This document shows positions 1-32,000 of a stretch of 32,000 nt of DNA, one piece after another. A model generated the notes under the pieces. The model made no database searches, was not told where the DNA came from, and saw only the letters and a list, made by a program, of their open reading frames with translations. The DNA lies in the NCBI RefSeq assembly GCF_965196625.1, contig NZ_OZ239769.1, positions 60,001 to 92,000 of the forward strand. The letters run 5' to 3'. The first letter of the stretch is position 1; each line of letters starts with the position of its first letter. This DNA comes from Candidatus Saccharimonadota bacterium. Its GTDB lineage: Bacteria > Bacteroidota > Bacteroidia > Cytophagales > Amoebophilaceae. Position numbers and translations under genes: made by a program.

Positions 1-276
1 TAAGTGCCCTGAGATGCCTTCTATAGATATCTTTTTAATCCTGAAGCCCATACCATTATTTTTTATATGTTCATTTTCAGATGTAAACAATATATGTATA
101 GGAATCCTTTGATCTTCAAAATATCCTGTCTGGTTGTCTGACCTAAGTGAAACGGTATAACTCGGTGTCTGTCTTGATAAGTCTTGTTGAGCTCCCCTAT
201 GGAAAAAACAAGCTTGCAAAGTGTTCAAAATGATCACTAAAAATAGTTTGAATAAATAAAATAATGGATGCATCAT
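1..276 (-). CDS. Partial CDS (first 92 codons; continues beyond the window start): putative lipoprotein
   Basis: Not in the ORF track because it runs off the edge. My reverse-complement translation from the ATG at 276 gives MMHPLFYLFKLFLVIILNTLQACFFHRGAQQDLSRQTPSYTVSL... with no stop down to position 1. It has a hydrophobic leader followed by a lipobox-like LQAC. Confidence 0.45.
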   Translation of the reverse strand, partial: MMHPLFYLFKLFLVIILNTLQACFFHRGAQQDLSRQTPSYTVSLRSDNQTGYFEDQRIPIHILFTSENEHIKNNGMGFRIKKISIEGISGHL

Positions 277-391
277 TTGAGTATTTATTGAAGGTTTTGA
301 TAATTAAGATTTATTTAATATTTTTATGTTAAAATGGGTTTGTATAAATATTTATTTTGTATGTAATACCTACATAATTAAATGGGTTAGT

Positions 392-972
392 TTATAGGTT
401 GTACTGTAAGAAAAGACCCACTAATAATCCGCTAGTTCCTTTATCTTTAAAAAACCCAATACAAGGACCTATTCCTATACCAATAGTCCATTTTGATTGA
501 AATAAAAAGTATAATGGAGCCCTAAGGTTACTCTGATATCCCACCCATTCCGATTTGGCAATCCAAAAATAATAGCCTGATAAGGACCATATTCTATAAT
601 AGGTCCTAGAGACAAACTGATGTAATGGTGCGCATTTATAGCACAAAGTGTATATAAAAACGAGGGTGCAATGACCCATCGCATATGTTTTTTATAGTTA
701 AATTTAACAGGTGAAATACCTCCACTTAAGTGCAAGGCTATCGATGGACTCAGATGCCCATGATAATAGATACCATAACACATCTGATGATCCGGCATTC
801 TATGCCAAACTAGACCTACAGATTTACAACCTTCTGTATGTCTTAAAAATGGTGATTTAACTTCTTTTACATGACTAACTGTGTAACTAGTATGATTTCC
901 TAAATCTTCTTTGCCCTGCAAAGGAGTATAAAACATTAAAAGCAGTATAAATATTTTGCGAAAGTATTGCAT
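392..972 (-). pseudogene. Signal-peptide outer-membrane beta-barrel-like protein (tentatively PagL/acyloxyacyl-hydrolase-like), apparently split by a frameshift near 480-510
   Basis: ORF 475..972 starts with a signal-like MQYFRKIFILLLMFYTPLQG and has alternating beta-strand-like segments. The overlapping ORF 392..679 in another frame ends ...TIGIGIGPCIGFFKDKGTSGLLVGLFLQYNL, which looks like a terminal OMP beta-strand. Joining the two frames would give one ~190-aa barrel. The family assignment is weak. Confidence 0.4.
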
Positions 973-1051
973 ATTTATAAAAATTTATGAATTATACAAA
1001 ACTTTTTTGATAAAAGCAATAGATTTAAAATTATTTTTTATATTTTTATGA

Positions 1052-2902
1052 ATGAACCAAAATATTTCTATAGTATTTGCTTTTTTGATAGGCTATCAGC
1101 TGTTCTTTTACCTACATCTACTCTATTTAAATGATATAGCCCTTATACCTGATGCATTGGCTACACTCCTATCTTATTGTATAGCTGTGCAACATAACTG
1201 GATGGTGAATAGCCTATACGTACTATGCTTACTCCATTATCAATATGATAAAGTCATTAGGTTGATGGAAAGACTTAAACAAAAATGGCACTTTAACAGT
1301 TTGTTAATATTAGGTTGGGCGGTGCTTTTCTGTTGTTATGTAATGTATTACCCTATATTTTGGGTAAAAGGGAATTTCCATATCTGGTTATATCCCCTAC
1401 TTTTTTTATTAGTTACCTGTGTAATCTCATTGGATAACGATAAAGGGCATTCCCAACTGATCAATCCCACTAAGACGCAAAACAGAGAAAAGAATATCAC
1501 ATTACCTGCAGATAATGGACAATTACCCATTAATAATCCACAAAGGGGGATATACATTTTAGGAAACCAAGGTAGTGGCAAGACGCGCTATGTATTGGAG
1601 CCTATATTATACGCATTGATAAAAAAAGGTTATGCTGGAATCATCTATGATTATGACTTTGAAGGAAGACCCACTGCACTTGATCACAACTACTGTCTTA
1701 CAAAGTTCGCTTTTAACTGTTTTTTACAGTTCTGCGATCCTACTACATTTCAATTCCATAGCATCAATTTTACCTCTCTTAGACATAGTATACGCGTCAA
1801 CCCTATTGCACCAAGATATATTCTAAACAGGGCCTACTTAGAGGAATACACCAGTGTACTATTACATAACCTGGTTCCGGATAAAAAAGATGATTTTTGG
1901 AACCTAAGTACCAAAACATTGCTAAAAGGGATGATTGTTTTTTTGGCTAATAGAAGACCTCGGTGTTGTACCTTACCGCATGTTTTAGTACTGGCTACCA
2001 AACCTATTGCTAGCATATTTAAACTGATTGAAAAAGATGACGAAGCAGCTAGTTACGCTAGTTCTATATTGGATGCTTTTAAGGGTGGAGAAAAAACAGC
2101 GGGGCAGCTGGTAGGTGTTATAGCTACCTTTAAAACGAACTTGCAAATCCTTTTAAATAAAGATTTATTTTGGGTATTAAGCGGGGATGATTTAGACTTA
2201 ACGATCAATGATAGCGGGAAACCAACGATCCTGTGTATAGGTAATCATCCATCTGCTAAATCTGCCTTCTCACCGGTTATCTCGCTATTGCTAACGGTTT
2301 GCTTTAAAGCTATGTATGGCCATAATAGAACCAAAAGTTTTGTAGCCATAGATGAGTTGCCCACATTGTTTATTCCAGGGTTAGCAGAATTACCGGCTAC
2401 TGCTAGAAAATATGGCATCAGCACAGTGGCTTGCCTGCAATCTAATGCACAGTTAGAACATACCTACGGTAGCATAGGAGCTAAACGTATACAGGATACC
2501 TTCGTCAATAAGATTATTGGTAATGTAGAAGGAGCTTCTGCTGACTGGGCTAGTCACCTAATGGGCAAAAAGGAAAAAAAAGTAGCTTCTTCTTCTTCCT
2601 CAACTAGTCATTACCAAAGTGGTCGTACAGAAACAGCTGGAGAAGGCATCCATCTACAAGAAAAACCTATTCTTTCCCCGCAAGATTTTATGGAATTTAA
2701 AGTGGGAGAGTTTGCTGGAAGGGTAGTTGAAAGCAATCAAGCCTTCTTCAAATACAAGTTGAAGAAGGTAAATAGTTTTGATAAAAAGTTTGAAAATCAC
2801 AAACTAAAGAATTTGAAAGAGTGCTATCAATATGTGGATATTGAGCAAAATTTTAAAAAAATACACCAAGAGATAGATGTTTTAATAGATAGGCGTTCAT
2901 AA
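1052..2902 (+). CDS. traG: Type IV secretion/conjugative coupling protein (TraG/TraD/VirD4 family ATPase)
   Basis: 616-aa ORF. The N-terminal part is hydrophobic (TM helices). It has a Walker A GNQGSGKT and a Walker-B-like FVAIDELPTL, followed by ARKYGIS...CLQS, typical of T4CPs. No other tra genes are adjacent. Confidence 0.85.
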   Translation: MNQNISIVFAFLIGYQLFFYLHLLYLNDIALIPDALATLLSYCIAVQHNWMVNSLYVLCLLHYQYDKVIRLMERLKQKWHFNSLLILGWAVLFCCYVMYYPIFWVKGNFHIWLYPLLFLLVTCVISLDNDKGHSQLINPTKTQNREKNITLPADNGQLPINNPQRGIYILGNQGSGKTRYVLEPILYALIKKGYAGIIYDYDFEGRPTALDHNYCLTKFAFNCFLQFCDPTTFQFHSINFTSLRHSIRVNPIAPRYILNRAYLEEYTSVLLHNLVPDKKDDFWNLSTKTLLKGMIVFLANRRPRCCTLPHVLVLATKPIASIFKLIEKDDEAASYASSILDAFKGGEKTAGQLVGVIATFKTNLQILLNKDLFWVLSGDDLDLTINDSGKPTILCIGNHPSAKSAFSPVISLLLTVCFKAMYGHNRTKSFVAIDELPTLFIPGLAELPATARKYGISTVACLQSNAQLEHTYGSIGAKRIQDTFVNKIIGNVEGASADWASHLMGKKEKKVASSSSSTSHYQSGRTETAGEGIHLQEKPILSPQDFMEFKVGEFAGRVVESNQAFFKYKLKKVNSFDKKFENHKLKNLKECYQYVDIEQNFKKIHQEIDVLIDRRS

Positions 2903-3017
2903 GACACCGTAACTACATAATGCTCTTAAGCTGAGAACGAGATAGACCGGTTAACCGAAGAACGGCTCTGTCCACTTATTAAGTGTCGTACGTTTGTATT
3001 ATAGGATTATGTTAATT

Positions 3018-3156
3018 AAAGAGCTGGAATAAGGTTGCTTAAGTGCTGGTATTAGATGCCGTTTTACACGTTGCGCCCCCAGCTCTTTTCATCTTAAAAA
3101 CTGAATAGTTCGTTGGCCCTTAGCGCCCATGTTTGCGACGATAGTTTATAAGATGA
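3018..3156 (+). ncRNA. Candidate IS110 bridge RNA: two adjacent long stem-loops in the non-coding left end
   Basis: AAAGAGCTGG (3018-3027) is the perfect reverse complement of CCAGCTCTTT (3079-3088). TCATCTTAAAAACT (3089-3102) pairs with AGTTTATAAGATGA (3143-3156) at 13/14 positions. Each stem encloses a 40-50 nt loop region. The position (upstream of the recombinase gene) and the size fit IS110-group bridge RNAs. Expression has not been shown. Confidence 0.4.
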
Positions 3157-3183
3157 GTCAATTTAGTATAAACTTCTAATAAT

Positions 3184-4159
3184 ATGAAATATATAGGCAT
3201 TGATATATCAAAAAGCAGCTTTGTAGCTGCTTTTTCTCAAGGTGAAGGATTTACTACGTCTAAATATACAAATGATTTAAATGGGATTAATCTATTTTTA
3301 GCTCAACTTGATAGATCCTTTCATCACTGTGTTTTAGAAGCCACTGGCAATTATGGCGCTTTATTAGTAGAAGATGCTTATAGCAGCTGAGCTAGCTGTT
3401 TCAGTTGTTAATCCAAGGCAAATCAAACACTTTGTTAAGGCAATGCATCATATAACTAAAACCGATAAGGTAGATGCGCAACTTATTGCTTTATATGGTG
3501 CTAAGATGGAACCTAAATCCTACCAAATGCCTGTAGCCAGTATCCAAGCCTTAAAGCAACAAAAAACACTTCTTTCACAGTTGAAAAAACAACTGACGAT
3601 GTCTTATAATTTGTTAGAGTCTTTTAGTGTGTTGCCTAAAACAGATGCTGTAACCTTAAAAGTGATCAATCAAAATATAGCTTCTTTAGAAGCACAAATA
3701 GCATTCTTAGAACAAGAAATGCTTACTATTACACAGGAACGCTGTAAAGAACTCTATACACAGATCAGTTCTATTAAAGGTCTTGGCAATAGAACGACTA
3801 TGGAGCTTATCGTTGCCACTGGTGGCGGTCACCATTTTGAAAGTGCTAAGCAGTTCTCTAAATACATTGGGTTAGCGCCTACCTATGAACATTCAGGCTC
3901 ATCTATAAGAAAAAAAGGCCATATTAATCGTCATGGAAACTCCCAATTACGTTCTTTGCTCTATGTGGCGTCTTGGTCAGCTATACGCTTTAATAAGGCC
4001 TGTAAGGACTTTTATGAGTGGTTAAAAGAAAGGGGTAAGCCTAGTAAAGTGGCACTGATTGCAGTAGCTAACAAGCTTATTAGACAAGTATTTGCTATTA
4101 TGCGCGACAATACTTTTTATGTAGATGGCCATGTATCTAAACTAAAGGTCAGCTCTTAG
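3184..4159 (+). pseudogene. IS110-family (DEDD) transposase, split by a frameshift at ~3365-3390 (ORFs 3184..3390 and 3374..4159)
   Basis: N-terminus MKYIGIDISKSSFVAAF...LEATGNYG is a DEDD_Tnp_IS110-type start. The second ORF has VSVVNPRQIKHF and IKGLGNRTTMELIVATG...YIGLAPTYEHSGSS, the Transposase_20-type C-terminal domain. The two halves are in different frames. Confidence 0.85.
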
Positions 4160-4228
4160 CCTGCCTAAAGAGGAAAGATAATAATTTATAATTTGATTAT
4201 GAATATAAATTAAAAATATAACAGTTAT

Positions 4229-4276
4229 GATGTGGACTTATGGATAACTTTATCAAGTTATCCATAAATCCACATC
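4229..4276. repeat. 22-bp inverted repeat / hairpin (21 of 22 paired, 4-nt loop TATC) downstream of the transposase stop, probably subterminal in the IS right end
   Basis: GATGTGGACTTATGGATAACTT tatc AAGTTATCCATAAATCCACATC, read directly from the sequence. Confidence 0.8.
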
Positions 4277-4374
4277 GCAATCAAAATAAACCTTAACAAC
4301 CAAATATTTTTATCACAAAAAATTTGCTTATTAACATAGTTCGTGTAAATTATTTTTTAGATTTTATATTTCTG

Positions 4375-4527
4375 TAAATAATACCACTGAAAACGAAAGA
4401 CTCTTCTGCTCACTTGAATACTAAATTGGTAGGTAGTGCGTTAAGGAAATTGGGGTTTGATAGGGTCAAGCGAAGGACAAATAGAGGGTCTTTATATGGG
4501 TATTGCGTTGAGTTTATTGACTCGTAA
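4375..4527 (+). pseudogene. C-terminal relic (~48 codons) of a primase/helicase-like (VirE/DUF3987-type) mobile-element protein
   Basis: Manual translation gives ...TKDSSAHLNTKLVGSALRKLGFDRVKRRTNRGSLYGYCVEFIDS*. The LGxALRKLGF...G..Y.Y.V tail resembles the C-termini of Bacteroidota conjugative-element primase/helicase proteins. There is an in-frame stop just upstream and no start codon, so it is a fragment next to the IS right end. Confidence 0.3.
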
Positions 4528-4639
4528 AGGTGTGTTTATAACTGATTTTATTTGCTTTTTAATAAAAATTTTTTGAAAATTGCATAAATGTTTTTGTGTA
4601 TCACACATTTCTTAAAAATTAATTAATAAAAATAAACAT

Positions 4640-5775
4640 ATGTTAAATAAAAAGTTCGTTCTTTGCTATACATTAACGTTAGCTGGGTGTAATACCATGA
4701 ACCAAAGTCATAATATGTTTCGACCTAGTCAAGGTATGTATCATGCACTTGAAAGTGATAGTAAGGTAATAAGTAGAGGTGAAAGTATTAAGAATAAATT
4801 AAAAAAGAATGATAAGAATTTCTTGATTGATATTATTAAGTTTAATGCTAAATCAATTAAAGAAAAGTATGACCGTATTGGTGCAGATGATATGCATATT
4901 TTTACATTTCGTCAAACACTTATGCAAGGTGCTGTTCCTAATGCTAATATTACAGATAGCGACATTCAAAGTTTGTTCGATGCTGTTTCTTCTAATAATG
5001 AATCAAATATTAACGAAATTTCAGATCGTATTGCCACTTCTATGTTGAAGGCGTTTGAAGGACCAATATTCGGTTCGGGTCCTATATTTAAAGACTATCG
5101 ACCTTTGTTTGATAAAATTAAATGTTACTTAGCTAATCTAAATAAGGGTGACTTGATTTCTGCTATTAAAAACTATACCAATGGTCTTAATAAAAAGCCT
5201 GAATATAAAGATCAACATGAACTTGATAATGATACTAAGATTTCGTTATTTCATTTCGTGCTGCGATTATAGACCCTATTTTCCCTAAGAATAGCAGTAT
5301 AGATACATGTAGTCAAAATTCGTTAAATATTCCTAAAGTTAATATTACAGATAACGATATCCAAGGTTTACTGGATGCTTGCTCTTCTAATAATGAATCA
5401 AATATTAACGAAATTTCAGATCGTATTGCTACTTCTATGTTGTATGCTTTTAATGCATTAAACTCTCAATTTGTACATCTTAAGATTAAATATTCATTGG
5501 AAGATAAAGATAAGAATACCGTTATTTCTGATATTGTAACTTATGCTTTGCATCTCAATAAAAAACTTGATAATAAGGAGCAACACAAGCTTGATAATAG
5601 TACTAAGGTTGGATTATTTCGTGCTGTGATTATAAATCCTATTGTTCCTAACTCTAATATTTCAGATAAAGCAATTCAAGATTTATTGGATACTGTTGGT
5701 ACTAATGGCAATGATCAATTTTACGAAGTTGCTAATTTTATTGCCCAAGCTATGTTGAATGGCTTTCATAAATAG
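4640..5775 (+). pseudogene. Tandem-repeat lipoprotein gene (three ~115-130-aa modules) interrupted by a 5-bp duplication; ORFs 4640..5272 and (5258)..5775
   Basis: The leader MLNKKFVLCYTLTLAGC carries a lipobox. The module NITDxDIQxLxDAxSSNNESNINEISDRIATSML occurs at ~4940-5046 and ~5340-5443 (near-identical DNA) and in diverged form at ~5650-5760. ATTTC is tandemly duplicated at 5248-5257 relative to the paralogous module at ~5612. Removing one copy joins the two frames (LFRAAIIDPIFP versus LFRAVIINPIVP). Confidence 0.6.
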
Positions 5776-5874
5776 TGACTTTCATAAATTATGAAGTTAC
5801 ACAGTGGAGATTAGGTTTATCGAGGTAGGTAGGCCCTCACGGGCTTTCCTCCTCACACCACGAGTCTTTCATTC

Positions 5875-6130
5875 TAAGTGTCATACGTTTGTATTATACG
5901 ATTATCTTAATTAAAGATCTGGAATAAGGTCGCTCAAGTGCTGGTATTAGATTCCGTTTTACACGTTCCGCCCCCAGCTCTTTTCATCTTAAAAACTGAA
6001 TAGCTCATTGGCCCTTAGAGCCCGTGTTTGCGACGATAGTTTATAAGATGAGTCAATTTAGTATAAACTTCTAATAATATGAAATATAGGCATTTATATA
6101 TCAAAAAGCAGCTTTGTAGTTGCTCTTTCC
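5875..6130 (+). mobile_element. Solo, decayed copy of the IS110 left end (bridge-RNA region plus first ~60 nt of the transposase gene)
   Basis: About 90% identical by eye to 2980..3238. It carries a 2-bp deletion in the start of the transposase gene (ATGAAATATAGGCATT versus ATGAAATATATAGGCATT) and a substitution that breaks the first stem (AAAGATCTGG). Similarity ends at ~6130. Confidence 0.8.
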
Positions 6131-6603
6131 TAATCTATTCGTTAAAATAACATCACCAGGCTGTTTATCGGTCAAATCATAAGTAGCATAGGTCACTAAA
6201 ACCGACTTCCTTAAAAAAGCAATACCGCATTCTACTACCTCTTTTACATGGGGATATTGAAATAGTTCGTTTTAATTTGATTGCCACGTGTTATATGCCT
6301 AATATCTAAGAAAAAAGATTTAAACCTCATAAAATCGTCCTTTCTGGCTGCACTAAAAACGTGTCATGAGGATTGCCACTTTTTTCATTCATTATAGTTA
6401 GTTGTGTGCTTCTTTAAACCCTGAGGTAGATAAAAACCCTAAATTGATTCAGTTAAAAATAGATCAATGTATGACATTAACTTGCATTTGTATGTTCTTT
6501 TTTATATGAATTTACCTTATATTATGCAAATCTTTCGCAATCAAATAAAGTTAACATATTAGACTACATTTACCTAATATAGTCATATACATTTATATTA
6601 TAT

Positions 6604-7407
6604 GTGCACATAAATCCATATTGCCATTTGTTAAAAAATGGCATAATCCACCAAATAAATAACCTAACGCTTACTAAATCAAAAAACCACATGTTAATGC
6701 ATGCAAAAGATGACCATGAGAATACTTTCCTGCATTGGGCAGCAGTCACTAATGATACAGATTACCTTAAAAAACTGCTTAAGATTGAAGGCATTAACGT
6801 AAATGCAAAAAATAAATATGGTGACACCTCACTGCATTTTGCAGCATGTGAAGGTAATGTAGAACATATTCAACTGTTATTGAAAATAAAAGAAATTAAT
6901 GTCAATATTAAAAATAAGGATGGTGATACTGGACTGCATTTGGCAGTATATGCAAATCATTTAAATATTGTTCAAGTATTATTGGACCAACCTTTTATTA
7001 ACGTAAATAGTAAAGGCAAAGATGGCTTGACGCCACTTCATTTAGCAACCAATGACGGTCATGTAGAGGCCGTTGAACTATTATTGAATACAATAGGCAT
7101 TGATATCAACGCCAGAGATAAAGATGATAATACGCCCTTACATTTAGCGGCATACGGTGGAAAAATAGAAGTAGTACAACTTCTACTGGAGCATAAATCT
7201 TTAAATATCAATGCAAAAAACAAATACAGCAGTACTGCGTTGCATTTGGCAACTTGTCAGGCGCACTTAGAAGTGTCTAAAATATTACTTAAAACAAAAG
7301 GTATTGATGTACGCATTAAAAATCAGTATGACCAAACGCCTGTTGATATAGCCAAATGGTCTTTTTACCATGAATATGTTGATCAATTACGTCAGTCATA
7401 TGCATAG
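6604..7407 (+). CDS. Ankyrin-repeat protein (about 6-7 ANK repeats)
   Basis: Repeated G-D/x-T-x-LH-x-A...G-H/N-x-x-x-V-x-LLL units, for example DGDTGLHLAVYANHLNIVQVLL, GLTPLHLATNDGHVEAVELLL, DNTPLHLAAYGGKIEVVQLLL. The listed start is GTG at 6604; ATG (MLMHAKDD...) at ~6691 is an alternative. Confidence 0.9.
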   Translation: MHINPYCHLLKNGIIHQINNLTLTKSKNHMLMHAKDDHENTFLHWAAVTNDTDYLKKLLKIEGINVNAKNKYGDTSLHFAACEGNVEHIQLLLKIKEINVNIKNKDGDTGLHLAVYANHLNIVQVLLDQPFINVNSKGKDGLTPLHLATNDGHVEAVELLLNTIGIDINARDKDDNTPLHLAAYGGKIEVVQLLLEHKSLNINAKNKYSSTALHLATCQAHLEVSKILLKTKGIDVRIKNQYDQTPVDIAKWSFYHEYVDQLRQSYA

Positions 7408-7703
7408 AAACGGTATGCACTAATAAAATACAAATGTATATTTATGAACCTATTCAGACAACTGATTTATGGTTAAAAAATATAACTGAGAAGGCTTAAA
7501 AAAGAATTTGCTTGCAGTCCTTTTCTAGGCTGTAAACCAGACAAAATATTCGATGAATCTTTTATACACGACCTTTTAAAGACCGCCAAGTTGATCATAA
7601 AGTATCTAAATTTATAAGCAACCGCCTACAGAAGAAAAGTTCCTTTCATGAAATACATCAATCTACCAAGAGGGTCATTTGCTATTGAAATTAGATTAAC
7701 CAT

Positions 7704-7967
7704 CTATGGTACATTGTTTTTTTTAGCTTTACGTTTTCTAAGGAATTCATCTCTATACTTAACTGAATCTGGTCTACTTTCAATTTTTTTTCCTTTTAGA
7801 AATGCAGCCACAGCCTGATACAAGAACTCTTTTTGAGTCATGTTTTTCCAATAACAATAATCTTGAATCTTCTCAATCATATTGACTGGTAAAACTGTGA
7901 GTATTTTTCGTGTCTCAATGCTTTTATCAGTAGCAGTTGCATTACCTTGATCCCCTTCTTCTTTCAT
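7704..7967 (-). CDS. Small ribbon-helix-helix-like (CopG/ParG-type) protein, possibly a partition or regulatory relic of a mobile element
   Basis: 87 aa. KILTVLPVNMIEKIQDYC (strand plus helix) is followed by TQKEFLYQAVAAFL (second helix) and a basic tail. The fold call is pattern-based only. Confidence 0.35.
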   Translation of the reverse strand: MKEEGDQGNATATDKSIETRKILTVLPVNMIEKIQDYCYWKNMTQKEFLYQAVAAFLKGKKIESRPDSVKYRDEFLRKRKAKKNNVP

Positions 7968-8004
7968 TTTTTATTGTGTTTTGGTTGAAATTGAAGTAAC
8001 CAGA

Positions 8005-8021
8005 TCTAAATCTGATTTAGA
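8005..8021. promoter_or_regulatory. Perfect palindrome TCTAAATC-T-GATTTAGA 38-54 nt upstream of the RHH-like gene start; possible operator
   Basis: Read directly from the sequence. The functional link is inferred from RHH proteins commonly autoregulating through upstream palindromes. Confidence 0.2.
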
Positions 8022-8520
8022 AATTGTTTCTTAGTATACAATCAGCAAACATACCATATATATGCATACATATGAATATAATCAAACAATTAATACAAAC
8101 AAAGCAGTCTCTCTTTAAAAGCCCCAACACAGGGGTTTATCTAAAATCTAAACAGATTATACTACCTAGTCGACCCTGAAGTATTATTATGAGCTAGGGA
8201 TTATACTATATTTTAATATGATAATCAGCATAAATAAAAATTTATTTTACAGAGTTTATTCCATATATATTTATATATAACAACTTAACAATGAATAATA
8301 CTGGTTATCAATGTGTTTATATATTGTATATTAATAAAACTAGATAAAATACTTGTTTAGTAGATGCACATATTAATGAATTAAGTAATATTAAATATCT
8401 GTACTAGAGTAAAGAAATGGTTCGACAACTTAAAATTAAGCACACCTGATGCTGTTGATTACTCATACTACCGCAACTGGTTAACTTTATTCTTCATTGT
8501 TTACCCATTCCCTTCTCATC

Positions 8521-8553
8521 CCACCGTACGTTCAGTTTTCCCGAATACGGCGG
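8521..8553 (-). ncRNA. Group II intron domain V
   Basis: The minus strand reads CCGCCGUAU-UCGG-GAAAA-CUGA-AC-GUACGGUGG. It has a lower stem, a 2-nt AC bulge, an upper stem and a GAAA-like loop. The triad position reads CGC, as in IIC introns, instead of AGC. Confidence 0.8.
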
Positions 8554-8576
8554 CCCGACAGTCTTCTTCATAAACC

Positions 8577-9950
8577 TTACGCAAGTCTCTCAGGATACTT
8601 GATCATGCCACTATCAATGTAAAACATGCCCATTGTGTAGAGTTTGCTATTGGGATATCTTTTCCACCCAAAACCTCGGCCTTTGCTTCTATGGGTCAAG
8701 TATCTGCGAAATCGGTTATTGATAAAGCTCTGCAATTTCCGAAAAGCTTCACTGGCATTCGTATGTTTAAAATAGTTTACCCATCCTAATACTACTGGTT
8801 TGATTTGCTCCGTGAATGCCACCGGTTTGATTGGTGCTCTCCTACAAGTCAAATATTTTAATCTGTTACGAATATTTTGCTGGGATCGTTTTGATGGAGA
8901 CACATAGATGGTATTTCTTCCACTTATTCGACTTTGTCTTTTTACAAAGTTAAAACCTATGAAGTTAAACCCTTCTGTTAGTTTCGTTATATGTGTCTTT
9001 TGGTGGTTAATAGTGAGCGATAATCTCTTGGCTAATTCTGTGAATCTTTCCAGCGCTAACTTGGCACTCTTGCGACATACTAGAATTACATCATCACAAT
9101 ATCTGTGTAAGGTTGCGTTTAGTTTTTCTGGATAGCTCCTTGAATGCCATACTTGGTCTATAACATTTAGGTATATATTACTATACAATGGTGAAACCGG
9201 AGAACCCTGAGGAACACCAACTTTCTTCTTGCTTATAGCTTTACCGTGTATAACCACTGAGGTCGTGAGAGTTTGCTTGATTATATGCAACATACTGCCA
9301 TCTGCTATTCTTTTACTAATCAGTTTTAATAACTTTTCGTGTGGAATACTTGTGAAGTATGATTGAAAATCTATCTCAACTACTCCCCATGCCTGCTGGT
9401 ATAGATCGTCATGGATGGCCATACTTGCTTGTTTGGCGCCTCGTTTCGGTCTATAGCCGTATGAACATTCATGAAAATCAGCTTCGAAGATCGGTTCAAT
9501 GACTATTTTAATGGCTGTCAGCACTATGCGGTCTTCTATGGTCGTTATCTCTAGGGGGCGTGTGCCGCCTTTGGGTTTAGGTATTTCTACCAACCTGCTT
9601 GAGCTAAACTTATATAGCTTGGCGCATAATTGCTTTTGCAATTTATTGATAATCAATTCTTCACCTGCTTCTATTATATCATTTATGCTTTTACCATCAA
9701 TCCCTGCTGAACCCTGGTTCGACTTGACTTGACGCCATGCCTCCCAAAGTACATCTGATCGATATATTTTATCGTATAGACTATAAAATCTGACTTCCTT
9801 ACTTTGCTTGGATTTAAGATATAGAGTTCTTTGGAGTTGCCGAACTTTTTGTGTTCCGTTCATAGCGTTTTTGCAATCAGACATTCTCAACTCTTTTAAA
9901 CTCGTTAACTGAAGTAGGGTCCCTTCCCTCTTGACTGGTTTCTCAATCAA
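8577..9950 (-). CDS. Group II intron reverse transcriptase/maturase (no HNH endonuclease domain)
   Basis: 457 aa. It has RT motifs SYGYRPKRGAKQA, VEIDFQSYFTSIPH, GVPQGSPVSPLYSNIYL and RYCDDVILVC (YxDD). The maturase X motif is LGWVNYFKH. The C-terminus ends without Cys/His HNH motifs. Confidence 0.93.
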   Translation of the reverse strand: MIEKPVKREGTLLQLTSLKELRMSDCKNAMNGTQKVRQLQRTLYLKSKQSKEVRFYSLYDKIYRSDVLWEAWRQVKSNQGSAGIDGKSINDIIEAGEELIINKLQKQLCAKLYKFSSSRLVEIPKPKGGTRPLEITTIEDRIVLTAIKIVIEPIFEADFHECSYGYRPKRGAKQASMAIHDDLYQQAWGVVEIDFQSYFTSIPHEKLLKLISKRIADGSMLHIIKQTLTTSVVIHGKAISKKKVGVPQGSPVSPLYSNIYLNVIDQVWHSRSYPEKLNATLHRYCDDVILVCRKSAKLALERFTELAKRLSLTINHQKTHITKLTEGFNFIGFNFVKRQSRISGRNTIYVSPSKRSQQNIRNRLKYLTCRRAPIKPVAFTEQIKPVVLGWVNYFKHTNASEAFRKLQSFINNRFRRYLTHRSKGRGFGWKRYPNSKLYTMGMFYIDSGMIKYPERLA

Positions 9951-10385
9951 TACTAACGGTACTATAAACCCCGCGGACTTCTGATATGACCCCTATTGAC
10001 TTCGCTTTACTTATACAATAAAGTTTCCAGTGGCCTACTGGATTCATATCAGATCTCCCGACCTACGATGTGATACATTCATAGCGTGCAACCCCTATCA
10101 CCCCGGCACTTGTAAGATGGATATGATCTATTTTTTTTTCCATCCTACTATCAGCCTTCCTGCTCTGACTAGGCAGTCGGCAAGTGCTCTTTAATTATTA
10201 ACGAGGCTAATTTGGGTTCACTTTTGTTGCAGCCCGCTATTTTGCAGATTATTAAAGGTAACTTAGGCCTGTAAGTCGCCTCACAAACCCAACCTCCTGC
10301 TAGACTCTCGAAATAGACAAATTAGAGTCTGGGGACTTTCACCCCATTTGTTTCACACCTGTACCGGCGTGCAATCAGATAAAAA

Positions 10386-11771
10386 ATGAAAAAATCAACT
10401 ATTTATTATAGCACTATTTTGTGCATAAGCATGCTTATGACATTAATCGGATGCAGTTACCATGGAGCAAATAAGATAGGGAATCAAAAAGGCTGTTCAT
10501 GTAAAAGTGAGAATGAGCATCAAAAACAACAAAATAATTCATTATCTAGTTTAAACTTACATAAGTTTACTACTACTCCTGCTATTTTCGGGACTATAGA
10601 TAAGTATAAAGTTCATATAAAAAACTGTCTTAAACATATCGAGAAAAATAGATCTATTTTTAATAATGTTAATCAGGCTGTTTCATGTTATATTCAGTCC
10701 TTAGAAAGTAACCGAGAGGAATCCAATAGTAACGCACTGCATAACCTAGCTATGATTGATGATTCTAGTGTATCAGCAAATCATAAGGATCCAAACTTCA
10801 CTTGTTTGCGTAGTTTAATAGGCATGGAGCAATCTCTATCTACTGAAATAAAAAAAATTGAGGAAAATCTATCTATAGAAAATTCTCCTGATATGATTGA
10901 ATTATTTTCAAAAATAATACAACAAGAAGATACCAATAGCAAACTGACAAACATATTACCCAGCATACTGCTTAACTGCTGTAATAATAAATCAAATAAA
11001 GTATATATGAAGGAGACAAATCCATTGTCATTGTATGGTAAAGATAATGACAATCTATTGCTAAATGAGATCGACACCTTTATTTTATATCGTTTTTTTA
11101 ATTATTTTAATATCCTAATAAGGTATGCATTTAATAAATGTATTCTCCAAGGAGGAATTAATACAAACGAAGCGCAGAAACAACATGACCAGGTACTCAG
11201 ATTAATGAAAAGCACTTATAGTGCTAAATCTATAAACAACTATAGAACGCAAGTAGTCAGTCTATTCAAAACAGCAGCGAATGATACGCCTAAAAAGGGT
11301 ACGGAACCTACTGATAACGACATCAGTACTATTAAGAAGCTAAGCAAAGACTCCTTCAAATACATAGATGATACAATAGAGAAGGCTATTCCTCCAATTC
11401 AATATGTCAATGCTTCTTCTCGATGGCTAAAAGATGAAATAACTCAAATTATTAACATGTTCCATAATATTGTTTCTATTTATATTATATTTGAGGTATT
11501 ATTAGATTTTTCTACCATTGCAGCACTCAATAGAATTGACCTTAAAGCTTGGAGGGAAATGTATAATCTGCAACCTGTGGATATAACCCCATTACCTGCT
11601 TTTACAAAGGTAACGCTACAACAATATAAAATTGATCTCATTAAGTTTATGTTACTTAACGATAGTCATACTAAAAATATAATTGATGAGTGTACTGAGA
11701 GATATATTAACGTTATTAGATATATAGTTGGACAAACTACACTATCCACATTACGCCGCGCATCGCATTGA
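10386..11771 (+). CDS. Hypothetical lipoprotein, Asn/Ser/Ile-rich, no recognisable domain
   Basis: 461-aa ORF. The leader MKKSTIYYSTILCISMLMTLIGCSY carries the lipobox LIGC. I recognise no family. Confidence 0.65.
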   Translation: MKKSTIYYSTILCISMLMTLIGCSYHGANKIGNQKGCSCKSENEHQKQQNNSLSSLNLHKFTTTPAIFGTIDKYKVHIKNCLKHIEKNRSIFNNVNQAVSCYIQSLESNREESNSNALHNLAMIDDSSVSANHKDPNFTCLRSLIGMEQSLSTEIKKIEENLSIENSPDMIELFSKIIQQEDTNSKLTNILPSILLNCCNNKSNKVYMKETNPLSLYGKDNDNLLLNEIDTFILYRFFNYFNILIRYAFNKCILQGGINTNEAQKQHDQVLRLMKSTYSAKSINNYRTQVVSLFKTAANDTPKKGTEPTDNDISTIKKLSKDSFKYIDDTIEKAIPPIQYVNASSRWLKDEITQIINMFHNIVSIYIIFEVLLDFSTIAALNRIDLKAWREMYNLQPVDITPLPAFTKVTLQQYKIDLIKFMLLNDSHTKNIIDECTERYINVIRYIVGQTTLSTLRRASH

Positions 11772-11788
11772 AAAATACATCAAAATGG

Positions 11789-11836
11789 TATTTTATTTGA
11801 CAGTAAATAAAATATACTCCTTAAGTTAACGCCATT
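11789..11836 (+). repeat. 48-nt dispersed repeat, copy 1 (direct repeat of 15666..15713; 42/48 identical)
   Basis: TATTTTATTTGACAGTAAATAAAATATACTCCTTAAGTTAACGCCATT versus TATTTTATTTGATAATCAATAAAATATACTACTTAAGTCGACGCCATT, aligned by hand. Confidence 0.8.
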
Positions 11837-12130
11837 GGATGAACGGCTACATTTAATTATTTTCTACTGATTTATAATGTTTTACAAAAATGATGATTTG
11901 TACAAAAAATGGTATATTTTCTTATTTTTAGTTATAGTGTAAAAATCTTTGCATTGAAAATCATTCATCTGAAAATTAATTATAAATTAAGCAATTTTCA
12001 TACTATACTCATAATCAACATTAAGTTTTGTACAGAATGTAGGTTAAAAACTTATTTTTCAATTCTAGGGCCATATATAAAAAAAGTGTCATGCAATGAT
12101 TAACACACTGCACGACACAAAAAAATAAAA

Positions 12131-12240
12131 GATGGCAACTACCTACTCTCCCGCGTTTTACCGAAGTACCATCGGCGCTGCTGGGCTTAACTGCTCTGTT
12201 CGGAATGGGAAGAGGTGCACACCAGCGCTTTCGTCACCTT
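12131..12240 (-). rRNA. rrf: 5S ribosomal RNA
   Basis: The reverse complement contains ...CCCAUUCCGAACAGAGCAGUUAAGCCCAGCAGCGCCGAUGGUACU...GGGAGAGUAGGUAGUUGCCAUC, the canonical 5S core. It is ~110 nt and lies ~100 nt downstream of the 23S 3-prime end. Confidence 0.9.
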
Positions 12241-12337
12241 TATTTTTAATCTTTTAATGGTCGGTTTTTACACCCACTATACAAACTACCTTAAGGTATT
12301 AATTGACTACTGTAAAAGCAAAATCAAGAAAAAAACA

Positions 12338-15230
<2,893 letters not shown>

Positions 15231-15580
15231 GCTCTTGAAATGGAAATATGCTGAATTCCTAAAAAGGAATCCGCCTACCCTATTTTGCTTTTACAATAAG
15301 TCAAAGAACATCTTTACGAAAATATAACGCAATTTAACTGAGGCTTTTACACCTTAACTTTGATGCTATCAAAGCTTTTTCATCTCTTTTGCACCGAATC
15401 ATAATACAAAGGTATGACTTTTTTTTTTAACCGCAAATATTTTTTCAAATAAATGATCGATTTATTTGCCCTGCTGATTTTTTAACTTTTCTCAATCTAC
15501 ACGCAATAGCGTCAACTGAAGGAAAATCTATTCTAGCACAGAGATGCAAATGGATCGATCGTTCGTATACCCCTCCGCCT

Positions 15581-15620
15581 ATGGCCGCCGATAAAAAACA
15601 AGTTTTTTATCGGCGGCCAT
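15581..15620. repeat. Perfect 19-bp inverted repeat with 2-nt spacer (ATGGCCGCCGATAAAAAAC aa GTTTTTTATCGGCGGCCAT); head of a dispersed repeat unit extending to ~15643
   Basis: Read directly. The right half plus ~23 downstream nt recurs at 24671..24713 (about 38/44 identical). Confidence 0.85.
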
Positions 15621-15665
15621 TAGAGCTTTAAATCAACGCAATGAGAACAACCGTCATTAAAATTA

Positions 15666-15713
15666 TATTTTATTTGATAATCAATAAAATATACTACTTA
15701 AGTCGACGCCATT
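15666..15713 (+). repeat. 48-nt dispersed repeat, copy 2 (see 11789..11836)
   Basis: Hand alignment, 42/48 identical, same orientation. The two copies bracket the 23S-5S block. Confidence 0.8.
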
Positions 15714-15862
15714 TAGTGAGCGCGTAAATATGGTAAACGGAAAAAAAACACCTTATATGTGTATAACATTTAACAAACTCAAAGTTTAGCCTTAAATTTA
15801 CTTTAGCCTTAAAGTTTACATTTAATAGATTTTGCCTATTAATTTAAAATCTCATATTTAAC

Positions 15863-16509
15863 ATGAAAAAGTCACTAGTAGCATTCACCTTTATTGGTTT
15901 ATTTACCCATAATATCTTGGCCAAACAATCTAGTCTTGCATCTGACATACAGGAATGTTGTGTTACACATCTAAATAGTGGCTCTATATATTGCTATATG
16001 GCCACACCAAATAAAGTGCTAGCACAAGGCGCACCTGGTTGTACTAAATGTAAAAATAAACACTTAATGGTAGCTCAATACCAGGTACAAACCTCTGAGA
16101 TTACAAGAACAATGACCGTAGCCTCCATTATGCTTTTACAGGAGCAAAAAGAAATTAAGTTTACATGACTCTATCTTGCCATATATACCAGCTGATTACT
16201 AGCCCAATAGCCAACCTCCCTCCTGGGCTAGTCAAGGCCACGATAGATCATCTATTAGCTAACACAAGTTGTATTGCTTCTTATAGGCATGAGAATAGGT
16301 ATTGCTTTGATTTGGATAAATCAATCGATGAGGAAACTTTTAAAAAAAAGGTTTTGCACCATGCAGCAGAACAGCCTATTTTTTATGGTGAAGTAGGCGG
16401 CATGTATAGCCGTTCTGAAACCAATTATTTTATCCTTGGTATGATCGAGGCATTCGATTTATTAAATAGTTCTAGGCTTGTAGATAAAATCATAGGAGTA
16501 GGACAATAA
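15863..16509 (+). pseudogene. Beta-lactamase-family serine hydrolase relic (two overlapping ORFs 15863..16168 and 16165..16509; truncated, active-site motif lost)
   Basis: A signal peptide MKKSLVAFTFIGLFTHNILA is present. QTSEITRTMTVASIMLLQEQKEI sits where the SxxK helix (..SvTKtfta..l.L.e.G.l) is expected, and the Lys is missing. The second ORF has ATIDHLLANTSCI (compare TirhLLtHtSGl) and MYSRSETNYFILGMIIE-type YSN-like block (FYGEVGGMYSRSETNYFILGMIEAF). The total of ~215 aa is far shorter than the family norm. Confidence 0.5.
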
Positions 16510-16518
16510 ACCACACCC

Positions 16519-17313
16519 ATGGAACCATATTTAACATTATTACAACATATTTTAACAGAGGGGGGTGACAAAAGGGATAGAACCGGAACAGGCACCAAAA
16601 GTATTTTTGGCTACCAAATGCGGTTTAACTTAGCCGACGGTTTTCCATTGCTGACTACTAAAAAAGTCCACCTGCGTTCTATTATTCATGAACTACTCTG
16701 GTTTTTAAGTGGGGATACCAATGTAGCTTATCTACAGCAACAGGGTGTTACCATATGGTATGAATGGGCCACTAAAGAGGGGGAACTAGGACCTGTTTAT
16801 GGCCACCAATGGAGAAGCTGGCCTACCGCAACAGGGAAAAAAATTGATCAAATAAGCGCCATAGTCCAGGAAATAAAAGAGAACCCTGACTCCCGTAGGC
16901 TATTGGTAAGTGCATGGAATGTGGGTGAAATCCCTAAAATGGCTTTGCCGCCTTGTCATGCTTTTTTTCAATTTTACATCGCAAATGGAAAACTCTCTTG
17001 TCAACTTTACCAACGTAGCGCGGATGTTTTCTTGGGCGTTCCTTTTAACATTGCCTCTTACGCATTATTGACCATGATGGTAGCGCAAGTCTGCGCGCTA
17101 AAACCTGGTACACTTATTCATACCTTGGGTGATGCCCATCTATACCATAATCACCTAGAACAAGCAAATTTGCAACTGAAACGTACCCCTTATGCATTGC
17201 CTACTATGCAACTCCGAGAAACCGTAACCGATTTGTTTGATTTTGTTTATGAAGATTTTACACTACTGGGTTATATGCACCATCCCGCTATTAAAGCAGC
17301 TATTGCTGTATAG
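16519..17313 (+). CDS. thyA: Thymidylate synthase
   Basis: 264 aa, collinear with E. coli ThyA: [64 protein letters not shown], and DAHLY.NH. Confidence 0.97.
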
Positions 17314-17404
17314 ATATACGATTAATAAAAATATATAATACCGTATAAGGTACAATTATATTAATGCGTTCTGAGTTGGAGGCTGGTAAAGCATAGTTTA
17401 TTTT

Positions 17405-18268
17405 ATGACTGAACCAGGTGAGTGCACATGGGGTCTATACCCTATAAAAATTTGCACAATTAAATTAAATGAAAATATTATGATGTTGATAATAAGGAAG
17501 GTTAGGTGGCTGTTATATACAGGTGTTATTATGCTATTAGTTGCCAACCCAAAGGCATGTGAAAAACCGGCTTATGAAAAACCGGCTTGTCACTTACCAC
17601 AAGACTTTGTATATGTAAAAGATATTAATCCCAGTATTATTGAGTCACTGAGATATTACTCGAAAGAGAACTTTATTGGCATACAAATAGATGGCTATAA
17701 GGCCAATAGGGTTATTTTAACCAAACAAGCAGCTGAAGCATTGTCGAATGTGCAACAAGAATTATTAAAGCAAGGTTATTCGCTTGTAGTTTATGATGCG
17801 TATCGTCCTCAAAGAGCAGTAGATATGTTTATAACATGGAGCCAGGACCTAAATGATCAAGTAGAAAAATCTAAATATTACCCTAGAGTTGATAAATCTG
17901 AGGTATTTCAACTGGGATATGTTACTAAAAAATCAGGGCATACCCGTGGAAGTACTGTTGACCTAACAATAATAAAACTCAATAGTGTACCCCACGAAGT
18001 TCAAATAGAAAAACGATATTTAACTGATGGTTCACAGATATTGTTCCTAAATGATGGCACAATAGATATGGGGTCAAGCTTTGATCTGTTCGATGAAGCC
18101 TCACACCATGATACTGCTCTAGTAAAGCCAGAATTTTTAAAAATGAGAGATTATCTTAGAGAGATAATGAAAAAAAATGGATTTTATGAGTATAAAAAAG
18201 AATGGTGGCATTATACTTTAAAAGATGAGCCTTTTCCAAATACTTACTTTGACTTTGATGTAGAGTAA
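17405..18268 (+). CDS. ddpX: D-alanyl-D-alanine dipeptidase (VanX/DdpX, peptidase M15D); the true start is probably an internal Met (~17477)
   Basis: Motifs: VVYDAYRPQRAVDMF, SGHTRGSTVDLTI (zinc ligands His/Asp), and EWWHYTL. A hydrophobic leader MMLIIRKVRWLLYTGVIMLLVANPKAC suggests export. Confidence 0.88.
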   Translation: MTEPGECTWGLYPIKICTIKLNENIMMLIIRKVRWLLYTGVIMLLVANPKACEKPAYEKPACHLPQDFVYVKDINPSIIESLRYYSKENFIGIQIDGYKANRVILTKQAAEALSNVQQELLKQGYSLVVYDAYRPQRAVDMFITWSQDLNDQVEKSKYYPRVDKSEVFQLGYVTKKSGHTRGSTVDLTIIKLNSVPHEVQIEKRYLTDGSQILFLNDGTIDMGSSFDLFDEASHHDTALVKPEFLKMRDYLREIMKKNGFYEYKKEWWHYTLKDEPFPNTYFDFDVE

Positions 18269-18854
18269 AAAAATAGCACCAGTTCAAAGATTGTGGCATA
18301 AGTAACAATCATTTTATTTGTTTTTACCTGGTATTCACTTAGATCAGTAATAAAAAAGAAACTTATATATCATACTTTTTGATCAAGCAAAATAGCATGC
18401 AATGATCAATAGCCTTCTAAGATATGTCTTTAAAACGATTTGCTTGTTGAACGGATAAAAGTCTTCTGCTATAGCATCAAATCTAAGTGTATATTGTCTG
18501 ACTATCTTTCATTGACAGCATTATTGAATTTGTTTAAACAGGTCATCATCTAGCTTTTTATATGTTTGGACTTTAGGCTTTGGTTGTAGCAATAAATAAT
18601 GTGCAGCCAGCATCACTAAGCCATTAGTGAGTATAGAAACAAAGGTACCACTGGTTGCGCCCACTATAAGGCTCATCCATTTGTCCCAAGCTAATAGGGT
18701 GAGTAAAGCTGAAGCCATACCCAGCAAAGCAGTACGAGAAATACTACGAAACCCTAAAACAGCTTATGCAAAGGACTACTCCCAAACGGATAAATTTATT
18801 GCATACCACATGGATATCTTACAAAAGATAATGATCATTATTCAATAATATTAA

Positions 18855-19377
18855 AAAAATCCAAAAATTCTAGGGATTGAGTGTATTGCTTCAGTAGTTG
18901 CCGCAGTGGGCACCATAGAGGCAGGTAGTTTGAACTATTTGGTGCAACTGGCTGAATTATGCATCAGAAAACATCCACGTCGCATCATATACATTAGCCC
19001 TATGGTAACGTATGCGATTACATTTTTAGGTGGTACCAACCACATCGCTTACTCCATTCTTCCTGTTATTGCAGAAGTGTCTAAAGAAGTGGGCATTCGT
19101 CCGGAACCTCCCTTTAGCCCTTTCTGTTATTGCAGCTTTGCACGGTGCGCTTGCCAGTCCTATTTCCTCTATAATGGTTATTTTAAGCGGATTTGGAATA
19201 GAAATGATCACCATTTTTAAAATTACAATTTCCGCAACGACTGCGATGGGTATATATTCTTTAAATAATCTAATATACTTTATATTTCCGTTCTCAAATT
19301 CTACACTTGAAAAGGTAAATAATAAAAAGAAAGCAGACAGTATAAGAATAATACGCATAATTGTCTATGTTAATTAA
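18855..19377 (+). pseudogene. Anaerobic C4-dicarboxylate transporter (DcuA/DcuB family) relic: N- and C-terminally truncated and frameshifted near ~19100
   Basis: GSLNYLVQLAELCIRKHPRRIIYISPMVTYAITFLGGTNHIAYSILPVIAEVSKEVGIRPEPP is collinear with E. coli DcuA GGLDYLVHQTEKLLRRNPKYITILAPIVTYFLTIFAGTGNISLATLPVIAEVAKEQGVKPCRP. The continuation PLALSVIAALHGALASPISS (compare PLSTAVVSAQIAITASPISA) is in another frame. Only ~150 of ~430 residues are represented. Confidence 0.7.
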
Positions 19378-19464
19378 GTTAAAGAGGCATAAGATAAAAA
19401 ATAATATAATTGATGCCTTAGCATATGCCTATGCAAACCATTTCTTCAAAATGGTCCCAAATCT

Positions 19465-19968
19465 ATGCAAGTACAACAAGATAGTCCTATCATCTACTAT
19501 ACCTACATCACAACCCGAATGGGTAAAATATTATTAACCGCTAGCAATGGTAAATTAATTGGGCTTCATATCAAAGGACAAAAGCATTTTCCCGTTATAC
19601 AACACTATTGGCAACACAACGAGCATAGAGCGGTCTTTAGTGATACTAAACTACAGCTAGCAGCATACTTTTCTTCAAAAAGACCTTATTTTAGTATTGA
19701 TTACGCATTACATGGGACAGATTTCCAGAAAAATATATGGAAAAGCTTAGTAAGGATTCCCTATGGAGAGGTATGGAGCTACAAAGCATTGGCAGCTTTA
19801 ACGCCTTATCCCAATGCGGTTAGAGCAGTCGCTTCAGCTATTGGTAAAAATCCTTTATCTATTGTGCTTCCTTGCCATAGAGTAATTAGAAGTGATGGGT
19901 CATTAGGGGGATATGCTGGGGGGATTGCTATAAAAAAAGAGCTGCTGAGATTAGAGGGCATGCGATAA
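19465..19968 (+). CDS. ogt: Methylated-DNA--protein-cysteine methyltransferase
   Basis: 167 aa. It has the active site IVLPCHRVIRSDGSLGGYAGG (PCHRV) and the preceding helix-turn-helix IPYGEVWSYKALA. Confidence 0.9.
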   Translation: MQVQQDSPIIYYTYITTRMGKILLTASNGKLIGLHIKGQKHFPVIQHYWQHNEHRAVFSDTKLQLAAYFSSKRPYFSIDYALHGTDFQKNIWKSLVRIPYGEVWSYKALAALTPYPNAVRAVASAIGKNPLSIVLPCHRVIRSDGSLGGYAGGIAIKKELLRLEGMR

Positions 19969-20063
19969 GGTATGCCCAGTTTCTAATAAAACCATCTATC
20001 TTGCATAGATTACGCTTATACATCCCTACATAAAAGGAAGAGAATATGGCATTTAAAAAACGT

Positions 20064-20095
20064 CTAAGAAGCTGTAAGCAAATGCAGCTTCTTAG
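20064..20095 (+). terminator. Strong intergenic hairpin (11-13 bp stem) ~95 nt downstream of ogt; no clear U-tract
   Basis: CTAAGAAGCTG-taagcaaatg-CAGCTTCTTAG, read directly. The terminator function is uncertain because the 3-prime flank is not T-rich. Confidence 0.3.
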
Positions 20096-20247
20096 TATCT
20101 GCTTAGCACTAGGATATCAAATAGGTTTTTATAACCATTAAGCCCCCCTACCATTCGGCTATCTTGCTTTGGATAATTATTTTAGTATCTTAATTGTATA
20201 GAGATGGCAGATAAAGTTTACGTTATAACCCTTGGCACAACATAGAG

Positions 20248-20763
20248 ATGAAAATTGGTTTGCTTTCAGACACCCATGGATGGTTGGACCCTAAAATTTT
20301 TGATCATTTTGAAAAATGTGACGAGGTATGGCATGCAGGAGACATTGGCGACCCAGAATTACTGACTGCATTCGATCGTTTTAAACATTTTAGAGCAGTA
20401 TCTGGCAATATTGATGACCACACAACAAGAGAAAAATACCCTGTTTTTCATGCATTCGAATGTGAACAATTGCATATATGGCTGACACATATAACCGGTT
20501 ATCCGCCTTTATATACGCCAGAAATAGGCATCAAGTTGAGCCAAAAACAGCCTGATATTTTGGTTGGTGGCCACTCACATATTTTACGGGTGATGCATGA
20601 CATAAAACGTCCGCCGCTGCTCTACCTTAACCCTGGTGCTGCTGGACGCCATGGTGCCCATCACATGCGTACGCTATTGCGTTTTGAGATCAACGAGAAA
20701 AAGATTCACAATATAGAGGTTATAGAACTGGGGCCCAGGGCAACCTTAGCAGCAAGCCTCTAA
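20248..20763 (+). CDS. YfcE/MJ0936-family metallophosphoesterase
   Basis: MKIGLLSDTHG (motif I), VWHAGDIG (motif II), GNID (motif III) and GGHSHI (motif V). 171 aa is typical for this family. Confidence 0.85.
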   Translation: MKIGLLSDTHGWLDPKIFDHFEKCDEVWHAGDIGDPELLTAFDRFKHFRAVSGNIDDHTTREKYPVFHAFECEQLHIWLTHITGYPPLYTPEIGIKLSQKQPDILVGGHSHILRVMHDIKRPPLLYLNPGAAGRHGAHHMRTLLRFEINEKKIHNIEVIELGPRATLAASL

Positions 20764-20777
20764 TAAGCTAATGGATT

Positions 20778-21539
20778 ATGCAATTTATTGATACCCACGC
20801 ACATATATATGACCTTACGGCTCCATTGCCACTGGTTTTAGAAAGGGCAACACAAAACCATATTACAAAAATCTATATGCCCAATATAGATGAAGAGACG
20901 ATCGAAAGCATGATGGATATAGCCGCATTATATCCGTACTGCCTGCCTATGATGGGCATCCATCCTTGCCACGTAAAAAAAGATTTTACGAAACAGCTCT
21001 ACCAAGTAGAGGAATGGCTTGGTAAAGGCACTTTTATAGCAGTGGGTGAAATTGGCATAGACCTATACCATGATACTGCTTTGCTTGCGGAACAACAAGA
21101 AGCATTTAGCATTCAACTGGCTTTAGCCAAGCGCTATCAGCTTCCTGTTTCCATTCACTGCAGAAATGCGTTTAAAGAGGTATTGGCATTATTGGAACAA
21201 GCGCAAGATGGTGACCTAAGAGGAGTAATCCACTGCTTTACAGGCAGTTTGCAAGAAGCAGAACAATGTATAGCCCTAGGTTTTGCGCTAGGGATTGGTG
21301 GTATCATTACGATACTGAAAAGTGGATTAGCAGCAACCATAGCCGCTATAGACCTTAAACATTTGGTCTTAGAGACGGACAGCCCTTACCTAACCCCAGC
21401 ACCCTTTCGCGGCAAACCCAATGAGCCAAGCTATTTACGCTACACAGCAGAAACACTAGCAACGATCAAAGCAGTACCCTTAACAGAAGTAGCAGCGATC
21501 ACTACGCAAAATGCTGAAAAGATCTTTGAACGCATCTAA
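20778..21539 (+). CDS. tatD: TatD-family metal-dependent hydrolase/DNase
   Basis: FIDTHAHIY, GEIGIDLY, VSIHCR, VIHCFTG and LETDSPYLTPAPFRGKPNEPSY are all TatD/YcfH signature blocks. Confidence 0.92.
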   Translation: MQFIDTHAHIYDLTAPLPLVLERATQNHITKIYMPNIDEETIESMMDIAALYPYCLPMMGIHPCHVKKDFTKQLYQVEEWLGKGTFIAVGEIGIDLYHDTALLAEQQEAFSIQLALAKRYQLPVSIHCRNAFKEVLALLEQAQDGDLRGVIHCFTGSLQEAEQCIALGFALGIGGIITILKSGLAATIAAIDLKHLVLETDSPYLTPAPFRGKPNEPSYLRYTAETLATIKAVPLTEVAAITTQNAEKIFERI

Positions 21540-21566
21540 TAAGTTGCTTTTCCGCTCGCTGAATCC

Positions 21567-23027
21567 TTAGACTATAGGCACATTAATCCATTTATGATTT
21601 GCTTCATCCCAAGTAAACAATCTTGGTTGCGCAATATGGACCGCATACTCGACATAGGCCTTTGATGGCCTAGGGCCTAAGTGTAATGCAGTACCAAATG
21701 CATAAAAAGGAGATAAATCAGTATATTCTATAGTAAAGTATTTTTTAGCGATTAATGATGGAATCACTTCTACCAGTTCTTTCAGGTTAGACACTAATTT
21801 TGCATTAAAAGATAGCACTTTAAGCCTAAAATCATGCTTAGCCCTATCGGGGGAAACATGACTAAAAATATGGTTGGCATCTGCATAAAAAAAAGTCAAG
21901 CTTTTATCAGGTATACCACTTATTTGAGCAACATAATCATCCATTTCAAAAAAGATTGCCCCTCCAAAATGGACCATTTTAGTGATTTTATGGAGGTTAA
22001 GATCATAAAGGCCCACTTTGATATCATGCCACTGACCCATTCTAAAAATGGTTAATACCACCTCATCTTTAGTAGCCTTATTCATAGCCATATCAAAATC
22101 AACCAAATTAGGGCCTATTTGCTGGCCATTAATGGCCCAAACTACATCTCCAGGCAAGAGCAAACCAGCTGCAGGGCTACCCGCTAAGAGATGATCTACT
22201 GCAATAATAGAGGTGGCGCCACTGGGAAATCGCTTGATATATGCTTGTTGGACAGATGGCTCCAACCCATCATACCGAACTAAATCTTTAATAGGTATAG
22301 CTTTAGTAATAACGCCAACTTGTCTCCTAACAGGAGATTTACCTTTCCGAATAGCGGACAAAGCATACCGAATATATTCAGGATGGATCGCAAAGCCAAA
22401 TGTTTGATTAACAGCATAATTCAGCGCTATGGCCTGCCCCTGCCTATTAAAAATAGGCGAACCACTTGACCCACCTTTGGTATTTAAACTCAGCTTAATC
22501 GATTGCTGAGGCATAGCGCCTCCAATCTCATACAAATCTGCTACGACCCCTGTATGCAAAGAAAAGCTATACCCTTCATTATTCCCAACGATAAAAATAG
22601 GCTGATCCATAACGGGATTACAAGGACTAAAGATGGTTTCAGTCACCTCTTGTGGAATAGATGTAGGTGCAACTTGTAAAAATCCATAATCCAACCATGG
22701 ATCATAATAGACCAAATGGGCATCTTGTTGGATGCCATTAAAAAAGGTCACTTGGTAGCTACCCACTACCGCAGCGCCTATTACATGCTGGTTGGTTAAG
22801 ATATATCCATTTTTTTTATCTACCACACAACCCGTTCCATTCCACTTGCTGCCTTTACCATAAGCTGCAAAAGAAGCATTGACTGAAATGGTGACTACTG
22901 ATTTTTTAGCCTGCTCAATGCATTTTTCAGAAAACGCCTCCTTAGCGAAAAGCATAGGCGCATGGCATAAAAAGGCAAAAAGCATCACCCAACATTTAGG
23001 TTTTAAAAAATTCATTTTCATAAGCAT
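21567..23027 (-). CDS. Secreted trypsin-fold serine protease with two PDZ-like domains (HtrA/Nma111-like), catalytic triad intact
   Basis: A signal peptide MKMNFLKPKCWVMLFAFLCHAPMLFA is present. The triad is His in GYILTNQHVIG, Asp in LDYGFLQV, and Ser in TKGGSSGSPIFN. The first PDZ has LLAGSPAAGLLLPGDVVWAINGQQIG. A second PDZ-like region has FGGAIFFEMDD...LSFNAKLVSNLKELVEVI. Confidence 0.85.
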   Translation of the reverse strand: MLMKMNFLKPKCWVMLFAFLCHAPMLFAKEAFSEKCIEQAKKSVVTISVNASFAAYGKGSKWNGTGCVVDKKNGYILTNQHVIGAAVVGSYQVTFFNGIQQDAHLVYYDPWLDYGFLQVAPTSIPQEVTETIFSPCNPVMDQPIFIVGNNEGYSFSLHTGVVADLYEIGGAMPQQSIKLSLNTKGGSSGSPIFNRQGQAIALNYAVNQTFGFAIHPEYIRYALSAIRKGKSPVRRQVGVITKAIPIKDLVRYDGLEPSVQQAYIKRFPSGATSIIAVDHLLAGSPAAGLLLPGDVVWAINGQQIGPNLVDFDMAMNKATKDEVVLTIFRMGQWHDIKVGLYDLNLHKITKMVHFGGAIFFEMDDYVAQISGIPDKSLTFFYADANHIFSHVSPDRAKHDFRLKVLSFNAKLVSNLKELVEVIPSLIAKKYFTIEYTDLSPFYAFGTALHLGPRPSKAYVEYAVHIAQPRLFTWDEANHKWINVPIV

Positions 23028-23093
23028 TTTTAATTTTAAAGAGCTCTTAAGCTCATCTAAACCAATCTATAGACTTCTTTCGAAACGCGATGG

Positions 23094-24587
23094 CTAATGG
23101 CCATTTTTTGGTTGCAGCTGGTCTATGCCGGTTAAAACAATGTCTTGACCTTTCCATTCGAGATGGATGGGATCCCACGCCCAAACCTTGGGTGGTGCTA
23201 AGTTAGCGTCATATTCTACATCGACCTTATAACGATTGTAGGAAAATGAATAGAAAACCCCATGTTCCATTGGCAAGTGATTGATGTACGCAACTGTAAA
23301 GTATTTTTCATGCACCAATTGGGGAATCAGTGCAATCAATGCATCCAATGTTTGAACAGGCTTACCATTAATCGCCAAACATTCCATACCTAAAAGGCTA
23401 AAACGCTCCCGTGGCCAAGCAGGTACTTTGAAAATAGTATTCGATTCTGCAATACAGGCAACCAATGTTTTAGGTGCAAGACCGGTCAGTGTACTAAAGA
23501 AATCATCTGTTTCAAAAAAAGTAGCACCACCAAATTGAACCATTTTAGTTATGCGATGGCTGTTTAAGTCGTAAGGAGCTATCGCAACATCATGAAAAGC
23601 GCCTTGTCTAAAAATGGTTAAGCACAGTTGGTCCTTCGATTTATCAAGCGCTCTATCAAAATCTACTAGATTAGGGCCAACGAACTGACCATCAAGTGCC
23701 CAAATTAAATCCCCAGGTAAAAGCTTACCGGCTGCTGGTGTGCCTTTTAGTATACTATCTACTTGCAAAACTTTATTTTTTGCATCTTTAAATTTTGTGA
23801 TGTATGCTTTTTGCGAGACCGGGTCAAGGTGGTCGTAACGAACGGCATCATCTAGTGAATAGGTAGTTAGTAAAGCACCAATATGCTTTCTAACGGGGTG
23901 TTTTTTCTGCTTTAAGAAAGGCAACACATGCGCTATATAGCTTAGCGGTAAGCCGACATCCATGGTAGCTGACCCAGCACAATTTAAGGCAATACCTTCT
24001 CCAGCAGCATTGAAAATCAAAGAACCAGTTGCGCCACTTTTGCTAGGCATACCCACACGAATAAAGTGCTGCGGCATGGTCCATGGCATACTATAATTCA
24101 GATCATCTATGCTGCCCGTATAGAGTACAGCAGGCTTGTCTTTTGCTTTAGCAACCGTAAAAACAGACTGACCCAACAATGGGTTTTTACTACTGAACTT
24201 TACCGCCTGAATTTCTTTAGGAAGCAGGGATGGATCGACCTGTAGCAGGGCAAAATCTGCCCAAGTATCGTAATAGAGCAATTTGGCTGGAGCCTCTACC
24301 CCATTAAAAAAGCCAACGGTATAATCTGCAACCATACAAGGTCCAATATTCATACCAGAAGTTAAAATATAGCCTAGTTGCTTATCTATTACAACGCCAT
24401 TGCCATACCACTCTCCAGGCGGACTATAAGCAGAAACGGCTGCACGGCTCTCAATACAGACAACAGACTGCTTGGCATTTTTAATGACATTAGGTTTAAA
24501 TGCTGTAGCCTTACCATAAGAAGTGGAATAAGCGCACACGGCTAAAAAGCCCCCTAAAATAGCAGATAAAAGATTTTTATAACGCAT
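23094..24587 (-). CDS. Paralogue of the adjacent protease with catalytic His and Ser substituted (predicted pseudoprotease), signal peptide retained
   Basis: It is collinear with 21567..23027 over its full length. GYILTSGMNIG aligns to GYILTNQHVIG (His to Met). SKSGATGSLIFN aligns to TKGGSSGSPIFN (Ser to Thr, Pro to Leu). Asp is retained (ADFALLQV), and the PDZ blocks are conserved (LKGTPAAGKLLPGDLIWALDGQFVG). Confidence 0.8.
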   Translation of the reverse strand: MRYKNLLSAILGGFLAVCAYSTSYGKATAFKPNVIKNAKQSVVCIESRAAVSAYSPPGEWYGNGVVIDKQLGYILTSGMNIGPCMVADYTVGFFNGVEAPAKLLYYDTWADFALLQVDPSLLPKEIQAVKFSSKNPLLGQSVFTVAKAKDKPAVLYTGSIDDLNYSMPWTMPQHFIRVGMPSKSGATGSLIFNAAGEGIALNCAGSATMDVGLPLSYIAHVLPFLKQKKHPVRKHIGALLTTYSLDDAVRYDHLDPVSQKAYITKFKDAKNKVLQVDSILKGTPAAGKLLPGDLIWALDGQFVGPNLVDFDRALDKSKDQLCLTIFRQGAFHDVAIAPYDLNSHRITKMVQFGGATFFETDDFFSTLTGLAPKTLVACIAESNTIFKVPAWPRERFSLLGMECLAINGKPVQTLDALIALIPQLVHEKYFTVAYINHLPMEHGVFYSFSYNRYKVDVEYDANLAPPKVWAWDPIHLEWKGQDIVLTGIDQLQPKNGH

Positions 24588-24612
24588 ATTAATAATATAA
24601 TTAACTAATGTA

Positions 24613-24713
24613 TAGGTTCATACGATGGCGTAAACTTAAAGAACTTGTAAGTTCCCTTTACTTCGCACCAACTTTTTATCGGCGGCCATCAGCGCTTTAA
24701 GTTGACGCAATTG
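24613..24713. repeat. Copy of the dispersed intergenic repeat family, located between the CIS operon and the protease genes
   Basis: 24671..24713 (TTTTTATCGGCGGCCATCAGCGCTTTAAGTTGACGCAATTG) matches 15602..15643. The reverse complement of 24613..24640 (CTTTAAGTTTACGCCATCGTATGAACC) matches 11820..11848 (CCTTAAGTTAACGCCATTGGATGAACGG). Confidence 0.7.
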
Positions 24714-24754
24714 TCTATTCATAATAGGTAAAAAAAGAATTTGTATCTTGCTTT

Positions 24755-26056
24755 CTAAATCTTTCTGCCTAATTCTTTTCCAGTTTCATATACCTTCTTG
24801 GGTAGTACCTTCTTAGCAAATTTTTGCATCCGCCTCCAAAAACTGGCTTTTTCCTTCATACCCTCTAATTTTGCTTTTAGATCCAACCCTTTACGCAAAC
24901 TATCCGCTCCACTTGCTGCGGCTGCCGCAGCTGCTGCACTACCCGCTACACCAGCAGCTGCAATATTGCCCGCTTTAAAACGACTACCTTGCTCTGCAGC
25001 GCTACCACCACCTGTTCCAGCACCAAGGGTTGCACTACTTTTTGCAGATTTAGCCGGACTACTGCCTGCTGAAGGGCTGCTACCAGCTGCGCCAGATTTA
25101 GTTGAACCGCTACCCTTTCCAGGAACAGCAGCCCCTCCAGATCCAGATATAGGTGCACCACTACCCGGTCCATGCCCTCCTCCACCAATGCCACCGCCAC
25201 TGCCACCAGGCCCATTACCAGCCACACCGCCTTTATTCGGACCGCTAGGAGCAAGAGCAGCACCAGGCCTAGAAGAATGAGCAGCGCCCACACCAGAATC
25301 ATAACCGCTAGAACCACTCGAGTCAACATTCGAAACAGAAGGATGAGAACGCGCACCACCACTAGATGAAGCATAAACCGGCCCACCAGCACCATTTGAT
25401 CCATGATAAACCTGATCAGGCCCTCCATCATAGGCACCAGGTGGCGCACCACTATAAGCGCCAATACCATTAGGGGTGGGTGCAAAAGACTCCTGACCAG
25501 GTGTATCTTGGCTAGAATGAGCTTTTCGATTTGAAGTGGCATTTGCACCAGATGGCTTGGCGTAATCGCTATCCACACCAGCGGCAGATTTGCCCGTTCC
25601 TACAGGAACCAGCTCTTCCAATACAACTATATGTGCCTCTGCTCGAACCAGTGTACCATCTACTTGGAACATAGAATAGACGATATTTAAATCTTGTAGC
25701 CTACCTTTAAAATCAATTTGCCCCCAGATGACACGGATGTAATTAGGCGCATTGTTTTTTTTATGGATGCTATAGGCAACATCTTGCAATTGCTTAACTT
25801 GTTCCATAACCGCAATGGCATTGCTGCCAGGTATAATACCGGTATTGTCAAACAAAAGGCTAAAAGAAAGCAACTTTGGAGAAGAGCCACGGTATTTAAG
25901 CGCATTATAATTCGCTATTCCATGAGGCACACCATAAGATACTGCACTTTTGATCGCTAAGTTCTCTGGATTAATAGATGTAATAAACTCTCCTGTAAAA
26001 GAGGAAAATTTATTATCACTACATCCTTTAATAACGAGTTTACTAACTTTGCTCAT
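24755..26056 (-). CDS. Contractile-injection-system tube-initiator-like protein (Afp7/Pvc7-type N-domain) fused to a long Gly/Ser/Ala/Pro-rich low-complexity region and a basic C-terminal helix; no LysM
   Basis: The N-terminal ~150 aa reads KLVIKGCSDNKFSSFTGEFITSINPENL...LLSFSLLFDNTGIIPGS...APNYIRVIWGQIDFKGRLQDLNIVYSMFQVDGTLVRAEAHIVV. This follows the Afp7-family pattern (K.tI.ay.d..f....f.v.iNPes, LsfeflfDgTGv, rPnyl.l.WG...fkc.l.sl.i.YtlF..dGtPlRAka). Residues ~155-385 are G/S/A/P-rich. The tail is KGLDLKAKLEGMKEKASFWRRMQKFAKKVLPKKVYETGKELGRKI. Confidence 0.75.
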   Translation of the reverse strand: MSKVSKLVIKGCSDNKFSSFTGEFITSINPENLAIKSAVSYGVPHGIANYNALKYRGSSPKLLSFSLLFDNTGIIPGSNAIAVMEQVKQLQDVAYSIHKKNNAPNYIRVIWGQIDFKGRLQDLNIVYSMFQVDGTLVRAEAHIVVLEELVPVGTGKSAAGVDSDYAKPSGANATSNRKAHSSQDTPGQESFAPTPNGIGAYSGAPPGAYDGGPDQVYHGSNGAGGPVYASSSGGARSHPSVSNVDSSGSSGYDSGVGAAHSSRPGAALAPSGPNKGGVAGNGPGGSGGGIGGGGHGPGSGAPISGSGGAAVPGKGSGSTKSGAAGSSPSAGSSPAKSAKSSATLGAGTGGGSAAEQGSRFKAGNIAAAGVAGSAAAAAAAASGADSLRKGLDLKAKLEGMKEKASFWRRMQKFAKKVLPKKVYETGKELGRKI

Positions 26057-26074
26057 AACTACAGATGAATAATT

Positions 26075-26248
26075 TTACCTTGCTTCCCGATCTTCTAGCA
26101 AGTGTAACAAGTCTCTGGCTAGTTCTATTCTTTGCTGCTCCGTAGTATTCGATCCAAGACCATCTAATGTAGTCTTATCATGCTCCCCTTGCACATTGCT
26201 TTCATAAACCTTAACCTGGATGACTAGTTCATTAATTTTAACAGGCAT
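26075..26248 (-). CDS. Small CIS protein, Afp6/Pvc6-like (DUF5908-type); start moved to the internal Met
   Basis: From the ATG at 26248 it reads MPVKINELVIQVKVYES.... The MPIxIxELxIxxxV opening and the ~57-aa size match the small conserved protein found between the tube and Afp7 genes in eCIS loci. The longer 75-aa ORF start (26302) is less likely. Confidence 0.6.
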   Translation of the reverse strand: MPVKINELVIQVKVYESNVQGEHDKTTLDGLGSNTTEQQRIELARDLLHLLEDREAR

Positions 26249-26339
26249 AATCCATAAAATTAGTTTTGCATCTCCCTTTTGAAACCGCTTTTTAAATAGC
26301 AACTTTTTTGCCGAAGCTGTGGCCTATACTCCATAGATA

Positions 26340-26798
26340 CTACTTGGTTCGTACAAGTCTAGAATAGCCAATCGTAATGGTTTCCCCTACGCCAAATTCT
26401 GTTGGACCACTTAGCTGAAAGGGAGTGATGGCTATACCCTTTGGATAAACATCCTCTATCTTCCACTGTGCCAGGATCTTACCCTCTTTATTAAGGACCA
26501 AAATATGGGCCTGGGTAAGTTTAAAAAGGCCTTTATCAATGGCTTCTTCGCACCAAAGGGTTATTTTGGTTTTACCTTCTACTAAGGGCCTGGTCAAGAT
26601 TAAATCAGTAGTATCACATGCATTGGATCTATAATAAGGCCTATTAGCCCCCCCGGGTAGATAGGCTTCCATACTCAAAGAATTATTTAACCCTTCTACC
26701 TTATAGAAATATTCTGGGGAACTACCATCTGTAATACCCAATACTTCTACTCGAAAAGAATGCGAATGCACTACATTAAAATCAGCCATACCTATCAA
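26340..26798 (-). CDS. Contractile tail/CIS inner tube protein (T4 gp19 / Afp1-Afp5 family)
   Basis: HSFRVEVLGITDG...YFYKVEGLNNSLSMEAYLPGGANRPYY......DLILTRPLVEGKTKITLWCEEAI follows the gp19-family pattern (F.v.i.g....f..vsGL..e.e..ey.eGG.n.......yp.L.L.RG......l..W). The start could be the Met at 26789 (MADFNVV). Confidence 0.85.
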   Translation of the reverse strand: MIGMADFNVVHSHSFRVEVLGITDGSSPEYFYKVEGLNNSLSMEAYLPGGANRPYYRSNACDTTDLILTRPLVEGKTKITLWCEEAIDKGLFKLTQAHILVLNKEGKILAQWKIEDVYPKGIAITPFQLSGPTEFGVGETITIGYSRLVRTK

Positions 26799-26821
26799 AA
26801 CAATGTTAAAACCATTATGCG

Positions 26822-26970
26822 CTTAGACTTCTTTCGAAACTCGCTTGTGCTGAGGAATTTGTAGAAGACACGGAGTGCAAAACCGCAGCGTACTAGATAT
26901 ACGTAAGGATTTTAGCAACCGGATCGACAAGCAAATTACCAGCAGAAGTTAGCATTTCAAAAGAAATCTA
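26822..26970. repeat. ~150-nt imperfect palindrome filling the intergenic gap between two CIS genes
   Basis: The outer arms TAGACTTCTTTCGAAAC (26823-26839) and CATTTCAAAAGAAATCTA (26953-26970) pair. The inner arms TTGTGCTGAGGAATTTG and CAAATTACCAGCAGAAG pair at ~15/17 with one bulge. The centre is near 26895. See the finding. Confidence 0.7.
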
Positions 26971-27426
26971 TTACTTTTTATCTGGATTCAAGCCTTCTAA
27001 AGTAAAGCGTATACGGATATAGCCCATTTCACCTGTAGCCTCGTTCTTTCTATTTAAAAACAACTCTGCTTTTTGTACGATAACATCATTTACAGTTGTT
27101 TTAGTATCTATTGAACCATCTTTTTTATGTACACAAAGGGTAAATGGTGCTGCCTCATACTTGTCCTCAAGCACTTCCTGTACCAAACTATATGCTTTTA
27201 CTAATAACTCTTTCCCAGTTATAAAGGGTAAAAACTCTACAGTAAAAGCTACCACTTCTTGTGCACTATGTTGATTCTGAAAAAGGGGTGCTTTGGTTGC
27301 TGTATCATATACAGCTGCTTTAGTAGATACTTTTTGATTGGGCATCCCAACAGCTGAAACACTACAGGTCTTGCTATCAAAGCCTGCTTTATTAAAGTGT
27401 TTATAGTCAATAGTTACTCTTTGCAT
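26971..27426 (-). CDS. CIS-operon protein of unknown family, 151 aa; possibly a divergent tube/Hcp(TssD)-fold paralogue
   Basis: It sits in the operon between the sheath and the gp19-type tube, and its size is tube-like. The C-terminal ...EMGYIRIRFTLEGL resembles the C-terminal strand of Bacteroidota TssD/Hcp-like proteins. The assignment is weak. Confidence 0.4.
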   Translation of the reverse strand: MQRVTIDYKHFNKAGFDSKTCSVSAVGMPNQKVSTKAAVYDTATKAPLFQNQHSAQEVVAFTVEFLPFITGKELLVKAYSLVQEVLEDKYEAAPFTLCVHKKDGSIDTKTTVNDVIVQKAELFLNRKNEATGEMGYIRIRFTLEGLNPDKK

Positions 27427-27487
27427 AATATCTCAAATTCTAGTTAAACTGCTTAATATCCGAAAACTCCATCATGAACACAGCAAG

Positions 27488-27952
27488 CTATTTTTTAATT
27501 ACAAAACTAACTGGATCATAAACAGCAAGATCGGCAGTCACTTCCTGAAGTCCCGTTTCATCATCTACCTCGCTGCTCATCTCACTAACATAACCCTGGA
27601 ATTGTATATGTGTAAATGGTTTATCATCATTGGTGGCAATGCTAAAAAGCATATTTTCCACATATTTTTTAGGATCATTCTCCTTCGTGGCATCTAGGTT
27701 TTTTTCTATTTTCTTAATATCATCATCAAATTTCTTATCTGGTGTTTTAAGTACAGAAACCTTAATATCAGTTGCTTGCCCAATCTCTCCTCCTTTTCGT
27801 ATCGCATAGACGGATTTACCTTGTGCATTAATTGATCTAACATATTGGGATCCATTCTCTAAAGAAATAGCTATGTGGTAATCCGTTATACTAACCTTCG
27901 AAGAGCCTAAATTAAAATGGACTATAGCAGGTATCAGCAAATTCTCAGCCAT
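27488..27952 (-). CDS. CIS-operon protein of unknown family, ~154 aa from the Met at 27952; possibly a divergent tube/Hcp-fold paralogue
   Basis: It lies immediately downstream of the sheath gene, where Afp-type loci place a tube gene. It begins MAENLLIPAIVHFNLGSSKVSITDYHIAISLENG... and is rich in beta-strand patterns. The ORF-track start (27991) adds 13 poorly plausible residues. Confidence 0.4.
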   Translation of the reverse strand: MAENLLIPAIVHFNLGSSKVSITDYHIAISLENGSQYVRSINAQGKSVYAIRKGGEIGQATDIKVSVLKTPDKKFDDDIKKIEKNLDATKENDPKKYVENMLFSIATNDDKPFTHIQFQGYVSEMSSEVDDETGLQEVTADLAVYDPVSFVIKK

Positions 27953-28035
27953 GGTTGTTTTAGTTTTAAATGTTTTTAAAGTTATAAACAAAATATAGGG
28001 GGTAATATACCCCCTATAGACGCATACCTAAATGG

Positions 28036-29523
28036 CTAACCGTCTGCACCCATTTTTTGTTCAAAAGTGATCACAATAAACTCAGCTGGTCTAGGCGCTG
28101 CTACTTTTACGGAAATACGCATGATGCCCTCATTTACGTCATCTTGCGACATAGTCTCACCCAATCCGCAGAGGACCGTAAATGCCTCTGCAGGGCTTGC
28201 ACCGACTAAGGCACCTTGTCGCCAAAGATTGGTTAAGAAGTTGGAAATCATGCCCTGTACAACGGCCCAGGTAACGGGAACGTTTGGCCTAAAGACAACG
28301 GAGAAGGCCGCATTTTTAATCGATTGCTCAATAAGAATAAACAACCTTCTGACGTTAATATACCTCCATTCTGGACTATTGCCCGCTAGGGTTCTAGCGC
28401 CCCAAACGACTGCTGCACCGGCCCCTTTAAAGGTACGGATGGCATTGATGGATTTACCGCTAATGCCATCTACGTTGAGTGCTTCTTGCTCTTCATGGGT
28501 AATCTTAACCATTGGCTCCACAACAGAGTTTAGATTTTGATTGGCCGGCGCAATCCATACCCCTCTTGCTTTATCGGTTCTGGTGTAGAGCCCTGCCATC
28601 GCAGGAGCGGCTGGAAGAATATTCAACCGATCTGCAATGGTTTTGCGCAATAGCTTGTACTCCTTACTGGTATTTTTTAGCCCAGCATCCCAATAAACTT
28701 TCTCTTTCTCTGTAGTCGCACTAATTAAGTTAGAGAGCATGGTTTTATGCTCCTCTTGCAATACACACTTGAGCGACTCTAGATCAAAGTTTCTATAATC
28801 AATGCTATTCAATGGGATAATGTTTGTTTTAACCCATGGATAATAGGCAGCACCATAACTCAAATTATCTAATCCAATATATTCACGAAACCTGTTTACA
28901 TATTTGTTTTTATCTTCAATAGATAATTCATTGTTGCCACCCCATATATCAAATAAGGCAACTTTATTCAGATATTTACCGCAATGCGCAAGCCCGTAGG
29001 TCTGTACAGCATAGTAAGAGGCATCTTCTTCATCTAATAAGAGGGAGTCTGGCATTAACAACATGGTGGGCACCTCTTCTCCAGCTAGGGTATCGATGCC
29101 TTGCTTGAATACATCTGGTGTAATCTCTAACTGTGCATTTGGATCACCATACTGACCGACAGAAACAATAAAGCAGTCTGCACCACCATTATCAAAGAAT
29201 AGCTTTAAACTATTATATAGGTAAAATGTAGAGTTTGCACTCTGTTCCATCACATAAGATTTGCCATTCATAACCAAATCTTTATCTCCACTGGTTACCT
29301 CTTTAATGGTATAGACAGGCACTGCTGGCCCTCCAAAAAATAACTCATATTCAGAAAGCGAAGAGATCTGAACGGGTTTCATATGAAAAGACTTTCCATT
29401 AATTTCAGCTCTTTCAGTGAAACCTATAAAAGCAGGAACTGCAGTTGATACTTGAACCACGGCGTTGGCACCCGTATCCTTCTCGACGATGTACACGCCG
29501 GGAGTTTTTAAATTTTCAGCCAT
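28036..29523 (-). CDS. Contractile sheath protein (phage tail sheath / Afp2-4 / TssC-like family)
   Basis: 495 aa. The N-terminus MAENLKTPGVYIVEKD....VSTAVPAFIGFTE is the classic sheath opening (PGVY.eE....i..v.TsvaaFvG). The C-terminal block is ISGKSINAIRTFKGAGAAVVWGARTL...WRYINVRRL. Confidence 0.93.
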   Translation of the reverse strand: MAENLKTPGVYIVEKDTGANAVVQVSTAVPAFIGFTERAEINGKSFHMKPVQISSLSEYELFFGGPAVPVYTIKEVTSGDKDLVMNGKSYVMEQSANSTFYLYNSLKLFFDNGGADCFIVSVGQYGDPNAQLEITPDVFKQGIDTLAGEEVPTMLLMPDSLLLDEEDASYYAVQTYGLAHCGKYLNKVALFDIWGGNNELSIEDKNKYVNRFREYIGLDNLSYGAAYYPWVKTNIIPLNSIDYRNFDLESLKCVLQEEHKTMLSNLISATTEKEKVYWDAGLKNTSKEYKLLRKTIADRLNILPAAPAMAGLYTRTDKARGVWIAPANQNLNSVVEPMVKITHEEQEALNVDGISGKSINAIRTFKGAGAAVVWGARTLAGNSPEWRYINVRRLFILIEQSIKNAAFSVVFRPNVPVTWAVVQGMISNFLTNLWRQGALVGASPAEAFTVLCGLGETMSQDDVNEGIMRISVKVAAPRPAEFIVITFEQKMGADG

Positions 29524-29568
29524 TTTATTTGATTTTATGAATTATATATAAATTAAATGAAGTTTAAA

Positions 29569-30429
29569 TTAAACATATACAACTATATCGCTATAGCGTT
29601 TCTTTGTATTGCTTTTATCCTTTTTGAGCGAATCATAGGTAGGATAAGGCAATTTTTCTATTAATATGGTTTCTCCTTTTGTGCCACCAAGTTTACAAAG
29701 CGAAAAAGAACGATCGTATCGATCGCAAAGTTCCATAGGCTTGGTAGACTCTGCACAATAGGTATTCGGCAACTCAGAAGAAGCCTTTACAACACTAAAG
29801 TAAGAAGGATCCCCTTCAGATAAAATACCCAATGGTCCATTAAGCTGATTTTTGGTATCTACTACATAATACCGCCAAAAGGTAGAACGATTTTTAACTT
29901 TAATGGCATAGGTAACAGGCGCAGGACAACGGCTATCTTTTTGCTTGGATAGGGCATGCGCCCAATGGGCCAGATCTATATCAATCATTGCAAAAACATT
30001 CCAACCTGGCTCAGTAGGGTAATGCACCACCTCCTGAATCTTAACCAGATCAGCACTGCTCATAAAAGTTTTACGGTGCAACGAATGGTTATTATGGGTA
30101 TGCCCATTGTGTAAATAATAGACGGCTCCCGTTGGGTAGCCAGCCTCTAACTCAGAAAGATTTAATGCTTGGCTATTTTTTAATGTCATGACAAAAGAGA
30201 GGGTAATGCCCTCTGCTTTTTGCTGAAACAACGTCAGTGGATCATCATAGTGCTGTGAAAGCCATATCAATTCTATGCCATCTGGATGGTCCAAGAGGCG
30301 CACCCTACGTGCTGTCAGCCAGGCAGCAGTAGACTGAGTAGGCTGAATGGCAAAATCATTCTGGACATTACCGGATTTATAATAATCATTCGAAATAGCG
30401 ATCCGAAATAATTTGGTTGTAAATGCCAT
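29569..30429 (-). CDS. Hypothetical protein, 286 aa, encoded between the cap-like and sheath genes of the CIS operon
   Basis: It is a clean ORF, 5 nt from the upstream gene and 45 nt from the sheath gene, on the same strand. I recognise no domain. Confidence 0.6.
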   Translation of the reverse strand: MAFTTKLFRIAISNDYYKSGNVQNDFAIQPTQSTAAWLTARRVRLLDHPDGIELIWLSQHYDDPLTLFQQKAEGITLSFVMTLKNSQALNLSELEAGYPTGAVYYLHNGHTHNNHSLHRKTFMSSADLVKIQEVVHYPTEPGWNVFAMIDIDLAHWAHALSKQKDSRCPAPVTYAIKVKNRSTFWRYYVVDTKNQLNGPLGILSEGDPSYFSVVKASSELPNTYCAESTKPMELCDRYDRSFSLCKLGGTKGETILIEKLPYPTYDSLKKDKSNTKKRYSDIVVYV

Positions 30430-30434
30430 AGCGA

Positions 30435-30995
30435 TTACCTTTCACGTGATGAAAATGCAGATACTACCTTTAAACCCATTGTAGCATCTCCTATAAATAT
30501 AAGCCCTACCTTATACAACAAAGAAGGACTATAAGGCGTATGTAACGTTTTCCAAAGGATAGACTTTTCTGATGGCGTCATTTTAACGAGCTCAACCGAA
30601 AAACTTTCAATCCCGAGTTCTTGTAAAACAGGGGTATTGGAAGTATCAAAGTGTGACTTACTTTGAAAAAATGCTGCAACATAAGCCAGTAATTCTAAAT
30701 TTTTTAATAGGTCAGATAGTTTATAATCAGTAGAAAATAAAAAATAAAGATTAAATGCTTCTGGCCTTTTGCGTAAGATAAAACCATCTGCCTGTGGCAC
30801 ATATTGCGTAGGATTGCTGCACAACTCTACTGAAGTAATATCTACCAATCTCATAATAATTCCCTTTGAAGACTTACTTTCTACCTGAGAATTTCCTAAG
30901 ATTGACAAAGATATAGCTGGCTCCTTTACATTCGATTTAGACTGAATGTATTGATTTACCTCAGACAATATAGTGTGCGTGCAATGATGTAGCAT
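30435..30995 (-). CDS. DUF4255 / Pvc16_N-type protein (Afp16-like tube-sheath terminator cap)
   Basis: 186 aa. ...IIMRLVDITSVE...RKRPEAFNLYFLFSTDY...LELLAYVAAFFQSKSHF....ILWKTLHTPYSPSLLYKVGLIFI fits the DUF4255 layout (Lvni.ee, p..lnLyyLi.a, l.ll..v...f, lW..l....rPS..Y.v). It is the first gene of the operon, as in many Bacteroidota CIS loci. Confidence 0.78.
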   Translation of the reverse strand: MLHHCTHTILSEVNQYIQSKSNVKEPAISLSILGNSQVESKSSKGIIMRLVDITSVELCSNPTQYVPQADGFILRKRPEAFNLYFLFSTDYKLSDLLKNLELLAYVAAFFQSKSHFDTSNTPVLQELGIESFSVELVKMTPSEKSILWKTLHTPYSPSLLYKVGLIFIGDATMGLKVVSAFSSRER

Positions 30996-31044
30996 GTTTA
31001 GTCTCTTTATCGTTTGTACTGTATGCTCACACTAATGGCTACAA

Positions 31045-31072
31045 AAGCGCAAAAAACAGGCTTGCTAGCCTG
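31045..31072 (-). terminator. Rho-independent-type terminator on the minus strand between atpC and the CIS operon
   Basis: The minus strand reads CAGGCTAGCAAGCCTG (6-bp stem, 4-nt loop) followed by TTTTTTGCGCTTTTG. It lies ~190 nt downstream of the atpC stop and ~50 nt upstream of the DUF4255 start. Confidence 0.5.
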
Positions 31073-31259
31073 GCAGTTTCTTTTTACCAATCTGTTCAAA
31101 TAAATGCAAGCAAGGAATAATGCCCAATATATCACATTTTTAGATTACTTTTTACTCAGAAACAAAAGAATCACTATTCTTTTACTTAAAAAGCGCAAAG
31201 CAAAACCAGCGCCAGCCGGCCTAAGCAGCAGCTGCTGCGCGCCAACTCGGCTATATAGC

Positions 31260-31514
31260 TTAATGGCCTTGTTCGATAGGGTCACAAACTACTATAAGCT
31301 GGTTGTCGGCTATTGAGGTAAAACCACCCTTTACTGCAACGGAGGATGACACTGCTCCAACGCTATAGGTGATCTGCCCAGCTACCAAACTGCTTAGCGT
31401 AGGTGCATGATGGGAAAGTACCTGAAATGGACCAAGCGCACCTGGCAACATTACATGATCCACCACTCCATTAAAAATGCTACCATTAGGCGCTATGATA
31501 GATAGATGCATCAT
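31260..31514 (-). CDS. atpC: F-type ATP synthase epsilon subunit (short, beta-sandwich-only form)
   Basis: MMHLSIIAPNGSIFNGVVDHVMLPGALGPFQVLSHHAPTLSSLVAGQITY....VAVKGGFTSIADNQLIVVCD follows the AtpC pattern (l.i.tP....f.g.v..v.lPg..G.fgvL..HaP.it.L..G.i......aV.gGf.ev..n.v.vl). Confidence 0.85.
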   Translation of the reverse strand: MMHLSIIAPNGSIFNGVVDHVMLPGALGPFQVLSHHAPTLSSLVAGQITYSVGAVSSSVAVKGGFTSIADNQLIVVCDPIEQGH

Positions 31515-31967
31515 TCTAACTTATACTACTTTTACTACTTTACAGACCATCACCTACAACCTAAACAACTGATTGCTTTACTTACTTCTTATAAACGAAA
31601 GGTAACCAAAAGGTTTTTTAAAAGCAAATGCGCTTACACGATTGCCCATACAATTTAGATGCCGATTGATACGATTATTCGTTTATCGAGGGCTACCATA
31701 CCGCCTAATGGCCTCCTGAATTTGAAATAGATGGATCATGGCCATAAGCCCCTCCCTTAGAAGGTGCTTAAAGGCCCAATGTGTAGTGATATAGAAGCTA
31801 ACAGTAGCCGAAAAGGAAAACAATAAAGCTTGCCTTAAATCTTTACTTACTTACGAAAGTATTTGTCTCGTACGTAATGAAACAACAAATAATTCATTGC
31901 AATCATGTATAATGCTATTGCAATGGCAAAGCCAGTTTTAAATGATATCATAGACAAAAAACAATAA

Positions 31968-31995
31968 AGCATTCTATTAAAAGAAATAGAATGCT
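31968..31995 (-). terminator. Hairpin with downstream T-run on the minus strand (probable terminator of a minus-strand gene lying beyond the window end)
   Basis: AGCATTCTATT-aaaaga-AATAGAATGCT is a perfect 11-bp stem. On the minus strand it is followed by TTATTGTTTTTTG. Confidence 0.45.
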
Positions 31996-32000
31996 CTTAA

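Follow-up and report, generated by a model that had tools for sequence, protein, structure and literature searches.

The closest described counterparts of the locus reported here are the T6SS subtype iv (T6SS-iv) of Amoebophilus, published by Bock et al. 2017 (as cited in PMC8831229 and PMC12342168), and its homologues in Cardinium. In the Cardinium strain cEper1, Penz et al. 2012 (PMC3486910, Table S5) found an eight-gene block, CAHE_0456-CAHE_0463, as one of five separate regions, and listed its genes singly as orthologues of Aasi_1072-1079. According to a 2025 review (PMC12342168), T6SS-iv homologues occur in every sequenced Cardinium, and the inner-membrane-attached 'microfilament-like' arrays seen in these cells are attributed to T6SS-iv. 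Solved structures are available for clade Ib of the eCIS, i.e. for AlgoCIS (7adz/7aeb; PMC8894135), SalCIS (9r9h/9r9n/9rce; PMC13266070) and the Anabaena tCIS (7b5h/7b5i). In clade Ia, with Afp of Serratia entomophila and PVC of Photorhabdus, there are three paralogous sheaths and toxin cargo genes, and the cap has two domains and comes without a cap adaptor. In this clade the cap gene sits at the cluster end.

The window analysed here is a stretch of 32 kb from the chromosome (1,158,289 bp, 1.16 Mb) of the Cardinium endosymbiont of the bug Nabis limbatus. It contains eight co-oriented minus-strand ORFs (30995..24755), all intact, that encode in this order Cis16A, Cis16B, the sheath, a tube-fold protein, a conserved 151-aa protein, a Cis5-type protein, the Cis6 plug and the Cis7 initiator (g1 to g8). 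The eight genes are 1:1 collinear orthologues of Aasi_1072-1079 of Amoebophilus asiaticus 5a2 (29-77% identity), and both gene content and order are identical in cEper1, a different strain from a different host. The module is very probably the cap-sheath-tube-initiator part of the Cardinium T6SS-iv, split from the spike and baseplate loci on the same chromosome, and none of the results speaks against this. The initial annotation had seen a contractile injection system (CIS) module in these genes, and Pfam matches well above chance for five of the eight proteins (g1, g3, g6, g7 and g8) bear out its sheath, tube-family and cap assignments. It had also described the gene order as departing from canonical loci; this is not a new departure, since the order is the same as in the Amoebophilus T6SS-iv and is the usual arrangement in eCIS clade Ib. 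The window module and the Amoebophilus system have the clade Ib parts list in common, namely the Cis16A + Cis16B double cap, sheath, Cis1 tube, Cis5/Cis7 initiator complex and Cis6 plug, and the clade Ib structures give sequence or fold matches to g2, g3, g4 and g6. The SalCIS operon also begins with a cap gene. Three of the ORFs as listed start with TTG; these starts are probably too far upstream, since the gene calls of orthologues and the position where the profile begins favour a downstream ATG.

At the cap end, g1 (30435..30995, minus strand) encodes a Cis16A/Afp16-N-like cap protein of 186 aa with a single domain. Its residues 6-171 match Pfam Pvc16_N (E 7.9e-21), its identity to Aasi_1072 is 39%, and its size and single-domain build agree with those of Alg16A of AlgoCIS (197 aa, PMC8894135). 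The second gene, g2 (29569..30429, minus strand), encodes 286 aa with no Pfam match and had been described as an unknown. However, a profile made from 13 orthologues identifies it as the cap adaptor Cis16B: it matches PDB 9r9n_C, 'SalCis16b - cap' (1.2e-7), over nearly the full length, as well as 7adz_1A, the AlgoCIS 'cap adaptor protein' (3.4e-7), and 7b5i_AB, All3326 of the Anabaena tCIS (5.4e-7). The protein is 34% identical to Aasi_1073. The combination of cap and cap adaptor matches clade Ib (AlgoCIS, SalCIS, tCIS). The labels cap adaptor, tube fold, Cis5 and plug are assigned here; in PMC3486910 the corresponding cEper1 entries are 'n.d.'.

The sheath protein Cis2 is encoded by g3 (28036..29523, minus strand, 495 aa), which matches Phage_sheath_1C (E 9.4e-11). 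Its identity is 77% to Aasi_1074 and 91-98% to the sheaths of other Cardinium (95-96% to C. hertigii strains). Its best PDB relatives are the sheaths of SalCIS (1.9e-122), tCIS (6e-90) and AlgoCIS (2.5e-89). The clade Ia sheaths are also homologous to it (E 1e-50 to 1e-35), and the homology of Afp and PVC extends to the tube, the initiator of Afp7 type and the Afp16 cap in its N-terminal domain. Myophage tails also share the sheath, tube and gp19 families, and the window has mobile elements close by (IS110 transposase, group II intron, TraG-like gene), all of which would suit a prophage tail module or the remnant of a defective phage (tailocin). This origin, already dismissed in the initial annotation, is effectively refuted, and we give it next to no probability. 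The sheath is nearest to CIS sheaths (E 1e-122 to 1e-35, as opposed to ~1e-7 for T4 gp18), and the CIS-specific parts, i.e. the Pvc16_N cap, Cis16B cap adaptor, DUF5908 plug and CIS_tube initiator, are all present. A Pfam scan of the other window ORFs found no capsid, portal, terminase or integrase gene, no lysis genes occur in the 32 kb either, and none of these is found in the cEina3 contig, which covers 10 kb upstream and ~7 kb downstream. Moreover, every Cardinium genome examined has the block at this position, between atpC and housekeeping genes.

The product of g4 (27488..27952, minus strand; 154 aa from the preferred ATG at 27952; listed as 27488-27991) has neither a Pfam match nor a PDB sequence match. 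Its high-confidence AlphaFold2 model, computed from a 24-sequence alignment (pLDDT 92.5, pTM 0.78), finds only tail-tube/Hcp proteins in the PDB by Foldseek, with the best TM-scores (0.64-0.70) to the Cis1 tubes 7b5h_AN, 9gts_1a and 7adz_1a, so that we describe it as a tube-fold protein (29% identity to Aasi_1075). Most likely it is the main inner tube (Cis1/Hcp-like); since the Foldseek E-values are slightly better for Afp5/Pvc5 than for the Cis1 tubes, it is the TM-scores, the gene order and elimination that support this predicted role. The protein annotated at first as the gp19-type tube is g6 (26340..26789, minus strand; 149 aa from the preferred ATG at 26789; listed as 26340-26798; 40% identity to Aasi_1077). 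Its family membership stands (Phage_T4_gp19, E 6.7e-12). The profile scores best on the baseplate-only chains 9rce_I (5.1e-20), 7aeb_Y (2.3e-17) and 7b5h_AM (2.4e-8), and reaches just 3e-6 to 7e-5 on the main tubes 9r9h_B, 7adz_1a and 7b5h_AN. In sequence, g6 is thus nearest to the Cis5/Afp5-type tube adaptors, and it would form the first tube ring on the initiator.

Of the two proteins of ~150 aa that had been left as unknowns, one is therefore g4 with its tube fold, while the other, g5 (26971..27426, minus strand, 151 aa), is a conserved protein with no Pfam or PDB match and no assigned fold. It is the orthologue of Aasi_1076 (33% identity). Comparison with the Cis5 family by hhalign was not significant (E 0.046 across 70 in-register columns), the single-sequence AlphaFold2 model has a pLDDT of 39, and no counterpart was found among the solved chains of AlgoCIS, SalCIS and tCIS. 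A metagenome search returned six loci, all Cardinium- or Amoebophilus-like by identity, and g5 was seen only in Amoebophilaceae-type loci.

The small protein g7 (26075..26248, minus strand; 57 aa from the preferred ATG at 26248; listed as 26075-26302) is the Cis6 'plug'. It matches DUF5908 (E 8.9e-6) with 26.9 bits, slightly below the Pfam cut-off of 27.7 bits; within the ORF as listed the profile begins at residue 19, and the gene call for its cEina3 counterpart has 57 aa. It is the orthologue of Aasi_1078, which was aligned with the Alg6 plug in the AlgoCIS paper (PMC8894135). The last gene, g8 (24755..26056, minus strand, 433 aa), encodes the Cis7/Afp7 tube initiator (CIS_tube, E 1.6e-31). 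An N-terminal tube domain (residues 3-147; 52% identity to Aasi_1079) is followed by ~235 aa of G/A/S-rich low complexity (G58 A45 S42 among 235 residues) and, at the C-terminus, a basic segment. Pfam finds no LysM domain in g8 even at E<=1, whereas the orthologues in loci L012 and L013 carry one (5.2e-5 and 8.2e-3), the Amoebophilus-type Cis7 retains a LysM-like C-terminal domain, and Alg7 and SalCis7 bear LysM domains. The loss of LysM from the Cardinium Cis7 is the only real difference that we found with respect to related systems, and the earlier proposal of altered assembly or length control is not supported. In AlgoCIS the LysM domain is in contact with the baseplate wedges, so the junction of tube and baseplate may be different in Cardinium. 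It is this missing domain, together with g2 as cap adaptor, the tube fold of g4 and the Cis5-like nature of g6, that the present analysis adds.

The spike and baseplate genes are located elsewhere on the chromosome. VgrG (WP_419241269.1), PAAR (WP_419241270.1) and gp25 (WP_419241271.1) are encoded on the same contig as the module, outside the window. Within it, Amoebophilus VgrG, PAAR, gp25 and Afp12-like queries gave 0 tblastn matches, and the Pfam scan of the other ORFs found no spike, PAAR, gp25, baseplate-J, tape-measure or AAA+ genes. The initial annotation was thus right that head, baseplate, spike and ATPase genes are absent from the window and that the module is half of a split CIS in an obligate Bacteroidota symbiont. 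About 180 kb lie between the sheath module and the VgrG-PAAR-gp25-Afp12-like locus of the complete cOegibbosus genome. In Amoebophilus, a gap of ~870 bp after the eight genes is followed by VgrG, PAAR, gp25, an Afp12-like gene and a CIS_TMP protein, whereas the Cardinium block stops after Cis7; AlgoCIS and SalCIS, in contrast to the split Cardinium system, were published as single clusters of 18 ORFs. The split layout is real but ordinary, as the scattering of these genes in Cardinium, which the annotation had mentioned, was published in 2012 (PMC3486910). The flanks were also read correctly. Upstream lies atpC (31260-31514; ATP-synt_DE_N, E 1.2e-18), separated from g1 by 264 bp in which a terminator-like hairpin (31057..31072, minus strand; CAGGCTAGCAAGCCTG then TTTTTT) marks the boundary of the module, and downstream lie two HtrA-like proteases. 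The same context is found in C. hertigii cEhis1 and cEina3, and wherever the upstream flank of a Cardinium-type locus was covered, atpC is the neighbour on that side.

Genome reduction, the frameshifted IS110 and the DcuA/B fragments, the MITE within the operon and the loss of LysM could also be taken as signs of decay; the module would then be a relic that no longer functions, one half of an ancestral cluster broken up by genome rearrangement. We consider this very improbable. The genes are intact in 15 of the 15 other genome loci examined, wherever the contig covers them, and these loci span deep Cardinium divergence (dS up to >2). All eight genes are under purifying selection: against five of these loci, dN/dS is 0.02-0.23 with the exception of g7, which has 57 aa and reaches up to 0.56 (one of its comparisons could not be computed). 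The individual ranges are 0.11-0.22 for g1, 0.09-0.19 for g2, 0.02-0.03 for the sheath, 0.05-0.10 for g4, 0.05-0.13 for g5 and 0.06-0.09 for the N-terminal domain of g8. The spike and baseplate genes persist in the same genome, and in cEper1 all 15 T6SS-iv genes are transcribed, with high levels for the orthologues of the window genes and the sheath among the top-expressed (Mann et al. 2017, PMC5698495).

By analogy with Amoebophilus, AlgoCIS, SalCIS and the Cardinium literature, we infer the following course of assembly for this T6SS-iv. Spike and baseplate proteins from the other loci (VgrG, PAAR, gp25 and, in relatives, Afp12-like, Afp11-like and further proteins) would build a baseplate at the inner membrane. 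The VgrG spike would carry the rings of Cis7 (g8) and Cis5 (g6), and the small Cis6 plug (g7) would occupy the lumen. g4 would then polymerise as the inner tube and the sheath around it in an extended, high-energy state, with g1 and g2 terminating and stabilising the distal end, and sheath contraction may expel tube and spike from the bacterium into the host cell. A released extracellular CIS like Afp, PVC or AlgoCIS is the alternative to membrane anchoring. Clade Ib holds both modes (AlgoCIS, SalCIS and tCIS differ from T6SS-iv in being released or thylakoid-anchored), the closest solved structures, AlgoCIS and SalCIS, were purified as particles, and sequence alone does not tell the mode of action. 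Nevertheless, we regard release as unlikely: by far the nearest characterised relative, the Amoebophilus T6SS-iv, is described as acting from within the cell, the arrays of Cardinium are parallel and attached to the inner membrane (PMC12342168), and particles freed by lysis would be of little use to a vertically transmitted, obligately intracellular symbiont. It is also very improbable that the module alone builds cytoskeletal sheath-tube filaments (the 'microfilament-like structures') without baseplate or injection. The operon is indeed physically apart from the baseplate genes, sheath expression is very high and sheath proteins can self-polymerise, e.g. the Saprospira SCFP fibrils as cited in PMC3486910. 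But Cis5, the Cis6 plug and the Cis7 initiator are baseplate-proximal parts that make sense only on a spike, VgrG, PAAR and gp25 are kept in the genome, and the baseplate genes are co-expressed in cEper1 (PMC5698495).

Two spacers of the T6SS-iv module deserve a comment. Directly 3' of the sheath stop, a G+C-rich hairpin with an 11-bp stem and a T-run (27994..28018, minus strand) resembles a terminator; the sheath-g4 spacers of loci L007, L008, L010 and of Amoebophilus (L001) have a hairpin of different sequence at the equivalent position, and we consider it a candidate intra-operon attenuator or 3' stabiliser. The g5-g6 spacer, ~24-28 bp long in L004, L006, L007 and L008, here contains a palindromic MITE-like element (26824..26970) with terminal inverted repeats TAGAYTTCTTTYGAAAY (3 matches vs 0.08 expected) and a folding energy of -51.9 kcal/mol (z -3.5). 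This insertion distinguishes the window from cEper1, and in L004 and L006 a member of the same family occupies the sheath-g4 spacer. The frameshifted IS110 transposase, the group II intron, the TraG-like gene and the DcuA/B fragments fit the general picture of a reduced genome with many pseudogenes and mobile elements.

The eight minus-strand ORFs that the initial annotation had read as a contractile injection system module are all present where it had placed them (g1 to g8, in the order cap, cap adaptor, sheath, g4, g5, g6, g7 and the Cis7-like initiator g8), and the profile-HMM searches that it had proposed give family-level support in Pfam for five of the eight proteins. The cap protein g1 (30435-30995, minus strand) matches Pvc16_N (E 7.9e-21), the sheath g3 (28036-29523, minus) matches Phage_sheath_1C (E 9.4e-11) and Phage_sheath_1 (E 1.2e-6), g6 (26340-26798, minus) matches Phage_T4_gp19 (E 6.7e-12), g7 (26075-26302, minus) matches DUF5908 (E 8.9e-6, i.e. 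0.8 bits below the Pfam cut-off), and g8 (24755-26056, minus) matches CIS_tube over residues 3-147 (E 1.6e-31). The 286-aa g2, 167-aa g4 and 151-aa g5 proteins have no match in Pfam or NCBIfam. The sheath is identical to RefSeq protein WP_419241498.1, annotated as belonging to the Cardinium endosymbiont of Nabis limbatus, and g8 is WP_419241493.1 of the same organism.

The order and orientation of the eight genes correspond one to one to Aasi_1072-1079, the T6SS-iv genes of Amoebophilus asiaticus. In that locus (L001) the proteins are Pvc16_N (193 aa), a 282-aa protein, the sheath (498 aa), proteins of 167 and 148 aa, gp19 (154 aa), DUF5908 (59 aa) and CIS_tube (377 aa), and for each of the eight window proteins the best L001 match (29-77% identity) is its positional counterpart. 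The sheath is 77% identical to Aasi_1074 of strain 5a2 over 494 aa (E 0), and 91-98% identical to the sheaths of other Cardinium strains and Cardinium-like Amoebophilaceae MAGs. The same correspondence is on record for C. hertigii cEper1, where CAHE_0456-0463 were equated one by one with Aasi_1072-1079 (Penz et al. Table S5, PMC3486910).

The two lineages differ in what follows the block: in Amoebophilus it continues into VgrG, PAAR and gp25, whereas in Cardinium it stops after Cis7. In L001, some 870 bp beyond CIS_tube, there are genes for VgrG, PAAR, gp25, an 831-aa protein and a CIS_TMP protein. The comparison was extended to fifteen more loci in species-representative genomes. Of the five Amoebophilus-type loci (sheath 74-78% identical), L001, L012 and L013 run on into VgrG, and in the other two (L011 and L014) the contig stops short of this. 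Every Cardinium-type locus (sheath 86-98% identical) contains the eight-gene block as far as the contig reaches, with atpC upstream wherever that flank is covered, and none of them has VgrG, PAAR, gp25 or an Afp12-like gene downstream of the block; the break after Cis7 is thus lineage-wide and not specific to the window. In L014, a low-GC Cytophagales MAG, a cap (g1) homologue was not detected. A 644-aa ORF (7180-9114 of that locus) lies directly upstream of its cap-adaptor gene and looks Clp/AAA+-like by eye, with the Walker-type motifs GDPGVGKT and GPSGVGKT.

The absences originally noted in the window hold in the Pfam analysis of its ORFs, i.e. there is no head, portal, terminase, spike, PAAR, gp25, baseplate-J, tape-measure or AAA+ gene, and tblastn searches with the VgrG, PAAR, gp25 and Afp12-like proteins of Amoebophilus give no match in the window. 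The spike and baseplate homologues for which a search of the rest of the genome had been suggested were recovered outside the window, on the 1,158,289-bp contig that carries the sheath. VgrG (WP_419241269.1, 597 aa) was found with a Cardinium-specific VgrG fragment, the Nabis limbatus orthologue not being among the matches listed for Amoebophilus VgrG, and PAAR (WP_419241270.1) and gp25 (WP_419241271.1) were found in the clusters of the cOegibbosus proteins; the linkage in the source genome is thus shown indirectly, by cluster membership and the shared contig. The three consecutive accessions (269-271, as opposed to 493-498 for the module) tentatively suggest, by their numbering, a single locus of its own, well away from the window. 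On the complete chromosome of cOegibbosus, the genes for VgrG, PAAR, gp25, a 113-aa protein and an Afp12-like protein lie at about 534 kb (L019), flanked by transposases and a group II intron reverse transcriptase, and the sheath module (L007) lies at about 714 kb, i.e. about 180 kb away. Dispersal is also visible in cEper1, in which CAHE_0763-0760 correspond to Aasi_1080-1083, CAHE_0036/0037 to Aasi_0556/0557, CAHE_0118 to Aasi_1806 and CAHE_0409 to Aasi_0232 (Table S5, PMC3486910). Afp11/12-like, tape-measure and fibre genes were seen in relatives only (including PMC3486910). The core of the initial interpretation, one half of a split contractile injection system, is therefore correct: the module is collinear with T6SS-iv, and VgrG, PAAR and gp25 are on the same contig.

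A prophage or myophage tail was considered and rejected, as linked head, portal, terminase, integrase and lysis genes are absent, both from the window and from 10 kb upstream and about 7 kb downstream of the orthologous locus in C. hertigii cEina3. Nor does the module qualify as a canonical T6SS (subtypes i-iii), which has a two-part TssB/TssC sheath, ClpV and a TssJLM membrane complex: its sheath is a single phage-type protein (Phage_sheath_1/1C) instead of TssB/TssC, and no Tss or ClpV family occurs among the window ORFs. The readings as a free-standing filament and as a released particle (eCIS) were also rejected. A decaying relic was likewise rejected. No locus has a disrupted copy of any of the eight ORFs within the stretch that its contig covers, and the pairwise dN/dS values between the window and five loci are 0.02-0.03 in the sheath gene and 0.05-0.23 in the remaining ones, the values for g7 (0.16-0.56) being noisier in a protein of only 57 aa; taken together, these rule out neutral decay.

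According to the papers on AlgoCIS and SalCIS (PMC8894135; PMC13266070), T6SS-iv belongs to eCIS clade Ib, and we compared the module with the features of this clade (AlgoCIS, SalCIS, tCIS, MAC and T6SS-iv). It has one sheath gene only, and the best PDB matches of the sheath are SalCIS (1.9e-122), tCIS (6.1e-90) and AlgoCIS (2.5e-89), those to Afp/PVC being 1e-50 or weaker. A double cap is present, since the 186-aa g1 consists of Pvc16_N alone and is accompanied by g2. The g2 profile (alignment A1, 13 orthologues) matches SalCis16b nearly over its full length (1.2e-7), the AlgoCIS 'cap adaptor' (3.4e-7) and All3326 of the Anabaena tCIS (5.4e-7), and these matches identify g2 as the Cis16B cap adaptor. 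In clade Ib, Cis16B forms a second hexamer beneath the cap and is required for correct sheath termination (PMC8894135; PMC13266070). A cap gene in first position is also found in the SalCIS operon (PMC13266070). The lumen plug Cis6 is represented by g7, a DUF5908 protein orthologous to Aasi_1078, which the AlgoCIS authors align with the Alg6 lumen plug (PMC8894135). Most of the departures from 'canonical' loci that had been claimed are what normally sets clade Ib apart from clade Ia.

The tube proteins need some discussion. The best PDB matches of the g6 profile are 9rce_I (5.1e-20), 7aeb_Y (2.3e-17) and 7b5h_AM (2.4e-8), all of them chains confined to baseplate reconstructions, while the main tubes score only 3e-6 to 7e-5. 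Given this preference, the gp19-type g6 is classed as a Cis5-like protein, the first ring on the initiator. Structure prediction, which had been proposed for the unassigned proteins, led to a tail-tube/Hcp fold for g4 (154 aa if counted from the ATG at 27952). In a full HMMER search, no more than 27 of 1.84 billion representatives prove to be related to g4, and an AlphaFold2 model built on the alignment of these is confident (pLDDT 92.5, pTM 0.78). The PDB matches that Foldseek gives for the model are nearly all tail-tube/Hcp proteins, with a probability of 1.00, and the top TM-scores (0.64-0.70) belong to the main tubes of tCIS (7b5h_AN), Streptomyces CIS (9gts_1a) and AlgoCIS (7adz_1a). Sequence and profile searches with g4 against the PDB and Pfam found no match, so that its assignment comes only from the predicted structure. 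Its fold and its place in the gene order, together with elimination, make g4 the leading candidate for the main tube. For g5, sequence and profile searches found no match in the PDB or Pfam, and a single-sequence AlphaFold2 model (pLDDT 39) is unusable. Profile alignment with hhalign places g5 in register with the Cis5 family at a non-significant E of 0.046, and gives no significant alignment with the g4 and g6 families. Homologues of g5 are confined to Cardinium- or Amoebophilus-like loci, and a metagenome scan found six close loci only.

The lineage-specific points are limited to g5 and to a Cis7 that lacks LysM, and both are minor at present. After its N-terminal CIS_tube domain, g8 continues with about 235 low-complexity residues rich in G, A and S and a conserved basic C-terminal segment (alignment A6); these C-terminal two thirds occupy 24755-25612 on the minus strand. 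LysM was not detected at E<=1 in the window g8 or in its Cardinium-type orthologues in L010 and L017, and it is found at the corresponding place in the Amoebophilus-type Cis7 of L012 (5.2e-5) and L013 (8.2e-3). In AlgoCIS and SalCIS, the LysM domain of Cis7 touches the wedges or the spike (PMC8894135; PMC13266070). Its absence is a lineage-specific loss within the family and no ground for excluding the module from clade Ib. One may speculate that Cardinium has rewired the proximal end of the machine, the LysM domain being swapped for a disordered G/A/S linker and basic C-terminus and g5 being kept, so that the two would make up a novel interface, either between tube and baseplate or for array formation, for example one that bundles parallel 'microfilament' arrays. 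We consider this unlikely, even though g5 is strongly constrained, restricted to Amoebophilaceae and without a counterpart among the solved CIS components.

The arrangement described here is lineage-typical and already published. The existence, content, split layout, conservation and expression of the module were reported between 2012 and 2017 and restated in a 2025 review, according to which all sequenced Cardinium have T6SS-iv homologues, membrane-attached parallel arrays have been reported in Cardinium, and the parallel columns that gave the genus its name are probably intracellular parts of T6SS-iv (PMC12342168). Four more strains likewise have T6SS-iv homologues (2025 comparative genomics, PMC12560110), and PMC8831229, citing Bock et al. 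2017, calls the T6SS-iv of Amoebophilus functionally characterised. As T6SS-iv is thought to be the main route of Cardinium effectors into host cells, possibly including cytoplasmic-incompatibility factors, the genes of the module matter biologically. The window adds one further strain with the same arrangement and some modest gains in annotation (cap adaptor, tube-fold protein, Cis5 as opposed to Cis1, loss of LysM from Cis7), which became possible through structures solved in 2022-2026.

The gaps between the module genes are 5-181 bp. The interval from atpC to g1 contains a terminator-like hairpin (31057-31072), and another, with an 11-bp stem and a T-run, directly follows the sheath stop codon (27994-28018, minus strand). 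Hairpins of other sequence occur at the same position, the sheath-g4 spacer, in L007, L008, L010 and the Amoebophilus locus L001. We speculate that the post-sheath hairpin may be an attenuator causing partial termination, or a stabiliser of the transcript that raises sheath output or excess. The 181-bp gap between g5 and g6 is due to a MITE-like palindromic element of about 147 bp (26824-26970) with TAGAYTTCTTTYGAAAY termini and a fold of -51.9 kcal/mol (z -3.5). It has a partial copy at 23070-23086 and is not present in the g5-g6 spacer of other strains. L004 and L006, from Cardinium sp. TP and the Tipula unca symbiont, have a related element between the sheath gene and g4. A sigma-70 promoter scan found 22 sites versus 24.4 expected from shuffles; the Bacteroidota promoter consensus differs, and no promoter was called.

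According to Pfam, the other window ORFs include a TraG/VirD4-like coupling protein (1052-2902), an IS110 transposase in two probably frameshifted ORFs (3184-4159), an ankyrin protein with six repeats (6604-7407), a group II intron reverse transcriptase, thyA, D-Ala-D-Ala dipeptidase, a phosphoesterase, ogt, tatD and atpC. The group II intron (8577-10339, minus strand) has a D1-D4 RNA match at 10091-10339 and its reverse-transcriptase/maturase ORF at 8577-9950; a similar reverse transcriptase flanks the VgrG locus of cOegibbosus. The 23S and 5S rRNA genes (12130-15227, minus strand) stand without a 16S rRNA or tRNA gene in the 32-kb window, i.e. in an unlinked rRNA arrangement. A DcuA/DcuB transporter pseudogene (18521-19377) retains a fragment of about 100 aa. 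Directly downstream of the module there are two tandem paralogous HtrA/DegP-like serine proteases (21567-23027 and 23094-24587, minus strand; Trypsin_2 and PDZ), both with N-termini that resemble signal peptides by eye. Cardinium sp. TP lacks both proteases, and tatD follows the module there. C. hertigii cEhis1 and cEina3 have the pair, and in cBtQ1 only the second is intact and the first is a C-terminal remnant.

What the first reader, a model, noticed from the sequence alone, without database searches (positions are those of the whole stretch)
24900..25600. Afp7-like tube initiator carries a ~230-aa Gly/Ser/Ala/Pro-rich, GC-rich extension and a basic amphipathic tail in place of LysM
Seen in sequence: the first ~150 residues match the Afp7/Pvc7 N-domain pattern. 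The protein then continues with ~230 residues of low-complexity sequence (runs such as GGSGGGIGGGGHGPGSGAPISGSGGAAVPGKGSGS and GSAAAAAAAASG). It ends in a Lys/Arg-rich helix (KAKLEGMKEKASFWRRMQKFAKKVLPKKVYETGKELGRKI). The encoding DNA is visibly far more GC-rich than the surrounding AT-rich genome, which is why three spurious overlapping ORFs appear there.

Established knowledge: canonical Afp7/Pvc7-type proteins are ~200-250 aa with a C-terminal LysM domain.

Inference: the disordered extension could occupy the tube lumen, acting as a tape-measure-like or cargo-tethering element. Alternatively it could link the tube base to a membrane or other partner through the basic helix. No tape-measure gene is present in this module, which makes a length-determination role worth testing.
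Basis: partly seen in the sequence, partly recalled or inferred. Interest (0 to 1): 0.7.

Follow-up and report, generated by a model that had tools for sequence, protein, structure and literature searches.

The report
Cardinium tube initiator with disordered tether
This gene makes the first ring of the inner tube of the phage-tail-like injection machine of the insect symbiont Cardinium; its usual small docking domain has decayed and been replaced by a long floppy linker ending in a positively charged helix, a remodelling shared by a whole lineage that most likely serves attachment, probably to the cell membrane, rather than length measurement.

Summary
A 433-aa ORF (24755-26056, minus strand) has a CIS_tube domain at residues 3-147. 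About 235 Gly/Ser/Ala/Pro-rich residues predicted to be disordered follow, then a Lys/Arg-rich C-terminal helix. The window comes from Cardinium (symbiont of Nabis limbatus). The gene is the Afp7/Cis7 orthologue (CAHE_0463/Aasi_1079) of the T6SSiv-type injection system.

It is not an artefact. Seven other Cardinium genomes keep the frame, and the GC excess sits only at codon positions 1 and 2.

The architecture defines one clade of about 40 sequence clusters, whereas 94 canonical relatives are about 225 aa with a LysM domain.

New finding: in the sister subclade the LysM domain is still present. It is displaced by a 60-155-aa disordered insertion and followed by a hydrophobic helix and a poly-lysine tail. 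In Cardinium only a 'DSLRK' vestige of LysM remains.

The tape-measure idea is not supported. Two relatives with the long form carry a dedicated CIS_TMP gene, the extension varies in length, and solved structures show this C-terminus leaving the ring outwards.

Best reading, at moderate confidence: a flexible tether carrying a membrane- or baseplate-binding tail.

Verdict: a new variant of a known kind, of moderate interest.

The parts
24755..26056 (-). Complete CDS of the long-form tube initiator (433 aa plus stop). It is the orthologue of CAHE_0463 / Aasi_1079 / Afp7.
   Evidence: ORF. It is 100% identical to a protein of Cardinium endosymbiont of Nabis limbatus. Orthology with Afp7 is given in PMC3486910, Table S5. 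The ORF is intact in 7 other Cardinium loci.
25607..26056 (-). Residues 1-150: the tube (beta-barrel) domain that would form the hexameric tube-initiator ring.
   Evidence: PF19266 matches residues 3-147 with E=1.6e-31. phmmer against PDB hits Alg7 (7aeb_M) with E=2.4e-19 over residues 3-143. The top Foldseek hits are Alg7, Cis7, Pvc7 and Afp7. AF2 pLDDT is about 70-78. dN/dS is 0.04-0.13.
24980..25606 (-). Residues 151-359: Gly/Ser/Ala/Pro-rich tether predicted to be disordered. This is the GC-rich stretch.
   Evidence: AF2 pLDDT is below 50. No Pfam family matches. The wider region 151-393 has GC1 0.66, GC2 0.73 and GC3 0.24. dN/dS, computed over residues 151-385, is 0.36-0.72, and the frame is always kept. 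There are no tandem repeats.
25400..25486 (-). Residues 191-219: conserved motif FAPTPNGxGAYSGAPxGAYDGGPDxxYHG embedded in the tether.
   Evidence: The columns are nearly invariant in alignment A1. An HMM of the motif hits every member of the Cardinium/Amoebophilaceae subclade at the same position and no other homologue. dN/dS is 0.08-0.42. pLDDT rises locally to 54-58.
25163..25234 (-). Residues 275-298: KGGVAGNGPGGSGGGIGGGGHGPG, a glycine run conserved among Cardinium strains.
   Evidence: Alignment A1, columns about 335-360: conserved in the Cardinium rows, absent or divergent in more distant members.
24890..24979 (-). Residues 360-389: Ala/Gly-rich stretch ending in DSLRK. It is interpreted as the decayed remnant of the LysM-like domain.
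   Evidence: [quoted passage not shown] Against canonical LysM the probability is 0.2%. The homology is therefore weak and this assignment is an inference.
24764..24883 (-). Residues 392-431: basic helix-hinge-helix tail (KASFWRRMQKFAKKVLP-KKVYETGKELGRKI). The last 50 residues carry a net charge of +10.
   Evidence: AF2 predicts helices 392-417 and 420-431 with pLDDT 50-60. Net charge. The W..K and KAY(D/N)AGKK elements are shared with distant clade members. dN/dS is 0.21-0.45. The hydrophobic moment is 0.54, with p about 0.07 against shuffles.
26075..26302 (-). Context: the upstream plug gene (DUF5908, Afp6/Alg6/Aasi_1078 type), the conserved left neighbour of the tube initiator.
   Evidence: PF19265 E=8.9e-6. 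The same neighbour occurs in L001-L007, L012, L014, L016 and L017. The plug role is described in PMC8894135.
26340..30995 (-). Context: the rest of the module. Gene order is Pvc16_N cap (30435-30995), 286-aa unknown, sheath (28036-29523), 167-aa and 151-aa unknowns, and gp19-type tube (26340-26798).
   Evidence: Pfam results. Synteny holds in 7 Cardinium loci and in L012/L016.

Best explanation
SHOWN. The gene is the Cardinium orthologue of the tube initiator (Afp7/Pvc7/Alg7/Cis7) of the T6SSiv-type contractile injection system. Residues 1-150 are the beta-barrel that would form the first hexameric ring of the inner tube on top of the spike.

The rest is a lineage-specific remodelling. The short linker that normally joins the barrel to a LysM-like docking domain has been expanded into a disordered tether of about 210-235 residues. 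The LysM domain itself has decayed to an Ala/Gly-rich stretch ending in DSLRK. A basic, Trp-containing helix-hinge-helix has been added at the C-terminus.

The GC-richness is a by-product of the Gly/Ala/Pro/Ser codons, not foreign DNA.

INFERRED. The tether and tail form an attachment device. The chain leaves the ring on its outer side, as LysM does. It uses the long flexible linker to reach a distant, negatively charged surface and holds on with the hydrophobic/basic tail.

The most likely target is the cytoplasmic membrane on which these systems are mounted without a TssJLM complex. Six tails per baseplate would then tie the assembly nucleus (spike, plug, initiator) to the membrane.

The protein is not a tape measure.
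For: Identity and architecture (shown):
- PF19266 match.
- PDB sequence and fold matches to Alg7, Cis7, Pvc7 and Afp7.
- Position directly after the plug gene in a module syntenic across Cardinium and relatives.
- Orthology table in PMC3486910.

Real and translated:
- Intact ORFs of 408-443 aa in 7 Cardinium genomes at dS about 0.8-1, with dN/dS below 1 in every segment.
- GC3 of 0.24 inside the GC-rich part.
- Alternative frames not conserved.

Clade-wide:
- In an exhaustive search, the roughly 40 closest 50%-identity clusters are mostly 290-616 aa. More distant ones are 212-262 aa with a LysM end.
- The long forms form one clade in a neighbour-joining tree.

Tether and tail arose together:
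- Among LysM-bearing homologues, 94 have neither a long linker nor a tail, 15 have both and 1 has only the linker.
- Linker composition is not conserved (acidic in subclade B, Gly/Ser/Ala/Pro-rich in Cardinium), but its disorder and length are.

Membrane-like character of the tail in the sister subclade:
- Directly after LysM comes P[FL]SLxALLAALLxK. This reaches 22 consecutive hydrophobic residues in P0049 (Kyte-Doolittle 19-residue mean 2.81) and exceeds 2.0 in P0040, P0041, P0050, P0052 and P0033.
- Tails of +6 to +29 net charge follow.

Geometry:
- The C-terminal domain of solved initiators extends outwards to the wedges (PMC8894135, PMC12546770, PMC8894136).
- About 235 disordered residues have a contour length of roughly 80 nm (0.36 nm per residue, established value). 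That is ample to reach a membrane below the baseplate.

Biology:
- T6SSiv is attached to the inner membrane and lacks a trans-envelope complex (10.1101/2024.01.29.577165).
- Cardinium's filament arrays are attached to the inner membrane (PMC12342168).
- The plug, spike and initiator contact each other extensively, and the authors propose the plug as the nucleus of particle assembly (PMC8894135).
Against: - There is no experimental localisation.
- In Cardinium itself the strongly hydrophobic helix of the sister subclade has been lost. What remains is an Ala-rich stretch (19-residue hydropathy 1.45) and a basic helix whose amphipathicity is not significantly above shuffles.
- Exact sequence elements such as KAY(D/N)AGKK are conserved over large distances. 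That is more typical of a protein-protein contact than of generic lipid binding.
- In the sister subclade the hydrophobic helix follows LysM with no spacer. If LysM sits at its canonical site high in the baseplate, the helix could not reach the membrane.
- A Lys-rich segment after a hydrophobic helix conflicts with a simple transmembrane topology under the positive-inside rule (established knowledge). Insertion would have to be monotopic or in-plane.
- The co-occurrence of linker and tail reflects a single evolutionary origin, so it is one event, not 15.
Confidence: 0.4

Rival explanations
1. Baseplate-internal glue or array linker. The basic tail replaces the decayed LysM domain by binding the same acidic surfaces of the wedge and sheath-initiator proteins, or those of a neighbouring baseplate in the ordered arrays. 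The disordered segment is a tolerated or spacing element, and its Tyr/Gly/Pro motif is a second docking peptide.
For: - The LysM-like domain of Pvc7 binds Pvc12 and Pvc4 through a mainly negatively charged interface (PMC12546770). The tail carries +10.
- Conserved short motifs (residues 191-219; W..K; KAYDAGKK) suggest specific partners.
- In the sister subclade the helix follows LysM with no linker.
- T6SSiv baseplates make lateral contacts in arrays of up to 34 units (PMC8894135).
Against: - It gives no reason for a 60-235-residue flexible linker to appear together with the tail.
- Segments such as IALALLLGLLLL (P0049) or LVAGLALGALGLAIPALLAGLLAWLL (P0050) look like membrane segments rather than soluble interfaces.
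Confidence: 0.28
2. Projectile-borne membrane-active module. The initiator ring is the first tube layer behind the spike and leaves the cell with the tube. Its six tethered cationic or hydrophobic helices would be carried to the target (host or phagosome) membrane and help disrupt it, making this an 'evolved tube initiator' comparable to evolved VgrG, PAAR or Hcp proteins.
For: - The tube initiator sits between the spike and the tube (PMC12546770, PMC8894135).
- The tail is cationic, contains Trp, and forms a helix-hinge-helix.
- The T6SSiv of Amoebophilus is thought to help escape from the phagosome (PMC8894135).
- No effectors are known for Cardinium (PMC12342168).
- The resemblance to cationic lytic peptides is recalled from memory and was not tested.
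Against: - A hydrophobic or polybasic tail made in the cytoplasm would bind the producer's own anionic membrane first.
- No similarity to any toxin or effector family was found.
- The tail would have to be dragged through the baseplate channel on a long leash.
- Amphipathicity is not significant in most homologues.
Confidence: 0.1
3. Non-functional decay. In a reduced symbiont genome the LysM domain and linker have drifted into low-complexity sequence, which is tolerated but does nothing. Only the barrel matters.
For: - dN/dS of the disordered part is relaxed (0.36-0.72), indels are frequent and composition differs between lineages.
- The host is a reduced, AT-rich symbiont genome (PMC3486910).
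Against: - About 280 codons stay open in every lineage examined, in an AT-rich genome where stop codons arise easily.
- The motif at 191-219 and the tail are under purifying selection.
- The same layout is kept in about 40 diverged clusters.
- The only split copy differs by one base in a G8 run, and its downstream frame is intact.
Confidence: 0.1
4. One reading: the disordered extension lies in the tube lumen and acts as a tape measure or cargo tether.
For: - The tube lumen of CIS is negatively charged (PMC8894135, PMC12546770) and the tail is basic.
- No tape-measure gene lies in this window.
Against: - Relatives with the long form encode a dedicated PF19268 CIS_TMP in the same cluster.
- Cardinium has an Afp14-like gene elsewhere (PMC3486910, Table S5).
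- In the T6SSiv of Aureispira the Cis14 tape measure is required for assembly, and sheath length is uniform (10.1101/2024.01.29.577165).
- The extension has no match to CIS_TMP, is predicted disordered rather than helical, and varies in length among close relatives.
- The chain exits the barrel on the outside (PMC8894135).
Confidence: 0.04

Closest known systems
Alg7, tube initiator of AlgoCIS (Algoriphagus machipongonensis; PDB 7aeb chain M, 228 aa)
   Same: It is the best sequence and fold match of the N-domain: phmmer E=2.4e-19 over residues 3-143, Foldseek E=2.9e-10, 30% identity. It belongs to the same clade Ib of CIS as T6SSiv (PMC8894135). Its gene sits in the same position, after the plug gene.
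   Different: Alg7 ends in a LysM domain joined by a short linker, which was reported to be cleaved. It belongs to a free extracellular CIS. The Cardinium protein has about 235 disordered residues, no detectable LysM and a basic tail.
Afp7 / Pvc7 / Cis7 (AFP 6rao_G, PVC 6j0n_b and 9qgl_7A, Anabaena tCIS 7b5h_AK, Streptomyces 9gtp_M)
   Same: They share the same tube-fold N-domain and the same presumed place as the first hexameric tube layer on the spike (PMC12546770, PMC8894136).
   Different: All are 223-232 aa with a LysM-like C-terminus that glues the tube to the wedge and sheath initiator. None has a disordered insertion or a post-LysM tail.
Sister subclade of long-form initiators from uncultured relatives (e.g. 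P0040 in L012, P0177 in L016, P0041, P0049)
   Same: They share the N-domain (46-52% identity), a long disordered insertion after the barrel, the DSLR motif, W..K and KAYDAGKK-type elements, and a basic C-terminus. Cluster order is the same, and the L012 sheath is 78% identical to the window's.
   Different: They retain a LysM-like beta-alpha-alpha-beta domain: hhalign probability 98%, AF2 pLDDT about 85, and Foldseek hits to true LysM domains. They also have a strongly hydrophobic helix that Cardinium lacks. They lack the Cardinium motif at residues 191-219.
CIS tape measure proteins (Afp14/Cis14, Pfam PF19268)
   Different: There is no sequence match, and the extension is disordered rather than helical. 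Tape measures are 914 to more than 1500 aa in the relatives and are encoded alongside the long-form initiator.
Membrane anchoring by re-engineered CIS components (tCIS Cis11 and fibre extensions; haloarchaeal Hbor_38620; Streptomyces CisA)
   Same: The theme is the same: an eCIS-like machine is converted to a membrane-attached one by adding extensions or accessory membrane proteins (PMC8894136; 10.1101/2024.04.11.588991; 10.1101/2024.06.25.600559).
   Different: Those anchors are baseplate, fibre or separate membrane proteins. An anchor carried by the tube initiator has not been described in the papers I could search.
C-terminal amphipathic membrane-targeting helices of MinD and FtsA (recalled from memory, not tested)
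   Same: They are short, C-terminal, Lys/Arg-rich helices with Trp/Phe/Leu on one face, attached through a flexible linker.
   Different: There is no homology. The amphipathic moment here is only moderate, and lipid binding is untested.

Membership tests
CIS tube initiator (Afp7/Pvc7/Alg7/Cis7) | N-terminal tube-fold domain matching Pfam PF19266 (CIS_tube) | tested here: met
   E=1.6e-31, 109.6 bits against a cut-off of 27, residues 3-147.
CIS tube initiator (Afp7/Pvc7/Alg7/Cis7) | Closest solved structures are tube initiators rather than ordinary tube proteins | tested here: met
   Foldseek ranks 1-7 are Alg7, Cis7, Pvc7 (two entries), Afp7 (two entries) and the Streptomyces homologue. phmmer against PDB gives the same set.
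CIS tube initiator (Afp7/Pvc7/Alg7/Cis7) | Gene lies directly after the plug gene (DUF5908/Afp6) and before the spike gene (VgrG/Afp8) | tested here: met
   The plug gene is at 26075-26302. VgrG follows directly in the unsplit clusters L012 and L016. In Cardinium the cluster is broken at this point (PMC3486910).
CIS tube initiator (Afp7/Pvc7/Alg7/Cis7) | C-terminal LysM-like domain that docks on the wedge and sheath initiator | tested here: not met
   No Pfam hit at E<=10. hhalign against canonical LysM regions gives probability 0.2%. AF2 shows no beta-alpha-alpha-beta unit. Only a DSLRK vestige remains. The domain is present in the sister subclade.
CIS tube initiator (Afp7/Pvc7/Alg7/Cis7) | Forms a hexameric ring between the spike and the Afp5-type ring | not testable with these tools
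   This needs a particle structure or a multimer prediction.
T6SSiv (Amoebophilus-type membrane-attached CIS) | Gene set orthologous to the A. asiaticus Aasi_1072-1083 cluster | tested here: met
   The window's module order is Pvc16_N, unknown, sheath, two unknowns, gp19 tube, plug, initiator. The orthology table is in PMC3486910. All Cardinium genomes encode T6SSiv homologues (PMC12342168).
T6SSiv (Amoebophilus-type membrane-attached CIS) | [quoted passage not shown] | not testable with these tools
   Literature only: Cardinium filament arrays are attached to the inner membrane (PMC12342168), and A. asiaticus lacks a trans-envelope complex (10.1101/2024.01.29.577165).
CIS tape measure protein (Afp14/Cis14, PF19268) | Sequence match to PF19268 | tested here: not met
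   No hit for the whole protein or for the C-terminal 283 aa.
CIS tape measure protein (Afp14/Cis14, PF19268) | It is the only candidate length determinant of the system | tested here: not met
   Dedicated CIS_TMP genes lie next to long-form initiators in L012 and L016. An Afp14-like CAHE_0118 is reported in Cardinium (PMC3486910, Table S5).
CIS tape measure protein (Afp14/Cis14, PF19268) | Extended helical polypeptide of conserved length | tested here: not met
   Residues 151-388 have pLDDT below 50 and no secondary structure. Orthologue lengths range from 336 to 491 aa.
Amphipathic membrane-targeting helix | C-terminal helix that is cationic, with a hydrophobic face | tested here: inconclusive
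   Helices 392-417 and 420-431 are predicted and the net charge is +10. The hydrophobic moment is 0.54, but 6.5% of shuffles reach it, and most homologues are not significant.
Amphipathic membrane-targeting helix | Binds membranes | not testable with these tools
   This needs fractionation, liposome binding or a GFP-tail fusion.

The most novel reading that the evidence does not exclude
The tethered C-terminal module is a membrane-inserting element carried on the first ring of the projectile. It would be an 'evolved tube initiator'. It first holds the machine on the bacterial membrane. On firing it is dragged with the spike into the host or phagosome membrane, where six cationic or hydrophobic helices help to breach it. 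Cardinium and Amoebophilus would then carry part of their 'effector' on the tube itself.
Probability: 0.1. Interest if true: 0.8.

Novelty: new variant of a known kind. Interest (0 to 1): 0.5.

Why it matters
How the phage-tail-like T6SSiv machines of Amoebophilus, Cardinium and their relatives are fixed to the inner membrane without the TssJLM complex is unresolved. Published proposals point to baseplate 'feet', the Cis11 cage and a fibre-like protein.

This analysis shows that a core component of these systems, the tube initiator, has been rebuilt in exactly this lineage. It carries a long disordered insertion plus a hydrophobic/basic tail, with stepwise decay of the LysM docking domain.

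That gives a concrete, testable candidate for membrane tethering or for nucleating assembly at the membrane. It also gives a sequence signature (long linker plus post-LysM tail) that could help predict a membrane-attached mode of action for uncharacterised CIS clusters.

For annotation, it shows that the GC-rich 'odd' segment and its overlapping ORFs are a compositional by-product. It also shows that a gene split seen in one Cardinium assembly is a one-base change in a G8 run.

Tried and rejected
- Artefact or frameshift fusion: rejected. Seven Cardinium loci keep the ORF. The GC excess is at codon positions 1-2 only. Alternative frames are not conserved.
- Horizontal acquisition of the GC-rich segment: rejected. 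GC3 is 0.24, as AT-rich as the host genome.
- Repeat expansion: rejected. No tandem repeats were found beyond a 22-bp micro-array.
- Hidden LysM in Cardinium: searched with Pfam at E<=10, a custom HMM and hhalign. It was not detected. Only a weak tail homology to the sister subclade appeared (E=8e-4).
- My earlier reading that 'NGLDSLR...GLSLAxP' begins a hydrophobic anchor was corrected. That stretch is the end of the LysM domain, and the helix starts after the Pro.
- Amphipathic helix as a strong signal: downgraded after shuffle controls.
- Direct search for the Cardinium tape measure, using a profile of the L012 and L016 TMPs: found only 3 metagenomic proteins. I therefore rely on PMC3486910, Table S5.
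- A profile of distant long-form N-domains in the word-indexed database returned only 10 proteins. It did reveal the closest canonical LysM forms (P0183, P0184).
- The primary T6SSiv paper (PMC6485382) is not held in the library, so its anchor description is cited second-hand.
- The neighbouring HtrA-like proteases as processing enzymes for the linker: not pursued. They carry signal-like N-termini and are absent next to the gene in four strains.
- Promoter and terminator scan around the gene: nothing above the shuffle expectation.
Full report
**What is there**

The finding's coordinates (24900-25600) fall inside a 433-aa ORF on the minus strand, 24755-26056.
- Pfam places a CIS_tube domain (PF19266) at residues 3-147 with E=1.6e-31, and finds nothing else.
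- The C-terminal 283 residues scanned alone give no family even at E<=10. NCBIfam gives nothing either.
- Residues 151-393 are 68% Gly/Ser/Ala/Pro. The last 40 residues contain 14 Lys/Arg.
- GC is 0.54-0.57 across 24901-25500 against 0.377 for the window.

**Where the window comes from and what the gene is**

The protein is 100% identical to a hypothetical protein of Cardinium endosymbiont of Nabis limbatus.

On the minus strand the gene closes a module with this order:
- Pvc16_N cap protein
- a 286-aa unknown
- sheath
- 167-aa and 151-aa unknowns
- gp19-type tube
- DUF5908 plug
- this gene

This matches the Cardinium cEper1 genes CAHE_0458-0463 and the Amoebophilus genes Aasi_1074-1079. Penz et al. 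list CAHE_0463 = Aasi_1079 = Afp7 homologue. [quoted passage not shown]

The system is the T6SSiv type. It is thought to form the membrane-attached filament arrays for which Cardinium is named (PMC12342168), and it is highly transcribed (PMC5698495).

The N-domain is most similar, in sequence and in predicted fold, to the solved tube initiators: Alg7 (7aeb_M), Cis7 (7b5h_AK), Pvc7 (6j0n_b, 9qgl_7A) and Afp7 (6rao_G). All of these are 223-232 aa. Assignment to the tube-initiator family is therefore solid for the N-domain.

**Not an artefact, not foreign DNA**
- Within the GC-rich part, GC is 0.66 at codon position 1, 0.73 at position 2 and only 0.24 at position 3. The GC excess is what Gly, Ala, Pro and Ser codons impose. 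The silent positions keep the AT bias of the genome.
- Seven other Cardinium genomes (L001-L007) carry an intact ORF of 408-443 aa ending in the same tail, although synonymous divergence is about 0.8-1.
- dN/dS is 0.04-0.13 for the barrel, 0.36-0.72 for the disordered part, 0.08-0.42 for an embedded motif and 0.21-0.45 for the tail. dS is near saturation, so these values are rough.
- Open stretches in the other five frames differ widely between strains, so the overlapping ORFs are by-products.
- There are no DNA tandem repeats.
- The single exception is the Cardinium of Dermatophagoides farinae, where the gene is annotated as two genes (209 and 216 aa). The break is a one-base frame change at a G8 run, and the downstream frame is open and conserved to the same tail. 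This is a sequencing error or a very recent change.

**How unusual the architecture is**

An exhaustive search of 1.84 billion representative proteins with the N-domain found 650 homologues.
- The roughly 40 closest clusters (39-88% identity) are mostly 290-616 aa.
- Below about 38% identity nearly all are 212-262 aa and end in the LysM-like ...FPP motif.
- In a neighbour-joining tree of the N-domains the long forms make one clade. This is a crude tree with no support values.
- In a syntenic Ferruginibacter cluster the homologue is 225 aa and canonical.
- The structural literature agrees: Alg7, Pvc7, Afp7 and Cis7 have a C-terminal LysM-like domain that extends out and binds wedge and sheath-initiator proteins (PMC8894135, PMC12546770, PMC8894136).

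**The extension is more than low complexity**

The alignment of 19 orthologues (A1) shows three conserved elements:
- A nearly invariant motif, F-x-x-T-P-x-G-x-x-G-A-Y-S-G-A-P-x-G-A-Y-D-G-G-P-D-x-x-Y-x-G (residues 191-219). An HMM of it finds it in every Cardinium/Amoebophilaceae member at the same distance from the barrel, and in no other homologue.
- A Cardinium-specific glycine run, KGGVAGNGPGGSGGGxGGGGH.
- A C-terminal block, DSLRK...SFWRRLKxFAKKVxPKAYxAGKK.

AlphaFold2 on this alignment gives a barrel with pLDDT of about 70-78. Residues 151-388 are below 50, with a small rise at the motif. Two helices, 392-417 and 420-431, have pLDDT 50-60.

**The key new result: LysM is displaced, then lost**

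The more distant long forms (subclade B: P0033, P0036-38, P0040, P0041, P0044, P0049, P0052, P0055, P0058, P0062, P0065 and others) still contain a LysM-like domain. It lies far downstream.
- A profile of the canonical LysM region hits them at positions about 220-380 with E of 1e-11 to 1e-5.
- Profile-profile comparison gives 98% probability.
- AlphaFold2 of P0041 predicts a beta-alpha-alpha-beta unit at 258-305 with pLDDT of about 85, after a disordered stretch at 168-255.
- Foldseek aligns that model to Alg7 over 310 columns, and its LysM unit to genuine LysM crystal structures.
- The closest canonical relatives (P0183, P0184; Cytophagales MAG; 220 aa; PF19266 plus PF01476) align end to end with subclade B, except for a 60-155-residue insertion between barrel and LysM and an added C-terminal extension.

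That extension begins directly after the last LysM strand with a hydrophobic helix, P-[FL]-S-L-x-A-L-L-A-A-L-L-x-K. It reaches 22 consecutive hydrophobic residues in P0049. It continues with KKG, W-[LV]-K-K-K / KAYDAGKK-type elements, and 15-130 Lys-rich residues with net charge of +6 to +29.

In Cardinium the 'DSLRK' block corresponds to the conserved end of LysM (NGLDSLR). The sequence before it is an Ala/Gly-rich stretch with no detectable LysM similarity (probability 0.2%). The tail aligns only weakly with the subclade B tail (E=8e-4) but shares W..K and KAY(D/N)AGKK.

The likely history is therefore:
1. The canonical form.
2. Insertion of a disordered linker, together with a hydrophobic/basic tail.
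3. In the Cardinium/Amoebophilaceae branch: decay of LysM, loss of the strongly hydrophobic helix, and gain of the Tyr/Gly/Pro motif.

The order of these steps is an inference from the alignment and a crude tree.

**Why it is not a tape measure**
- Two relatives with unsplit clusters have this gene order: cap, sheath, tubes, plug, long-form initiator, VgrG, PAAR, gp25, a protein of about 825 aa, and then a PF19268 CIS_TMP protein (E=1.4e-35). They are L012, whose sheath is 78% identical to the window's, and L016.
- Cardinium has an Afp14-like gene elsewhere (CAHE_0118; PMC3486910, Table S5). My own attempt to retrieve it failed for technical reasons.
- No CIS_TMP lies in the window, as expected for a split system.
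- In the T6SSiv of Aureispira, insertion into the Cis14 tape-measure gene abolishes assembly, and sheath length is uniform (10.1101/2024.01.29.577165).
- The extension is disordered, variable in length, and leaves the barrel on the outside.

**What it most likely does**

The linker and the tail appear together. Among LysM-bearing homologues, 94 have neither, 15 have both and 1 has only the linker. This reflects one evolutionary origin, so it counts as a single event.

The linker's composition is free: acidic in subclade B, Gly/Ser/Ala/Pro-rich in Cardinium. Its disorder and length are what is kept. That is what one expects of a tether that must span a distance.

The tail's common denominator is hydrophobic and aromatic residues next to many Lys/Arg. 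In several subclade B members it is as hydrophobic as a membrane segment.

These machines are mounted on the inner membrane without a TssJLM complex. The plug, spike and initiator contact each other extensively, and the authors propose the plug as the nucleus of particle assembly (PMC8894135).

I therefore favour a membrane tether or membrane-localised nucleator, at a confidence of about 0.4.

The counter-arguments are real:
- The Cardinium tail is only moderately amphipathic.
- Conserved short motifs suggest protein partners.
- The Pvc7 LysM interface is acidic (PMC12546770).
- In subclade B the helix abuts LysM.

A baseplate-internal or inter-baseplate glue role is thus the main rival (0.28). 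A projectile-borne membrane-active role (0.1) and functionless decay (0.1) remain possible. The tape-measure or lumen role is unlikely (0.04).

**Novelty**

I found no paper in the searchable library that mentions Aasi_1079 or CAHE_0463 in its main text, or that describes a tube initiator with such an insertion and tail. The primary T6SSiv paper could not be read.

The protein belongs to a known family by its N-domain, but it fails the family's C-terminal LysM criterion. I file it as a new variant of a known kind. Interest is moderate: it offers a specific, testable candidate for an open question, how T6SSiv is fixed to the membrane, but the mechanism is inferred from sequence alone.

Noticed in passing
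L017:3001-4277 (Cardinium of Dermatophagoides farinae, GCA_007559345.1): The orthologous gene is annotated as two genes (209 and 216 aa). The frame changes at a G8 run. The downstream frame is fully open and conserved to the same basic tail, so this is a sequencing error or a very recent, possibly phase-variable, frameshift.
   Followed up: partly
window 21567-23027 and 23094-24587 (-): Two tandem HtrA-like genes (Trypsin_2 plus PDZ, with signal-like N-termini) lie directly downstream of the tube-initiator gene. The same neighbourhood occurs in L003, L004, L007 and L017 but not in L001, L002, L005 or L006. AlgoCIS Alg7 has a cleaved barrel-LysM linker, but any connection is untested.
   Followed up: partly
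window 8577-10339 (-): A group II intron lies just downstream of the 5S rRNA gene. Its reverse-transcriptase/maturase ORF is at 8577-9950, and Rfam RF02005 domains D1-D4 are at 10091-10339.
   Followed up: no
window 12130-15227 (-): The 23S and 5S rRNA genes have no 16S gene beside them. Upstream there are about 600 bp with no ORF of 100 aa or more, then thyA and other housekeeping genes. The rRNA genes appear to be unlinked.
   Followed up: no
window 1052-2902 (+), 3374-4159 (+), 6604-7407 (+): Three genes of note: a TraG/TrwB-type type IV secretion coupling protein (616 aa), an IS110-family transposase, and a 267-aa ankyrin-repeat protein. This looks like mobile-element and host-interaction cargo near the CIS module.
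   Followed up: no
window 29569-30429, 27488-27991, 26971-27426 (-): Three conserved module proteins (286, 167 and 151 aa; counterparts of Aasi_1073, Aasi_1075 and Aasi_1076) match no Pfam family, and NCBIfam gives only chance-level hits far below its cut-offs. They are 63-93% identical across Cardinium strains.
   Followed up: partly
L014:7490-9691: In one relative, two lipase-like genes (DUF676; PGAP1/Lipase_3) sit directly upstream of the plug and long-form initiator pair, away from sheath and tube genes. They are possible effectors.
   Followed up: no
L012:866-1969: A eukaryote-type ubiquitin C-terminal hydrolase (UCH) gene lies near the unsplit CIS cluster of a Cardinium/Amoebophilus relative. 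This recalls the Aasi_1805 protease next to the Afp14-like Aasi_1806.
   Followed up: no
window 31260-31514 (-) and L016:5482-5733: An ATP synthase epsilon N-domain gene lies immediately upstream of the Pvc16_N cap gene, both in Cardinium and in the distant relative L016. The flank is conserved despite cluster fragmentation.
   Followed up: no
proteins P0053 (616 aa) and P0021 (491 aa): Some long-form initiators carry additional C-terminal material. P0053 has about 230 further residues after the basic tail. P0021 has tandem KVATEASKK(V/A)HDVATEASKK repeats.
   Followed up: no
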